64,000 bases of DNA from Candidatus Zixiibacteriota bacterium (GTDB lineage Bacteria; Zixibacteria; MSB-5A5; GN15; JAAZOE01), in the NCBI GenBank assembly GCA_043819555.1, contig JBDREQ010000063.1, positions 64,001 through 128,000 of the forward strand. Reading direction: 5' to 3'. How positions within the stretch are numbered: the stretch's first letter is position 1; every line of letters begins with the position of its first letter. Below the pieces are notes generated by a model. The model had not been told where the DNA came from. It searched no databases and saw nothing but the letters and a program-made list of their open reading frames with translations. The position numbers were made by a program, and so were the translations under genes. Positions 1-64,000 of the stretch are shown here, one piece after another.

Positions 1-59
1 AATGCGCGATTTGACTATATTTTAGCAGATTCGTTTTCCTGTTACAGGCGGGAGGCTTT

Positions 60-1367
60 ATGAAAAAACTATTTGTGTATTTAATCATCATTTGTGCGGG
101 GATAATCTGTCTGCAGTGTTCAAAAATAATCGAACCGTTCAACACCAACGTCACAACCGGCTCAGACAATAATAACCCTGGCCTGGATCCGGAATATCCC
201 GACCCGGGATCGGATCGCACTCCCGGGCAATTTACTTTGGCCGAAAAAGGAATGGTCGGGTCGATTAATTCGTTTGGCCTCAAATTATTTAAAAAAATCA
301 ATAATGCCTCGGCCAATAACAAAAACCTGTTTATCTCCCCCTTGTCCGTTTCTTATGCCCTGGGAATGGCCTACAACGGCGCTGGTGGCGAAACTAAAGA
401 AGCGATGGCCTCGACCCTTGAGTTGCCCGAATTATCACCAATTGACATAAATTTATGCTATAAAAACATGACCCAGATACTTGGCAATCTTGATGAATAT
501 GTAACTTTTAATATCGCCAATTCAATCTGGTACCGCAACGGCTTTCCCGTGAAGCAAAGTTTTCTCGATATAAACCGGCAATACTTCCTGGCTACCGTTC
601 GAGCCCTTGATTTTAACGATCCTTCATCGGCTGACACCATAAACACCTGGGTTGATATAAACACAAATGGAAAAATTACCAATATTATTAATCCCCCAAT
701 TGACCCGCTGACAATGATGTATCTTATCAATGCCATATATTTCAAGGGCGGGTGGTCGCTGCCGTTCGACCCTGAATTCAGCTTCGATATGGATTTCACA
801 CGCGAAGACGGCTCCGATGTGCCCCGGACTTTCATGCGAGCCGACACAAGCTTTAATTATACCGAGAACGACCTCTTTCAGGCCATAGAATTAATGTACG
901 GCGACAGCGCCTTCTCAATTGTTATAATCCTTCCCCTTCCGGAATATACTGTCAATGATATTATTGCCCAATTGGACACCGATGCCTGGGCCCAATGGGT
1001 ATCGCAACTGGAAGATCAAACGGTTTATCTCAAACTTCCCAAATTCAAATTCAAATATGAAATCAGGCCAAAACAGATTCTTGCCGAAATGGGAATGAAT
1101 ATCGCATTTCAGCCGTACGCAGCCGATTTTACACCAATTGCCGATATCAATGATTTGCACATCAGCGATATTATCCATAAAACTTTCGTTCAGCTTGATG
1201 AAGAGGGAACCGAGGCGGCGGCCGTTACCGTTGTCGCGTTCGGGGTTACATCAATTGACCCAACGCCATATATGACGATTAATCGTCCATTCTTGTTTGC
1301 GATTCGAGAACGGGTATCGGGTACAATTTTATTTATTGGTAAAGTTGCCGACCCGGTATGGGAATAA
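60..1367 (+). CDS. Serpin family protein, probable lipoprotein
   Basis: NLFISPLS, NAIYFKGGW, hinge EEGTEAAAVT and C-terminal INRPFLFAIRE motifs; hydrophobic N-terminus with lipobox-like Cys. Confidence 0.95.
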   Translation: MKKLFVYLIIICAGIICLQCSKIIEPFNTNVTTGSDNNNPGLDPEYPDPGSDRTPGQFTLAEKGMVGSINSFGLKLFKKINNASANNKNLFISPLSVSYALGMAYNGAGGETKEAMASTLELPELSPIDINLCYKNMTQILGNLDEYVTFNIANSIWYRNGFPVKQSFLDINRQYFLATVRALDFNDPSSADTINTWVDINTNGKITNIINPPIDPLTMMYLINAIYFKGGWSLPFDPEFSFDMDFTREDGSDVPRTFMRADTSFNYTENDLFQAIELMYGDSAFSIVIILPLPEYTVNDIIAQLDTDAWAQWVSQLEDQTVYLKLPKFKFKYEIRPKQILAEMGMNIAFQPYAADFTPIADINDLHISDIIHKTFVQLDEEGTEAAAVTVVAFGVTSIDPTPYMTINRPFLFAIRERVSGTILFIGKVADPVWE

Positions 1368-1420
1368 ATCTTAAGCTGCGATTACGGGCGGTTCATGTTA
1401 TATGCGACCGCCCATTTTAT

Positions 1421-1768
1421 TCAATAATCCCCGCGTTTGGGAACAATACAAATCATCACAAAATCATCATCGTTTGGATTTGAATATTGATGCTCGGTGT
1501 TGGGTGGCACGAAAGCGAATGCGCCTTGGGATAATTCATGTTTTACGCCGTCAATTTCCACATTCCCCTTACCCGAAATAATATAATTGACATGTTCCCA
1601 ATCATGACTATGTTTGGGTGTGTGGCCATCCGGTTTCAGAGTAAAGACGCGAAGCGTATTTTCTTTCCAGCCCTCATCCGGTCCGATGGGAACCTGCTTG
1701 CAGACGTTGGCGATACCCTCTCCAGTAATTTCATCTTTCGTGATTTCATCTATGTGTTTGATGTACAA
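1421..1768 (-). CDS. Cupin domain protein
   Basis: HTPKHSHDWEH and VPPNTEHQYSN cupin motifs; AGGAGG precedes TTG at 1768, so start placed there rather than 1789. Confidence 0.85.
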   Translation of the reverse strand: MYIKHIDEITKDEITGEGIANVCKQVPIGPDEGWKENTLRVFTLKPDGHTPKHSHDWEHVNYIISGKGNVEIDGVKHELSQGAFAFVPPNTEHQYSNPNDDDFVMICIVPKRGDY

Positions 1769-1840
1769 TTTATTCCTCCTTGTGAGCATAGAAATATCTC
1801 TATGACTTCAAACGATCCCGAGACTATAATTGTTTGGATA

Positions 1841-1868
1841 AAAAAACCCCGCTCAAAAATAACGGGGT
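1841..1868 (-). terminator. Intrinsic terminator after dnaN
   Basis: ACCCCG...CGGGGT hairpin followed by a T-run on the minus strand. Confidence 0.6.
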
Positions 1869-1887
1869 CGTCAAATTTATTACCTCT

Positions 1888-3000
1888 TTATTCCGTCAAC
1901 CTAAGCGGCATCAAAAGGCAGAGATAGTCATCTTTCGGCGTTTCGGTTGAATAAATAATTCCGGCCGCAACCGGGCTGGATAATTCAAATATAACTTCAT
2001 CGCTGTCAATCTTATTCAAAATATCAGCCACATACCCGGCGTTATAACCGATTTCAATTGACTCTCCCTTATATTCACAAGGAAGATTTTCTTTGGCTTC
2101 ACCACCCACATCGGTGTTTGTCGTCGATAAATTAAGCTTATTATTCTTTACCCCGAATTTCACCTGATGGGTCAGGGAATTGGACAGAATTGATACGCGC
2201 CTGACTGAAGAAGATAAATCGCTGCGCGAGATTATCATCTTTTTATCCGAGTTGCTCGGGATGACGGCCTCAAAGTTGGGATATGGCCCCTCGATTAAGC
2301 GAGAACTTACGATAGTATCGCCGAGGTTAAAAATTATCCTATTTTCTTCAAATATTATTCCCACGCTCTCTTCGTCATCGCCGATAAACTTAGGTATAAG
2401 ATCCAGAACCTTTGGGGGGATAATTACATCATCATTAAGGCCTTTTAATTTTTTGTTTTCCATCGCGACGCGAGCCAGCCGATGACCGTCGGTTGCCACC
2501 ATCATCATCCGTTCGCTTTTAGTTTGCCATAATACGCCGTTAAGGGCCGGGCGAGTTTCATCATTACTGCAGGCGAAGGTGGTGCGCGTAATCATCTCAA
2601 CTAAAGATTTGGCGTCAACTTTAACCTGTTTTTTTAGGTTGATTGCGGGCAATTCGGGAAACTCGTCGGGGGAGATCGATCCTAATTTATAGTTACCGTT
2701 TGGGACTTTAAGCTCAACGCGGTTGGAGATACTCTCAAAGGAAATATCGGATTCGGGCAAATCCTTGACGATATCAAAAAGCATTCTTCCGGGAATAACC
2801 GCTGAACCCTTTTTACTTATATCGGCATCAAGAGTTGTTGTAATCGTGACATCAAGATCGGTGGCAGATATTTTTATTTTTTTCTCCAAACATTCCATAA
2901 GGATATTTGATAAAATGGGCAGAGTTGATTTTGAGGGGACTACCGTCAAAACCGATTGAAGATGTTTTGTCAATCTTGATTTGGGTAGTGAAAATTTCAT
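1888..3000 (-). CDS. dnaN: DNA polymerase III beta sliding clamp
   Basis: STLPILSNIL, SATDLD, VATDGHRLA, RLIEGPYPNF and LLMPLRL motifs; downstream of dnaA; start placed at MKFSL (3000). Confidence 0.97.
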   Translation of the reverse strand: MKFSLPKSRLTKHLQSVLTVVPSKSTLPILSNILMECLEKKIKISATDLDVTITTTLDADISKKGSAVIPGRMLFDIVKDLPESDISFESISNRVELKVPNGNYKLGSISPDEFPELPAINLKKQVKVDAKSLVEMITRTTFACSNDETRPALNGVLWQTKSERMMMVATDGHRLARVAMENKKLKGLNDDVIIPPKVLDLIPKFIGDDEESVGIIFEENRIIFNLGDTIVSSRLIEGPYPNFEAVIPSNSDKKMIISRSDLSSSVRRVSILSNSLTHQVKFGVKNNKLNLSTTNTDVGGEAKENLPCEYKGESIEIGYNAGYVADILNKIDSDEVIFELSSPVAAGIIYSTETPKDDYLCLLMPLRLTE

Positions 3001-3029
3001 ACGATGCTCCTTAATAAATCTTCTGGCGA

Positions 3030-3262
3030 TGCTATCCACACCATCTTATTATTTTATTCTCTTATATATCTAAAAAATAATAATAATTAGTCCTGTGGAT
3101 ATGTGGACAACAACACCTCAATCAATATAAACTCCGGTAAATATTGAGTTTTTCGTGCCCCTATAAGATACGGGGGGGGTGAAAATGATGTCAACAAGTG
3201 TTTTTTTCTCATAGCCTTATCAACACGAAAATTTTTTCTACTATTTCCACACATATTTCCAC
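3030..3262. other. oriC sub-region between dnaA and dnaN (DnaA boxes, DnaA-trios, AT-rich DUE)
   Basis: Tandem DnaA-box-like TGTGGATAT (3094-3102) and TGTGGACAA (3102-3110) next to TAATAATAATTAG trio-like repeats and an AT-rich tract; further boxes CTATCCACA (3032), TTATCAACA (3217), ATTTCCACA (3244). Confidence 0.85.
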
Positions 3263-3286
3263 TAATCTTTCAACCGGATACTCACC

Positions 3287-4666
3287 TTAGCTTGATAGGC
3301 TGTTTTGTATAGATTCCAACCTTCTTCGAAAGCCGCTATCAGACAAACTCATTTTCTCAACCAAATTACAGGCGTGGATTACAGTGCTATGGTCTCGCCC
3401 GCCAAATTCATCCCCAATCGCCTTTAATGAATTGCCGGTGAGATTTCGAGAAAGATACATGGCCACCTGGCGAGCCAGGGCTATATTCTGGGTCTTTTTT
3501 CGCGCTGAAAGCATATCAATCTCAATATCAAAACTATCGGAAACCTTCTTTTTAATGGCTTTGATTGAAACCGTCTTCCTGCGGGTTCGAAAAGTATCGG
3601 ACAAAACCTTCTCAGCCATCTCAAGATTCAGCTCCACGCCACGCAGAGAAGCGTAGGCCAGGATGCGGATCAGGGAACCCTCCAACTCACGGATATTAGT
3701 CGTTACCGAATCGGCAATGAACGATATAATATCCTCGCCGACGACAATACCTTCCGCCTCAACCTTGCGATTCAAAATTGCCATTCTGGTTTCAAGGTCA
3801 GGTGGCTGAATATCCGTCACTAGACCGCAGGAAAACCTCGACAAAAGGCGCTCTTCCATGCCCTTAATATCCTTGGGGGCGCGATCTGAGGTCAGGATAA
3901 TCTGCTTTCCCACATTGTGGAGAGTGTTGAAAGTATGGAAAAACTGTTCCTGGGTCGATTCTTTACCGGCGAAAAATTGGGTATCATCAATCAGCAAGGC
4001 ATCAACGTTGCGGTATCGGTTGACAAAATCGCTGGTCGTATTTCGAGAAATCGAATCGATGAATTCCGATGTAAACTTCTCCGAAGTCGCGTAAAGAATC
4101 CTCTTAGTCAAATCATTTTCGAGGATATAATGTCCAATCCCCTGAAGCAAATGAGTTTTGCCCAATCCCACCCCGCCATAAATATAGAGCGGGTTATACT
4201 TTGTTTTGCCGGGCGCTTCAGCTACCGCTAGGGAAGCGGCGTATGGGAATTGATTGAAATTTCCAACGACCAAGTTTTCAAAAGTATATCTGTCGTTGAG
4301 CATGCCGGCGCCATGATTACTTTTTCTTATGGCCGGAATGTCGGAAGATGAGAAATGCTCAATCGGTATCGATGTCCGGCGAAAATTAAATTCAGTCTGA
4401 CCAGAACCTTCGTGTTTTACTGTAAAGCAAAACGGAACGGTTTCTCCGATCGATTGAGTTATGGCTTCATCAATCAATCCAGAATAATGTTCTCCAATCC
4501 ATTCCGCTACAAACTGATTGGGGACAATAATTTGTAGCCCGCCATTGCTGTCCGATACACCCTTGGTCTGCTTCAACCAGGTGGCAAAAGACTGCTTTTT
4601 TACTCGCCGTGAAAGATACTGTAGACAATCATCCCATATTTTTTGGTGATCCCCTGAAATCGTCAT
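3287..4666 (-). CDS. dnaA: Chromosomal replication initiator protein DnaA
   Basis: YNPLYIYGGVGLGKTHLL Walker A, QEQFFHTFN, NIRELEG and GGRDHSTVIHA motifs. Confidence 0.99.
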   Translation of the reverse strand: MTISGDHQKIWDDCLQYLSRRVKKQSFATWLKQTKGVSDSNGGLQIIVPNQFVAEWIGEHYSGLIDEAITQSIGETVPFCFTVKHEGSGQTEFNFRRTSIPIEHFSSSDIPAIRKSNHGAGMLNDRYTFENLVVGNFNQFPYAASLAVAEAPGKTKYNPLYIYGGVGLGKTHLLQGIGHYILENDLTKRILYATSEKFTSEFIDSISRNTTSDFVNRYRNVDALLIDDTQFFAGKESTQEQFFHTFNTLHNVGKQIILTSDRAPKDIKGMEERLLSRFSCGLVTDIQPPDLETRMAILNRKVEAEGIVVGEDIISFIADSVTTNIRELEGSLIRILAYASLRGVELNLEMAEKVLSDTFRTRRKTVSIKAIKKKVSDSFDIEIDMLSARKKTQNIALARQVAMYLSRNLTGNSLKAIGDEFGGRDHSTVIHACNLVEKMSLSDSGFRRRLESIQNSLSS

Positions 4667-4689
4667 AAGGTATTACCCCTCAAGCAATG

Positions 4690-4858
4690 TTTTCCACATA
4701 TAATGTTGACAACTATACCATCGCAACATGTGGCAGTTCAACCGGTTGCCACAGGCGCTAGCGCGTCGCGTTGAAGTTTTCCACAATTATAGAGAATTCT
4801 TCCTGTATCAATTACGTTGAACGCCATACAAGTACGGGCCCCCGTGGAGTTATCCACA
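4690..4858. promoter_or_regulatory. DnaA-box cluster upstream of dnaA (oriC part / autoregulation)
   Basis: Perfect TTATCCACA at 4850-4858; TTTTCCACA at 4690-4698 and 4777-4785. Confidence 0.8.
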
Positions 4859-5246
4859 TCTTTTTAACATATTATCGTTCATAGAGTTCTGTCAATATTA
4901 TAGGGCTATTGGCGTTTGCTGTCAAGGGGCATTTCGACAAATAAAATCCACCCCATCGCAACCTATTAAAATGACGTAAGTTCGGGGCAAAAGTTTTCTA
5001 CGATAAATGTTGATAATTATGCAATCTTCCATGAAATCGAAAACAAGAACCTCCTAACGCCAATTCACACATCCAGTAATAGCCCTATCCCTCAAATAAC
5101 ATAAAACTGGACCAGTAATGATTCAACAACGATTTATACCGATTCCTGCTAAACGGCCGCATAAAATAGCGATCCAAAGCAATATCTAAACAATGGCGCC
5201 ATTTTTACGAATGGGTCAAGATATAAGGGAAAGAATTAAGGTGGAA

Positions 5247-5279
5247 AAATCGCATCAGATTAAATATCTGATGCGATTT
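5247..5279 (-). terminator. Hairpin/terminator after Rrf2 gene
   Basis: AAATCGCATCAGAT-N5-ATCTGATGCGATTT perfect inverted repeat. Confidence 0.65.
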
Positions 5280-5289
5280 ATTTATATTT

Positions 5290-5694
5290 TTATTTTTTCT
5301 TTTTGGTAAGCAGATCGCCGAGGTTCATTTTCTTAAATTCAACCTTCATTGCATCCTGCGCTTTCTTATATACCTTGACAAGCTTGCAATCCGGTTCCTT
5401 GTGGCAATCAATCGGCCCCTTTATACAATCATAAAGAAAAATCGTCCCCTGAACCGCTTCGAGAATATCGAGCATAGTAATTTTTTCTGGAGGCCGCGTC
5501 AAACGAACTCCGCCGCCATAGCCCCGAACTGAACGCACCAAACCCGCGCGCGACAAATCAGAAAGAATCTGTGGCAGAAACTTCGACGGAATTTCCTGTG
5601 CCTGAGCGATTTTCTCAGATGTCGAAAAATGGTCCTTGGCCTCAGCCAACTGCCACAGCGCGCGAATTGCATACTCTGTACGATTGTTAATCAT
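5290..5694 (-). CDS. Rrf2 family transcriptional regulator
   Basis: EYAIRAL, SVRGYGGGVRL wHTH motif; three C-terminal Cys as possible Fe-S ligands. Confidence 0.93.
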   Translation of the reverse strand: MINNRTEYAIRALWQLAEAKDHFSTSEKIAQAQEIPSKFLPQILSDLSRAGLVRSVRGYGGGVRLTRPPEKITMLDILEAVQGTIFLYDCIKGPIDCHKEPDCKLVKVYKKAQDAMKVEFKKMNLGDLLTKKKK

Positions 5695-6028
5695 TTAACT
5701 CCTCTTTACTTTTTTTTGGGGTTGTTTTATAATTGGCATCAAACAATCTTCTTCCATACGACATAATTCCAAAAAAGGACACCAATACCTATAATGAATA
5801 AATGTCTAACGAAATATATCAGTTCAGAGTGACATTATACGACATAAATACTCGTTAGTAAAGAATTTTTTTTGGAATTGTTATATTCCCCCTGAAAAAT
5901 TCAAGCCAGGCTTAAGTAATTCCATGTAATTTGGGGAATTAAGTATATGAAATATCCATAATCGGCTTGACAAAATCACTCAAAATAATAAATTGCTGGA
6001 GCGTCGTTCGGATAAAGAAAGGTTGGGC

Positions 6029-6625
6029 GTGATTAGGATTATATGCGCCCTGGGAAATCCGGGCAAGCAATATTTATATTCGCGGCATAATTTTGGTTTT
6101 GCCGTTTTGGATCGACTCAGGGAGCGACTGGAAATTATCAAAAGTGGTCGTGCCAATTGGTTTGATTATGATTATATACGAGGCGATTCGGGAAATTTAG
6201 TTTTAATGAAACCCGCGACTTTTGTAAACAGATCGGGGGTGGCGGTGGCTGAAGCGTTGAATCTATATTCGGCTATACCGTCAGAGCTCTTTGTCATCGT
6301 TGACGATTTTAATCTGAGCCTGGGAAGCATCAGGATTAGAAAATCAGGTTCGGCGGGCGGACACAACGGCCTGGCTGCGATAATCGAAACTATCGAGGAC
6401 GATCAATTTCCTCGGTTGCGTGGCGGTGTTGGTCCGTTGCCGGAAGGATATTCCGGATCCCCGGATAAAATCTCCGATTTTGTTCTGAGCCGCTTTGCGT
6501 CGGACGAGATAAAAGTCGTTAATAATCTGCTTAATCGCTCGGCCATGGCGGTTTTGGAAGTCATTAAGAACGGTCTTGATTTGGCGATAAGTAGATACAA
6601 CAACAATAACCCTACTCTGGAATAG
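6029..6625 (+). CDS. pth: Peptidyl-tRNA hydrolase
   Basis: LGNPGKQY..SRHNFGF, KPATFVNRSG, GSAGGHNGL motifs; GTG start assumed at 6029. Confidence 0.95.
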   Translation: MIRIICALGNPGKQYLYSRHNFGFAVLDRLRERLEIIKSGRANWFDYDYIRGDSGNLVLMKPATFVNRSGVAVAEALNLYSAIPSELFVIVDDFNLSLGSIRIRKSGSAGGHNGLAAIIETIEDDQFPRLRGGVGPLPEGYSGSPDKISDFVLSRFASDEIKVVNNLLNRSAMAVLEVIKNGLDLAISRYNNNNPTLE

Positions 6626-6656
6626 AAATTCCAGGGTCAATTAAGTCCGAAGGGAG
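6609..6656 (+). promoter_or_regulatory. Probable S6:S18 ribosomal protein leader RNA
   Basis: CCCT able to pair with SD AGGGAG, inner hairpin CTCTGGAAT/ATTCCAGGG, and CCG just before the rpsF SD. Confidence 0.6.
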
Positions 6657-6661
6657 AAATA

Positions 6662-7105
6662 ATGACTCTTTACGACACCACCTTTATACTCAATCCACAA
6701 TTGGAAGAATCCGGACTTGACGAGCGTGTGAAACAAGTGATCGAGCTTATTAATTCACATGGCGGAAAAGTTACCAAAGAAAACCGGATGGGAATGCGTC
6801 GGCTGGCTTATGAAATCCAAAAAATGACACAAGGTTATTACGTCAATCTGGTTTTTGAGGGCAGCGGCGATACCGTAAAAGAACTGGAGCATCGTTTTCG
6901 ACTCGATGAAAATTGTATGCGCTTTTTAACCTGTCTTTACAAGGAAGTTCCCGAAAAAACCATTAGTTCCCGCTCGCCTCGCGATGATGATGATCGCGAT
7001 TCGAATCACGATTTTGGGGATCGCGACCGAAATCGAGGTTTTGGGGATCGTGAACGAAAGCGGGATTTTGGGGATCGTTTAAGACCCAGAATAGATGAGG
7101 ATTAA
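6662..7105 (+). CDS. rpsF: 30S ribosomal protein S6 with charged C-terminal extension
   Basis: YDTTFILNP, GMRRLAYEIQK motifs; upstream of rpsR. Confidence 0.96.
   Translation: MTLYDTTFILNPQLEESGLDERVKQVIELINSHGGKVTKENRMGMRRLAYEIQKMTQGYYVNLVFEGSGDTVKELEHRFRLDENCMRFLTCLYKEVPEKTISSRSPRDDDDRDSNHDFGDRDRNRGFGDRERKRDFGDRLRPRIDED
7012..7077 (+). repeat. Three 27-nt-period repeats in the rpsF tail
   Basis: TTTTGGGGATCG at 7012, 7039, 7066, encoding [DG]FGDR. Confidence 0.8.
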
Positions 7106-7170
7106 TAAGGGAAAACAGCGCCTAAAAAAGCCGAAGAGCATTAACCGGATTAAAAGAAAGAGTATAAATT

Positions 7171-7428
7171 ATGGCCTTCATTAGAAGAAAAAAAGCCCGC
7201 TTTGCGGATAAAAAAAAGAAACGCCATTGCCGTTTCTGCGAATACAAAATAGATGCCGTTGATTATCGCGATGAACGCATTCTTAAGCGGTTTGTTACTG
7301 AACGAGGGAAAATCATCCCGAAAAGGATTTCAGGTACTTGCGCCTTCCATCAACGCATTGTAACAACGGCTATAAAACGGGCCCGGCATCTGGCGATTTT
7401 GCCATTTGTAGCCGAGTCTTTCAAATAG
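7171..7428 (+). CDS. rpsR: 30S ribosomal protein S18
   Basis: [32 protein letters not shown]. Confidence 0.98.
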
Positions 7429-7444
7429 AAACGGGCAGGTAACT

Positions 7445-8380
7445 GTGCAATCCCGCACGGTGATAATATCATCCACCGTATTCTTAACCGCCCTGGCGGC
7501 CTACTGGTCGTTAATCCCCGGGATAGGTTTTCTCCTGGAAATTTATCTTATGTGGGGAATCATTGTCGCCACGGTTGAAGGGCGCCATTGGATGATTGTC
7601 GGCGCCTCAATTGTCGCCATAATTTTCGGCGCGATTCCGGGGATAGCTGTTATGCCGATGATGTTTCTATTGCCTAACCTGGTCAAATTAATTTTGCCGG
7701 CCATGATAATAGGATTTTTGCTGAATCGGGGTATCAAGGCCACGGCCGCATTCTGGTTTGCGGTCGGCTGTATGGCGCTTATTATGACCGTCAGCTATTT
7801 ACAGACAATGGGATTTATGTCCGAACTAATCGAAGATGTCCATCTGCGAACCCTGGGATGGTTCAAATCAACCTTGATATCGGCAGGATACAGTACCGAA
7901 TTTATTGAATCTGTGGGCGATTCTCTGGTTCGGGCCAAAAACATGCTTCTGCATCTATTGCCGGGATTAATGATCCTGACGGGTATTGGCCAGATTTTCG
8001 TTTCGATGGTTTTGGTTGAGTGGTATTTTACTAAACGGGACAGCTATTTCCCCGGATTTGGGCGTTTCGTTTATTGGAAAATGCCCGAAAAATCATTATA
8101 TTTTTGGACGGCGGCCATCATGATTCGGCTCTTATGGACCGGTACCGCGCAAATGATTGCCGATAACGCTTTGCTGATATTCGTCAGCTTTTATTCTGTT
8201 ACCGGTTTGTCATTAATTGAGTATGGACTTCGCAAGCTGAGATTGCCGAAATTGATCCGTATCATTTTTTATATCGGCCTGTTTTTTATGCAGATTCCCG
8301 GTCTCATCGCGGCGGCGGCCGCCGGGCTGTTTGACAGTTACTTTGATTTTAGAAAGGTCCGAGCCCATTCTCTTGGATAA
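7445..8380 (+). CDS. DUF2232/YybS family membrane protein
   Basis: Multiple TM helices, C-terminal GLFDSYFDFRK, position between rpsR and rplI. Confidence 0.85.
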   Translation: MQSRTVIISSTVFLTALAAYWSLIPGIGFLLEIYLMWGIIVATVEGRHWMIVGASIVAIIFGAIPGIAVMPMMFLLPNLVKLILPAMIIGFLLNRGIKATAAFWFAVGCMALIMTVSYLQTMGFMSELIEDVHLRTLGWFKSTLISAGYSTEFIESVGDSLVRAKNMLLHLLPGLMILTGIGQIFVSMVLVEWYFTKRDSYFPGFGRFVYWKMPEKSLYFWTAAIMIRLLWTGTAQMIADNALLIFVSFYSVTGLSLIEYGLRKLRLPKLIRIIFYIGLFFMQIPGLIAAAAAGLFDSYFDFRKVRAHSLG

Positions 8381-8409
8381 AAATTTGGATTTGAAAGGAT
8401 AGATAAACA

Positions 8410-8856
8410 ATGAAAGTTATTTTAACCGACGATGTCACCGATTTGGGGCAAACCGGCGATACAATTGAGGTCAAAACCGGTTACGCCCGCAATTTTCTTA
8501 TCCCCCGCAACCTGGCTATTCCCGCCACTAAGGGAAACCTGCGGGCGGTGGATCATGTTAAGAAAGAAAAGGAACTGCGCGACAAAAAACGCCGCCGCGG
8601 CGCCGAGAAAATTCGCGATGATATCCAAAAGCTTTCCCTGACCAGCTCGCTGGCGGTGGGTGAAGAAGATCAAGTGTACGGTTCGATCACCAGCCATAAC
8701 ATTGCCGATTTGATCGCGAAAGAAGGCTGCACGATCGAGAGACGCTGGATACAGCTTGAAGAACCGATTAAGGCTTTAGGCATGTACACTATCAAGATAA
8801 AAATCGAAAAAGACGTCGAGGCGGCAGTAAAACTATTGGTTGAAAAAAAGGCATAA
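8410..8856 (+). CDS. rplI: 50S ribosomal protein L9
   Basis: MKVILTDDV..LG, VKTGYARNFLIP, EPIKALG. Confidence 0.98.
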   Translation: MKVILTDDVTDLGQTGDTIEVKTGYARNFLIPRNLAIPATKGNLRAVDHVKKEKELRDKKRRRGAEKIRDDIQKLSLTSSLAVGEEDQVYGSITSHNIADLIAKEGCTIERRWIQLEEPIKALGMYTIKIKIEKDVEAAVKLLVEKKA

Positions 8857-8859
8857 CGA

Positions 8860-9363
8860 ATGGCAATGGTAGAAATTCAAATAGACGGCCTGGCGATGGA
8901 TCTCGTATCCAATTCGCCAGTCGTCGTATTGGCTTCAAAAGAATTAAATAAGGTTTTACCGATCTGGATCGGCCATAGCGAAGCCTGGGCCATCGCCATG
9001 GAAATCTCCGGGATGGGATCCAAACGGCCGATGACTCATGATCTTTTCAAAAACGCGATTTTGGCCATGGACGCCAAACTTGATAAGGTCGAAATCACCG
9101 ATCTAAAAGACCAAACGTTTTATGCTCGGCTGCATATTATTATCGGTGGCAAACATATCGATCTCGACGCCCGCCCTTCCGATTCGATCGCGTTGGCCCT
9201 AAAGACCAAATGCCCGATTTTCATCAACGAGGATTTATTATCCATTCAACCGAAAACAGACGAACCGCCAGAAAAACAGATGCCCCCGTCAGGACCGCCG
9301 GAATCTCTGGCCGACCGCCTCAAACGCATCGACCCGGAAGATTTTGGGAAATATTCGCTGTAG
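8860..9363 (+). CDS. Bifunctional nuclease family protein (DUF151)
   Basis: LPIWIG..EA, RPMTHDL, DARPSDSIALA motifs. Confidence 0.93.
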   Translation: MAMVEIQIDGLAMDLVSNSPVVVLASKELNKVLPIWIGHSEAWAIAMEISGMGSKRPMTHDLFKNAILAMDAKLDKVEITDLKDQTFYARLHIIIGGKHIDLDARPSDSIALALKTKCPIFINEDLLSIQPKTDEPPEKQMPPSGPPESLADRLKRIDPEDFGKYSL

Positions 9364-9428
9364 AGTTTTAGAATGTACATAATCCGGGATATTTATCTTT
9401 GAATTGACAATTATTGAATCATCCAGCC

Positions 9429-10961
9429 TCATCCCGCCCAACCGGGCATGACCGATAAATCAATATCAAAAACATACAATCCCACAAGATATACACAGGC
9501 TGTGATCAAGACTATCCCGATCAAATTCATGTAGATCCCAACCCGCATCATATCAGCGATAGTCAACCGCCCGGTTCCAAAGACAATGGCGTTGGGGGGA
9601 GTCGCCACCGGCAGCATAAAGGCGCATGAAGCCGACAGCGCCGCCGGCATCATCAAAAGGAGCGGATTAATTCCGATGACAACCGCCAGCGCCCCAAGAA
9701 TTGGCATGAATATTTCGGTGGTGGCGGTATTTGATGTCAGCTCGGTCAAAAATGTTATCATGGCGCAAACGGCGATAACGATTATTAACGGCGACAGCAG
9801 TTTGAATCCGGTCAGCTGGCTTCCGATATATTCGGCCAGCCCGGATTGGGTCATTCCCGACGCCAGCGCGAACCCGCCCCCGAATAACAGGACTATTCCC
9901 CAGTTTAGTTTTTTGGCGGTGGCCCAGTTCATGAGCCGCCTTCGCCCCTCGGTTTTGCGATGGGTTGGAATTACGAACAGAAGCAGGCTTGTAACGACCG
10001 CAACGGTGCCGTCGTCTATGAATTCCGGCGCCGCAAAAAGGCTCGACCATCCCGGCAGGACAAAATCGCCGAAAGCGATGCTTTTTCTGAACAACCATAG
10101 AAACACCGTGAAGGCGAAAATTATCAGGACGATTTTTTCTTCATATTTAATCGGTCCCAGGCTGCGGTATTCTTCGCGGAAAACAGAGGAGTCAGTTTCG
10201 AGCTTTGATTTGGGCACAAATATTTTGACTATCAAAAGCCAGCCCAAAATCATAAATGCGACGGCGAAAGGCGCGGCGAACATCATCCACTGGGCAAAGC
10301 TGATTTCGGGCGCGTTGGGAAAGATAATTGTCAGGATGCGAATAAAAGCCAGATTCGGGGGCGTTCCGATGAGAGTCGCCGTACCGCCAATGGACGCGGC
10401 GTAGGCGATTGAGATCAAAAGCCCGACGGGGAATTTGCCTACGTTTTTTTCGCCATAGCTGTCGGTCATTTTGGTGATAATTGCCATCGCCATTGGAACC
10501 ATCATCATCGTCGAGGCTGTATTGGCGATCCACATTGACAAAAAGAAAGTCGCCGCCATAAAACCGAGAATTATCCGCTTCGGGCTCGCCCCAATAAACA
10601 ATATTATTTTCAAAGCGATACGTTTATGAAGCCCCCATCGCTCCATCGCCAGCGCGATAATCAAGCCCCCGATGAATAGAAATATGATGTGATTGAAGTA
10701 CTGTGAGGCCGTCGCTTTGCCTGACATGATTCCCAGAAGAGGAAACAGCGCCACCGGCAATAGAGCCGTAACCGATATCGGGATTGCCTCGAAGATCCAC
10801 CAGATAGCGATCCACGCCGCGGCCGCGGCACAGCGGGTTACATTGGGATTGGCCGGATCAAGATCGGTAAAATAAAAAATGAATATCGCCGCCAGCGGCC
10901 CAAGATACAGCCCGATTTGCCGCTTGCTTAAAAACGGGGTATGTTCAAACGAATCTGACAT
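9429..10961 (-). CDS. SLC13/DASS family sodium-dependent dicarboxylate transporter
   Basis: IGGTATLIGTPPN, LTSNTAT, AFMLPVATPPNAIVF motifs; many TM helices. Confidence 0.93.
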   Translation of the reverse strand: MSDSFEHTPFLSKRQIGLYLGPLAAIFIFYFTDLDPANPNVTRCAAAAAWIAIWWIFEAIPISVTALLPVALFPLLGIMSGKATASQYFNHIIFLFIGGLIIALAMERWGLHKRIALKIILFIGASPKRIILGFMAATFFLSMWIANTASTMMMVPMAMAIITKMTDSYGEKNVGKFPVGLLISIAYAASIGGTATLIGTPPNLAFIRILTIIFPNAPEISFAQWMMFAAPFAVAFMILGWLLIVKIFVPKSKLETDSSVFREEYRSLGPIKYEEKIVLIIFAFTVFLWLFRKSIAFGDFVLPGWSSLFAAPEFIDDGTVAVVTSLLLFVIPTHRKTEGRRRLMNWATAKKLNWGIVLLFGGGFALASGMTQSGLAEYIGSQLTGFKLLSPLIIVIAVCAMITFLTELTSNTATTEIFMPILGALAVVIGINPLLLMMPAALSASCAFMLPVATPPNAIVFGTGRLTIADMMRVGIYMNLIGIVLITACVYLVGLYVFDIDLSVMPGWAG

Positions 10962-11088
10962 ATAATGAATAATAATAGGATGCAAAGCATGCCAGTGTCA
11001 AGCATTGAAAATCTTACCATCTTGTTCTTGGAAAAATCGCCCGATGCCATTATCTTGAATGCGGGCATATTTAAAAAAGGGCTGCACA

Positions 11089-11940
11089 ATGAAAACCATA
11101 AAAACATCAATTGTGATTATCTGCTTGACAATTATCATCTCAATAATAATTCCCGCATGCCTGGGCAAAGTCACCGGACCAGATCGAAATTTCGTCTATC
11201 CCCTAAAAGTCGGCAATTACTGGGAATATGATTTTTCTTACGAGCATTTTGACTCGGAAACAGGAGAACCTTCCTTGCTAAGACCAAATATATATACGAC
11301 CTCTACAGCGGAAATCATCGGGATGGATACCCTGGGAGATACTCTGGAAACATTTGTATTCTATACCGAAGATGACACCGCCAATGCCAATAGCTTCAAT
11401 TCCGCAACCGTATATTTAAATAATAACCCGGATGGGTTTTATCAATACGCAAATAATGGTGTCAGTCTTATTGCTCCGGCCAAACCGTCCAAAACAAATC
11501 ACTGCTATACATATATAGGCATCTCTTTCAAGTCGGTCGACCAATTATTTGACTTCTTCTCACCCAAGCTTTATTCAAGCTCTTCCGATAATTTGAGACG
11601 CGGGTTGGCATATCCTTTCAAAATTGGCAATCAATGGACCGTGGTAACTCTTGGCGACGCAAATCCTTTCCAACGGATTGTCAAACGAATTACAAACTGG
11701 ACCAAAGTTAAAACCGAGGCTGGTGAGTTTGATTGTTTTAAGATTCAATGGCTCTGGGATTTTGATGGAGATGGTCTCTGGGATGATAATCTTGTCGGAT
11801 ATGATTATGTTTCAGAGCATGGGCTTATTGTCAGGGAATTAAGAATTAATGGTACGATAATAACAGATTATACCGGCCAGCCGATTGATACCTGCGACAT
11901 CGTCCAAAAATTTGAATTGAAAAAGCTGGATTTGAAATAA
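11089..11940 (+). CDS. Hypothetical lipoprotein
   Basis: Signal peptide ending IPAC; two YPLKVGN.W / YPFKIGNQW repeats; VKTEAGEFDC motif; no function recognised. Confidence 0.7.
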   Translation: MKTIKTSIVIICLTIIISIIIPACLGKVTGPDRNFVYPLKVGNYWEYDFSYEHFDSETGEPSLLRPNIYTTSTAEIIGMDTLGDTLETFVFYTEDDTANANSFNSATVYLNNNPDGFYQYANNGVSLIAPAKPSKTNHCYTYIGISFKSVDQLFDFFSPKLYSSSSDNLRRGLAYPFKIGNQWTVVTLGDANPFQRIVKRITNWTKVKTEAGEFDCFKIQWLWDFDGDGLWDDNLVGYDYVSEHGLIVRELRINGTIITDYTGQPIDTCDIVQKFELKKLDLK

Positions 11941-11956
11941 ATTTTGTTGGAAAAAC

Positions 11957-13012
11957 TTACGGCTTAATAATAACAGAATATTTTTCTTTTGGTAAAATAC
12001 TACCGATTATGGCAGCATCGATATTTCTTTTTATCAGATAATTAAGACAATCGTTCGCATTTTTCTCATCAATGCTTATCAAAAGTCCGCCCGAAGTCTG
12101 CGGGTCAAAAACTATATCGGATGCATAACTTTCCGGAGATGAATCAATTGATATTTTCCCCTCAAGATGGCTCTTATTGGCCGAGGCTCCACCGGTCAAA
12201 GCTCCCGCTTTAACATATTCAATTGTCCCCGGCAACAATTTTAATTTATTAAAATCAATTTCAATTGAAACTCCCGAACCGTTCGCCATTTCATAAGTAT
12301 GTCCCGCCAGACCAAACCCGGTTATATCGGTGGCGGCATGGCCGCCGAATTCAATCATCGCCTCAGATGCAATCTTATTTAACGCGATCATCGATTGGCA
12401 TAAATAATCAATATGTTCTTTTTGGGCTTTATTTTGTTTTACTGCCGTCGCTACGATTCCTGTTCCCAGCGGCTTGGTCAATATCAAAACATCACCCGCC
12501 CGGGCACCCTTGTTTGTGAAAATCTTATCGGGATGGATAATTCCGGTTACGGCCAGACCGTATTTAAGCTCTTTATCTTTTATGGAGTGGCCGCCGGCGA
12601 TAACGGCTCCGGCCTCGGCGATTTTATCGGCCCCGCCCCGCAGAATATCTCCGACAATATCGGGAGGCATATCAGCCGGAACAGTCAGGATATTTAAAGC
12701 CGCCAGAGGTTTTCCACCCATAGCGTAAACATCCGAAAGAGCGTTGGCCGCCGCCACTTGCCCGAATAGATACGGATCATCAACAATCGGAGGGAAAAAA
12801 TCAATCGTCAGGACCAAAGCTAGTTCATCATTGATCTTATAAACTCCGGCATCATCGACGCCGTCGAAACCGACCAGAAGATTTTCCGATTGCGGAGGCG
12901 TAAATCTCTTAAGTATCTCACCCAGCGCCGCCGGGCCGATTTTGGAAGCTCAACCGGCACCCGAAACCTGGGCGGTCAGTTTTATTTCTCGATCTTCTCT
13001 TAGGTCATCCAT
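11957..13012 (-). CDS. selD: Selenide, water dikinase (selenophosphate synthetase), selenocysteine-containing
   Basis: Frame extends upstream of the tracked ORF through TGA at 12950-12952: [27 protein letters not shown]...DDAGVY...[42 protein letters not shown]. Confidence 0.95.
12920..12936 (-). promoter_or_regulatory. Candidate SECIS element of selD
   Basis: GCCCGGC-GGC-GCUGGGU hairpin starting 13 nt after the UGA. Confidence 0.55.
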
Positions 13013-13316
13013 ATTAACTGCTTTCAAAAAAGAATCTACCATGAAAATTAGCCAATTTCAAGAATATTCTTATTGGGCATCTCCCAACATCATGAAAAAT
13101 GGAAACTTGAGTTTGACAAATAGGAATTAATTGATTAAATTAATATAGCCTAACTGATTGGCGGACAGCAAAATTTAAAGAATTTTCAATAAAATGGCAA
13201 TTTTCGACGGGAATTTGAGAGTATATATTATAGGGGTAGTGCAGAAATTAGCAGGAGACAATAACTCGAACCATTTATAATTGAGTGTATAGTTTAAATT
13301 ATTAAAAGGATTTAAG

Positions 13317-13342
13317 GGAACCTTTGGCGTCGGCATGCTGTT
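13317..13342 (+). promoter_or_regulatory. Candidate ECF (SigR/SigH-like) autoregulatory promoter
   Basis: GGAAC-N18-GTT upstream of the ECF sigma gene. Confidence 0.5.
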
Positions 13343-13389
13343 TTTTAATATCAGACGGTCGGCCGAAGGAAACTTTTTGTGGGTGCGAT

Positions 13390-13971
13390 ATGGCTGACCA
13401 AAAGCAAAAAGAACTGAGAAAACGATTTGAACAGGAGGCGATGGTTCATACCGATGCGTTAATGCGTACAGCTCGCCGAATGACCAACAATGAGAATGAC
13501 GCCCAGGACCTGGTTCAGGAAGCCATGCTTAAAGCTTATCGCTTTTTTGATAAGTTTGAACCCGGAACCAACTGTAAAGCCTGGCTCTTTAAGATAATGA
13601 CTAACATATTTATCAACAACTACCGTTCACGCGCCAAAGCTCCCCAATCAATGGCTTTTGACGAAGTCGATGACAGTTTCCTGTTTGGCCAACTGGCCAA
13701 ATTCAAAGGCGGAGACGATCCCGAGAAAGTATTTTTCTCCAAAATATTCGACGATGACGTTAAAATTGCCATCAGCGAGTTGCCGGAAGATTTTCGAATC
13801 GTGGTCGTCTTATCATTTTTGGAGGGATTTGCTTATCAGGAGATCGCTGATATTACCGGATTGCAGATCGGTACCGTGAAATCAAGATTGCATCGCGGCC
13901 GAAAATTACTGCAAAAATCTCTCCTGGATTATGCTGTCAAGAACGGTTTCATCAAGGAGCCCCACAATTGA
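13390..13971 (+). CDS. ECF RNA polymerase sigma factor (SigH/SigR-like)
   Basis: DAQDLVQE, FEPGTNCKAWLFKIMTN, YQEIADI..GTVKSRLHRGR; ATG start at 13390. Confidence 0.93.
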   Translation: MADQKQKELRKRFEQEAMVHTDALMRTARRMTNNENDAQDLVQEAMLKAYRFFDKFEPGTNCKAWLFKIMTNIFINNYRSRAKAPQSMAFDEVDDSFLFGQLAKFKGGDDPEKVFFSKIFDDDVKIAISELPEDFRIVVVLSFLEGFAYQEIADITGLQIGTVKSRLHRGRKLLQKSLLDYAVKNGFIKEPHN

Positions 13972-14786
13972 ATTGCAAAGAAATCTTGAGCCATCTTTAT
14001 GAAATAATCGATAAAGAAGCCAACGAAATTGATTCCCGTAAAGTTGAGGAGCATCTAAAGCTGTGCCGTCATTGCATGGCCCACTATGAATTCGAGCGGA
14101 CTTTCAAAGCCTTTGTAGTCGAAAAAGGTCGCAATGTCACAGACACCGACTCCATAAAGCAATCAATTCTAAATCAACTCGACGCCATTGATGCCGCTGG
14201 GGAGGTCGGCAATAAACACCCTTTTAGATGGCAGGCGGTTAGTTTGGCCGCTGTCGTGGCCCTGATTATTTGCGTTATCGCCGCTTATACGCTGTCCGAT
14301 TTTCAGAATAATCTTACCTCACATGAAAATACAAATGAAGCTATTTTGGCTGATAGTTATGACGACAGTATGAGCCATTTTATCAGCGCTTTTTCCAATC
14401 ACTTATCTCAGAATACCCAGCCGGTCAGCCATGCTTCTCCCCTGGATTATTTATATGACCTTACGGGCATAAAACTTGATCCAATCCCCGAATTTTCGCA
14501 AGAAAATATCCTGTCGGTTTCGGTCGATACGATCATGAGTGTTCCCTTCGGCTGCCTGGAAATGCTAAATCAGGATAATAATCTGGTGACGATTTTTATT
14601 GCCGCCATAGATAATTATACTCTTCCCGAAAATCCTCGCGGTATTATTGACGGCCACAAGTATGTATTGCATCGCTGCGAGAAATGCACCATTGTTGGCA
14701 CTCAAAAGAAAGACTTAATCTTTATGGTCGTTTCAAGTTCGACCTGCCAGCCTCAAGAATTAGTCGACATGACCAAATTCTTTTAA
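13968..14786 (+). CDS. Zinc-binding anti-sigma factor (zf-HC2) with TM helix and extracytoplasmic domain
   Basis: HLKLCRHC (HxxxCxxC), one TM segment, overlaps the sigma stop codon. Confidence 0.87.
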   Translation: MNCKEILSHLYEIIDKEANEIDSRKVEEHLKLCRHCMAHYEFERTFKAFVVEKGRNVTDTDSIKQSILNQLDAIDAAGEVGNKHPFRWQAVSLAAVVALIICVIAAYTLSDFQNNLTSHENTNEAILADSYDDSMSHFISAFSNHLSQNTQPVSHASPLDYLYDLTGIKLDPIPEFSQENILSVSVDTIMSVPFGCLEMLNQDNNLVTIFIAAIDNYTLPENPRGIIDGHKYVLHRCEKCTIVGTQKKDLIFMVVSSSTCQPQELVDMTKFF

Positions 14787-14841
14787 TCGCGTATATTATA
14801 ATTCTAATTGCGGCATCCCCCGGGATGACTTATACATCATT

Positions 14842-15867
14842 ATGATTCAGCCGCGAATGATATTATTTTGCGGTCTTGCTTTGTATTTGGCAGGATCCCA
14901 TCAAATTTCGGCCCGGCATATTCCCGATGATATAAAAATCTGTCTTAATCAGATTACCGCCTGCATTTATAATGATCAATTTCTGCAGGCCGAAGCCCTG
15001 ATTGATTCATTGAGCCGCGATGGAAACGCGCGCCCGTTTAATTTTCTGTTTCGTTCGATTTTATATCAATCACAAATGATGGCCGCCGAATCAAATCACC
15101 TTGAAACTCAGTTTTTTGATTGTCTCGACAGCGTTGAAGCCTCCAGTCAAAGAATGCTTGAATCCGGTCAGGATTCGGCCCTGGCTTATTATTTTTCCGG
15201 CCACAGCCACGCCTTTCGATCTCTGTATCAGGGCCGAGCGGGGCACACCTGGTCGGCCATCAAAAAGGCGTTAGGCGCACGGAAGGCGTACGATAAAGGA
15301 TATAAAGCCGATTCGACATTCCATGATATTGCCCTGGGACTGGGTTCCTATAAATACTGGAAAACGGTCAAAACCAAAGCTCTGAATTGGACCCCTCTTT
15401 TCAAAAGCGAAAAAAGACGGGGGATAGAATTATTGCGATTGGCGGCCGATTCTTCGGATATCTCGAGGGATGCTTCCCGGGCGGCATTGATCTGGGTTTA
15501 TATCAATGAAAAACAGTACGGACAGGCTATCAGTCTGGCCGGTGAAATGCTCAAGAAATATCCCCACGGTTTGACTTTTCTGTGGCCGCTGGGCGAAGCC
15601 TATTTCAAGCTGGGCGATTACAGTCAGGCGATTGAAATTTACTCAGAAATAAAGAGCAAATTATCAACGAACCCCGGCAATTATTTCAATATTATTGAAG
15701 CCTCTTTTTATTTATTTCAATGTTACGATTCCCAAAGAACGGATCCGGAAAAATCGCACGCGGAAATCTGCCTTCTTGCCAAAGAGATACAAAACCTGCC
15801 AATTCCCGAGGAAACTCAAGAGCGGCAGATGGAAAAAATAAAAAAAATTACAAGCGCCGATAAATAA
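14842..15867 (+). CDS. Exported tetratricopeptide repeat protein
   Basis: Signal-like N-terminus, TPR-like helices such as LGEAYFKLGDYSQAIEIY. Confidence 0.75.
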   Translation: MIQPRMILFCGLALYLAGSHQISARHIPDDIKICLNQITACIYNDQFLQAEALIDSLSRDGNARPFNFLFRSILYQSQMMAAESNHLETQFFDCLDSVEASSQRMLESGQDSALAYYFSGHSHAFRSLYQGRAGHTWSAIKKALGARKAYDKGYKADSTFHDIALGLGSYKYWKTVKTKALNWTPLFKSEKRRGIELLRLAADSSDISRDASRAALIWVYINEKQYGQAISLAGEMLKKYPHGLTFLWPLGEAYFKLGDYSQAIEIYSEIKSKLSTNPGNYFNIIEASFYLFQCYDSQRTDPEKSHAEICLLAKEIQNLPIPEETQERQMEKIKKITSADK

Positions 15868-15966
15868 CCAAGATGAAATAACGCACTTAATCAATTCACG
15901 GGTAAATTTCCCCGCCAATCAACCGAAATCATTAAATAGGGTAGAGTTATATAATACGTACTGCAT

Positions 15967-16857
15967 ATGGAAAGGACAGCAATTCGTCTTATGGAAAATT
16001 CCATTGAATCCAGCCGGGCGCTGGATAAAATAGTTTCTTCAATTGGCCAATTACCGGCGACTCCGGTTATTATATCGTCTCTGATGGGATTAACCGCGGA
16101 TGTTAATACCGATATAGAGAAAATCACCCAGGCTCTGATGCTGGATCAATCACTAACCGCCCAAGTACTAAAACTATCAAATTCCTCATTTTATGGCCGT
16201 CCCAAGGAAATACTAACGTTAAAAGAGGCTGTCATCCTGCTCGGTTTCAAGACCCTGCGATCTCTCGTCGTGGCCGCGTCAACGCATGGACTCTACACCA
16301 GCCCCGGCGGAGAAAACCATAATAAGCTCTGGGAGCATGCCCTGGCGACTGCTATAGCTTCGCGCCTGATCGCCAAAGTAGTCCATCACCCGCAAGTTGA
16401 AGAGGCATTTATAGCGGGATTATTGCACGATATCGGCAAACTCGTTTTACTTCAAAAAAAGCCGAATGAATATAAAGAAGTGATTTTGACCGTTGAAAAG
16501 ACCGGCGGAAAGTTTATTGAGACAGAGGATGAAAAATTCGGCTTTAATCATACCGACGCCGGCCTTTTAATCCTTCACAAATGGTCGTTTCCGGCGGAAC
16601 TAATCAACGCCGTTTATGAACATCATAATCCAATCGATTTGGATCAGGACTCGATTCCAATATCTTACATTGTCAATCTGGGTAATATTTTCGCCAAAAA
16701 ACTCCCCGTTGGTTTTAACGATTACCGTCCCAAAGATATAACACAGGTTCCCTCAATCGCTCATTTGGGTCTGAATATGGAACAGCTTGAAGCGATGGAA
16801 AGCCTGATGGCGGGACAATTCAATTATGAACGCAGCGTTCTGGCCAGCCAATACTAA
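15967..16857 (+). CDS. HDOD domain protein
   Basis: LPATP, DQSLTAQVLKLSNS, LWEHALATA, AGLLHDIGKLVL. Confidence 0.93.
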   Translation: MERTAIRLMENSIESSRALDKIVSSIGQLPATPVIISSLMGLTADVNTDIEKITQALMLDQSLTAQVLKLSNSSFYGRPKEILTLKEAVILLGFKTLRSLVVAASTHGLYTSPGGENHNKLWEHALATAIASRLIAKVVHHPQVEEAFIAGLLHDIGKLVLLQKKPNEYKEVILTVEKTGGKFIETEDEKFGFNHTDAGLLILHKWSFPAELINAVYEHHNPIDLDQDSIPISYIVNLGNIFAKKLPVGFNDYRPKDITQVPSIAHLGLNMEQLEAMESLMAGQFNYERSVLASQY

Positions 16858-16940
16858 TATCGGTATATCCCTTCATATTTAAATTCGGCTTGTTTTATAT
16901 TCGTTTTTTCTGTATAATTTAGTATAAACATCGGATAAAT

Positions 16941-17017
16941 TCCGTTGGGGGTGGCAATAATTGCCTGAGACTATACCCCCGAACCTGATCCGGGTAATGC
17001 CGGCGGAGGAAAACGGT
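16941..17017 (+). ncRNA. TPP riboswitch
   Basis: GGGGTG...CTGAGA...ACCC..GAACCTGATCCGGGTAATGCCGGCGGAGG matches the TPP aptamer consensus; upstream of a TonB receptor. Confidence 0.93.
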
Positions 17018-17215
17018 ATGGTAATCTGCATTGCGGTGTATCACCCGCCCTAATTCCTTTTAACCGGGCATTACAAAAAAATTAGCGTCGCCTGCCGTGT
17101 GATTTTTGTTTGCAATACCTGCACGGGGTACAGAGCACGGTATCGCGGGCATCAAACAGTCTAAGCGGCAAGCGGCACTGGATAATTTCATTTCTTGAAG
17201 AGGGAGGGAAAAAGT

Positions 17216-19660
17216 ATGGAACGGCTTTTTTTCTTCACGATTTTATTGACGGCTTGGTTTAGTTGCTCCGTTTATGGCGATAACATTCGGATAAACGGAC
17301 ATGTAATAGATGAAAATAATTTACCGATTGCGCGGGTAAACGTAAAATCTGGAAATATCGCACAAAACATTCAGACCGATGAAAACGGAAGCTTTTCGGT
17401 AATTGTCATTTCTTCTAGGCCAACGCGTTTAAATTTCTCGCATGCCGGTTATGTCCCGACATCTATTGATATCGAATCCGGAGAAAATAATATCGCTGTT
17501 ACTATGATTACCCAGATTCACCCGATGGATGGGATTACCGTGACCGCTGGCCGAGCCGTCATGGGTCAATCACCGGTATCTTTTCAAAATATTGACCGTG
17601 AGACAATCGACCGCGATATGGATATCGGTGAAATGCCCGAACTTCTCGATCTGACCCCCAACCTATATAGTTATTCCGATGCCGGAGGGGGGCTTGGTTA
17701 CAGCTACCTCAGTATCCGGGGATTCAATGCCCGCCGGGCTCCGGTTTATATCAACGGCATACCTCTCAACGATCCCGAAGACCATGCTCTTTATTTCATT
17801 GACCTGCCCGATTTCGCTTCCCATCTCGACAACGTCCAGGTCCAGCGAGGCGTCGGCAATTCTCTGTATGGCGATCCTTCGTTCGGAGGCTCGATCAATC
17901 TCCTGACCAGCGTTTTAACGCACGATCGGCAGGCCGTCATCACAGCCGGCTATGGCGGTTTCTGGCAGGACGGAAAAAATATTGGCTTGATGCGCAAGCA
18001 ATCAGTCTTTTATTCCAGTGGACTTTTGGATAATGGCTGGTCGTTATCAGGTCGATGGGTCAAACAATATTCCGACGGTTATCGCGAAAATTCATGGTAT
18101 GACGGCTCCGCCTTTTATCTGTCCCTCGGCCGCATTGATCCCGGGATGATAACAACGGTCAATATTTACGGCGGCCCGATAAAAACACACGCCGCCTGGG
18201 ATGGCATCGACCGACTTACCCTATCAATAAATCGTCGAGCCAATGAGTATACATATAGCAATGAAATCGATGATTTCAATCAACCGCACTTTGAGCTTCA
18301 CAATATCTATAACATCTCCGAAACAACGACGCTAAATAATACAATCTATCATATTCGCGGCAAAGGATTCTATGAGCAATTGAAAAGAGGCGAAGATTTA
18401 TTCGAATACAATTTGTCGGAAAACAGCGGAGGCTTGACAAGCGATTTGGTCCGTCGCAAATGGGTTGAGAAATATCAGACGGGCCTGAACAGTTATATTG
18501 ATTATGATGACGGGAAAAAACAGATTGTTCTCGGAGGATCGTATTACTTTTTTGAATCTGAGCACTGGGGCGAAGTTCTCTGGGCCGAAGAATTATCCCC
18601 CTCGAATCTCAACGAACAGTCACCGTTCAAATACTATGAATATTTTGGCAAATATCACAACATGTCAGCCTACGCGTCTTTGAATTATGCCTTTAATGAT
18701 CGCCTCAATCTATCCGGCAATCTTCAGGCTCGTTATCTTTATAAAAATATACACATTACTCCCCAGGGAATTTTTGATCCGACGATGTACATTCTTGACT
18801 GGTTGTTTCTATCTCCGCGCGTAGGAATTAATTATTCCCTCAATGAAAAATTGTCATCCTATTTCAGCTTCTCCATCGCTTCGCATGAACCAAATGACGA
18901 TATGATCGATGATGCCGACGACCCCTTTGATATTCCGCGGTTGAAAATCATAGATGATACTGCAACTCCAGTAGTGTATGGCGATGCCACCGTTGGTTCT
19001 GAACGAATCTATGATTTTGAATTAGGCGTCAATCACCGCGCTTCAAGATTGTCATTGGATGGCAATCTGTTCTGGATGGAGTACCGCAATGCTCTCGTCC
19101 CTGATGGGGGATTAACCGATGACGGACTTCCTACCTATGGCAACGCCGAACGATCACTGCATCGAGGATTGGAATTAGCCGGGGTGTATAAAATTCAAAA
19201 CAGCCTGCGAATCGAAGGCAATATCGCTCTCAATGATTTCTGGATTAAAGAATACAGCCAGCATAACTGGGATGGCACGACCACCCGGCATCGCAACGTG
19301 GCCACACCCAATTTCCCCAAATATATCACTAACCTGACTTTCGATTATTCAATCAGCGCTTTCGAATTCGTTTATCGCGTCCGAGCCGTAGGCCGCCAGT
19401 TTATTTCACTCGATGGCCGTCATACCGATGTCAAAAACGAATCGGTTGATATATCGATTGCCCCCTTTACCATCTCATCCTTGAAGGCTGTCATAAATCT
19501 GGGAAGTTTGTTAAATGGAACCAATTTTCAATTGGAAAGCCGAATTAATAATCTCTTCAATGAAAAATATGAAACTTTTGGGTATCGCTGGGAGAATTAT
19601 TTCGCCTACTGGCCGGCCGCCGAGAGAAACTGGTTCGTAAATTTGAAAATGACGATATAA
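17216..19660 (+). CDS. TonB-dependent receptor, probable thiamine or precursor uptake
   Basis: Signal peptide, plug motifs (LSIRGF, YINGIPLNDPE, QVQRGVG), C-terminal NNLFNEKY...RNWF; under the TPP riboswitch. Confidence 0.9.
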   Translation: MERLFFFTILLTAWFSCSVYGDNIRINGHVIDENNLPIARVNVKSGNIAQNIQTDENGSFSVIVISSRPTRLNFSHAGYVPTSIDIESGENNIAVTMITQIHPMDGITVTAGRAVMGQSPVSFQNIDRETIDRDMDIGEMPELLDLTPNLYSYSDAGGGLGYSYLSIRGFNARRAPVYINGIPLNDPEDHALYFIDLPDFASHLDNVQVQRGVGNSLYGDPSFGGSINLLTSVLTHDRQAVITAGYGGFWQDGKNIGLMRKQSVFYSSGLLDNGWSLSGRWVKQYSDGYRENSWYDGSAFYLSLGRIDPGMITTVNIYGGPIKTHAAWDGIDRLTLSINRRANEYTYSNEIDDFNQPHFELHNIYNISETTTLNNTIYHIRGKGFYEQLKRGEDLFEYNLSENSGGLTSDLVRRKWVEKYQTGLNSYIDYDDGKKQIVLGGSYYFFESEHWGEVLWAEELSPSNLNEQSPFKYYEYFGKYHNMSAYASLNYAFNDRLNLSGNLQARYLYKNIHITPQGIFDPTMYILDWLFLSPRVGINYSLNEKLSSYFSFSIASHEPNDDMIDDADDPFDIPRLKIIDDTATPVVYGDATVGSERIYDFELGVNHRASRLSLDGNLFWMEYRNALVPDGGLTDDGLPTYGNAERSLHRGLELAGVYKIQNSLRIEGNIALNDFWIKEYSQHNWDGTTTRHRNVATPNFPKYITNLTFDYSISAFEFVYRVRAVGRQFISLDGRHTDVKNESVDISIAPFTISSLKAVINLGSLLNGTNFQLESRINNLFNEKYETFGYRWENYFAYWPAAERNWFVNLKMTI

Positions 19661-19666
19661 TATCTC

Positions 19667-21052
19667 ATGATAAGCTGGTTTGACAGCGGACTTATTTATC
19701 TCTATCTGGCCACGCTATTTGTTTTCGCCCTGATTGGACTTAAACAGAAAAACGGCTCTCGCGAAAACCTGATTTTGGCCGGCAGACGCCTCACTCTTCC
19801 GGCTTTTGTCGCCACTCTCGTATCCACCTGGTACGGAGGCATCCTCGGCGTCGGGGAGTTCTCGTACCTCCACGGCATTTCCAATTGGCTTGTCTTCGGC
19901 GTACCCTACTATCTCGCGGCCGCAATCTTCGCGATATTTCTGGCCAAACGAGCCCGCTCATCGCCCGAAATAACTATCCCGGATAGACTATACAAATTTT
20001 ACGGTCCCGCCGCTTCAGCCGCCGGATCATCAATCCTCATTATCGTCACCCTGCCCGTTGCCTATGTTCTCATGGTCGGCGTTTTGTTAAAAATTATTTT
20101 CTTTATCCCGATCTGGGTCGGCATAGTCGCGGGAACGTTTTTCTCCGTAGCCTATGTAATGACCGGCGGTTTCCGCGCTGTTATATGGACTGACGTCCTT
20201 CAATTCATCCTGATGTTTGTCGGTTTTATAATTCTTTTGGTTTTCTGTTTTACCTCATACGGCGGTTTTGAATACTTAAAAATAAATCTGCCCGACGCCC
20301 ACTTTACCGCTTCGGGAGGAAACAGCGCCGGATACATCGCTCTCTGGTATATTATCGCGCTGGCGACATTGGTTGAACCGGCTTTTTATCAACGATGTTT
20401 CGCGGCTAAATCCGAAGCCGTCGCGCGTAAAGGTATCCTTGTCTCGATTTTGTTCTGGATTATTTTCGATTTTATGACAACCTCATGCGGCCTCTATGCT
20501 CGGGCCATTCTGCCCAATCTCGATAATCCCGTCGCCGCCTATCCGTCTCTGGCAATGACAATCCTTCCCGCCGGTTTTCTCGGTATTTTCCTTTTGTCGC
20601 TTCTGGCGACAATTATGTCAACCGTCGATTCCTATATGTTTTTGACCGCCACCACCATCAGCCATGATTTGTTCTGGAGATTCAAAAAATTCGATGAGCA
20701 AAAAATAGGACAGTACACTACCTTTGGGCTTCTGATATCATCCATCGGAACAATCGGTATCGCCATTATTTCCGATTCGGTCGTGGATATCTGGCATGAT
20801 TTCGGTTCGGTCGGCACTTCGGCATTACTCCTCCCCCTTCTGACATCTTACTGGGGCAAATACAAATTCTCCAATCGCGGCGCCCTGCTATCCATCATCC
20901 TTTCCTCACTATTGACCGCTTCAGCATTATTCTATCCCGGCCTCTCCGGTCAGAGCGACTATCTCTTTGGTATTGAACCGATCTTTATCGGGCTATGCAC
21001 ATCAATTATGATATTTGTTATAACCAGAACAAAAAAAACCATGTTCTTATAA
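19667..21052 (+). CDS. Sodium:solute symporter family protein, probable thiamine or precursor importer
   Basis: LAGRRL, STWYGG, GGFRAVIWTD, YQRCFAAKS, ATIMSTVDS; 6 nt after the TonB receptor gene. Confidence 0.9.
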   Translation: MISWFDSGLIYLYLATLFVFALIGLKQKNGSRENLILAGRRLTLPAFVATLVSTWYGGILGVGEFSYLHGISNWLVFGVPYYLAAAIFAIFLAKRARSSPEITIPDRLYKFYGPAASAAGSSILIIVTLPVAYVLMVGVLLKIIFFIPIWVGIVAGTFFSVAYVMTGGFRAVIWTDVLQFILMFVGFIILLVFCFTSYGGFEYLKINLPDAHFTASGGNSAGYIALWYIIALATLVEPAFYQRCFAAKSEAVARKGILVSILFWIIFDFMTTSCGLYARAILPNLDNPVAAYPSLAMTILPAGFLGIFLLSLLATIMSTVDSYMFLTATTISHDLFWRFKKFDEQKIGQYTTFGLLISSIGTIGIAIISDSVVDIWHDFGSVGTSALLLPLLTSYWGKYKFSNRGALLSIILSSLLTASALFYPGLSGQSDYLFGIEPIFIGLCTSIMIFVITRTKKTMFL

Positions 21053-21186
21053 AGTTGTCCTATTTTTAGATGAAGCAAAATTAGATACGATATTCATTAG
21101 CCCAAAAGAACTCTGCCTCTTATCATTTATAGCATGTTGACAAACCCTTACTATGATTATACGTTGAGATATTAGAAAGTTGAATC

Positions 21187-21567
21187 ATGTTGAAACGCAC
21201 GATAAAATACTCGATCGCTTTTTTATTTCTCGTTCTGATGATAATCTCGTGCGAGGAATCTTTTGAACCCGACCAGCCAGTCGCACCAATCGTCAAAAAC
21301 CAAAGTCCGGCCATTACCAGCATGAGCAGCAGCCGGACAAACGTTCCCATGACTGGATTCGTCGTATTCAGCTGCAAAGCGAAGGATCCCTATGGCGATT
21401 CACTCTTTTTCCTGTGGTCGAGTCAGGCCGGCACCTTTCCTGCCGGTGAATCGGGGAATCCCGTTACCTGGCAGGCGCCGGAAGTTGAAGGACTTCAAAT
21501 CATTAAAGTTATTGTTTCCGACAGCCTGCACCAAATCTCCGATAGCATTTCTGTTATCGTTGAATGA
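21187..21567 (+). CDS. Lipoprotein with Ig-like domain
   Basis: Lipobox IISC; NQSPAI..., DP.GD.L.F.W, VTWQAP pattern. Confidence 0.7.
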   Translation: MLKRTIKYSIAFLFLVLMIISCEESFEPDQPVAPIVKNQSPAITSMSSSRTNVPMTGFVVFSCKAKDPYGDSLFFLWSSQAGTFPAGESGNPVTWQAPEVEGLQIIKVIVSDSLHQISDSISVIVE

Positions 21568-21728
21568 CAATTGTACAATTCAGAACTTCTTTTCAATCCT
21601 AATCCAAACCTGATTTTCACCTTTCTAATATTTTGAAGTCTGACAATTTTTACCACCCACATCACTGTCAATATCTGACATATATATAATTGTCAATATG
21701 CGATATGTAAGTATTATGATAATTTCAC

Positions 21729-21757
21729 TTGACATTGACAATTTGTCTATGTATATT
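21729..21757 (+). promoter_or_regulatory. Sigma70-type promoter of the radical SAM operon
   Basis: TTGACA (21729-21734), 17-bp spacer, TATATT (21752-21757). Confidence 0.6.
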
Positions 21758-21813
21758 CTGTTCAAGCTGGAGCTTTACTTTAGTTTGCGCCTGGGGATCC
21801 GTTCGGGGAAGTT

Positions 21814-23166
21814 GTGCAAAAATCTAAATTCAATATTCTTAAGGTCATCGGCGACTATATTTATCTTTATAACGGCCTCACCTGGTCGGTTATTCGTTTT
21901 CCAAATGAGTTTGAACCGCTGATTTATAATATTCTTGACTTCCCGGAAGCGGTCAATGGCTCAAAAGAAATTCAGCTAACCAAAGACATTCTTTATGGCA
22001 ATGGCTTTCTAATCGATGATGATAAGAGCGAAATGGAGTTGCTTAAACAACGATACAATTACGCCAAAAATCATCAAAATTATTGTGCTCTCCAGATCGC
22101 TGTTACGATGCAATGCAATTTTGCCTGTCCTTATTGCTATGAGAATGAGGAAAACAGTTCACTCTCAGCTCAGACACAGGATGCCATCATTAATTATATC
22201 GCCCGCAATATCGATAAATGGGACAGATTATGCCTCGACTGGTTTGGAGGTGAACCTCTGCTGCGGCCAGATATAATCAGGAATTTAAGCAACCGGGCCA
22301 TGGAATTATGCAAAATATCAAAAACGGAATATTTATCAACCATCATAACCAATGGTTATCTCTTAAATAAAAAAAACCTGGAGCTCCTTGAAAAATACCG
22401 CGTGCGTGAAATTCAAGTGACTCTAGACGGCGGACGAAAAACACATGATTCGCGGAGATTTCTCAAAAACGGCAAAGGAACTTTTGATACAATTGTAAAT
22501 AACCTGATTCTGGGAGCAGATATATTTGACAAAATAATAGTCCGTGTCAATATTGAAGGTCAAAGACCAGATGATATATCAGAATTATTCGTCCGCCTCA
22601 ATCCCATAAAGGACAAATTACATATAGGATTTATGCCAATCCAGACAACAGTCGAATGCGACGGACATTCCAATAACTACGCATCTTTTCGACGGGAAAA
22701 TTACAGTTATGGCCGTTTAATTGATTCTCACGGATTTAATCCGTCGGTTACTCACACTCCACCCGGTGGATTATTCTGTGCCGCTTACAATAATAATTTT
22801 CTGCTAATAGATCCCAAAGGAAACCTCTACCGCTGCACTGTTATGGCGGGGAAAACTGAATACCGGATAGGATATTTGCAGGATGATGGAACGATTAAAA
22901 AAACATCAGACCAATCGCCGCACTTGGAATTTGATCCGTTTGAAGACAAAGACTGCAAAGTATGCGATCACCTTCCGATTTGCATGGGGGGATGTATTAA
23001 TATGCCACTTTCGGATAAATCAAATTCAGGCCGGTGCATAATTAAAGATACGGTGCCTTCCTATCTGAGCTCGATAGCCCAAAAATATGAAAATCTCAAA
23101 TCTGTCAAAGGAGGTGATGATGATAACAACCGTACCGGGAACATTTTTAAGGGAAATGTCATTTGA
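21814..23166 (+). CDS. Radical SAM/SPASM domain peptide maturase
   Basis: CNFACPYC, WFGGEPLL, TNGYLL, QVTLDG...HDSRR; SPASM C...IDPKGNLYRC...CKVCDHLPICMGGC; ~85-aa N-terminal extension possibly an RRE. Confidence 0.92.
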   Translation: MQKSKFNILKVIGDYIYLYNGLTWSVIRFPNEFEPLIYNILDFPEAVNGSKEIQLTKDILYGNGFLIDDDKSEMELLKQRYNYAKNHQNYCALQIAVTMQCNFACPYCYENEENSSLSAQTQDAIINYIARNIDKWDRLCLDWFGGEPLLRPDIIRNLSNRAMELCKISKTEYLSTIITNGYLLNKKNLELLEKYRVREIQVTLDGGRKTHDSRRFLKNGKGTFDTIVNNLILGADIFDKIIVRVNIEGQRPDDISELFVRLNPIKDKLHIGFMPIQTTVECDGHSNNYASFRRENYSYGRLIDSHGFNPSVTHTPPGGLFCAAYNNNFLLIDPKGNLYRCTVMAGKTEYRIGYLQDDGTIKKTSDQSPHLEFDPFEDKDCKVCDHLPICMGGCINMPLSDKSNSGRCIIKDTVPSYLSSIAQKYENLKSVKGGDDDNNRTGNIFKGNVI

Positions 23167-23347
23167 TGCGGCAAAAGAATTGGGAAAAAAATATGCCATT
23201 TATATGGCCAGCTTCAGGGCCGAGATAATTAATGAAGGCCTTAGCGAGCATGAAGCAATGTTTTTACTGAATAGAATTGCAGTGAGCTGTACCCCTGGCT
23301 ACATGGAGACCGTTGGTCTCCCCGAAATCAGAGCCCTCGATAAATAA
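23120..23347 (+). CDS. Small protein, putative radical SAM substrate/precursor A (75 aa)
   Basis: GGAGG RBS; ungapped paralog of 23474-23701; overlaps the rSAM 3' end. Confidence 0.8.
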   Translation: MITTVPGTFLREMSFDAAKELGKKYAIYMASFRAEIINEGLSEHEAMFLLNRIAVSCTPGYMETVGLPEIRALDK

Positions 23348-23473
23348 ACGACACCTTTGAAAAATCATATCCAGTGTTCAGGAGATAAAACCTGGTTGAA
23401 AAATAATACTCCATTTTTTGAATTCGATGGCCAATAAATATGAACCACAAATTTGCCAAAGGAGGTGATGACG

Positions 23474-23701
23474 ATGGTTGCAAAAATGCCGGGGATGGCC
23501 CTGAGAGAATTGTCAAGTGATGCGATTCGGGAAATGGCCAAGAAATATGCCGCCTATATGGCCACCTTTCGCGCTGAGATCATCAAAGAAGGTCTTAGCG
23601 AACTTGAAGCAAGCGCCCTATTGGATAGTGTTGCCCACAGCTGCGGCGATGGTTTCATGCGGACAGCCAGCCCTCTCGAAATGAGAACACTCGATCAATA
23701 A
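23474..23701 (+). CDS. Small protein, putative radical SAM substrate/precursor B (75 aa)
   Basis: Same AAAGGAGGTGATGA RBS context; 42/75 identities to precursor A by hand alignment. Confidence 0.8.
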   Translation: MVAKMPGMALRELSSDAIREMAKKYAAYMATFRAEIIKEGLSELEASALLDSVAHSCGDGFMRTASPLEMRTLDQ

Positions 23702-23713
23702 TTCGTTGCTCAG

Positions 23714-23749
23714 AGGTTATATCTGGTATCCGCCAGATATAACCTGTTT
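23714..23749 (+). terminator. Hairpin/terminator after precursor B
   Basis: AGGTTATATCTGG-N6-CCAGATATAACCT perfect 13-bp stem. Confidence 0.7.
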
Positions 23750-23783
23750 GTAGGACTATATTCTATTGTAAGGAGTAATTGAG

Positions 23784-23933
23784 ATGTCTAAGGAAAAAAT
23801 AAATTGGGAAACTGATATAAAAAAAGGATTGGAAGACGCCAAAAACATCAAAGATATCAAGTTACCCTTGAAACAGGACTCGGATCGCAGGAAAATTGAC
23901 GGCTTTAATCCCGGTGATGTCGGCAAGAAATGA
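23784..23933 (+). CDS. Small hypothetical protein (49 aa), not in the ORF track
   Basis: AAGGAG RBS, ATG at 23784; MSKEKINWETDIKKGLEDAKNIKDIKLPLKQDSDRRKIDGFNPGDVGKK. Confidence 0.6.
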   Translation: MSKEKINWETDIKKGLEDAKNIKDIKLPLKQDSDRRKIDGFNPGDVGKK

Positions 23934-24131
23934 CAATGGCATTAAACAGGGATATATCTTCATAAATATTATGAAACAAATTGGCGCTTGTCCCCCTTGC
24001 GCCGGTTTTAATCAAGGCAGGAGCATGGGGGAAGGCTCCTGCTTGTATAATTCTTTCTTGTTATAACGATATATTGCGGTCATTTATATTTAAGTGCTTG
24101 CATAGAAACTGAATTTAAAATCAGATCAAGG

Positions 24132-24407
24132 CTACTTCTTCTTACTCCTAATCCTCGCTTCGCGGAATTGCGCTCGCGCTCGACCGGCGGCGACCGCCAT
24201 AACTATCGATTGAACTGCCCCCAATTCTTCATCAGAAATTCCTTCTTCTTTGGCGACGCCAAAGTAATGCTCCATTCATGGATAACAACCAAGCGAAATA
24301 GCCGACGCCAGATGCAGCATCAACGTTGTTTTCGGCTTCAGAATTTCATTGTATCGAGCCGAATCATAAAAATCCTTATATGCCTTAAGTTGTTTATCCG
24401 GTAACAT
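24132..24407 (-). CDS. CMD/AhpD-like selenoprotein (CxxU), 91 aa
   Basis: GGAG RBS; MLPDKQ...LHLASAISLGCYP-U-MEHYFGVAKEEGISDEELGAVQSIVMAVAAG; TGA at 24276-24278 in the second Cys position of the CMD CxxC motif. Confidence 0.88.
24248..24264 (-). promoter_or_regulatory. SECIS-like hairpin of the CMD-like selenoprotein
   Basis: Perfect CUUUGGC-GUC-GCCAAAG 17-nt stem-loop starting 11 nt after the UGA, G at first loop position. Confidence 0.75.
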
Positions 24408-24433
24408 CTTTATCTCCAATCATTACTACCTTG

Positions 24434-25456
24434 TTATTCCTTAAAATAATATATTTTCTCCGGATCGATCGTCAATGTCACCTTTTGGCCGGGTGATAAT
24501 TGCCACGTGTGATTATCAACCGTCACCGTCAGGGTCAGGCTATTTGTTTTCACTCTCAGGTAACTTACCGACCCGATGTATTCAATTGCCTCGACAATTC
24601 CCTCGATGCCGCTGTCGCCTCCGAGGGTGATATGCTCCGGCCTTATCCCTATTGTATAATGCCCATCTTTGACATCCGGGCCGAATTTTATCGGCAGTTT
24701 CTTGCCCATCCCACCTGAAAGTCTATCCTCATATAGATTAATCGGCGGCGTCCCGATAAACGATGCCACAAACTTATCTGCCGGGCGTTCATAAATCTCA
24801 GCCGGCGTACCTTGCTGGTGAATAATTCCGTCTTTGATAACAACCATCTTATCGGCCATCGTCAGCGCCTCGGTCTGATCATGTGTCACATAAATCATCG
24901 TTACGCCGATTTTCTTCTGCAATGCGACGATCTCCCGCCGCATCTTGAGCCGCAAAGCGGCATCCAGATTCGAAAGCGGCTCATCAAGCAAAAATATCGA
25001 CGGCTCTCTGATAAGACCTCGCCCCAATGCGACCCGTTGTCTTTGTCCTCCCGACAGCTGCGCCGGCCTTCGATTCAAAAACTCATCGAGCTCAAGTAGC
25101 GTCGCCGTCTCCGCTACTGCTTTTTTAATATTATCCTTCGATGTTTTGGAAACTCTAAGAGGAAAAGCGATATTATCAAACACCGTCATGTGAGGATACA
25201 GCGCATAATTCTGAAATACCATCGCTGTTTTACGCTTTTGAGGCTCAAGGCCGGTAATATCTTTCCCATCGAGAAAAATCTGCCCCGCATCAGGGAAATC
25301 CAGCCCGGCGACCAATCTGAGTATTGTCGATTTACCGCACCCGGAAGGCCCCAGTACCACTAACAGCTCGCCCGATTTGACTTCCAGGTTGATATCTCTC
25401 AGGACAACATTGCCATCAAACGACTTAGTTACATTTTTTATTTCAAGTCCAGACAT
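24434..25456 (-). CDS. ABC transporter ATP-binding protein (MalK/UgpC-like)
   Basis: GPSGCGKST, VFQNYALYPHM, LSGGQRQRVA, LLDEPLSNLDA, TOBE-like C-terminus. Confidence 0.95.
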   Translation of the reverse strand: MSGLEIKNVTKSFDGNVVLRDINLEVKSGELLVVLGPSGCGKSTILRLVAGLDFPDAGQIFLDGKDITGLEPQKRKTAMVFQNYALYPHMTVFDNIAFPLRVSKTSKDNIKKAVAETATLLELDEFLNRRPAQLSGGQRQRVALGRGLIREPSIFLLDEPLSNLDAALRLKMRREIVALQKKIGVTMIYVTHDQTEALTMADKMVVIKDGIIHQQGTPAEIYERPADKFVASFIGTPPINLYEDRLSGGMGKKLPIKFGPDVKDGHYTIGIRPEHITLGGDSGIEGIVEAIEYIGSVSYLRVKTNSLTLTVTVDNHTWQLSPGQKVTLTIDPEKIYYFKE

Positions 25457-25457
25457 C

Positions 25458-26561
25458 TCATCTTTCAGTTACAATACCTTCCGATATATAAAACAATTTC
25501 GCTTTCTTCAAAAGCGGCTCCGGCGGCTCGACCGCCGTCGTCAAAAATACTTGCTTGAACTGTTTGAATAACCCGGCCACATTTTCCCGACGCAACGGAT
25601 CCAGTTCGGCGAAAATCTCATCAAGAAGCAAAATCGGTTTTTCATGAGTGCGGCTCTCGAGAAAATTGGCCGTCGCCATCATCACCGCAATCGCCGCACT
25701 GCGCTGTTCGCCCATCGAGCCGTATCCTTTAGCCGGAAAACCGCCGATTTGGAAATCAATATCATCCCGATGAGGTCCGACTATGGCGGTCTCTAAAATA
25801 GCCTCTTTCTGACGGCCCGCGTTTATTTTTTGTTCAAACTGCTTTTCAATTTCGCCAAAATCATTATACTCGACGTTAGGCAAATATCTCAGTGTAAATG
25901 ACGGCAACCCGTCCGACGTTTTCTGCCCTGCAATCTGAGCGTAGTACCCGGGAGCCAGCGCTTGCAGAAAATGCATAAATCGATGCCGCGCGACCATAAT
26001 CTTCGCCCCCAGTTGGACCATCAATGGATCAAACGGACATTCATCGTCCGATCCGTTTTTCAAAAACGAATTTTTCTGCGCCAATGCTTTATTATAATCG
26101 CCTAAATCTGCCAGATAGCTCGGTGAGGCCTGCGACAGGTACAAATCCAAAAATCGCCGACGCCCCGAAGGCGATCCCGAAAACAAAGTAACATCCTCGG
26201 GTGCCATCGAAATTAAATGAAAAAGTTGATATAGTTTCGACATCCGCACCGGGTTTTCATCAACCGTAATTTTCTTGCGCCCGCCTGCCTGATACGCGCA
26301 AGCAATCCCGGTCGCAGATTTCTCATTACCCAGGTACCCGATCCCCTCCAGCCGAAAGAAATCCTCATCGCCTTCCCGAACCATCATCACATCGCGCGCC
26401 CCGCGTTGAGATCGTCCCAAACAGAGAGTGAATATCGCCTCCAGCAAATTGGTTTTCCCGGCGGCGTTCTTGCCATAAAAGATATTTATTCCCGCGCTTG
26501 GCTGTAATTCGGCCCGGCCAAAGTTGCGAAAGTTGGTCAATGCTAAAAACTCTAATCTCAT
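25458..26561 (-). CDS. recF: DNA replication/repair protein RecF
   Basis: NFRNF, GKNAAGKTNLLEA, RRRFLD, GPHRDD, GSMGEQRS, PILLLDEIFAELD. Confidence 0.96.
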   Translation of the reverse strand: MRLEFLALTNFRNFGRAELQPSAGINIFYGKNAAGKTNLLEAIFTLCLGRSQRGARDVMMVREGDEDFFRLEGIGYLGNEKSATGIACAYQAGGRKKITVDENPVRMSKLYQLFHLISMAPEDVTLFSGSPSGRRRFLDLYLSQASPSYLADLGDYNKALAQKNSFLKNGSDDECPFDPLMVQLGAKIMVARHRFMHFLQALAPGYYAQIAGQKTSDGLPSFTLRYLPNVEYNDFGEIEKQFEQKINAGRQKEAILETAIVGPHRDDIDFQIGGFPAKGYGSMGEQRSAAIAVMMATANFLESRTHEKPILLLDEIFAELDPLRRENVAGLFKQFKQVFLTTAVEPPEPLLKKAKLFYISEGIVTER

Positions 26562-26646
26562 GCCGTCAAACTAACAAAACCAAATCAAAAACGAAAGCAA
26601 TTTCAAGCCGGGCTTGCGCAGAAACTTTTCATGTTTATATTATCTT

Positions 26647-27603
26647 ATGCCTTGCCATGTTCATTTACTTCAGGACTTCGATGACGGCTGGATCAAAGAG
26701 TTTTCAACCTGCCTCGATTCATCGATCACTATTACCACCGACCCCGATGTGTCTTCTACTGCCAATATCCTCATCTCCGGATCGCCCGAAGCAAAACATC
26801 TGGAGGCATCAAAAATCCTGACGACCCTTGTTATTCCCTGGGCCGGGCTCCCCAAAGCTACCCGAGTGCTAATGAAAGATTATCCCCATATCGCCATATA
26901 TAATATCCATCATAACGCCGCTGTCGTCGCCGAACATGCCGTTGCGATGATGATGGCGTCGGCTAGAAATCTAATCCCGACCGATAAAATCTTTCGCACC
27001 AATGACTGGTCGCCCCGCTACGATAAAACTTCAATATTTCAACTAAAGGGAAAAACGGCGCTAATCTTAGGCCATGGCGCCATCGGAAAGCAAATAGCAA
27101 AAATCTGCCGGACGCTGGGGATGAAAGTTGCTGGATTAAAAAGGGACTTTGATATGGCGGAGGGAACTTATTCAACAGCCGAATTGCCTGCATTCCTCCC
27201 CAAAACCAATGTGCTATTTATCTGCCTTCCGCTGACCCCCGAAACACTTGGGATGATTGGCAAAAAAGAACTATCGCTTCTGCCAGATAATGCGATAATA
27301 GTAAACATTGGCCGTGGAGCAGTTATTCAGGAAGAAGCCCTGTACAGCGAATTAAAATCAGGCCGCCTTCGGGCAGGACTCGATGTTTGGTATCAGTATC
27401 CTAAGAAAGAAAAAATATGGAGCGTTTATCCGCCCTCGAAATTCGATTTCGCGTCGCTCGAAAATGTCATCATGACTCCGCATCTCGCCGGGCATTCGGA
27501 TTTAGTTGAAGAAGATCGCATCGCACAACTGGCCGAACTGATAAACAACCTCGCATCGGGGAAGAAGCCAAAAACCAAAATCGATATTAACCGAGGCTAC
27601 TAA
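26647..27603 (+). CDS. D-isomer-specific 2-hydroxyacid dehydrogenase family protein
   Basis: VAEHA, GHGAIG, LPLTPET, VNIGRG, GLDVW, MTPHLAG; start codon uncertain (26614-26647). Confidence 0.88.
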   Translation: MPCHVHLLQDFDDGWIKEFSTCLDSSITITTDPDVSSTANILISGSPEAKHLEASKILTTLVIPWAGLPKATRVLMKDYPHIAIYNIHHNAAVVAEHAVAMMMASARNLIPTDKIFRTNDWSPRYDKTSIFQLKGKTALILGHGAIGKQIAKICRTLGMKVAGLKRDFDMAEGTYSTAELPAFLPKTNVLFICLPLTPETLGMIGKKELSLLPDNAIIVNIGRGAVIQEEALYSELKSGRLRAGLDVWYQYPKKEKIWSVYPPSKFDFASLENVIMTPHLAGHSDLVEEDRIAQLAELINNLASGKKPKTKIDINRGY

Positions 27604-27626
27604 AAATATTTTAGGGAGATATAGCC

Positions 27627-28388
27627 ATGATATCCAATCCCGTAATCGACGCCATGATGAATCGCAAATCGCTTCGCAAATACTCAGGCGAAATGCCCTC
27701 CGATGAAGTCATCGAAACCATCGTCCGGGCCGGACAGCAAGCTCCGTTCGCGGCGCAGGCCTGTTCGCTTCTTCTAAAACGTGGCGACAAAAAGATACCC
27801 TTCAAAGCACCCCTGCTTTTTACCATCTGCGTTGATCGCCATAAGCTCGCGCTTATCCTGAAAAAACGAAACTGGGAAATGAAATCGTGCGATCTTATGA
27901 TGCTTCTCTTTGGCCTGCAGGATGCCGTTCTCATGGCTGAAAATATCGTCATCGCCGCCGAAAGCCTCGGGATGGGTAGTTGCTTTTTGGGCCATCCGCC
28001 CATTACCGCGCGAGCTATCAAAAGAAGTTACAAACTCCCCGACGGAGTTTATCCGATCGTCCAGCTCACCGTCGGCTATCCCGCCGAAGACGAACCGACC
28101 CGCCCGCGCTATCCGCTCGACTATTTTTTATTCGAAGACGAATATCCCGAATTTTCTGACGAGACGATTGAAAAAGCCATGAAAGTTATGGACGAAGGTT
28201 ATCTTGCTCAGGACTATTACCGCGATCCCGACATCAAGATTATGCTCGAAGGGGGCCGCGAGGAGACGTTTACCTATGACAATTACAGTTGGACCGAACA
28301 CATGGGCCGCAAATGGGGCCAATGGTGGTCCGAACCCGACAAACTCCTCGAGAACTTAAAAGCATGTGGGTTTGATATTGGGGGATGA
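27627..28388 (+). CDS. Nitroreductase family protein
   Basis: RKSLRKY, AGQQAP, IAAESLGMGSCFLG, LTVGYP. Confidence 0.9.
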   Translation: MISNPVIDAMMNRKSLRKYSGEMPSDEVIETIVRAGQQAPFAAQACSLLLKRGDKKIPFKAPLLFTICVDRHKLALILKKRNWEMKSCDLMMLLFGLQDAVLMAENIVIAAESLGMGSCFLGHPPITARAIKRSYKLPDGVYPIVQLTVGYPAEDEPTRPRYPLDYFLFEDEYPEFSDETIEKAMKVMDEGYLAQDYYRDPDIKIMLEGGREETFTYDNYSWTEHMGRKWGQWWSEPDKLLENLKACGFDIGG

Positions 28389-28447
28389 TTATTTAATGGA
28401 CAAACAGCTATTGAATTTGTTTAATTTAGGATAATGGGGAGAATATT

Positions 28448-28951
28448 TTGGCAGTAGAATTAACCGATAAGGAAATAAATGGCCTTATAAGTGAAAAAAA
28501 AGTATTACCTGATAATTATCGGAAAAAATTGAAAAATTATCGAAGTAAACGGGGCCATTATCAGAGTGAACTTGAAATAAAAGGGGATAAGGGTAGTTCG
28601 TTTTATATCATGATTAGATTAAATCAGATAAACAAATTAGATTTTTCGGCAATATTGGCATACGAAATGCCCAAAAAACAAAAGAGGTTTTTGCTGAAAC
28701 GTTATAATGGTAAACATTTTCATCGTAACACTTTGGAAAAAGAAGATTTATATGATTTTCATGTTCATGAAGCAACGTAACAGTATCAAGAATTAGGTGC
28801 CAAGGAGGAGACTTTTGCTGTCGCCTCTAATAAATTTACGAATGTTGATGCGGCATTACAATGTATGATAGATGAATGTCATTTTGTATTGCCTTTAAGC
28901 GAAAAACAACAATACAATTTAGGTTTTGATGATGACGGCCGAAAACATTGA
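28448..28951 (+). pseudogene. Hypothetical (DUF6978-like) gene interrupted by an in-frame TAA
   Basis: TAA at 28778-28780; frame stays open 56 more codons (QYQELGAKEETFA...) to TGA at 28949-28951, overlapping the next gene start; family name from memory. Confidence 0.65.
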
Positions 28952-29705
28952 AATATCATTCAAGAAAAAAGTATGCGATGAAATAAGTTTATTCCAAGAG
29001 GGTATTGGAAGATATGTAGTATATACACCATTTCAATTTGATGATGGTGATCATTTACATATTGTATTATTTAATCAAGGAGATAAATGGTACTTTTCAG
29101 ATGAAGGGCATACTTTCATGCATTTATCCTATCATATGGATATTAAATCTCTTGACACCGATACTAGGCAGGGAATAATAACTGATTCGTTAGCCTATTT
29201 TGGTGTTTGTGACAAGGGTGGAGAGTTGTTGCTAAATATTAAAGGTTCCAAATTTGGGGATTCATTATACAGCTATGTGCAAGCATTGTTGAAAATTACC
29301 GATATTTCCTTTTTACAAAAGGACCGTGTAAGGTCAACATTTTTAGAGGATTTTCGTTTGTTTTTTGAAGAAAACGTTTCAGAAGACAGGAGGGAATTTG
29401 ATTGGTTTAACGATAAGAAGGATCCAAGTGGGAACTACACAGTGGATTGCAGAATTAATGGGATGAGTTCTCCAATTATGGTGTTTGCTCTCCCAAATGA
29501 TCAGAATACCCACATTGCTACAATTACTTTATTAAAATTTGAAAAATGGGATATGAGGTTTAGGTCAATGGCCATCTTTGAAGATCAAGAAAAAATAGGC
29601 AGAAAACCACTAGCCAGATTTACTGATGTCTGCGAAAAACAATATTCTAGTCTTTCATCCAATACTGATAGAATTAAGGATTATTTAATAAATAATATCA
29701 AATGA
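28926..29705 (+). CDS. DUF1828/DUF1829-like protein
   Basis: [29 protein letters not shown] motifs; AT-rich islet. Confidence 0.7.
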
Positions 29706-29842
29706 TCCGTTGGTTCACTGCTTGCCCGTGCGCCAGCAAGCCAACATATCTACACTTTCCCCACCCATCCAACGTTTTTTCCGATACTTCCGCATCAAGT
29801 AAGATGAAATATATATATCTAATAAAAATTGGACTATGCCTA

Positions 29843-29933
29843 TGTCATTCCCGAGAGTCCCGCATAGCGGGACGAGTCGGGAATCCATGCGGAGTCATCT
29901 TCTTTTTGGATTTCCGCCTTCGCGGAAATGACA
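29843..29933. repeat. REP-like palindromic element
   Basis: TGTCATTCCCG...CGGGAATCCA and TGGATTTCCGCCTTCGCGGAAATGACA arms; extra GTCCCGC-ATA-GCGGGAC hairpin inside the left arm. Confidence 0.75.
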
Positions 29934-30163
29934 AGTTGATTTACCGATTATCATTATTAATCACCACCGATTTGATATGACCAGAAACGTTAATCTGAGG
30001 AAACAAACCCATTTCACCCATGGGCGGCAGACGTGCACATCTGCAAGTAATCACCATCAAAATGGTAGTGGATAATCAAATTTGACAGAACAAACCCAAT
30101 TTGCCGTAACTCATAGAGAGGAAATAAAATACAAGGAATTATGGAAAATGAATTGTGGATAAC

Positions 30164-30952
30164 CTAGCGTTCGTTACGGTGACTGAGCATGTGCCTGCGC
30201 ATCAGCCATCCGAAAACCGGCGCTCGAAACAGCCAGACGATCAGTTTATAAATCTTCCCCGGCACGACAATCACCTTTTTCTTTTTCATTCCGGCCAGAG
30301 AATCATCAACGACTTTTTCAGCCGAAAGCCACATCCATTTGGGAATTTTCGCCATCTCCTCATCGGTATATCCGGCGGCATCATGAAACTCGGTACGAGT
30401 GAATCCGGGGCATAATGACTGAACAACGATTCCTTCATCGTGATATTCCATTGTCAACGACTCCGACAACATCGTCAAATATGCTTTACTGGCACAATAA
30501 GTCCCACTCGTCGGAGAGGGAGTGAACGATGCCACCGATGCAACATTGATGATATTACCTTTTTTCTGCGCAATCATCCCCGGCAGACAGGCATGAATCA
30601 ACCTGATCGCCGCCCATACATGAACCTGGAGCATATCTTTTTGACGATTTATATCATACTCATGAAATCGCCCAGGTGTTCCAAACCCGGCATTGTTGAT
30701 CAGAAGCGTCAAATTATCGCAATTGTTTATTCGCTCAATAACGGCATCAATACCCGATTCACTCGAGAGGTCGGCGGCGATTGTTTCAACCGAAACCCGA
30801 TGTGTATGTGTGTACGCTTCAGCATGCAAATCCAAAAGGTGCTTGCGCCGTGATGTCAGAATTAGATTGTATCCTCGTGCGGCCAGTTTCTCTGCAAAAA
30901 CTTTCCCGATTCCCGCCGAGGCGCCGGTGATAAGAGCGGTTTGTGAACCCAT
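30164..30952 (-). CDS. Short-chain dehydrogenase/reductase (SDR)
   Basis: TGASAGIG, NNAGFG, YCASK, CPGFTRTEF. Confidence 0.95.
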   Translation of the reverse strand: MGSQTALITGASAGIGKVFAEKLAARGYNLILTSRRKHLLDLHAEAYTHTHRVSVETIAADLSSESGIDAVIERINNCDNLTLLINNAGFGTPGRFHEYDINRQKDMLQVHVWAAIRLIHACLPGMIAQKKGNIINVASVASFTPSPTSGTYCASKAYLTMLSESLTMEYHDEGIVVQSLCPGFTRTEFHDAAGYTDEEMAKIPKWMWLSAEKVVDDSLAGMKKKKVIVVPGKIYKLIVWLFRAPVFGWLMRRHMLSHRNER

Positions 30953-31063
30953 TCGTTAATCCCTCGATTACTTAATAGGGTAGATTACGAAATATATTTG
31001 TGATGTGCAAACAGAAATAAATAGGCACAGAATATCCAGCGGCTCACATAAAACCGGTCGCCG

Positions 31064-31528
31064 TTATTTGTTATTGGAACTGTCAGGCGGAGTTGTTGTC
31101 GTATCGGTAGTTTCGGTTTTCTCCGGTTCGGTTTCGGCTGGGATGTCTTTGGCGCCAATTGTAAACGGAATTGTTTTGATTACATTGCCATCGGCGCCGA
31201 CGACTTTGACTTCCCACATACCCGTCCACCGCGGCAGCATGGTTTTGTAGCTGTAAGTTCTCCACGAAGCGGAGCGCACCGGTAATTCGACATCAGCCAA
31301 CTCCCGGCCTTCATACAGCCAGACATGACGGACAAACGATTCACCTTCGACGCCCAGCACCCGGCTCCAGAGATAAACGCGCTCGACTCCGACCTCGAAT
31401 GATTCGACCGCATCAATCGGCATCCTTGCTTCGATGCCGGTACATAATACCGTCTCAACCGTCACCGCCGCCGCCTGACCGATGAGGAGAATAAGGATGG
31501 GAATAAGGATTAATAATGATTTCAACAT
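31064..31528 (-). CDS. DUF2914-like exported protein
   Basis: Signal peptide; HVWLYEG, WRTYSYK, G.WEVKV motifs. Confidence 0.75.
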   Translation of the reverse strand: MLKSLLILIPILILLIGQAAAVTVETVLCTGIEARMPIDAVESFEVGVERVYLWSRVLGVEGESFVRHVWLYEGRELADVELPVRSASWRTYSYKTMLPRWTGMWEVKVVGADGNVIKTIPFTIGAKDIPAETEPEKTETTDTTTTPPDSSNNK

Positions 31529-32027
31529 GTATCCCTCCGAATAAAAGATGAAAATAAAAACTATGAAGTGTGAATGACATCAGTTGTATGCGCTATATTA
31601 TACTCATTTCGGTTCCAAAATATTAATTAAAAATGTGCATGATATAAATCCACGCACAAATAACGTGCTTTTGTAGAAACGTCATAGAGTACGGACATAT
31701 TTTATTGATACTTGTAAGAGAGTGTATTCCTGTGAGTTAGCGAAATAAATATTCAGCTCGGCACAGACATTGCAGTAGAGTTATTGTTCTTGGTTTAGCA
31801 TGCATAATTCGGGGCGGAGGCATCGAGGGCAATTAACCTCCGCCGCGGATGAAATTGACCTCAACAATTAATTGCACTGTGACAGCTTGCCTGCACCGTT
31901 AAAACATGTTATTTTTTAATCGGAATCGAATAAATCGAATCGCATCGAATAGGGATGTGTATAAAGCATGAAGGCAGGAAAAGATATTTCATTTCAATAA
32001 GTAAATTCGCACAGATAGGGGCGATCA

Positions 32028-33689
32028 ATGTATAATCATGCAAAGAAGAAGTGGTGGATGCCGGTGCTCTGCTTATTCTTTTTATTTCAATCAGCATTTG
32101 CCGATGATAAGACTTTCAAAGTCAGCAGTTATATCCCTGAGAAATTTATCGATTTCGAATGGAGATTAAATGGCGGATTTAACCTCAGCGGATTTAATAC
32201 TTCGACCGACAATAGTTTTATCGATGAGTGGGGCAATCGGAATTACCGTAATTCGTCAGGCGATAAGCAATCGCTAACGCTTGGATCAAGTATTTTTTAT
32301 CGCAATGAAACAGCACAACGATTTTATATCGCGTCCGGAGATTTATCGGTGCGGATTAATAATGGTAATTCCTCAAGGGATGATTTTTCTTCCGGAAATA
32401 TCGGAGAAATCAATAATTCCCGTTACGAAAGCGGCCAGGCCATTTACACCGTATCTATTCAACCGTCTATATCAGCCGGGCAATATCTGCTGTCTGACTT
32501 CTTTGTGACCGGCGCAATGCGATTCGGGTCGTCATTTGATATTCGGCCGGAAAATAGTGGAACCAGTTATAATTATAACAAGAAATACTTATATGACAGC
32601 GATACCGATTACTGGATGCGCGAGACCAATATCAGCCAGAGCCAGCGCAGCAACGAGCGAAGTCATAAAATCAACATGAGCGCCGGTCCCGGATGGGGAC
32701 GGATCTATTCCGGGCAATTTGCCGCGACGGCAATGTATATTATCGATGAGTTGAAACATCACGATCTTCTTGAAAGAGAACCCACACGCGACGAAATGCT
32801 ATATCTGACCGATATAATTTATAGCTATCGCAACACGCGGCCGATTGACTCACGGATTCATAAAATCGAGGCGCTCTCAAAGATCATCGAGTATCTCAAC
32901 AATGCAGGCGTAATCGATTATTCCGACAGATACGGATATTTGTTGATTCAGGATATCTGGGATTATTACCCGCGCGACGTGCGCGATTTTGGTTATCGGG
33001 CAAGCCTCGACGCCGGGCTGGATTATTTTTATCGAAGCAATGATGAATCCGAATACGGCGATAGGTATTCACTCTACACCCGCCACCTGGCCGACAGCCT
33101 GATGGTGGATACGATTTCTATCTATTCGGGCGGACATGATCGATTTTATCGAAGGCGGGATGAAAGTAAATATCCTTACTTTTCGCTTCGTTTTCAATAT
33201 TTAAAACCGGTAAGCTTGCGCTGGCAATATGACATATTTACCAATGCCATTTATTACCTCTCCTACAAGCAGGTAAGTCAGACATACAGCTCTGATTTCA
33301 TCGAACAAAATCATGCCTATACCGAAAATCAATACAAACGATTTGCTAATTATCAAATCCATGCCAATGGGATTGTAAAATATATTATTGATTCGCGCAC
33401 TACGGCAAAAGCAGCCGTAAATTATACATTTCGGCATTACAATAGTGAAACAAAATCCCTGAGAATTATTGATGATAATTTGGTTCAGGAGAGTCAGACC
33501 ATTTCTGGCGTCGCTTCTGGTTCATTTTCACTTTCGGGAACAATGGAATACAGAGTTTCCATCCCGACGACATTATTGGCCAACATCGGTTATAATATAT
33601 CCGAGGATAATTCCAGAAGCAATATTTATGGCGATAACCATTCCAGTGGCTATTCGCTGAGTTTGTTATTAAGCCACTATTTGTATTAG
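32028..33689 (+). CDS. Hypothetical exported protein, possibly outer-membrane beta-barrel
   Basis: Signal peptide ending AFA; Ser/Tyr/Asn-rich beta-strand-like pattern; aromatic C-terminal residue. Confidence 0.6.
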   Translation: MYNHAKKKWWMPVLCLFFLFQSAFADDKTFKVSSYIPEKFIDFEWRLNGGFNLSGFNTSTDNSFIDEWGNRNYRNSSGDKQSLTLGSSIFYRNETAQRFYIASGDLSVRINNGNSSRDDFSSGNIGEINNSRYESGQAIYTVSIQPSISAGQYLLSDFFVTGAMRFGSSFDIRPENSGTSYNYNKKYLYDSDTDYWMRETNISQSQRSNERSHKINMSAGPGWGRIYSGQFAATAMYIIDELKHHDLLEREPTRDEMLYLTDIIYSYRNTRPIDSRIHKIEALSKIIEYLNNAGVIDYSDRYGYLLIQDIWDYYPRDVRDFGYRASLDAGLDYFYRSNDESEYGDRYSLYTRHLADSLMVDTISIYSGGHDRFYRRRDESKYPYFSLRFQYLKPVSLRWQYDIFTNAIYYLSYKQVSQTYSSDFIEQNHAYTENQYKRFANYQIHANGIVKYIIDSRTTAKAAVNYTFRHYNSETKSLRIIDDNLVQESQTISGVASGSFSLSGTMEYRVSIPTTLLANIGYNISEDNSRSNIYGDNHSSGYSLSLLLSHYLY

Positions 33690-33746
33690 CGAATTAGCAA
33701 AAGAAGAAAATGGGGAAAATTTTCAATTCTCCCCTGCAAAATAATC

Positions 33747-34334
33747 TTACTTGTCTTTGATCAACTCGATTTCCATCATGATTTTGACGTCGTTGCCAAC
33801 CACAAGAGAACCGTCCTTCAGTGTGTTGTCGAACCTGACATTAAAATCCTGTCGATTAATAGTTGTTTCGGCGGTGAACCCGGCGCGTTTGTTTCCCCAG
33901 GGATCGTCGATAGTACCATTGAATTCACAACCGAGCATCACCTCTTTGGTTATGTCTTTGATAGTCAAATCACCGGAAATAGAAAAACTGCCGTCTTTTA
34001 CCGGAGTAATTTTCTTGGATTTGAAAGTCATGACTGGAAACTTATCGACATCAAAAAAGTCGGCTGACTTGAGGTGTTTGTCGCGATCTTCGTTTTCAGT
34101 ATCAATCGAAGCTACCTGTATTGTAATATCGACTGAGCCATTTTCGACACCGCTTCCATCAAATTCAACTTTACCCGAGTAATCATGGAATTGCCCGGTG
34201 CTTTTGCTGATTACGAGATGCCTGACTGAGAATCCAATAGTAGAATGAGCCTGATCGAGACTCCAGGTCTGAGCACGGGCGATAGGACCAATCGCCAAAA
34301 ATAAAATTGAAAAACAAATGATCATTTTCCGCAT
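33747..34334 (-). CDS. YceI family protein
   Basis: W.LD.AHS.IGF.VRH, RDKHLKSADFFD, GDLTIK, DPWG. Confidence 0.93.
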   Translation of the reverse strand: MRKMIICFSILFLAIGPIARAQTWSLDQAHSTIGFSVRHLVISKSTGQFHDYSGKVEFDGSGVENGSVDITIQVASIDTENEDRDKHLKSADFFDVDKFPVMTFKSKKITPVKDGSFSISGDLTIKDITKEVMLGCEFNGTIDDPWGNKRAGFTAETTINRQDFNVRFDNTLKDGSLVVGNDVKIMMEIELIKDK

Positions 34335-34481
34335 AACAATATTCCTTAAGTTAAGGTTTTCATTTTGGATAGCCGCCATTTCCGTAACACTTTATTGGGA
34401 GAATTGTTCCCCAGAGATCCCTCACTATACTTGCCAAACGACCACCGTTTGAGTTTATTGGATGGTGGTAATAGACTATGA

Positions 34482-35675
34482 TTGGATATGATAATGTGTT
34501 TATGGCATCAAAATAAATTTCTTTCGGATTCCCCGGATTTCGACAACGATGTTGCCGAACCTATGAAACGGTGCAATAGCATCGAATTTCACAGGCGCCT
34601 ACCCCAATATAACCCGACCCCGCTGATTTCACTATCTGAGTTAAGCCGTCATCTTGGGATTGGCAAATTATACGTAAAAGATGAAGCGCATCGATTTGGA
34701 TTAAAAGCTTTCAAATCTTTGGGCGCGTCGTATGCCATCTATCGATTTTTGATAAGTGAAAATATTATTGCCGCCAGCGAAAAATTGGATCTGAAAAATA
34801 TTCCACCAGGCAAATTCACATTTTGTACTGCTACCGATGGCAATCACGGTCGAGCCGTGGCCTGGACGGCAAAAATTATGTCCCAGAAAGCGGTTATATT
34901 CATGCCGAAATCTGCCGTTCCCGCTCGAATCCAAAATATCGAATCCGAAAACGCCCGGGTAATAATTGTTGACGGGGAATATGATGATGCTGTCAAAGCC
35001 TCAGCCCGCACCGCCAAAGAAAACGGCTGGATTGTAATTTCAGATACAGCCTATGAAAATTACATGCAAATACCTTCCGATATAATGGCCGGGTATCAGA
35101 CGATGTTTAAAGAAATCGAGTCTCAATTGGAACTTCGAAACTATAACATTCCCGGGATTGATTTGGTTGTTTTACAGGGGGGAGTGGGCAGTTTTGCCGC
35201 TTCGGCGGCCTGGTATTTTTGCAACCGCTACCCGCAAAAAAAATCTAAATTAATCATTGTTGAGCCCACCGAAGCGGCCTGTCTGATGGCATCCGCAAAA
35301 TCACCGGACGGAACCTTGACAGTATTTGAAGGATCATTTAAGACAATAATGGCCGGCCTGAATTGCGGGACGCCGTCGATTACGGCCTGGCCAATTCTGA
35401 AACAAACAGTCGATGCCTTCATCGCAATTTCCGACGATTATGCCCGGGAAGCGATGCGGAAATACTACTTTCCATTAAAGGGTGATCTTCAGATAATCTC
35501 AGGTGAATCAGGCGCATCTGGTTTGGCCGGTTTGCTGGCCATCATGAAATCGCCGAAACTTAAAAATCTAAAACAACTACTTGCCCTTGATAATAATTCG
35601 CGCGTATTGATCTTTAATACCGAAGGCGATACCGACCCGATAAATTTCAATAGAATCGTCCGAACCGGAGGTTGA
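34482..35675 (+). CDS. dpaL: Diaminopropionate ammonia-lyase
   Basis: VKDEAHRFGLKAFKSLGAS, TATDGNHGRAVAW, ISDTAY, IMAGLNCG, GESGA, NTEGDTDP. Confidence 0.9.
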   Translation: MDMIMCLWHQNKFLSDSPDFDNDVAEPMKRCNSIEFHRRLPQYNPTPLISLSELSRHLGIGKLYVKDEAHRFGLKAFKSLGASYAIYRFLISENIIAASEKLDLKNIPPGKFTFCTATDGNHGRAVAWTAKIMSQKAVIFMPKSAVPARIQNIESENARVIIVDGEYDDAVKASARTAKENGWIVISDTAYENYMQIPSDIMAGYQTMFKEIESQLELRNYNIPGIDLVVLQGGVGSFAASAAWYFCNRYPQKKSKLIIVEPTEAACLMASAKSPDGTLTVFEGSFKTIMAGLNCGTPSITAWPILKQTVDAFIAISDDYAREAMRKYYFPLKGDLQIISGESGASGLAGLLAIMKSPKLKNLKQLLALDNNSRVLIFNTEGDTDPINFNRIVRTGG

Positions 35676-35769
35676 CCAAAACGCAATTTAACTTTTCACA
35701 AAGTTGTAAATAGATTATACTAAGTCAGGCTCACAACCCGTTATAACATCGTATTTATTTTGAAGTTTT

Positions 35770-36744
35770 ATGGCAAATTTAGAACGCCTGCAGGAGCGAA
35801 TAAGAGAATTGACCGGATGGCCGATGGAACGGCTCCCAAAATTAGTAACTGATACATCCGATGCGATGCGAATCGTTCGAGGTAACGTGCTGCGGGCTGG
35901 CGGACATGATTTTGTCATTGAGGGCAATCGCTATGAAACACGTTTCGGTATCGCCGATCAACCCAAATACTGGGTCTTTAGCGCTATTGATCTGGACAGC
36001 GGGGGAAAGAAAATAATAAAAACCGTCTTTCACGAGGATTTTAACGTTCATATTGGAGTGTTCAAGATTCGCTGTTATCGCAGTCCGGAAAAAGAAGCCC
36101 GGGTGTTGGAACGTGTCAAAGGAGATAGCCGATTTATGCAGGGGTATACGATTGAGGACGAAAAAAGTAATTGTATTCGAGTTCTTGATTATATACCCGG
36201 CTTGACCATTTTTAATTATATCTATTCAATCAACAAACCTCATCGCCAGTATTTTCAGGAAGATCTACCCGGAATACTCCACGATCTGGCCGAATCGATG
36301 GAAGCAATTAAATTCCTTCATGATAATGACTTTTGTCATGGTGATATTCGCAACGATCATATCATTATTGAAACCGGGACCAGGCATTTTCGCTGGATTG
36401 ATTTTGACTTACAGCAGCATGTTTCTGATTTTGATGTCTGGAGTATGGGTAACATTTTATGCTATGCCGCCGGTAAAGGAATCAACTCCTTTAAGCTGGT
36501 GTTAAAAGGACAGTCATTTTCTGAGGAAGTAAAACGGAGCCTGATAGCTGATGATGGATCAGCATTTTATGAATACCGCATTATGAATTTAATAAAACTG
36601 TTTCCCTATATTCCAGAAAAATTGAACAACATTCTTCGTCATTTTACTCTGAACCCGATTGGTCATTACGCGACGGTGGGGGAGCTTTTGGACGATTATT
36701 ATGACATGCTGGATTCGGATTTTCCTGCAATGTCTCAGCAATAA
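35770..36744 (+). CDS. Protein kinase-like protein
   Basis: HGDIRNDHII catalytic-loop-like motif, WIDFD, DVWSMGNIL. Confidence 0.75.
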   Translation: MANLERLQERIRELTGWPMERLPKLVTDTSDAMRIVRGNVLRAGGHDFVIEGNRYETRFGIADQPKYWVFSAIDLDSGGKKIIKTVFHEDFNVHIGVFKIRCYRSPEKEARVLERVKGDSRFMQGYTIEDEKSNCIRVLDYIPGLTIFNYIYSINKPHRQYFQEDLPGILHDLAESMEAIKFLHDNDFCHGDIRNDHIIIETGTRHFRWIDFDLQQHVSDFDVWSMGNILCYAAGKGINSFKLVLKGQSFSEEVKRSLIADDGSAFYEYRIMNLIKLFPYIPEKLNNILRHFTLNPIGHYATVGELLDDYYDMLDSDFPAMSQQ

Positions 36745-36761
36745 GCGGGGTTAATGAGGCC

Positions 36762-38582
36762 ATGAAAACTGTAATCATAGGCGGAGGAAAAGGCAGCCGA
36801 GCGATAATCGAGCTGGCCACAGGCAATTTTAAAAGCGAGTTAACTCTTGACGTGCAGTGTGTGGTCGATCCCGATGATAAAGCCCCCGGAATAATCCTGG
36901 CCAGGCAAAAGGGCATCAAGATATTCGATAATATGCTTGAAGCGCTGGCTCTTCCTGGAATAGAACTCGTCATCGAATTGACCGGTGAAAATGAACTCCT
37001 GGAAGAACTTCACCATATCCTTCCAAAGGGTATCTGTCTTGTCGACCATACGTTTGCGCATGTCTTCTGGGATCTGGTCAAGGCTCGAGAAGATCAAAGC
37101 AGACAGCTCAAAGAAAAAATCGAGCTGGAGAAAAAAATCGAACGCGAACGGCATTTTTTACAGAGTTCATTCGATACCATCCCCGAGCTAATTATTGTCA
37201 TGAACACCGAAACAAAAATAATAAAAATTAACGAGAAAGCGGTTCGCTTCGCGCATACGTCCACTTCAAAAGCTGTCGGGGAAAAATTGAAAAACCTGCT
37301 TACTCAGACCGAATTGTCGGGGAGCATTCAGGAAACCCTATCAGTATTGAAAGATATTTTAGAAACGGGTCGGCCTCACATTTTATTTTGGAATACAACC
37401 GAGCCGGAAGAAGTTTTTTGGGAAATTACGCTAAGCCCCATTCTTGATCAGAACCTGGAAATAGAAGCTATTGTCGGAACATGGCATCGAATCACCGAAC
37501 GGGTTCGATTGCATCGTGAAATTGAGAGTGCCGAGGTTCGCTTCAGGGGATTTATTGATTCGGCTCATGATTGGATATCGATCAAAGATACCGAAGGACG
37601 GTATATCATCGTCAATCCGGTTTGTGCCCAGGCTTTCAAACGCAAACCGGAAGACTTTGTTGGCCGCCGCCCGGATGAGTTATTTGACCGGGAACTGGCG
37701 GAAATGATATTAAAGCATGATCATGATGTGATGGCCGCCAATCAAGCTCAAAGTTATGAGGAAATATTTAACATTGATGGATTTGATCGCCATTATAGCA
37801 CAGTCAGGTTTCCTCTCAATGATTATCGCGGGCAAACAATCGGAGTCTGTACCATCGCCCGCGACATCACTCAGGAGCGGGAATTGAACGACCAGCTGGC
37901 TCAGGCTGTAAAATTGGCAGCGATAGGCAAGCTCGCCGCAGGTGTCGCCCATGAAATCAATAACCCCTTAACCGGTGTTTTGGCCTATGCCGAAGATATT
38001 TTGGATGAATTACCAGCCGATAATCCTCTTCATAGTGATATTAAAGTCATTATTCGGGAGACAATGCGGTGTCGGGATATCGTAAAGAATCTGCTTGATT
38101 TCGCTCGGCAGGAAACACCCAAACTGGAAGAAGCGAATGCCAACGATATTGTCAAAAACACCATTGAACTGGTCAAAAAACTGCCGCAGTTTCGTAATAT
38201 CACACTTAAATATTCGCTGGCCGACAATATCCCGGATATAAACTGCGACCGCCATCAAATACAACAGGTCATACTAAACCTGATGATAAATGCGGCTGAA
38301 GCGCTTAAGGAAATGGGCAAAATAGAAATCACGACAGAATATGATTTTCGGCATCAGCGCTGTATAATCACGGTGATCGATAATGGTCCGGGAGTCCCGG
38401 AAAATCTGAAAACCAAAGTTTTCGAGCCGTTTTTCTCGACCAAGGGCACTAATGGATTAGGGTTGGCCGTTAGTTGGGGCATTATCGAAAGGCATAAGGG
38501 TTTTATTGAAATTGATACTAATAAATCGGGGGGCGCGATCTTTAGATTAGCAATTCCAATTATTGAGAACGATAAAAAATGA
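36762..38582 (+). CDS. PAS domain sensor histidine kinase with N-terminal Rossmann-like domain
   Basis: IIGGGKG N-terminus, two PAS domains, GVAHEINNPL H-box, DNGPG, FEPFFSTK, GLGLA. Confidence 0.93.
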   Translation: MKTVIIGGGKGSRAIIELATGNFKSELTLDVQCVVDPDDKAPGIILARQKGIKIFDNMLEALALPGIELVIELTGENELLEELHHILPKGICLVDHTFAHVFWDLVKAREDQSRQLKEKIELEKKIERERHFLQSSFDTIPELIIVMNTETKIIKINEKAVRFAHTSTSKAVGEKLKNLLTQTELSGSIQETLSVLKDILETGRPHILFWNTTEPEEVFWEITLSPILDQNLEIEAIVGTWHRITERVRLHREIESAEVRFRGFIDSAHDWISIKDTEGRYIIVNPVCAQAFKRKPEDFVGRRPDELFDRELAEMILKHDHDVMAANQAQSYEEIFNIDGFDRHYSTVRFPLNDYRGQTIGVCTIARDITQERELNDQLAQAVKLAAIGKLAAGVAHEINNPLTGVLAYAEDILDELPADNPLHSDIKVIIRETMRCRDIVKNLLDFARQETPKLEEANANDIVKNTIELVKKLPQFRNITLKYSLADNIPDINCDRHQIQQVILNLMINAAEALKEMGKIEITTEYDFRHQRCIITVIDNGPGVPENLKTKVFEPFFSTKGTNGLGLAVSWGIIERHKGFIEIDTNKSGGAIFRLAIPIIENDKK

Positions 38583-38620
38583 ATTTACCGGAAACAACAA
38601 AAGGCGAGGAGGATTAGATT

Positions 38621-39394
38621 ATGTCTCGCTCATTGGATATTTTAATCGTTGATGACGAGCAGGTTGTTCTCGACAGCGTCAAGAAACATTTGCGAAAAAA
38701 TAATTATAATCTGATTACGGTATTATCCGCGCAGGAAGGCCTCGATTTATTGGATAAATCAACTCCCGATATTATTCTAACTGATTTGATGATGCCGGAT
38801 ATAGACGGGCTGGAACTGATGAGAATTGTCAAGGACAAATACCCCCATTTGCCGATTATCATGATTACCGGTTATGCCACTATAAATACCGCTCTTCAAG
38901 CGACTCAGTTGGGGGCCTTTGATTATATTGCCAAACCATTTACAAAGTCGGAATTGATTTCAGTTGTCCAGCGCGCCGCGGATTTGGTTCTGAACATTGC
39001 CAACGCAGAAAAAGATAGTGCCCATGAAATACCTATAAAGAATGAAATATCAGGCGAACTTAAAAATGTTGGCGACCATGTATGGATTATGGTTGAAGAT
39101 GATGGTCACGTTCGGATGGGAATCGATCGTTCATTTTTGCATGCCATTGGAAAAATACAAAATATATTTTTACCCGCAGTCGGAGACAAGCTCCGCCAGG
39201 GCAGCAAATATCTCCAAATATTTTCCTCTGATTTGCGCTCTCATACCGTTCTCTCTCCATTATCCGGAACAGTCATAGAAGTAAATGATCAATTGCAGGA
39301 ACAGCCCAAAATATTAATTGAAGATCCCTTTGGCAAAGGATGGTTAATTCGCCTTAAGCCTTCAAAATTCGATTATGAAATTAGTGAACTGTAG
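38621..39394 (+). CDS. Response regulator receiver fused to a glycine cleavage H-like domain
   Basis: ILIVDDE, TDLMMP, ITGY, AKPF; C-terminal HVWI..VRMGID..SPLSGTVIEVN..DPFGKGWL. Confidence 0.88.
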   Translation: MSRSLDILIVDDEQVVLDSVKKHLRKNNYNLITVLSAQEGLDLLDKSTPDIILTDLMMPDIDGLELMRIVKDKYPHLPIIMITGYATINTALQATQLGAFDYIAKPFTKSELISVVQRAADLVLNIANAEKDSAHEIPIKNEISGELKNVGDHVWIMVEDDGHVRMGIDRSFLHAIGKIQNIFLPAVGDKLRQGSKYLQIFSSDLRSHTVLSPLSGTVIEVNDQLQEQPKILIEDPFGKGWLIRLKPSKFDYEISEL

Positions 39395-39405
39395 ATGTGG
39401 CGGAT

Positions 39406-42400
39406 TTAAGAAGCCGATATCGTAACCTTGTTGCGATCCAGCTCGTTTCGCACGGCCCCTCCAAGACTGGCCATAGAAAATGGTTTGCGTACATATTCTC
39501 CGGCGCCAAGAGTCTGCATTTCATTGACACGTTCAGTAGCCGAAAAGCCACTAATTATAATCGCCTTTTGAGCCGGATGTATTTTTAAAATATCACGGTA
39601 TGTGTCGAGGCCATCATAATCTTGTTCCATTATAATATCCAAAAGGATAATATTAACGGAATGGTTTTTCAGAAATTCAATTGCTTCATGACCGTGCCTG
39701 ACCACACTAACATCATATCCAAGATTGGTTAGTAATTCATATGCGACCTGCCGCTGCTCCGGATTATCGTCGACGACAAGCACGCTTTCTGTGCCCGAGC
39801 AATCATTCGTTTCTATTTGACTTTCGGCTTCGGCTGCTTTGCACAGCGGGAAATAAAGAACAAATTCACTTCCCTCCCCCTCGGCAGAAAAGATATCATA
39901 ATATCCTTTGTGGTCCTTGACTATACCGTAAACTACTGCCAGCCCCAGGCCGCTCCCGGATTTGCCCATTTTTTTATTGGAATAATAGGGCTCAAAGATT
40001 TTTGATTGGTCTTCAAGTGGAATACCCGTTCCTGTGTCGCAAATTCTTAAAACTATATAATCCCCGGCCTCAATATTATCGAATCCCCCCAGAAGAGTAT
40101 CAAGATGGAGCGCTTCAGTACTTATAGATAAACTTCCCTCGCCTTCCATTGCGTCAAAGGCGTTGACTATCAAATTCATGATTACTTTGACAAGATGGGG
40201 AGGCGAACCAAGCATGAATGGCTGTTGTGAATCTAATTCCAAATCGATTTTTATTTCTGGCCGAGTTGTTGATAAAAAATGATAAGATGGTGAATCAAGG
40301 TACTCCTCGATTACATTATTTAGCTTAATAGGTTTTATTTCATATCGTCCCCGACGCGCTAGTGTTAATAGATCCTGAATAACATCGGCGGCGTCCTGAG
40401 CCGATTTCCCAATGCGCTCAATCTGTTTTTTATAGGGACTATCTTCTTCCAGCCGGGAAAGAATTAGATCGCTATAGCCGACCATCGGGCCCAGCATGTT
40501 ATTCAAATCATGAGCCACGCCGCCGGCCAAAACGCCCAATGATTCCATGCGTTCGGCGCGTTCCAGCTTATCCTTCAAAACCTGTTGCTGTGTTTGGACC
40601 CGGCGCAATTGGCTCAAATCGACGTCAAGGCAATACATCTCGTCCTCGCCGCGGCTGTTGCACAACATAACATGACTGCTATAGACCGGAATAATTGAGC
40701 CATCCTTATGGCGCATTCCATATTCGCCCGGCCCGTATTGAATTGCTATCTGATTATCATCAACCTCAACTTTATATGAGTCATAGGTCATCAAGTCTTC
40801 AAGTTGTTTACCCATGACTTCTTCTTGCGAATATCCATATAATATTTCGCTGGCTGTATTCCAGAATATTATCCTGCGGTCGCAGTTATATCCCTGGACG
40901 GCAATGTTGGGAACCCCTTCAAGAATCGCTCTGAACCTCTCCTCGCTTTCTCTCAAAGCCTCTTCCGCCTGCTTTCTTTCGGTTATATCTCTTAATGCGC
41001 ATTGAATGTAGGTCACCTTACCATTTTCAATAATTGGAGTTGTCGCCACTTCGACATAAAATGGAGAGGTGTTTTGGGGTTTATATAAGAACTCGAAATT
41101 GGCGGCTTTTTGATGTCTGACTATCAGCCGTATGAGTCTTAACGCTCTCTCGTATTCGTCCTGGTAAACAAAGTACTTCTTGATGTTTTGGCCGATTTCT
41201 TCCTCCGGCTTATAGTCGCCGAAATATTTGATGGCCGGGCTGATATATGACAATGTTCCATCCAATGATATTTTGACAACCATATCCTTGAGATTGTCGG
41301 CGATTACGCGGTAATGCTCTTCACTATCTCGCAGAGCATCTTCGGCCCTTTTTCGATCAGCGATGTCAATTATGAAATTCAAACCGGCACGCTGACCCTT
41401 CCAGGTTATCAAAGTTCCGCGGACTTCCACCCAACGTGGTTTATTCCCTTTATCCACAAATCTCATGGAATAAACGGCAGGAACATCTTCATCGTCTTGA
41501 AATTTTTTATTGTTTTCTTTTATCCAGTTTAGATCACCGGGATGAACGATATCATGTATGTGCATATCCTTCAGTTCATCAATAGTATAACCGGTCAGAG
41601 CTTCCATTTCGGGATTGGCAAAAACAACTTTGCCCTTCTGTACAATACAAATACCCTCTTTGGCGTCCATCACCAGGCGGCGATATTGACTTTCTGATTT
41701 TCTTAATGCGGCTTCAATATTATTTCTCTCGGTTATATCATTTCCTGAACAAACGATACCGGTAATTTGTCCCAGAGAATCGGTTAATTGAGCGTGATTC
41801 CAGGCAATAATCTTTTTCTGTCCGGATTTTGTCATGACCGGTATTTCGCAATCTGTTTCAGGAAGCAATTTGCCTGAAATTATTTTTTCAAACTTGTCCT
41901 TGTTTTTATGTAGACCATCATCCGGAGCAAAAATCCTATTCCATTTTTTCCCGATAATATCGTCTCGCCCATATTCCAAAACCCGGCAACCATAATCATT
42001 AATCATGGAAATCTCGCCGGAAGTGTTTAATGCTATGACTATCGTTCCAATTTTATCCAGATATAACTGAGTTCTCTCAAATTCCTTGCGCAAACTCTCC
42101 TCAGCGGATATTAAATCGGTAACATCTTCAAAAGAAACACCCAATCGTTCGTCTGAAATTTTGAATATCCGGATTTTAAATGCCTGGCAAATACCACTTT
42201 CACAATAATTGAATTTTTTGGTAGAAAAGGCGACACCAGAATTCATAACTTCAATACACTTGTCCTGCAGTTTCTCACCCAATCCAAAGGGCATGGCAAA
42301 ATTGAAATTCTTTTCAATAATATTTTCACCATCAGATAATTCTACCGCCTTAGAGTTGGATGATTTTAGGATTATTCGCTGAGGCGACAGATATTCAAAT

Positions 42401-42783
42401 ATCATTAATGCGTTGGGAATCGAGGCAACGATATCCTCCGAGGTTTCCATTGATTCGCGCAGTTCCTTAGTCCGTTTGGCGACCAATTCCTCCAACTCAT
42501 CTCGGTTCTTCCTTAATTTTTCAAAAGCGGCATTGAGGGCGAATTGTAATTCCGGTGGAAATGGATTTGAAGACGAGTCATTTATTTGTTCTTTTATTGC
42601 TGTTGCTATGCTTGTTACCGTCGGTGCATCCTTCGACAATATCTGGATGCGAGCCGAGATAAACATAATGAGCAAAATGATAATTGAAGTCAGAACCAGC
42701 CCGGCTGCAAATATTATTATTGCCGGATGAATAGCGCTGGTTCCTAGTGTATCGGCCACATATTTTTTGGCGCCCGGCATCAA
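39406..42783 (-). CDS. Hybrid multi-PAS sensor histidine kinase/response regulator
   Basis: TM segment, several PAS domains, GGVAHDLNNML, DTGTG, GSGLGLA, C-terminal REC (VLVVDD, LLDIIM, RKPF). Confidence 0.93.
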   Translation of the reverse strand: MMPGAKKYVADTLGTSAIHPAIIIFAAGLVLTSIIILLIMFISARIQILSKDAPTVTSIATAIKEQINDSSSNPFPPELQFALNAAFEKLRKNRDELEELVAKRTKELRESMETSEDIVASIPNALMIFEYLSPQRIILKSSNSKAVELSDGENIIEKNFNFAMPFGLGEKLQDKCIEVMNSGVAFSTKKFNYCESGICQAFKIRIFKISDERLGVSFEDVTDLISAEESLRKEFERTQLYLDKIGTIVIALNTSGEISMINDYGCRVLEYGRDDIIGKKWNRIFAPDDGLHKNKDKFEKIISGKLLPETDCEIPVMTKSGQKKIIAWNHAQLTDSLGQITGIVCSGNDITERNNIEAALRKSESQYRRLVMDAKEGICIVQKGKVVFANPEMEALTGYTIDELKDMHIHDIVHPGDLNWIKENNKKFQDDEDVPAVYSMRFVDKGNKPRWVEVRGTLITWKGQRAGLNFIIDIADRKRAEDALRDSEEHYRVIADNLKDMVVKISLDGTLSYISPAIKYFGDYKPEEEIGQNIKKYFVYQDEYERALRLIRLIVRHQKAANFEFLYKPQNTSPFYVEVATTPIIENGKVTYIQCALRDITERKQAEEALRESEERFRAILEGVPNIAVQGYNCDRRIIFWNTASEILYGYSQEEVMGKQLEDLMTYDSYKVEVDDNQIAIQYGPGEYGMRHKDGSIIPVYSSHVMLCNSRGEDEMYCLDVDLSQLRRVQTQQQVLKDKLERAERMESLGVLAGGVAHDLNNMLGPMVGYSDLILSRLEEDSPYKKQIERIGKSAQDAADVIQDLLTLARRGRYEIKPIKLNNVIEEYLDSPSYHFLSTTRPEIKIDLELDSQQPFMLGSPPHLVKVIMNLIVNAFDAMEGEGSLSISTEALHLDTLLGGFDNIEAGDYIVLRICDTGTGIPLEDQSKIFEPYYSNKKMGKSGSGLGLAVVYGIVKDHKGYYDIFSAEGEGSEFVLYFPLCKAAEAESQIETNDCSGTESVLVVDDNPEQRQVAYELLTNLGYDVSVVRHGHEAIEFLKNHSVNIILLDIIMEQDYDGLDTYRDILKIHPAQKAIIISGFSATERVNEMQTLGAGEYVRKPFSMASLGGAVRNELDRNKVTISAS

Positions 42784-43110
42784 GGCACCATTAGAGAAAC
42801 CAAAATAACGAAACTAAAAGTGATTGCTGAAGATATGGTAATTACTTTTGACGTCTGCTTTGGCATATTGATTTAGCTCAGTATATCTATTTTTATTAAA
42901 TGACCCCATCCATTGTTTTCGTTCAATCGCAATTTGTTTAAGTACTTAATGTAAATATCGACTTCAAAGATAATTACTTAACTTTTCAATCCCGATTTTG
43001 AGCAATTAAGATATTGAATTATAATAAGATGACCCCCAAGACGATTATTGGTCTCAGGGAATCATTATTGATAGAATTAAATATTTAAATCAGACCAATT
43101 CCTGGCAATT

Positions 43111-43950
43111 CTACGCAACCTGCTTATCGCTTAAAACTTCACCACGAATACCGACCACTATTTCTTTAAGAGGGATATCGCGTCCGGAAGCCTTTAGTGC
43201 TTCACGAGTTATCATACTCAGGCCTCCGCAACAAGGAACTTCCATAATCATCACCGAAACCGCCGTGCATCCAGAGTGACGGAATATCTCTTCCATCTTC
43301 TCCCGATAAAATTGAAGATTGTCGAGCTTTGGGCAAGCAATCAGAAGAGATTTATCTTTGAGATATGAATTATGAAAATCAGCGAAGGCAAACGGACAGC
43401 AATCGGCCGCCAAAAGCAGTTCCCGGCCCTTCAAAAATGGGGCTGTTGGCGGAACAAGCATTAATTGGACCGGCCATTGCGTCAATTTGGATTGTTGAAT
43501 CGGGAATGATCCGGAATGTTGGTCCTGTTGATTGACCGCGGGCGCAAATGACCGCATTGCCGAACCGGGACAGCCGGACATGGCCGGTATTTTGACTTGC
43601 TGAACCGGCTGGGCAAATGATTGAACGGCCGATCCGGGACAAGCAGCCATCTGTGTTTGAGGGATTTCCTCTGATTGTTTTACCGATTCTCCGGATGTTT
43701 CCTGATTTCCCAAATGCACCTTTACTGCTTCTTCATCAAATTCATCCGCATCTCGTTTTATTATAGTGATGGCGTCCTGCGGGCATGTTCCAAGGCAGAC
43801 CCCGAATCCGTCACACAAATTATCCGACACCAGTTTGGCTTTGCCGTCTATTATCTGTAATGCCCCTTCGGCACAGCTCATAATACATTCACCGCAACCG
43901 TCGCAGAGTTCCTCGTCAATTTTTACTATCTCGCGTGTTTTGCTTGTCAT
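43111..43950 (-). CDS. 4Fe-4S ferredoxin domain / iron-sulfur cluster-binding protein
   Basis: CDGCGECIMSC and CDGFGVCLGTCP; QWPVQL, AADC, CPKLD, MEVPCC C-terminal domain. Confidence 0.9.
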   Translation of the reverse strand: MTSKTREIVKIDEELCDGCGECIMSCAEGALQIIDGKAKLVSDNLCDGFGVCLGTCPQDAITIIKRDADEFDEEAVKVHLGNQETSGESVKQSEEIPQTQMAACPGSAVQSFAQPVQQVKIPAMSGCPGSAMRSFAPAVNQQDQHSGSFPIQQSKLTQWPVQLMLVPPTAPFLKGRELLLAADCCPFAFADFHNSYLKDKSLLIACPKLDNLQFYREKMEEIFRHSGCTAVSVMIMEVPCCGGLSMITREALKASGRDIPLKEIVVGIRGEVLSDKQVA

Positions 43951-44012
43951 AAAAACTCCTATTATTTATTCTCTTTACGGGAGTATTATCGGGAAATTAT
44001 GGGAATTTGGGT

Positions 44013-44026
44013 TTGATTTAGGTCAA
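44013..44026 (-). promoter_or_regulatory. FNR/HcpR-type binding site
   Basis: TTGAC-CTAA-ATCAA on the minus strand, ~30 bp upstream of a GATAAT -10 (43985-43990). Confidence 0.75.
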
Positions 44027-44031
44027 GCGTT

Positions 44032-44712
44032 TCAAATTTTTTTGCCGGCCGCTATTTCTTCCAGTTGGGCCGGATCATTGACGGTGATTTCCTGCCCGTC
44101 AACCTCAATGACATTTATCTTCGTTAGTTTAGCAAACGCCCGCGACAAGGTTTCGGGAATTGTCCCCAGTATAGATGCCAAAGTCATTTTTTTTTCGCCT
44201 AAAATGATTTTTGGTTTTTCACCCGGCTTATAATCGGGCATAAATTCAAGCAAATAACTGGCCAGGCGGGTTGAGATATCTTCCAGCGATAATTGCTGAA
44301 CGAGGCGCGAAAGATGGTGCAAAAGAGACGACAATCGGCCAATCATGTTAATCGCTAATGCCGGATGTTCATTTATTAGCCTGAGAAATTTATCCCGGGA
44401 AAATGACATCAAGATTGAATCTTCAATCGCTTCAGCATTGGCGGGATAATTCGTCCGGGCAAACAGAGCCGCTTCCCCAAATGAATCACCGGGAAAAGCC
44501 ATCATAAGAATCTGTTCTTTACCGTCCGGAGAATTCTTGTGGATTTTGACTTTTCCGGAAAGAACCAGATAGAATTTCTCTCCGGGATCACCCTGGAAAA
44601 ATAAGAACGTCCCTTTGGCAGCTTTTATATTATCACCCGTTTCCTCAACCAATTTTAATTCATCGGTATCAATTCCGGAAAACAGGATAGAATCCTTGAG
44701 CGCTTTTTCCAT
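44032..44712 (-). CDS. Crp/Fnr family transcriptional regulator (HcpR/DNR-like)
   Basis: cNMP-binding fold (GDSFGEAALF, YPANAEA), HTH LASILGTIPETLSRAF; no N-terminal Cys cluster. Confidence 0.92.
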   Translation of the reverse strand: MEKALKDSILFSGIDTDELKLVEETGDNIKAAKGTFLFFQGDPGEKFYLVLSGKVKIHKNSPDGKEQILMMAFPGDSFGEAALFARTNYPANAEAIEDSILMSFSRDKFLRLINEHPALAINMIGRLSSLLHHLSRLVQQLSLEDISTRLASYLLEFMPDYKPGEKPKIILGEKKMTLASILGTIPETLSRAFAKLTKINVIEVDGQEITVNDPAQLEEIAAGKKI

Positions 44713-44772
44713 GACGGAAATATACAAAAATCACGAATTGATGGAAATTAAATTAGATGATTATAACGCGGC

Positions 44773-45132
44773 TTATTTCAAGACTTGTGCCAGTAGCTTT
44801 TCTATGTCGCACATTTTGAACGGCTTATTTAAAAAACCATCGGCCAGGCTGGTCAATAGATTGCCGCCTTCGTCGTCAATGGCATAACCCGAAATGACGA
44901 CAACCGGGAGTTCCGGCCTTTCTCGTTTGATCTTTTGCAGGAGATCAAGTCCTGACATTTTGGGCATTCTCATATCAGTGATGACAAGGCTGAAATCTTC
45001 CAACTCAACTTTTTCAATAGCTTCCACACCGTCGGCAGCACGGATAGAATCATATTCGAATATTTCAAGCATTTCGCTCAAAAGGGCAGACATATTGGGG
45101 TTGTCATCGACTATAAGTATTTTTTTGCTCAT
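44773..45132 (-). CDS. Single-domain response regulator
   Basis: ILIVDD, TDMRMP, ISGY, NKPF. Confidence 0.92.
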   Translation of the reverse strand: MSKKILIVDDNPNMSALLSEMLEIFEYDSIRAADGVEAIEKVELEDFSLVITDMRMPKMSGLDLLQKIKRERPELPVVVISGYAIDDEGGNLLTSLADGFLNKPFKMCDIEKLLAQVLK

Positions 45133-45203
45133 TATAATATTTATCCTTACCCGATAAATATCGGCAGATATCCTTAAATATTAAATATTTAGAGCAAAAA
45201 AAA

Positions 45204-46277
45204 TCAGCCAAATCGGGCCATGAGCTCGGTTTTTAATCTATTTAACCCCAATTTTTTCAAGGCTGAAATAGGAATAAATCCGTTTCCCAAAGGTGGAATC
45301 TGGCTTTCTTCAAGAAGATCAATCTTATTATAAATTTCTATAATGGGCACGTTGTTGACACCGATTTCTTTCAAAACTTTACGGACAACACCGATTTTCC
45401 TATCTTTGTAAGCGTCGGATGAATCGACCACGAGTAAAATTAAATCAGCCAGATTCACCTCGTCGAGGGTAGATTTGAAAGAAGCGACCAGTTGATGCGG
45501 GAGTTTTTCAATAAATCCAACGGTGTCGGTGACGACTATATTTTGAGGATATTCCACCGATATCACTCGTGTCGTTGAATCCAGAGTCGAGAATAATTTA
45601 TCCTCCTGCAAAACATCGGCGCGGGTCAGGCATGTAAACAATGTTGATTTCCCGGCATTAGTATATCCTACCAGGGCGATTTTGTAAAATTTATCCCGTC
45701 CTTGCCTCTGAATTACCCGCTGTTTGTCAATCTTTTTTAATTTTTGCTTGAGGGACAATATCTTTTTCCCGACCTGACGGCGGTCAGTTTCAAGCTGAGT
45801 TTCTCCGGGGCCTTTAGTACCGATTCCGCCGCGCTGGCGGGAAAAGTGAACCCACAATCCGGCCAAACGAGGAAGCAGGTACTCCATCTGAGCCAGTTCG
45901 ACCTGCAATCTCGATTCGGCAGTGCGGGCATGAAGAGCGAAAATATCGAGAATCAGCATCGGCCGGTCAATGACTTTTATATCGAGCTTTTTTGAAAGAT
46001 TGCGCATTTGATTGGGCGAGAGCGGTTCATCAAAAACAACCAGATCAGCTTCATTTTCATCAATGAATTCTTTGATCTCATCCACCATGCCTTTGCCGAT
46101 ATAATAAGTTCCATCCGGCTTGGGCCGTTTTTGAATATAGCGGGCGGCCTCGATTCCACCGGCGGTTGAAATAAGTCGTGACAGTTCATCGATGGAATAC
46201 TCTATGTCCTGCTTTGGCGTCCGCCCCACAGCGACCCCGACCAAAACAGCCTTCTCCGCTTGATTATCCCTATCCAT
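45204..46277 (-). CDS. hflX: GTPase HflX
   Basis: LILDIFA.HA, GPGETQLETDRR, GYTNAGKST, DTVGFI, NKID. Confidence 0.97.
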   Translation of the reverse strand: MDRDNQAEKAVLVGVAVGRTPKQDIEYSIDELSRLISTAGGIEAARYIQKRPKPDGTYYIGKGMVDEIKEFIDENEADLVVFDEPLSPNQMRNLSKKLDIKVIDRPMLILDIFALHARTAESRLQVELAQMEYLLPRLAGLWVHFSRQRGGIGTKGPGETQLETDRRQVGKKILSLKQKLKKIDKQRVIQRQGRDKFYKIALVGYTNAGKSTLFTCLTRADVLQEDKLFSTLDSTTRVISVEYPQNIVVTDTVGFIEKLPHQLVASFKSTLDEVNLADLILLVVDSSDAYKDRKIGVVRKVLKEIGVNNVPIIEIYNKIDLLEESQIPPLGNGFIPISALKKLGLNRLKTELMARFG

Positions 46278-46348
46278 TTCGTACATATAGAGAATATAAT
46301 ACACAATTGGGAATTATAAGATGCAAAAAATTGAGGTGAAATGTTAGT

Positions 46349-47077
46349 TCAGGCAGATAGTCTGGCAAAACTAACCGGCATCTGATCCCAGGTTTGATTA
46401 TCAAGAATCCGCCCGGCTTTCTTTTTGTTCACCCCGCCCCATTGCTTGAAGAAAAACGGAACTTGCGCCTCAAGACATTGATCGCGAATATCCAGAACCC
46501 ACTCCGGTTTCATCGAACGCGCGCCCGGCCCGGATTCACCACCGACGATTACCCAATTGATGTCCTGCAAATTCAAATTTTGCAATGGCCCAAGAAGCGG
46601 TTCTAAAGACAAAAATTTGGTTTTAGCTCCGATTTGACGCAGTTGCTCGATGCGATGCACGCATTTTTGGTTTTCGACCGTAACGCCCATCCAGATATTT
46701 TCCTGCCAGGGCAGTTTTATGTCAAGTTGCAGCATCCTGCCGGCGCGTTTGGTCAGAATCTGGAATTGATGCTGCGGGCATCTTTTCATCACATCAAATA
46801 CTTTGAGAATATATTCAAGCGGAATATCTTTGTGAAACAGATCGCTCATCGAATTAACAAATATCATCTGCGGTTTTTTCCACCCGAGAGGCAGATTCGA
46901 GGCACGCCGATGTAAAGAAACTTTGAACCCGTCTTTATAATTAGGGGAGCCCATAGCCCGAAGACGTTTGGCCATTCGCTCGGCATAACAGTACCGACAC
47001 CCAGCGCTGATTTTGGTACAGCCAGTCACAGGATTCCACGTCGATTCCGTCCACTCTATGCTTGATTTTATAGCCAT
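46349..47077 (-). CDS. DUF5131 (phage Gp37/Gp68-like) family protein
   Basis: IEWTESTWNPVTGCTKISAGCRYCYA, NSMSDLFH, EPLLG, WVIVGGESG, FFFKQWGG. Confidence 0.92.
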   Translation of the reverse strand: MAIKSSIEWTESTWNPVTGCTKISAGCRYCYAERMAKRLRAMGSPNYKDGFKVSLHRRASNLPLGWKKPQMIFVNSMSDLFHKDIPLEYILKVFDVMKRCPQHQFQILTKRAGRMLQLDIKLPWQENIWMGVTVENQKCVHRIEQLRQIGAKTKFLSLEPLLGPLQNLNLQDINWVIVGGESGPGARSMKPEWVLDIRDQCLEAQVPFFFKQWGGVNKKKAGRILDNQTWDQMPVSFARLSA

Positions 47078-47234
47078 ATTATACTCATGAGTGAAATTTC
47101 TGTAAAAAATCCGGAAAAGGAATCACATTTTTACAAAAATTATGTGAAATTGGAACTTTTTATGAAAAATGCCGATATAATAAACAGTTGACAAAATATA
47201 TAAAATATACTATTTTGTAAACCGGGAGATTAAT

Positions 47235-48284
47235 ATGATAGGCGAAAGAATAAAGAGCGCGAGAAAAGCCAACGGCTTAGCTTTACGTGACTTAGCAAAA
47301 ATAGTCAATGTGTCTCAAACTGCAATCGACAAATATGAAAAGGGCAAGATTTTCCCTAGTTCTGATAAGCTAATGGCCATAATTGATGCTTTAAATTACC
47401 CACTTGATTATTTTTTTAGAGAAAATAGTATTAAATTGGGAGAAATTTCGTACCGCAAGCGCAGCGGATTGGGAAAGAAGAAACAACATGAGATTGAATC
47501 GAGGGCAATTGATTTTCTTGAGCGTTATCTTTATGCCGAAGGATTGATTCCTTCAATTAATTCATTATTCAAAATACCTAATTGTTTTTCAAAAAAAATT
47601 GAAGGTTACGATGACATCGAGGATTTGTGTCTGGAATTACGAAAAGAGTGGCAGTTGGGATTTGACCCTATTGGAAATTTGATTGAGGTCTTAGAGGATT
47701 TGGGTGTAAAGATTGTCTTGTTAGATATCGATGAAAAAGGTTTTGATGGGTTTTGTGTTTGGGCGAATGAAAACATTCCAGTAATAGCTATTTCCAAAAA
47801 TTGGCCCGGAGATAGACAGCGATTTACCATTGCTCATGAGTTGGGTCATTTACTGATAAAAAAATATAATAATAATCTAGACTCCGAAAATATAGCCAAT
47901 CGATTTGCAGGGGCATTTCTGTTCCCCAGACCCTCTGTTTTGTCAGAAATCGGCTCTAGTCGTACCTCTATTTACATAGACGAATTAAAAGTGTTGAAAA
48001 TTAAATATGGCTTAAGCATGCAGTCGATTATCTTTAGGGCGAAAGACTTGAATCTAATATCAAAATCATTATTCGAAAGAGCATGGAAGGTTTTCAATAA
48101 AAAAGGCTGGAGAAAAGTTGAGCCGGAAAAATTGCCTTCTGAATCACCAAAGCGTTTTGAGCTTCTCATTTTCCGAGCTGTAATTGAGAATATTATTGGT
48201 GAAGCCAAGGCGGCTGAATTGCTGAATACTTCAATATCTTCTATTCGTTCTCATATTCAGCCCTTGCTCGGAGCCAGTAGTTGA
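47235..48284 (+). CDS. XRE-family HTH fused to ImmA/IrrE metallopeptidase
   Basis: N-terminal HTH (IGERIKSAR..YEKG), RQRFTIAHELGH, E..ANRFAGAFL.P. Confidence 0.93.
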   Translation: MIGERIKSARKANGLALRDLAKIVNVSQTAIDKYEKGKIFPSSDKLMAIIDALNYPLDYFFRENSIKLGEISYRKRSGLGKKKQHEIESRAIDFLERYLYAEGLIPSINSLFKIPNCFSKKIEGYDDIEDLCLELRKEWQLGFDPIGNLIEVLEDLGVKIVLLDIDEKGFDGFCVWANENIPVIAISKNWPGDRQRFTIAHELGHLLIKKYNNNLDSENIANRFAGAFLFPRPSVLSEIGSSRTSIYIDELKVLKIKYGLSMQSIIFRAKDLNLISKSLFERAWKVFNKKGWRKVEPEKLPSESPKRFELLIFRAVIENIIGEAKAAELLNTSISSIRSHIQPLLGASS

Positions 48285-48775
48285 GTCGACTTGTATTCGA
48301 TACATCAGTATTAATTGACATAATCAATGCAGATATTTTGGAACATTTGTGTCAGCTAGATTATGAATTACTTATTTCAAATGTCCAAGTTGGAGAACAG
48401 AAAAAAAGAAAAGAAATAACTTGTCGCGATCTAGAATCTTATGGATTTAAAATAATAAGTCACCCTCCTGACGAAGTCGAAAAAGTCTATTTAATCAAGC
48501 GATTACATAATAGACTAAGCGTCAAAGATTTATTTGCCTTTATTACTGCTGAACAAGAAAAGGCTCTTCTAATTACAGGAGACAAAGATCTTAGAAAAAT
48601 GGCTGAAAAATCTGGATTAGAATGCCATGGAATTCTATGGCTTTTAGATCAGATAGTTGACAAAAATATATTATCAAAAAAGTTTGCTTATCGAGCTTTA
48701 AGCCAAATAATAAAGTCAGGCGGTTATCTCCCGGAAAAAGAAGTACACAAACGATTGAAAGAATGGAGTTCTTGA
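48281..48775 (+). CDS. PIN domain protein (DUF3368-like)
   Basis: DTSVLID, LS..D, LITGDKDLRK.A, HGILWLLD; 4-nt overlap with the upstream gene. Confidence 0.85.
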   Translation: MSRLVFDTSVLIDIINADILEHLCQLDYELLISNVQVGEQKKRKEITCRDLESYGFKIISHPPDEVEKVYLIKRLHNRLSVKDLFAFITAEQEKALLITGDKDLRKMAEKSGLECHGILWLLDQIVDKNILSKKFAYRALSQIIKSGGYLPEKEVHKRLKEWSS

Positions 48776-48782
48776 ACTCACC

Positions 48783-49922
48783 CTACCCAGCCACCGCTTG
48801 TTCTTTCCGTATCTCTTCCAATTTTTCCCGGCTGACGCCTAACGAAACGCCAGTCGATAGCGAATTGCGGATGAGATAATGATCAAGAGGCACTTTGCGG
48901 ATTTTCCCCGCCACCTCGGCCAGAGGAACGGTCGTCAAATCAACTCCCCTCAATGAGACAAGCTTACCGAATTGTTTTTCATGGACAAGCCTGACCGCTT
49001 CGCATCCGTAACGAGTGCCCAATAACCTGTCAAACGGCGAAGGTGATCCGCCCCGAACAAGATGGCCCAGTATTGTAACACGAGTTTCTAAACGCGTTAA
49101 TTCTTCAATTTGGACAGCAAGCTGACGGGATACGCCTCCGAGCCTGATCGTATCGGGTGATGTTTCCACTGTCCGTTTAACGACCATTTCGCCGCCTACC
49201 ATTTTAGCGCCTTCTCCGATAACGATTATCGAAAAATTCTTCCCCATGCGGTTGCGCTCTTTGACTTTGTCGCAGATACTTCCCAGATTGTAAGGGATTT
49301 CAGGAATCAAAATGATATCGCCGCCTCCGGCCAGTCCGGATGCCAACGCCAGCCATCCGGCGTAACGACCCATTACCTCGATAACCATGACCCGATGATG
49401 CGACTGCGCCGTCGTATGAATCTTATCAATCGCCTCCGTCGCTGTTACCACAGCCGAATCGAATCCGAATGTCTGGTCGGTGCCGTATAAATCATTGTCA
49501 ATTGTTTTGGGAACGCCTATAACATTTAGACCCAGGCTTGAAAGCCTCGCCGCCGCATTCATGGTGCCGTCGCCGCCGATAACGATCAGCGCGTCCAAAC
49601 CCAGTTTCTCATAGTTATTGGCCAGCTCCGAAGAACGGTCAAGATAAACGTAATCATCTTTTTGGGGAATTGGGAAATTAAACGGATCGGCCCGATTGGA
49701 AGTTCCCAAAATAGTTCCGCCCAGGGCCAGGATCCCTACTACCGAATTGCGATCCATGGTAATATATTTGTTAAGAATGACCCCCTCATAACCATCCTTA
49801 AATCCAATGACGGACATATTATAATTGTTTATCGCTGTTTTAACAATTGCTCGAATGACCGCATTAAGACCGGGACAATCGCCGCCCCCGGTCAGGATTC
49901 CAATCCGCGCTCCTTTAGTCAT
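48783..49922 (-). CDS. pfkA: 6-phosphofructokinase (PfkA group III-like)
   Basis: TGGGDCPGLN, GGTILGTS, GGDGT, PKTIDND, EVMGR, LGHLVRGG. Confidence 0.93.
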   Translation of the reverse strand: MTKGARIGILTGGGDCPGLNAVIRAIVKTAINNYNMSVIGFKDGYEGVILNKYITMDRNSVVGILALGGTILGTSNRADPFNFPIPQKDDYVYLDRSSELANNYEKLGLDALIVIGGDGTMNAAARLSSLGLNVIGVPKTIDNDLYGTDQTFGFDSAVVTATEAIDKIHTTAQSHHRVMVIEVMGRYAGWLALASGLAGGGDIILIPEIPYNLGSICDKVKERNRMGKNFSIIVIGEGAKMVGGEMVVKRTVETSPDTIRLGGVSRQLAVQIEELTRLETRVTILGHLVRGGSPSPFDRLLGTRYGCEAVRLVHEKQFGKLVSLRGVDLTTVPLAEVAGKIRKVPLDHYLIRNSLSTGVSLGVSREKLEEIRKEQAVAG

Positions 49923-50194
49923 AATAAAAAACTCCCGCAATAAATACACTAACCCAACATTATGTTTTCGGCCGTTTATAGCAATTAAATTATTTGATTA
50001 TTCTTGTATATTCATCCGTCGCTTCGTAATATTTATACTTGTTTGCAAAATTCGGAGGACCTAAAGGTAAATAAGGAAATATTACCGGTCTGCCGATAAA
50101 TAGTAGGATGAAGGGATTCTGAAGGAAAAACTCAAGGGGCTTGGTTAACCGCGCTGGAATTCCGAAACGAATTATAATATTTGGTGAAAGTCTT

Positions 50195-52771
50195 ATGAAA
50201 ATAAAACCTATTCTGGTATTGCCGTCTTTACCCGACAAAATATCGCGACTTCTTGAACTATCGCAAAACGTATGGTATGCCTGGTCGCCTAATCTGGTTC
50301 GTTTATTCAGGCGCCTTGATCCCGATTGTTGGGCCGATTGTAATCAAAACCCGGTTCAGATGCTGGCTCATGTTTCCCAGGATAAACTGCGCGAAGCGGC
50401 CGAAGATGATTCATTTGTGGCGCATTTGGAGCGCGTTTACGGTGAATTTAACCGCTATATGGCTCAAAAGAAATGGTTCGAAACCCGGTATCCGGCCTGC
50501 AAGGATGCGCATATCGCTTACTTTTCCTGCGAGTATGGGCTGGATGTATCACTTCCAATTTATTCGGGAGGCCTTGGAGTTCTCTCGGGCGATCATTTGA
50601 AATCAGCGTCCGATCTGGGAATTCCAATAGTCGCCGTGGGGCTGTTGTATCGCTATGGTTATTTCAGGCAATCTCTAAATGCGGATGGCTGGCAGAACGA
50701 ATCATATGATGAAAATGACTGGTATAATATGCCGGTTACTCTGGAAAAGGATAAAGAGGGTAATCCGATCAAAATAGAGGTTGAAATTGGCGACTCGCCG
50801 GTATTCGCTCAAATCTGGCGGGTTCAGGTTGGCCGAGTGCCCCTGTATCTACTTGATGCCAATATTCCGGAAAATCCAACTTTTCACCGAGAGATTACTT
50901 TCCAGCTATATAGCGGGGATAAAGACATTCGTATCCGCCAGGAAATTCTCCTTGGAATCGGTGGAGTCAGAGCTCTTGAAGCCCTTGGCTATGTACCCGA
51001 TGCATTTCATCTCAATGAAGGCCACTCAATGTTTTTGTGCCTTGAGCGAGTTCGCCAATTAATGGATAAGGGAAAATTATCATACGAAGAAGCCTTTGAT
51101 GTAGTTTGGTCGACTAATATCTTCACAACCCATACTCCGGTTCCGGCAGGCAATGAACAATTTGACACAAAATTGATAGAAAAATATCTTAAAAAAATGT
51201 CTGCCAAACTCGGACTTCCAATCGAAAAACTTATCGATCTGGGACGGATGCATGCCGGAGATCAAAAGGAATCATTCTCAATGACCATCGGCGCCCTGCG
51301 CATGTCGGCCTTTGCCAACGGCGTATCCAAGCTGCATGGAAATATATCTCGGGGCATGTGGAAAGACGTCTGGAACGGTTTCCCTGTCAATGAAGTCCCA
51401 ATTACGTCAATTACTAATGGCGTTCATACATATAGCTGGATTGCTCATAATATGGGCGAGCTGTACCGCACTTATCTGGGACCCAGGTATGTCGAACAGC
51501 CTGAAGATTCCACCTGCTGGGATAATGTCAATCGCATACCCGATGGAGAATTATGGCGAGCTCACCATCACAATAAAGAAAAACTTGTTTTCCTGACGCG
51601 AAAGCAACTTAGAATTCAACTTGAGCAAAAGGGCAAATCGCAGCATGAACTGAGACGTACCGAACAGATTCTCAATCCTCATGCTCTGACCGTCGGATTT
51701 GCCAGGCGATTCGCGGCGTATAAACGCGGCTATATGATGTTTTCCGATCTTGAACGCCTTCGTAAACTAATCGCCAACACTGATCGTCCCGTTCAATTTA
51801 TCTTTGCTGGCAAAGCTCATCCCAAAGATAATCAAGGAAAAGAAATTATTAAATCGGTTGTTCATATCGCTCAGCAGGATGAATTCCGTGATCATATTGT
51901 TTTTCTGGAAAATTATGATTTGGATCTGGCCTCGAAATTGGTCAGTGGAGTCGATGTCTGGCTCAACACTCCCCGCCGCCCCCAGGAAGCGTCCGGCACA
52001 TCCGGTATGAAGGCCGCTCTCAATGGCGCTATTAATTTGTCTATTCTCGACGGCTGGTGGGAAGAAGGATATACCCCAAAGACTGGATGGGCGATTGGCA
52101 TGCCGTTCGATTATGCCAATCCCGACGAGCAGGATAATATAGAATCTCAAGCCCTCTATGATATTATTGAACGAGACGTAATCCCTTTATTCTACGATCG
52201 GCGAGATAATCGCGATACCGCTGATTTTTCACGCGACTGGATCGATATGATGAAACACTCAATCATAATGGGCGGGAAGGATTTTTCATCGCACCGGATG
52301 GTAAAAGAATATACGGAAAAATTCTATATCCCTGCCGTTCAAGCCCATCAGGATCTGGTTTCTGACAATTATAAACAATCCCATTCAATTACCGAGTGGC
52401 GGCAGAGAGTTTCCAATGACTGGAGTAAGGTCAGTGTCGATAACATTGAATTACCCGATACCAATAGCTCGTCTCGAGTGGGGCAGACTATGCTTGTTAA
52501 TATTCGGGTTTTTTTGGGTGCTTTGTCTCCGGAAGATGTAAAAATTGAAGTCGTGCGCGGAAATCTTAATGCTCAGGATCAATTGCTCAATACGGAGAAA
52601 TTCACGGCGACGCTGGATCACAGCGAAAAAGACGGGCATCATGTTTATCATGTCGATATGGTTCATACTAAATCCGGAAGAATGGGTATCACGGCCAAAA
52701 TTATTCCTAATAATAATCAACATCTGATTAAACACCACCCTCGGCTGGTAGCCTGGTATGGAGGGAATTAG
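50195..52771 (+). CDS. glgP: Alpha-glucan (glycogen) phosphorylase
   Basis: YSGGLGVLSGDHLKSASD, HLNEGH, FTTHTPVPAG, ARRFAAYKR, EASGTSGMKA. Confidence 0.96.
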   Translation: MKIKPILVLPSLPDKISRLLELSQNVWYAWSPNLVRLFRRLDPDCWADCNQNPVQMLAHVSQDKLREAAEDDSFVAHLERVYGEFNRYMAQKKWFETRYPACKDAHIAYFSCEYGLDVSLPIYSGGLGVLSGDHLKSASDLGIPIVAVGLLYRYGYFRQSLNADGWQNESYDENDWYNMPVTLEKDKEGNPIKIEVEIGDSPVFAQIWRVQVGRVPLYLLDANIPENPTFHREITFQLYSGDKDIRIRQEILLGIGGVRALEALGYVPDAFHLNEGHSMFLCLERVRQLMDKGKLSYEEAFDVVWSTNIFTTHTPVPAGNEQFDTKLIEKYLKKMSAKLGLPIEKLIDLGRMHAGDQKESFSMTIGALRMSAFANGVSKLHGNISRGMWKDVWNGFPVNEVPITSITNGVHTYSWIAHNMGELYRTYLGPRYVEQPEDSTCWDNVNRIPDGELWRAHHHNKEKLVFLTRKQLRIQLEQKGKSQHELRRTEQILNPHALTVGFARRFAAYKRGYMMFSDLERLRKLIANTDRPVQFIFAGKAHPKDNQGKEIIKSVVHIAQQDEFRDHIVFLENYDLDLASKLVSGVDVWLNTPRRPQEASGTSGMKAALNGAINLSILDGWWEEGYTPKTGWAIGMPFDYANPDEQDNIESQALYDIIERDVIPLFYDRRDNRDTADFSRDWIDMMKHSIIMGGKDFSSHRMVKEYTEKFYIPAVQAHQDLVSDNYKQSHSITEWRQRVSNDWSKVSVDNIELPDTNSSSRVGQTMLVNIRVFLGALSPEDVKIEVVRGNLNAQDQLLNTEKFTATLDHSEKDGHHVYHVDMVHTKSGRMGITAKIIPNNNQHLIKHHPRLVAWYGGN

Positions 52772-52988
52772 GAATTCTCGTCTCTTTTTCGCAAAGACCG
52801 CAACCATTTGACCCAAATTGCCGTCAATATAATACATGGTAATTGGATAGATTTGTCAGGCTTCGACTATCGTACGGAATTGAGATCGTTTTTTTGAGTT
52901 CAATAATAAACCATTTGGAATGACTGATTTTATGATTATATTGTATTTGTCAAACTGCAGGTTTTAATACTTACCGTAGGAATAGCCG

Positions 52989-55061
52989 ATGAAAAAATTC
53001 TTTTTTCTTTCCGCATTGTTAACCCTCCTCACATTTATTACCCCCGCCCTGGCACAGGATTATGGCAATGCCATTATCTATGATATGCCGCAGGAACAAA
53101 TAGACAGGATATTCGATATTCCACCGGGGTCAAAACTGACTCCTGAAAAATTGAAATCAATTACCGATTATCGCTTTACCGGTGATAATGTTCGCATTCT
53201 GGCAATTCCACTCGAATGGAATAACAGGCCAGGTACAGTAACTCGAGAAACTATTGATAGCCTCCTCTTTTCCCGCGATGTTTTCGCCGGAGGTTCAGTT
53301 GCTGATTATTATCATGAAGTCTCATTCGGTCGGGTGGAAGTAACCGGCGATGTTGTTGATTGGTACAACGCCGGATATTACACGGGAGAAAACTGGTTCG
53401 GCTTTAATGACGTTCTGTATGCATTGAATCCTTCCGTGGATTATTCACAGTACGATGGCGACGGCGACGGTGTGGTTGATGTAATTGTTTTCATTCGCGC
53501 CGGTACCGGGCAGGAAGATACTCGTGATTACGAAGATATCTGGTCATTTGCCGTAACTTACGGCGGTAATGGTTTGGGTCCTCTTGACGGTGTGCGTATT
53601 AAGACATGGAATACCTCGCCTGAACTATTTCCGCTCCGCTGGCCTGAAAATCCAACTATTTTTTCAGGCGAAAAGATAACAAACAGCATTCGCGTTTTTT
53701 GCCATGAAATTGGACATAGCCTGGGATTGCCTGACCTGTATGATTATGACGACAAACTGTTGGAATCATCATTTTATACACCCAACGACAACAACGATCA
53801 TCCACTATATGACTGGTGCACGATGGGTTTTGGGGGATATGGTTTGTTTTCAATCCGTTCGACGACTCCATCACATTTATGCGGATGGAGTAAAAAATCA
53901 TTAGGGTGGATTGAGCCGGTGGTATTAATGGGGGAATATGAACAAGTGGTGATGAATCCAATAACGATCAGCGGCGAAAACTCTCTTTTTATGGTTCCGA
54001 TTAATCCTCTTGAAGGTGAGTACTTTCTTCTTGAATATAGAAACAATCATCCCAATGCTCAATTTGACCGTACGGATTCTGATTTTAGCTGTTATTTCTG
54101 GCCGGATATAACTTATGGCGCCGATCCCAAGGATGAAGGGCTTCTTATAACTCATGTCCACGATTCACTGCCATCGGGCAGTTATCGGATGAACAATGGC
54201 ACCCCGACTTATCCCCATTATACCGTTATTGTTGAAGATATTGGGTACAATCCGGGCATGGATTATACCAATAATCCCGATGGACGCGTATCCGACAGCG
54301 CCGAATGGTGGTATCCTTATGAATCCCGCAAATCGGCGTTGTTTAATCCCGACATTCCCGGTAAAGCCGAATTTTCGCCAACAACGACCCCATCCAGCGA
54401 CGGATATAATGGTCCTACCGGAATTATTATCAGGGTTGACTATATGGATGAGGATCAGCTCATTGCCTATCTTTTTAATCCTTATAATGATACCGATCTG
54501 GATGGAACGCAGGACCCGGATGATAATTGTCCCACTACCTTTAATCCCGATCAAGCCAATTCTGATGCTGATGATTACGGAGATGCCTGCGACAATTGTC
54601 CTCAGACAGATAATCCCGATCAGACAGATTCTGATCAGGACGGCAACGGAGATGATTGCGATATATGTATCGGCTCTGACGATTACGCTGATGCCGATGG
54701 CGATGGCGTTCCCGACGGATGCGATATTTGTCCCGGATATAGCGATTTCGACGACGGCGATGGTGATTTAGTTCCCGATGGTTGCGATAATTGCCCAGAT
54801 GTCATAAATCCGGAACAGGAAGATTCTGACGAAGACAATATCGGCGACGCTTGCGATTATATCTGCGGCGACGCCAATGGAGATAGAGACACAAACGTAG
54901 GCGATGCCGTTTTTATAATTAATCTCGCTTTCAAAGGTGGGCCGGCTCCCGTCCCTGTTGAAAGTGGGGACGCCAATTGCAACGGTAACACCGATGTCGG
55001 CGACGCCGTTTATATCATTAATCATGTCTTCAAGGGCGGACCGGCGGCTTGCTGCCCCTAG
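52989..55061 (+). CDS. Secreted M6 family metalloprotease with TSP3-like repeats and dockerin-like C-terminus
   Basis: Signal peptide; HEIGHSLGLPDLY; EYFLLEYR; DxDxDGxxDxCDNCP repeats; two GDAN...VGDAV.IIN..FKGGPA repeats. Confidence 0.92.
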   Translation: MKKFFFLSALLTLLTFITPALAQDYGNAIIYDMPQEQIDRIFDIPPGSKLTPEKLKSITDYRFTGDNVRILAIPLEWNNRPGTVTRETIDSLLFSRDVFAGGSVADYYHEVSFGRVEVTGDVVDWYNAGYYTGENWFGFNDVLYALNPSVDYSQYDGDGDGVVDVIVFIRAGTGQEDTRDYEDIWSFAVTYGGNGLGPLDGVRIKTWNTSPELFPLRWPENPTIFSGEKITNSIRVFCHEIGHSLGLPDLYDYDDKLLESSFYTPNDNNDHPLYDWCTMGFGGYGLFSIRSTTPSHLCGWSKKSLGWIEPVVLMGEYEQVVMNPITISGENSLFMVPINPLEGEYFLLEYRNNHPNAQFDRTDSDFSCYFWPDITYGADPKDEGLLITHVHDSLPSGSYRMNNGTPTYPHYTVIVEDIGYNPGMDYTNNPDGRVSDSAEWWYPYESRKSALFNPDIPGKAEFSPTTTPSSDGYNGPTGIIIRVDYMDEDQLIAYLFNPYNDTDLDGTQDPDDNCPTTFNPDQANSDADDYGDACDNCPQTDNPDQTDSDQDGNGDDCDICIGSDDYADADGDGVPDGCDICPGYSDFDDGDGDLVPDGCDNCPDVINPEQEDSDEDNIGDACDYICGDANGDRDTNVGDAVFIINLAFKGGPAPVPVESGDANCNGNTDVGDAVYIINHVFKGGPAACCP

Positions 55062-55087
55062 TCAATAAAAGTGTGTGTTTTTCGCCA

Positions 55088-55125
55088 AAAATAAAAAGGC
55101 GGGCCGTATGGCCCGCCTTTCCTTT
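55088..55125. terminator. Bidirectional intrinsic terminator
   Basis: AAAGGCGGGCC-GTAT-GGCCCGCCTTT with A-run on the left and T-run on the right. Confidence 0.8.
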
Positions 55126-55344
55126 AACTAAGGGTCTTTTGACGTCTTAAAAAAACCTCAGTAATATATTCCTCACTCTATGTTACGATTGAAAATCAAT
55201 TTTGTTCGCTTTTTCATAATTATTTTCTGATTTTTTTTAGCACAGCACACTTTTTTCTAAAAAAAACCAAACTCTGGCGAAAACCTTTGAATCTTTTTAT
55301 TGTTATTCTTATCTAAAGGGTTAATTGCTTCTGAGGAGGTTGTT

Positions 55345-55761
55345 TTGAATATTGAAATGAACTGGCAGGGAGGCTACAAGTTTTCGGGCCAGTCAATATT
55401 CGGTCATGAAATATCGACCGATGCCTCGAAAAAAATAGGGGGCGCCGAGGATGGCTATCAGCCCCTGGAATTATTGATGTATGGTCTGGCCGGGTGCACC
55501 GGAATTGATGTGGTCCTGATAGCCGGGAAAATGAAACAGGAAATTACCGGTATTAGAATCAAAATCAACGCCGAGCAACGTGAAGAAAATCCCAGAGCCT
55601 TTACTAAAGCCCATATTGAATATATATTTGAGGGAAAAAACCTCAGCCGGGGTAAGCTGGAAAAAGCTATCAAGCTATCTGAAGAAAAATACTGCAGTGC
55701 TGCGGCCACCCTCAGCGGAGTAACTGAAATAACTCATAGCTGCATAATAAAGGGAGAATAA
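55345..55761 (+). CDS. OsmC family protein
   Basis: PLELLMYGLAGCTGIDV, LSEEKYCSA; GAGGAGG before TTG at 55345. Confidence 0.92.
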   Translation: MNIEMNWQGGYKFSGQSIFGHEISTDASKKIGGAEDGYQPLELLMYGLAGCTGIDVVLIAGKMKQEITGIRIKINAEQREENPRAFTKAHIEYIFEGKNLSRGKLEKAIKLSEEKYCSAAATLSGVTEITHSCIIKGE

Positions 55762-55763
55762 TT

Positions 55764-56156
55764 ATGAATCTCGAATATGAATTAACAACCAATAAGCCAT
55801 TTGATGCCGTTGTAAAAAGAGTAGAAGAATTAACGGCGGAAAAAATGTTTCGTGTTTTGCATATCCATGATGTCCAGTCTACTCTGGCCGATAAAGGATT
55901 TGAAAGAGGACCTTTAAAAATAATTGAAATTTGCAACGCCAAATTCGCCTATGAAGCCCTGCAAAAAGAAATGAGCGTTTCGCTGTTTATGCCCTGCAAG
56001 ATTAATGTTTTCACCTCGGCAGGGAAAACGGTAATAAAAGCCATGCGCCCGGCGGCCATATCGGAGTTTTTTCCGGAAGCTGGTTTGGGTGATCTGGCGT
56101 CCGCTGTGGACAAAACGATTATTGATATAGTCGATGGCGCTGTTAAAGGAGAATAA
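55764..56156 (+). CDS. DUF302 domain protein
   Basis: [23 protein letters not shown]. Confidence 0.88.
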
Positions 56157-56161
56157 ATTTT

Positions 56162-56371
56162 ATGCCAATTTTCGAATACAAATGCAAAGACTGCGGCCAT
56201 TGTTTTGAAAAGCTGGTCGGAGTGACCGAACCGGAAGGCTTCCCTTTGTGCCCGAAATGCGGGTCAGATAATTGCGAAAAACAATTTTCCGCTTTTGCCG
56301 TGAATTCATCAGGAAATTCTACCGCCAAAGCCGCTCCTTCATGCGCTGACAGCGGCTGCGGATTTACCTGA
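56162..56371 (+). CDS. FmdB family zinc-ribbon protein
   Basis: [15 protein letters not shown]...CPKCGS. Confidence 0.92.
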
Positions 56372-56412
56372 AACGCCTAATGAGAATTATGCCGGTGGCG
56401 TAATAATTTATT

Positions 56413-56907
56413 ATGAAAAAATCTAACCTTCTATTTTTGGCTATTGTCACCATAGCGCTTTTGGCAGTTTACGGCTTTAATGGCCAGTTCAATAAGCCAG
56501 GTATTGAATGGCGCGAAAAAATCGACTGGACCAACCCTTCAATCTCAAAAGAACAAGTTGAACAAAAAGGTAAGCCAATTTTCGTTCTGGTCAGCACCAA
56601 ATGGTGCCGGTTTTGCAACATGATGAAAGCGCAGACATTCACCGACGAAAATGTTCAGACCCAGATGAATCAGAATCTTGTCAGTATTTATATTGATCCA
56701 GAAACCGAAGGCATAGCCAATTTTCTGGGTGGATCTCTAACATTTCCTCAATTTGCCTCAAAATTCAGTGTTAACGGCTATCCCACAATGCTGTTTTTCA
56801 CTCCCCGCGGTGAACTTATTGGCAGCAAATCAGGTTATCTCTCCACCGATCAAATGCTTGAACTGATTGATTATTTTGATCAATATTCATCATCTCGAAC
56901 CATTTAG
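56413..56907 (+). CDS. Exported thioredoxin-fold protein (SoxW-like)
   Basis: Signal/TM N-terminus, WCRFC motif, GYPT cis-Pro. Confidence 0.88.
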   Translation: MKKSNLLFLAIVTIALLAVYGFNGQFNKPGIEWREKIDWTNPSISKEQVEQKGKPIFVLVSTKWCRFCNMMKAQTFTDENVQTQMNQNLVSIYIDPETEGIANFLGGSLTFPQFASKFSVNGYPTMLFFTPRGELIGSKSGYLSTDQMLELIDYFDQYSSSRTI

Positions 56908-57015
56908 TAAATGGCGCGTATAATTTCTCCAGAGTCTTTGCCGACAATTGCAAAAAAAAACGTTTCACAACTTGTGGAATTTTCCTTATGTTTTCCCCAT
57001 TCGAAAGGACGGGAT

Positions 57016-57654
57016 ATGAAAAATAGCAGATACAGAATTAGACTTACTAAGTTATCAATAATCCTGATTTGTTCTTCATTTATTATTTCGTGCGGTGGAA
57101 ATTCAGGCGATCCTGATAAATTATCATCCGAACAGGTTGAATTGGTCAGGAAATATCAGACCATGAAATTGGCTGGTCTGGCTGGCGATGTTAAGACATT
57201 TCTCTCAATGCGTGATTCGGTCACTAATTTTGAAATTGGTAACTATCATAAAAACTGGGGCTGGACCGTCGATTCAACTAAAGTTGTCAAATGGACGACA
57301 AATTGGCCAGATGTTGCCGGTTTGCCTATTATACAGGATACTTCGGATGGGGAATGGCGCCGAATAGTCTTCACTCATGCCCCGACAATCCTTGAAGATG
57401 GCAAGGAAGCGGTTATGTGTGTGGTAATTATTTTGCGCAAAAACGGCGATGAATGGAAAGTTTCTAACGTCACTCGAAGTATGAATTCGGTTAATAACCC
57501 GGATGGATCAAAAGCGGTTTTGAATGAGTTATCTTTCCATCGTCTATTCAGGATTCCGCCCGTCTTCGATGATTTACGCAAATTGCCCGGGCAGGGAGGA
57601 GATTCATTGAAAGTCAAGGATGAGGCGACGAGGGCCCAGCCTACTGGCCGATAA
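57016..57654 (+). CDS. Hypothetical lipoprotein
   Basis: Lipobox IISC-GG; no family recognised. Confidence 0.6.
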   Translation: MKNSRYRIRLTKLSIILICSSFIISCGGNSGDPDKLSSEQVELVRKYQTMKLAGLAGDVKTFLSMRDSVTNFEIGNYHKNWGWTVDSTKVVKWTTNWPDVAGLPIIQDTSDGEWRRIVFTHAPTILEDGKEAVMCVVIILRKNGDEWKVSNVTRSMNSVNNPDGSKAVLNELSFHRLFRIPPVFDDLRKLPGQGGDSLKVKDEATRAQPTGR

Positions 57655-59833
57655 CCGTCAGATGAGCATACAAGGCGATTAGTTTCTTGGGCCCAAATGA
57701 ATAAAAATCAACATCGACGCGCATATTTTCACCAGAACCGTTTATTGATATGACGCGCCCCTGACCAAACTTGGGATGCTCAACAATACAACCCGGACGC
57801 ATTCCCTCACCGTTTTCATATTCATAATAAATCCCTTCAGGTTTTTTTGGAGTCGGGGTTTTCATATTATTTATTGTCCGGGCTGGGCCAAATTCATATT
57901 TATAAGACCTTCGGTCAATCTTGTCAGTGATATCTTCCGGAATCTCCCGCAAAAAACGAGAAGGCATTGATTCAGTTCCTCCAAAGCGATGACGAAACCG
58001 TGCCGCCGTTAATAATAATTGATATCTTGCCCGCGTCGTCCCCACGTAAAATAGCCGTCTTTCTTCCTCAAGCATGGCCGGATCATCGAATGCTCGCGCC
58101 AGTGGGAAAAGTCCATCTTCCAGGCCGGTAATAAAAACAGTATCGTATTCCAGACCCTTGACGTTGTGCAGCGTCATCAATGTCAATTTTTCATCCGTAT
58201 CCTGATAATTGTCAAGGTCGGTGTAGAGCGTAATCTCGGCCAGAAAATTATCAAGTGTAGGTTCGGCGTTATGATGAAAAAACTCCGCCGCTGCGGCAAT
58301 AAATTCATCAAGATTCTCCAGACGGTTTTCACCGGCCACCGGATCATCATCAACCAGCGCCTTATCCAATTCGGTCTCATCAATGATTTGCTGAATTAAT
58401 CTATCAATCGGGAGATGATTGGAATCCTCAACGAATTTTCCAATCAAGTTCGCGAATTTTTGAAATCCTCGCCGGGCGCGATTATTTATTATTTCAATCA
58501 ATTGGGCTTGCCGCGACGCTTCCAAAAGGGATAAATTATGTTCTCTCGCATAATCAGATAACTTTTCCAGCGACGTCTGACCCAGAGAACGTTTGGGGTA
58601 ATTGACGATGCGAACAAACGATGCTTCATCCTTGGCGTTGGAGATCAGTTTCAGATAAGCGACGATATCTTTAATTTCCTTGCGTTGATAGAAAGACATA
58701 CCGCCGATAATTTGATAAGGCGTATTTTCGCGCCGCAAAGTTTCTTCGAAAGCGCGAGATTGCGCGTTGGTCCGGTACAAAACTACCATTTGCTTAAGCG
58801 AATATTTTTCCCGCATGGCCAGACAGCGATTTATTACCCAATCGGCCTCATCGCCCTGAGATTCATATAGGCCGACAATTATTTTATCTCCGCCCTCAAT
58901 TTCTGACCAGAGGATTTTATCTTTGCGCGAAGTGTTATTTTTAATAACCGATGACGCGGCGCTTAGAATCAATTGAGTACTCCTATAATTCTGCTCCAAC
59001 TTGATAACTTCAGCGCCCGGATAATCATTTTCAAAATTAAGAATATTTGAAATATCAGCCCCTCGCCAGCCATAAATCGATTGATCCTCATCGCCAACCA
59101 CGCAGATATTTTTATCCGTCCCGGTCAGAGCTTTTAATAATAAATACTGGGCATGATTTGTATCCTGATATTCATCGACCATGATATAGCGGAAACGATT
59201 TTGCCATTTTTGACTAACATCCGCTTTTTCGCTTAGAATTCTGACTGTCATTGCAATCAAATCATCAAAATCAAATGCGGCCGATTGACGGAGTTTTTTT
59301 TCATAGAGCATGAATACCCGGGCAACTTTTTCATCATAATATCCGTCGGCTTCGGCGGTGAACATCTCGGCGGTATAAAGACTATTTTTGGCGGAAGAAA
59401 TCTTTCTCAAGACCGAATCTGGTGTAAATTGAGATGTGCCGTTCAATCCTAATTCATTAATTGACCGTTTAATCAAAGATTTGCTGTCATCGCTGTCGAG
59501 AATTGTGAAGTTAGACGGATACCCCAGATGCTTTGCTTCCTGACGCAGAAAACGGGAACAAAATGAATGAAATGTCGAGACCCACATCCGGTCAATATCA
59601 AATCCCAGAAGCGATTCAATCCGTTCTTTCATCTCACCGGCAGCTTTATTGGTAAAGGTCACTGCCAGAACTTCCCACGGCTTTGCCTTTTGTTCGGAAA
59701 TAATATAAGCCAGACGATGCGTCAGTACTCGGGTCTTGCCCGATCCGGCTCCGGCCACGACCAAGAGAGGACCTTCGGTTTTGGTAACCGCCGAAAGCTG
59801 GCGGTTATTGAGATTGTCAAGCAACCTGCTCAT
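57641..59833 (-). CDS. pcrA: ATP-dependent DNA helicase PcrA/UvrD
   Basis: AGAGSGKTRVLT, TFTNKAA, VDEYQDTN, VGDEDQSIYGWRGA, LEQNYRST, EERRLFYVG. Confidence 0.95.
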   Translation of the reverse strand: MSRLLDNLNNRQLSAVTKTEGPLLVVAGAGSGKTRVLTHRLAYIISEQKAKPWEVLAVTFTNKAAGEMKERIESLLGFDIDRMWVSTFHSFCSRFLRQEAKHLGYPSNFTILDSDDSKSLIKRSINELGLNGTSQFTPDSVLRKISSAKNSLYTAEMFTAEADGYYDEKVARVFMLYEKKLRQSAAFDFDDLIAMTVRILSEKADVSQKWQNRFRYIMVDEYQDTNHAQYLLLKALTGTDKNICVVGDEDQSIYGWRGADISNILNFENDYPGAEVIKLEQNYRSTQLILSAASSVIKNNTSRKDKILWSEIEGGDKIIVGLYESQGDEADWVINRCLAMREKYSLKQMVVLYRTNAQSRAFEETLRRENTPYQIIGGMSFYQRKEIKDIVAYLKLISNAKDEASFVRIVNYPKRSLGQTSLEKLSDYAREHNLSLLEASRQAQLIEIINNRARRGFQKFANLIGKFVEDSNHLPIDRLIQQIIDETELDKALVDDDPVAGENRLENLDEFIAAAAEFFHHNAEPTLDNFLAEITLYTDLDNYQDTDEKLTLMTLHNVKGLEYDTVFITGLEDGLFPLARAFDDPAMLEEERRLFYVGTTRARYQLLLTAARFRHRFGGTESMPSRFLREIPEDITDKIDRRSYKYEFGPARTINNMKTPTPKKPEGIYYEYENGEGMRPGCIVEHPKFGQGRVISINGSGENMRVDVDFYSFGPKKLIALYAHLTVIGQ

Positions 59834-59871
59834 AGGGGAACTAATATAGAAAGTATCAGACCGATTGGCAA

Positions 59872-61065
59872 TCACTCATAGAGCAACATTTCGATTATTT
59901 TATCAGCCAACAGAAAGCCGGAATCAGTCAAGCACAAACGATTGTCCTCAATCTCAAGAAAGCCGTCGTTTATAAAAGCGGCGGCTATTTTCCCTTCAAG
60001 TAATTCCAGAGCCCGCTCACCAAATTCCCTCAATAGTTTTTTCTTATCAATTCCAGGATTCGTGCGCAATGACAGCATAACTGTTTCGGTAAATTTCTGC
60101 TCCCGACTGAGATTCTCGATTCCCGCAATGGGGAAACGCCCTTCCTCAATCATATTGAGATACGAATCGATATCTGATACATTATGGTATCGGTGATTAT
60201 TGATATATCCATGCGCGGCCGGACCGAGTCCAATGTATGGAGAGCCATCCCAGTAAGATATATTTTGACGGCACCGGAACTCTTCGGGAGCGAAATTTGA
60301 TACTTCGTAACGCGCGTATTTTCTATCCATCAAAATATGCGAACCCAATCTGTACATTTGAGCCTGTTTATCTTCGCCGGGCAAAACGAGTTTTCCCGAT
60401 TTTATTTTCCTCTCAAGAGCTGTTCCCGGTTCCACCGTCAATTGATAAAATGAAATATGGTTGGGTTCCAGCGCCAGCACGCGGTCGATATCGCCGCGTA
60501 ATTTCTTCATTGTCTGACCGGGGAGGCCAAATATTAAGTCAGCTCCGATATTTTTATATCCGGCCATGCGGGCGTTATAAAACGCCTGATAAATATTCTT
60601 TGAATTTTGAGACCGGCCTAATTTCTTAAGAGATTTTTCATCAAATGACTGAATACCTATTATTATTCTATTCGCCCCAAGCCTAAATGTCTTTTCCGCA
60701 AAAGCAGCAGTCAAGGATTCGGGGTTGGTTTCGATGCTGAATTCAAATCCGGATGAAAAAGTACAAAATCCGCCGACCAATGATATCCATTTTTCAAGAA
60801 ATTGAGTATCGAAAAGCGTCGGTGTCCCGCCTCCGATATAAATTGATGAAATCTCCACCGGTTCCTGCTCAAATGCCGATAAAACCATTTCTGTTTCTCG
60901 AAGTAACGCCCGGTAATACCGCTGCGCCAGTTCATCCGAGTATTTAACTTTAAAAAAATCGCAATAGTCGCAGAGATTATCGCAAAAAGGAAAATGGACG
61001 TAGAGGGCCAGAGGCCCCGGATACGGTTTGAAAACTGAATTAATCGAGAGACCCGAGGCGGTCAA
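59872..61065 (-). CDS. hemW: Radical SAM heme chaperone HemW (HemN-like)
   Basis: LYVHFPFCDNLCDYCDF, IYIGGGTPT, DLIFGLPGQT, YEVSNFA; start uncertain, TTG at 61065 assumed. Confidence 0.88.
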   Translation of the reverse strand: MTASGLSINSVFKPYPGPLALYVHFPFCDNLCDYCDFFKVKYSDELAQRYYRALLRETEMVLSAFEQEPVEISSIYIGGGTPTLFDTQFLEKWISLVGGFCTFSSGFEFSIETNPESLTAAFAEKTFRLGANRIIIGIQSFDEKSLKKLGRSQNSKNIYQAFYNARMAGYKNIGADLIFGLPGQTMKKLRGDIDRVLALEPNHISFYQLTVEPGTALERKIKSGKLVLPGEDKQAQMYRLGSHILMDRKYARYEVSNFAPEEFRCRQNISYWDGSPYIGLGPAAHGYINNHRYHNVSDIDSYLNMIEEGRFPIAGIENLSREQKFTETVMLSLRTNPGIDKKKLLREFGERALELLEGKIAAAFINDGFLEIEDNRLCLTDSGFLLADKIIEMLLYE

Positions 61066-61849
61066 GGCGCATACGGGTGGGGAAAGTTTTGAGATTGTGC
61101 CAGATAATTTCGAAAGTTTCGCCGATGTACGGCGCTTTCCATTCCGGTGAGCTGGGATCGGGTGCATATGAGAAATATACGAAAACTGCCTTGCCTTTGA
61201 TATACCTTTTATCGAGACAGCCCCAGAAACGGCTATCCTGACTGTCGTCGCGGTTGTCGCCGAGAACAAACACTTGATTGGCGGGGACCATCATCGGGCC
61301 AAAATTGTCGCGGTTGGACAACACCGAGGGGAATATTCGATAATCAATATGCTTAGACATTGGCGGTATCGGAGCCACCTGACCGTCAACATATAGAACC
61401 TTGTCGATTATCTCAACCGTTTGGCCTTCAACAGCGGCGATTCTCTTGATAAAATCTTTGGATTCCTCAAACGGATTTTCAAACACAATAATATCACTCG
61501 CCTGAGGGGGCGACCAGTTGTAGGCCAGTTTATTGACGAAAATAAAGTCGCCCTCGGTCAGGGTCTCTTCCATTGAACCTGATGATACGCGGTAAGCCGA
61601 TACAATGAAAACCCTCAGGATCAAAGCCGCCAGAAGAGCTATTGCTATCGTTTCAACGTACTGCCGCCATATTGGTTTTTCGATTCTGGTCTTTTTGCCT
61701 GACCGCTGAGGAGTGACTTCCCGCCGGCGCAAAAACTCGCCGGTTTCATAACCGGCATCATATCTGGTATCATTCCCGTTTTTATATCCGGTTTCCTGAC
61801 CATTATCAAGGCCGGATTTATTCCCGTATTGTGTTTCATTAAAATCCAT
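61040..61849 (-). CDS. lepB: Signal peptidase I
   Basis: SGSMEETL, DFIKR, GDNRDDSQDSRFWG. Confidence 0.95.
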   Translation of the reverse strand: MDFNETQYGNKSGLDNGQETGYKNGNDTRYDAGYETGEFLRRREVTPQRSGKKTRIEKPIWRQYVETIAIALLAALILRVFIVSAYRVSSGSMEETLTEGDFIFVNKLAYNWSPPQASDIIVFENPFEESKDFIKRIAAVEGQTVEIIDKVLYVDGQVAPIPPMSKHIDYRIFPSVLSNRDNFGPMMVPANQVFVLGDNRDDSQDSRFWGCLDKRYIKGKAVFVYFSYAPDPSSPEWKAPYIGETFEIIWHNLKTFPTRMRLDRLGSLD

Positions 61850-61909
61850 ATATGAATGTTATCGGAAAGAGAGCTACAAAGCTTAGGGCTCTAACAATCT
61901 ATTTAAACT

Positions 61910-61932
61910 AAAAAAGCCGCCCGAGGGCGGCC
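61910..61932 (-). terminator. Intrinsic terminator
   Basis: GCCGCCC-(C)TCG-GGCGGC hairpin followed by TTTTT on the minus strand. Confidence 0.7.
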
Positions 61933-61951
61933 ATGAATTTTTTTGGACCAT

Positions 61952-62740
61952 TTATTTTTGCTGTTTATTCTGCCAGTCTTTTTCCATTTTTCTAAGGGCT
62001 GAGAATCGGAGCAGAATATCTTTTTTTTCGTTTTCAAGTTTATCGAGGTACTCCTGCAATTTTTCCGGCGTCAGACCCAAATCGCTTTTCTGTTCTTCGG
62101 TCAGACTGTTGATGCGTTCCTTTTCATCCATTAGTTCTTTATACTGAATCTCATCGGCGGCATGATTGCCGGGAAACCACTGGCTATGATTCAAATCGCG
62201 AATGATGTTTTCCCGCGTTACCATGCCCGCTCCGGGGATCTGGTAATGCACTCCGCGCGGGGAATATATTTCCCAGACAACGCCGCGCTTGCCGAATTTT
62301 GGAATCACGCCAAAATAAACGAGTCGTAACGAATCAGACATGATGCTGTGCTGTTTTCTGGCTTTTACGATTACCGAATCGGGATTATAATGATGATAGC
62401 TGAATTTGCCGTCATGCATCGCGTAATACGGCGGCGACATCTTCCCGATCGACAATAGAACCGATTGACCGGTTTTTTGATTGACTTCAATTTCGGCCTG
62501 AAAGAACCCATCCTTCAGGAAATACAAAAGATAGAAGTCGTCTCGGCGCATTGATTTCGAATGAACCGGAAGGATGATAATCGTATCATAATCGATGCGG
62601 TAATGATAAGATTGGTCCGTCAGGTTTTTGATATCTTCTTTGCCGATTTTAAGCGCTTTATTAAGCGACACATCCGCGGCCGCCATTCCCGAGACGCCCA
62701 GCGCAATAATAAATAAAACGAATACTTTAGCGGTTTGCAT
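61952..62740 (-). CDS. Hypothetical exported protein
   Basis: Signal peptide ending AAA; coiled-coil-like C-terminus. Confidence 0.65.
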   Translation of the reverse strand: MQTAKVFVLFIIALGVSGMAAADVSLNKALKIGKEDIKNLTDQSYHYRIDYDTIIILPVHSKSMRRDDFYLLYFLKDGFFQAEIEVNQKTGQSVLLSIGKMSPPYYAMHDGKFSYHHYNPDSVIVKARKQHSIMSDSLRLVYFGVIPKFGKRGVVWEIYSPRGVHYQIPGAGMVTRENIIRDLNHSQWFPGNHAADEIQYKELMDEKERINSLTEEQKSDLGLTPEKLQEYLDKLENEKKDILLRFSALRKMEKDWQNKQQK

Positions 62741-63305
62741 CTTTTGCCTTTTCAATATCGGTCAATCGTCCGCTCGCTTTTTTGAATGAAATATTTTTAA
62801 GCTGCGGATCCGACTGCATTCCTTCTTTGCTTGTCAGAGTATCGCCCCCCGGTCGGATAATAGTTACAAAACTATCGGTCACAACCGAGTCTTTCTTGCC
62901 GTCCCATTCGAGATATTCCGTCAGGAGAGTCACCGAATCCTCGCCAATTAGAACAACCGCGCCGTTGACTGCCAAAAAATTATCATCCTGGCGAATGTAG
63001 CCTTGATTGGAAGTTAATGTTGATAACCTTTGCCCTAAAGAATCATAAAATTCGGCGTGCAGGTTTATGGCGATGGTCGAATCGCGCTGAGTAAACTGCC
63101 GAATCTCATCGGCGAGCAGATCGGTTGTCTTATAGCCCTTCTTGTATAGATAAATATGGGCGTTTGACGTAACCTGGTCGGGCTGAATTGAATCGATCAG
63201 GGTGATTGAGGATTGAGGCGGACGGGTAGTTTCCTCACCGCAGGCCATCATCAAACTGCAGGCTATAATCATGGAGAAAAAAATAATTTTTCCAGATAAC
63301 TTCAC
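62727..63305 (-). CDS. lptC: LPS export periplasmic protein LptC-like
   Basis: Lipoprotein-like N-terminus; FYDSLG...LTS..G, TLLTEYLEWD, VTDSFVTI beta-jellyroll pattern. Confidence 0.7.
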   Translation of the reverse strand: MKLSGKIIFFSMIIACSLMMACGEETTRPPQSSITLIDSIQPDQVTSNAHIYLYKKGYKTTDLLADEIRQFTQRDSTIAINLHAEFYDSLGQRLSTLTSNQGYIRQDDNFLAVNGAVVLIGEDSVTLLTEYLEWDGKKDSVVTDSFVTIIRPGGDTLTSKEGMQSDPQLKNISFKKASGRLTDIEKAKDANR

Positions 63306-63608
63306 GTTAATACCTCATTTATTTCTATCGACAAAATTATCACCGATATTCATCGATACTCTGATATGTTTTACAATTGTCCAGACCAGAAGATAACCAA
63401 TCTTTGAAAAATATCAACCGCCGCACTTCTGAAAATTGGGAAGATTTCGCCGCAAGCAGGCTTCACAATTCTGGTATTTTTATCGTTTGTGGAAATTTGC
63501 CGCGCACAAGGTGCGAAGTTGACTCCGCCGAATAATCCATCGTAAGCCCGCCCGATAGTTTCTATAGCATAAGTTGTTTAAGGTTTTGAATTGGCTGAGA
63601 TACAAATT

Positions 63609-64000
63609 TCAAGTGTTAGCTTTTTTTGCAGAGGGTACCACTTGTGTCCTCGACCAGGAATCATGCCAACCTTTACCCTGAGAAGAAAAGAGAATAGACA
63701 AAGGCTCTATTGGAATAAAACGAACGAGTGTGCGAATCGCGACTTGCCCAAAGCTTGGTTTCTGTCCATTGGCAGATAACACCTCAGTATGTGTGATGGC
63801 TTTCCCGATTGTACGACCAAAGAAATATTCGCACACAAGATAATAGGCAACGATTGTCAAAATGACTTGAGCTTTGGAATTCACAAAATGTGCACGCAGG
63901 AGAGTGAATGCCATATCTATCAGGATCGAAAGCACCAATGCAGCCACCATATCGACGAACCCGTTTGTTAACCGACGCCACTTTGAAACGGTCCCGGATG
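63609..64000 (-). CDS. RDD family protein, 5' end outside the window
   Basis: FGRTIGK, IRTLVRFIP.E, GWHDSWS.T.VV; N-terminal RR...FVD motif appears near the window edge. Confidence 0.8.
   Translation of the reverse strand, partial: SGTVSKWRRLTNGFVDMVAALVLSILIDMAFTLLRAHFVNSKAQVILTIVAYYLVCEYFFGRTIGKAITHTEVLSANGQKPSFGQVAIRTLVRFIPIEPLSILFSSQGKGWHDSWSRTQVVPSAKKANT

Follow-up and report, generated by a model that had tools for sequence, protein, structure and literature searches.

Organization of the gene cassette

The analysed window (a stretch of 64,000 nucleotides from a Candidatus Zixiibacteriota genome) contains a cassette of three genes, which encode a radical SAM (rSAM) peptide-modifying enzyme and two copies, A and B, of a very rare and unnamed 75-residue peptide (Table 1). 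An earlier note on this DNA had reported that the enzyme gene overlaps a 75-aa ORF by 47 nt and is followed by a second ORF of the same length with the same ribosome-binding context, and each of these elements was found where it had been placed. The ATG codon of ORF A (position 23120) lies 5 nt past an AGGAGG within the coding sequence of the enzyme; the same AGGAGG precedes ORF B, and an identical 15-nt sequence, CAAAGGAGGTGATGA, stands ahead of both ORFs. The C-terminus of the enzyme encoded over the Shine-Dalgarno sequence of ORF A (K-G-G-D-D-D) is kept in P0004, a homologue with 73% identity, and the start point of the enzyme is the same in its homologues (M-K-x-S-x-Y). The public gene call for ORF A (P0002) starts at Met13, resulting in a protein of 63 aa and an overlap of 11 nt; the 75-aa form is favoured here because residues 1-12 are conserved in paralogue B and in the related peptide P0129.

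The gapless identity of peptides A and B, counted by hand in the earlier note as 42 of 75 residues, was reproduced by BLASTP (E 3e-29). Comparison of the two ORFs by the Nei-Gojobori method gave dN of 0.32 and dS of 1.58 (saturated), and the resulting dN/dS of about 0.20 shows that both of them evolve under purifying selection and hence are real genes. The hairpin described earlier behind ORF B is present, but its stem measures 14 bp and not 13; none of 200 shuffled sequences folded equally well, its U tract is weak, and it is absent from the output of the terminator scan. Upstream of the enzyme gene a promoter-like site was found by consensus match only, in a region with 17 such sites against 10.1 ± 3.2 in shuffled sequences. 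No Rfam match was obtained over positions 20900-24500 at E up to 1.

Table 1. Coordinates of the cassette, its sequence features and the surrounding elements in the window
Feature	Position	Strand	Remarks
Variable islet with the cassette	21038..24135	.	flanks align to genome G151; interior differs
126-aa lipoprotein-like ORF	21187-21567		not shown to be part of the system
Promoter-like site (TTGACA, 17 nt, TATATT)	21729..21757	+	11/12 matches; 57 nt 5' of the rSAM start; consensus match only
Radical SAM/SPASM peptide maturase gene, 450 aa	21814..23166	+	GTG start; assigned by Pfam, NCBIfam, CteB, AF2
N-terminal RRE-like domain, about residues 1-90	21814..22083	+	AF2 secondary structure
Radical SAM cluster motif C101-x3-C105-x2-C108	22114..22137	+	invariant in 123/123 aligned homologues
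SPASM auxiliary-cluster Cys: C322-x13-G336-x4-C341, C381-x2-C384-x5-C390-x3-C394, C408	22777..23037	+	
Shine-Dalgarno AGGAGG, peptide gene A	23109..23114	+	within the 3' end of the rSAM gene
Precursor-like peptide A, 75 aa	23120..23347	+	leader about 1-56; core from Cys57 (S-C-T-P-G-Y-M...)
Shine-Dalgarno AGGAGG, peptide gene B	23460..23465	+	8 nt before the start of ORF B
Precursor-like peptide B, 75 aa	23474..23701	+	56% identical to A; core S-C-G-D-G-F-M...
14-bp hairpin at the operon end (terminator or 3' stabiliser)	23714..23745	+	dG -24.9 kcal/mol, z -4.76
49-aa ORF	23784-23933		not shown to be part of the system

The peptide family and its conserved core

Profile-HMM searches gave five peptide matches among 1.84e9 representative proteins and 11 matches, nine of them outside the window, among 5.8e9 clusters, so that nine relatives outside the genome itself were recovered from the 1.84 + 5.8 billion proteins searched. 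A word-index search with peptide A alone returned only its own record. The peptides hit no Pfam family above the cut-off at E up to 0.1, and six family members matched none of the NCBIfam precursor models at E up to 10 (those for Nif11, NHLP, mycofactocin MftA and PqqA included); the ESM Atlas gave no usable match, the structural neighbours being generic helical fragments. The earlier view that these peptides lie outside the recognised precursor families is thereby borne out. We define here a C-x-x-G-x-M family by a length of 71-76 aa, a helical leader, a core C-x-x(x)-G-x-M and a gene located directly 3' of an rSAM gene of the clade described below; peptides A and B carry all these traits, and the helical leader and the core are common to all full-length members. 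No description of a C-x-x-G-x-M family was found in the excerpted text of PMC8326336 and PMC10288494.

In the structural model the peptide forms two helices (residues 15-38 and 43-56) and is disordered from residue 57, in agreement with the leader/core boundary proposed previously near residues 56/57. The cysteine described as invariant from the two paralogues alone proved to be so throughout the family, since Cys57, Gly60 and Met62 are unchanged in 10/10 full-length members. The partners suggested for it fared worse: Thr64 is kept in A and B only, Glu69 in A, B and P0129 only, and position 61, where a crosslink at Tyr/Phe had been considered, is occupied by Y, F, N, A, V or T, so that none of the three positions is conserved across the family. 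The invariance of the other two residues makes Met62 or the turn at Gly60 a likelier partner of Cys57 than any of these. The core of P0129 (C-C-K-G-N-G-N-M) has one more residue between Cys and G-x-M, which implies that the ring size is not fixed.

A variant peptide was noticed in locus L028, where a sister-clade rSAM gene is followed by a 74-aa peptide with a weak match to the family (23 bits). Set by eye in a gapless register, its tail reads against that of the family as A-H-S-[C>N]-G-D-G-x-[M>C]-R, with the cysteine at position 62 instead of 57; in the BLASTP alignment of the two tails (E 8.8e-4, 10 sequences compared) a gap of 3 residues precedes the motif. This swap is a lead for the 57-62 pair.

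The radical SAM/SPASM enzyme

With 62.6 bits against Pfam Radical_SAM (PF04055, cut-off 29.5) and 49.7 bits against the NCBIfam SPASM model (TIGR04085, cut-off 27), the enzyme belongs to the radical SAM superfamily and possesses a SPASM domain. The latter is characterized by the seven-Cys motif C-x9-15-G-x4-C, gap, C-x2-C-x5-C-x3-C, gap, C. All seven cysteines are present, each of them being kept in 122 or 123 of 123 homologues and in 12/12 members of the clade, and the first one, C322, is flanked by the clade-specific residues G318 and Y325.

The AF2 model of the enzyme (pLDDT 73, pTM 0.74) and profile comparison both identified CteB, a thioether synthase, as the closest solved relative (profile E 2e-29 over positions 16-398, fold E 3e-18) and the only one with a strong sequence match. 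Its fold neighbours include TigE, SuiB, ChlB and anSME (Foldseek E 1e-11 to 1e-13), among which other chemistries are found, namely cyclopropylglycine formation (TigE), a C-C bond (SuiB) and oxidation (anSME). Consequently, the thioether proposed below is deduced from the invariant cysteine of the peptides and not from the enzyme. The N-terminus is predicted to comprise strands 7-12, 15-20 and 25-30 followed by helices 31-42, 51-62 and 73-86 (pLDDT of the block 71-91), and the alignment to the CteB profile reaches into it, starting from position 16. No Pfam family, including RRE and PqqD, matched residues 1-95; on the predicted fold and the CteB alignment we designate this domain as RRE-like.

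The best named relatives of the enzyme in NCBIfam are all peptide maturases, mostly named after Cys-containing peptides: the Clo7bot maturase TIGR04334 (219 bits vs a cut-off of 600), the rSAM/SPASM RiPP maturase TIGR04463 (216.1 vs 525), CefB (172 bits) and the PapB-type ranthipeptide maturase NF047865 (147 vs 340); the SCIFF maturase TIGR03974 gave 101.6 bits vs 425. These partial scores, with near full-length alignments to the first two models, might be taken to indicate a diverged member of a named system, such as SCIFF, Nif11/NHLP-type, mycofactocin, PQQ, Clo7bot or TIGR04463. Yet all the values listed with a cut-off are far below it, the peptides match no known precursor, as described above, and they carry one cysteine in 75 residues instead of the six in about 45 of SCIFF, so we consider such an origin extremely improbable. 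A relative from the same phylum, in locus L013, scores higher with TIGR04334 and TIGR04463 (337 and 303 bits), and the precursors of relatives of this type are short, Cys-rich and encoded upstream of the enzyme, in contrast to the 75-aa, single-Cys and downstream-encoded peptides of the window. No paper mentioning the name Clo7bot was found.

Co-occurrence of the enzyme clade and the peptide family

In the phylogenetic analysis the enzyme fell into a clade of 12 members, recovered as one group with an SH-like support of 95. Co-occurrence of the small proteins with this clade had been proposed beforehand as a check, and a family peptide was found with 6/12 clade enzymes, the contexts of the other six being unread. 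The adjacency was read directly in the window and in the metagenome locus L027, in both of which the peptide gene lies directly downstream of the enzyme gene; in L027 the peptide P0126 lies 22 nt 3' of the gene for a 43%-identical clade enzyme. The four remaining co-occurrences rest on the identical nucleotide size and source of Logan contigs, not on DNA read: peptides P0129, P0124, P0125 and P0128 are each located on exactly one contig of 9287, 3698, 1752 and 1967 nt, respectively, and so are the clade enzymes P0004, P0009, P0012 and P0013, each on one contig of the same respective sizes. Peptides P0127, P0130, P0131 and P0132 are outside this count.

None of 284 other genomes from the phylum yielded a member of the peptide family. 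Matches to its profile in genomes G223, G224 and G233 (E 0.004-0.006) lie inside an 826-aa ORF and were taken as chance. The profile was also run against the six-frame ORFs of at least 186 loci, 179 of them holding rSAM relatives that come from other genomes or from metagenomes; it gave strong matches only in the window's own loci and in L027, and a weak one (11 bits) in L107. Beside the 178 more distant rSAM loci, among the loci listed, the family was not found apart from this weak candidate. The loci were collected with the rSAM alignment in two scans over 12 and 16 of 64 parts, so that the clade may have additional loci. The rSAM relatives of the same phylum adjoin short Cys-rich peptides starting with M-I-Y-L-I-D-P.

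Predicted docking of the peptide on the enzyme

Co-folding of the enzyme with the peptide, suggested earlier as a check, passed its controls with a score of 0.68 (runs 0.70, 0.68 and 0.60), the best control giving 0.00. This mark is reached by 116/157 solved complexes and by 2/215 mismatched pairs, custom alignments and riding ligands having been used here, unlike in that calibration set. At least 36% of the contacts are common to the runs, and the pLDDT of the partner is at least 45 (45-54, i.e., its fold is uncertain). Residues 31-41 of the peptide are predicted to lie on enzyme residues 23-30 and 52-64, the conserved leader block being placed on the RRE-like domain (interface residues 15-36 and 52-64), and peptide residues 53-57 on enzyme residues 316-329, a patch that includes the clade-specific G318 and Y325; Cys57 is thus put beside the SPASM cluster cysteine C322. 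The positive outcome may be due to the likeness of the pair to the solved RiPP enzyme-leader complexes of CteB, SuiB and ChlB.

The predicted docking also bears on whether the small proteins are substrates at all. They are long for precursors (71-76 aa), fold into a helical hairpin and have no protease or exporter gene beside them, and accordingly might assist or regulate the enzyme as its partners, or be small helical proteins that have no relation to it and only travel along. We regard this as improbable: paralogues in tandem, with translational coupling to the enzyme gene, represent the classic precursor arrangement, the invariant residues are situated in the disordered tail, the model would bring the conserved leader block to the RRE-like strand and the cysteine to the cluster, and long leaders and the lack of a protease or an exporter have also been described for rSAM systems such as SCIFF (PMC8326336, in excerpt).

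Genomic setting

The cassette is located in a variable islet, the flanks of which are 84% and 80% identical to the same-genus genome G151, devoid of the cassette. In G151 the interior holds a Fic gene instead, together with a gene whose Sir2 match is faint and stays below the threshold, and with a 204-aa ORF that by eye we take for a LysE-type exporter. The GC content is 0.36-0.44 inside the islet vs 0.45-0.50 in the adjoining genes. As the earlier note had indicated, no protease or exporter adjoins the cassette, and this is true of both the window and L027.

Several neighbouring genes were considered as parts of the system and rejected. The 126-aa lipoprotein-like ORF and the 49-aa ORF of the islet have no homologues in the other loci; for the latter no family match above the cut-off was obtained, and a search of 197 loci yielded no homologue, so that the cassette end drawn previously at 23933, which takes in this ORF, finds no support. 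A CMD gene is found in L027 as well, 1.2 kb upstream, and the CMD/AhpD-like gene beside the cassette was discarded for the window because it belongs to the flank conserved with G151, which has no cassette.

Proposed chemistry

The early proposal, in which an rSAM/SPASM maturase is paired with two paralogous, precursor-like proteins that belong to no recognised family, agrees with the co-occurrence, the absence of family matches, the predicted fold and the co-folding alike. From the gene structure, the family membership and the co-occurrence, together with the fold and the docking predicted, we infer, with a probability of roughly 60%, a minimal and horizontally acquired RiPP-type operon, in which one rSAM/SPASM maturase would form a thioether at Cys57 of two tandem precursors of an unnamed family. 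The peptides would then be precursors of a new family, in a system similar to those of sactipeptides and ranthipeptides, with Cys57 probably engaged in the thioether, most plausibly with Met62.

The following sequence of events may be envisaged. The peptide would consist of a helical-hairpin leader (about residues 9-56) and a flexible core starting at the sole cysteine. The leader block F-R-A-E-I-I-x-E-G-L-S-E would dock on the N-terminal RRE-like domain of the enzyme, bringing the core to the active site and Cys57 beside the auxiliary cluster held by C322. The 5'-deoxyadenosyl radical arising from reductive cleavage of SAM would abstract hydrogen from a residue of the core close by, and the carbon radical would be captured by the sulfur of Cys57, resulting in one intramolecular thioether (-2 Da). 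The acceptor would most likely be the invariant Met62, giving a six-residue ring around the invariant Gly60, with the alpha, beta or gamma carbon as possible attachment points. Since neither a protease nor an exporter is found here or in L027, the modified small protein may itself be the product and remain in the cell, by analogy with what has been discussed for SCIFF peptides.

The same gene pair might, on the other hand, act without forming a Cys thioether, the modification being a C-C or C-O crosslink, epimerisation, oxidation of Cys57 (as by anSME) or a change of Met62, with Cys57 serving to anchor the core on the cluster. According to the excerpted text of PMC8326336, a substrate cysteine in the CteB structure contacts the open iron of a SPASM cluster, and the cysteine in contact is non-crosslinked; full-length similarity does not predict the chemistry of rSAM RiPP enzymes (PMC10288494, in excerpt), the structural neighbours of the present one cover several chemistries, and methionine, even if invariant, is an unusual thioether acceptor. 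Against this stand the top named families, of which CefB takes its name from Cys-bearing peptides and PapB is designated a ranthipeptide (thioether) maturase, as well as the thioether chemistry of CteB, the sole solved relative with a strong sequence match; a cyclophane in particular is disfavoured by the lack of a conserved aromatic residue at position 61. A modification other than the thioether hence appears to us possible, though unlikely.

Comparison with known systems

SCIFF (ScfA/CteA with ScfB/CteB; PDB 5WGG, 5WHY) is among the closest known systems, CteB being the nearest solved relative by both profile and fold, its N-terminal peptide-binding domain included. The Cys32-Thr37 link of SCIFF peptides spans five residues (PMC8326336, in excerpt), as would the proposed Cys57-Met62 one, and both systems are two-component cassettes without a dedicated protease or exporter. 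Besides the length and cysteine content of the precursor, the differences concern the leader, which in our case is a helical hairpin about 56 residues long and unrelated to that of SCIFF, and the distribution, clade-wide for SCIFF and extremely sparse for the present family.

The sporulation killing factor (SkfA with SkfB) is encoded by the skf operon, which also carries genes for export, immunity and cyclisation, none of which is found in the present cassette. Its maturase SkfB appears among the fold matches of the enzyme as a more distant relative (6EFN, E 5e-11). SkfA has a single thioether with Met12 (alpha carbon) as the acceptor (PMC8326336, in excerpt), resembling in both respects the thioether proposed here, with a Cys-to-Met spacing of 8 residues in SkfA and 5 in our peptides. 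The ranthipeptide system NxxcA/NxxcB, with one Cys-Asn beta-thioether, likewise offers a small ring between a single cysteine and a nearby residue (PMC8326336, in excerpt), and the L028 variant carries Asn and Cys where Cys and Met stand in the family; it differs by the i to i+3 spacing, the short peptide and the streptococcal quorum-regulated operon, and the NxxcB model was absent among the best 25 of 75 families matching the enzyme. In QhpD/QhpC, the latter being the gamma subunit of quinohemoprotein amine dehydrogenase, an rSAM/SPASM enzyme puts Cys thioethers into a small protein that is retained, uncleaved and functional (PMC8326336, in excerpt), which provides a precedent for a modified small protein as the product. 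The enzyme described here differs from QhpD in scoring 83.4 bits vs the cut-off of 453 and in having no dehydrogenase genes adjacent.

A more far-reaching version of the Cys57-Met62 thioether we put forward as a rather doubtful one: the sulfur of Cys57 would be joined to a non-alpha side-chain carbon of Met62 in a six-residue ring, a crosslink not yet described, and the 75-aa helical-hairpin protein would stay uncleaved and unexported and have a role of its own, which may be, e.g., redox or metal handling, or signalling. If so, the cassette would be a protein-modification system and not an antibiotic pathway.

Many uncharacterised pairs of rSAM enzymes and peptides exist, and the kind of system reported here is already well known; the present one is valuable as a well-delimited candidate rather than as a surprise. 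Maturases of the rSAM/SPASM type are a main source of new peptide chemistry, and new precursor families have tended to bring a new crosslink or ring topology. The present family is compact, with one enzyme, a single-Cys peptide and three invariant core residues, and very rare, which makes it a clean and tractable case of how rSAM enzymes choose donor and acceptor residues, and it bears on whether some 'RiPP' cassettes free of proteases and exporters modify small proteins that are retained in the cell.

Organization of the cassette

The earlier note had described an rSAM/SPASM gene followed by two paralogous 75-aa genes, the first of which overlaps it by 47 nt, and this arrangement was confirmed at the coordinates listed below. 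An AGGAGG motif lies inside the 3' end of the enzyme gene, 5 nt before the start of A, an identical AGGAGG precedes the start of B by 8 nt, and the upstream string CAAAGGAGGTGATGA is common to both. The peptides align without gaps (42 of 75 residues identical, E 3e-29), and their genes differ at 24 first, 20 second and 34 third codon positions, with dN 0.32 and dS 1.58; the ratio of ~0.20 indicates that both are maintained as coding genes. A strong promoter-like site is predicted 57 nt 5' of the 450-aa ORF, and no known RNA families were found around the cassette (Rfam). The hairpin reported after B is present, with 14 bp rather than 13 bp; the unit had also been extended over a 49-aa ORF, which nothing ties to the system.

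Features of the cassette and its surroundings in the window
Feature	Position	Strand	Description
rSAM/SPASM gene	21814-23166	+	450-aa ORF, GTG start
Peptide gene A	23120-23347	+	75-aa ORF
Peptide gene B	23474-23701	+	75-aa ORF
Hairpin closing the unit	23714-23745		14 bp, -24.9 kcal/mol, z -4.76
49-aa ORF	23784-23933		included by the end (23933) set in the earlier note
CMD/AhpD-like gene	24132-24419	-	two same-frame ORFs separated by a single TGA
Low-GC stretch	28200-29700		GC 0.31-0.36 vs ~0.47 around

Sequence and fold of the enzyme

The enzyme scores above the cut-offs of Pfam Radical_SAM (62.6 vs 29.5 bits) and of the NCBIfam SPASM domain (49.7 vs 27 bits). Across 123 aligned homologues, its C-x3-C-x2-C motif (C101, C105, C108) is invariant; the seven SPASM cysteines (C322, C341, C381, C384, C390, C394, C408) are each present in 122 or 123 sequences. 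Membership in the named NCBIfam maturases was rejected, the partial scores all being below the cut-offs: Clo7bot (219 vs 600), TIGR04463 (216 vs 525), CefB (172 vs 600), FlmE/OhkG (152 vs 500), geopeptide (152 vs 400), PapB (147 vs 340) and SCIFF (102 vs 425). The nearest solved structure is the SCIFF thioether synthase CteB, both for the profile of the enzyme clade (2e-29, positions 16-398) and in the Foldseek search with the AF2 model of the enzyme (3e-18; pLDDT 73, pTM 0.74), where TigE, ChlB, SuiB, anSME and SkfB come next. Residues 7-86 of the model are predicted to form three strands and three helices in the pattern of an RRE, a region in which no Pfam family was found.

The peptide family and its co-occurrence with the enzyme clade

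Neither A nor B matched any Pfam or NCBIfam family, in agreement with the earlier note, which did not recognise them as SCIFF, Nif11, NHLP, mycofactocin or PQQ precursors, and an ESM Atlas search with the small proteins gave no usable lead. An HMM of the two, run on 1.84 billion representatives (E up to 0.001), returned five matches, which were B and four further proteins, 71-74 aa long; a profile built from A, B and these four, run on 5.8 billion clusters, returned 11, comprising A, B and nine others (P0124-P0132), one of them a truncated 49-aa form. Six positions do not vary among the 10 aligned full-length members: M1, G40, E43, C57, G60 and M62. The family core is C-x-x-G-x-M, which P0129 lengthens by one residue ahead of Gly, and the sequence after Met distinguishes three subgroups: the window type with the C-terminus E-x-R-x-L-[DN]-x, a shorter second one, and a third ending in M-C-x-I-x-T. 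With the family alignment, AF2 predicts two helices, at residues 15-38 and at residues 43-56, and from residue 57 onwards a tail modelled with low confidence, which would fit a leader followed by a core.

The nearest homologues of the enzyme stand apart as a group: P0004 is 73% identical to it and P0005-P0013 are 38-43% identical (E 1e-92 to 1e-111), and beyond them scores fall to E 1e-74 and weaker. Together with the enzymes of the window and of the metagenome locus L027 they make up a clade of 12 members (SH-like support 95; FastTree, 71 sequences). The expected co-occurrence of the small proteins with this clade was borne out: a family peptide was seen with six of the 12 enzymes, those whose context is known, four of the six being paired by identical Logan contig size. 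In L027, peptide P0126 starts 22 nt past the stop of an enzyme 43% identical to that of the window. In the four pairs, each protein occurs on exactly one Logan contig, of the same size for both partners (P0004/P0129, 9287 nt; P0009/P0124, 3698 nt; P0012/P0125, 1752 nt; P0013/P0128, 1967 nt); if each of the two shortest sizes denotes a single contig, the enzyme and peptide genes on it must be neighbours. At its C-terminus, P0004 retains the amino acids that the Shine-Dalgarno and overlap stretch specifies in the window's enzyme, which suggests the same coupled arrangement. When the peptide profile was run on six-frame ORFs of 186 loci (179 with rSAM relatives from other genomes and metagenomes), strong matches came only from the window's own loci and L027. 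In locus L107, a 37-aa ORF with A-A-N-C-K-D-G-T-M comes after an enzyme that is 37% identical and lies outside the clade; the ORF is a weak match (11 bits; E 3.7e-5 when only two sequences were scored).

Model of the enzyme-peptide complex

The co-fold combined the enzyme and peptide A, on alignments of 11 and 10 rows respectively, with SAM and three 4Fe-4S clusters. This check, proposed in the earlier note, passed its controls: it scored 0.68 (runs 0.70, 0.68 and 0.60), and the highest-scoring of three controls 0.00. In the calibration, 116 of 157 solved complexes and 2 of 215 mismatched pairs attain that mark; custom alignments and riding ligands depart from this calibration, and a pass can also result from likeness to solved complexes. 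Contact agreement among the runs is 36% or more, with a partner pLDDT of 45 or higher. In the confident contacts, the best-conserved leader block (peptide residues 31-41) is placed on enzyme residues 23-30 and 52-64, the predicted third strand and one helix of the RRE-like domain, and peptide residues 53-57 on enzyme residues 316-329, beside C322. Sixteen enzyme positions are conserved in the clade and found in <30% of 111 other homologues; two of them, G318 and Y325, fall in the 316-329 patch.

Genomic distribution and setting

Among 285 genomes of the phylum searched, the window's genome is the sole carrier of the peptide family. Relatives of the rSAM enzyme at no more than 38% identity occur in 99 of them and adjoin short Cys-rich peptides starting M-I-Y-L-I-D-P, encoded upstream, which are a different precursor type from A and B, also unnamed. 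In the relatives' loci L009-L026, one to three such ORFs (31-41 aa) lie 5' of the rSAM/SPASM genes (e.g., L013:1210-1323; L017:838-954, 1148-1273; L019:757-870, 1020-1130), starting M-[IV]-Y-L-[IV]-D-P and mostly carrying Y-G-[IV]-P near the end. Three that were scanned had no NCBIfam match, and the ORFs look like a second, widespread, unnamed precursor family. Another relative has tandem rSAM genes (L008:257-2634, minus strand), a 424-aa RiPP-type maturase followed directly by a 368-aa rSAM/SPASM protein.

G151, a genome of the same genus, aligns to both cassette flanks (17197-21037 at 84%, 24136-27603 at 80%) and has three other genes at the site (L189, G151:C26:134800-139300, 1022-4078): a Fic/DOC protein whose C-terminal part is a winged helix, a 369-aa protein whose match to Sir2 is faint and stays below threshold, and, on the minus strand, a 204-aa ORF that looks, by eye, like a LysE-type exporter. 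Cassette GC is 0.36-0.44 vs 0.45-0.50 in adjoining genes. Given this replacement between conserved flanks and the lower GC, the cassette is, by sequence comparison, an accessory islet, probably acquired horizontally, and its site is a variable one, possibly with defence-related cargo. Farther on, the low-GC stretch, holding a 110-aa ORF without family matches and a 259-aa DUF1828 protein (1.6e-23), may be another inserted element.

Just downstream of the cassette, reading through the TGA of the CMD/AhpD-like gene gives a 95-aa protein with a C-Y-P-U motif, in which Pfam CMD (3.2e-9) spans residues 12-85, across the TGA. In G151 an in-frame stop occupies the same position, flanked on either side by sequence of 83% identity, and selB is encoded in the window's genome (322 bits vs cut-off 242); the protein is a probable selenoprotein. 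A 7-bp hairpin after the TGA was not better than shuffles (z -0.61). L027 likewise has a CMD/AhpD-like gene, with C-A-P-C, 1.2 kb upstream of the clade rSAM gene (L027:4032-4376, minus strand). This may be coincidence, since the window's CMD gene is part of the flank conserved with G151.

Proposed chemistry

We consider A and B to be substrates of the enzyme with a probability of about 0.85. Most likely, the pair works like sacti/ranthipeptide synthases: the RRE-like domain would bind the leader, the core cysteine would be placed at an auxiliary cluster, the SAM-derived radical would abstract a hydrogen, and sulfur would capture the resulting carbon radical. PMC8326336 offers precedents: the single thioether of SkfA, to Met12; the Cys32-Thr37 link of SCIFF peptides, five residues apart; the one Cys-Asn link of NxxcA; and QhpD, which modifies a small protein kept as protein. 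Other chemistries on the core are a less likely alternative: among the enzyme's structural neighbours in Foldseek are a cyclopropyl synthase, an enzyme forming C-C crosslinks and an oxidase, and full-length similarity is described in PMC10288494 as a poor guide to rSAM chemistry.

On balance, we lean towards a thioether formed from Cys57. The acceptors put forward earlier, Thr64 and Glu69, and the crosslink at aromatic residue 61 fare poorly, as all three positions vary across the family. Met62, five residues from Cys57, is a tentative candidate, favoured because of its conservation. A lead towards a 57-62 pair may come from L028, where a 74-aa peptide adjoining a sister-clade enzyme reads A-H-S-N-G-D-G-K-C-R against A-H-S-C-G-D-G-F-M-R in B, which would put its cysteine at the opposite end of the same six-residue stretch; this gapless register was set by eye, and BLASTP aligns the two tails (23 bits; E 8.8e-4 with 10 subjects) by opening a gap of three residues upstream of the motif. 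The unit is a real, well-delimited rSAM/SPASM-precursor cassette, a kind of system already known, and its precursor family is new and very rare.
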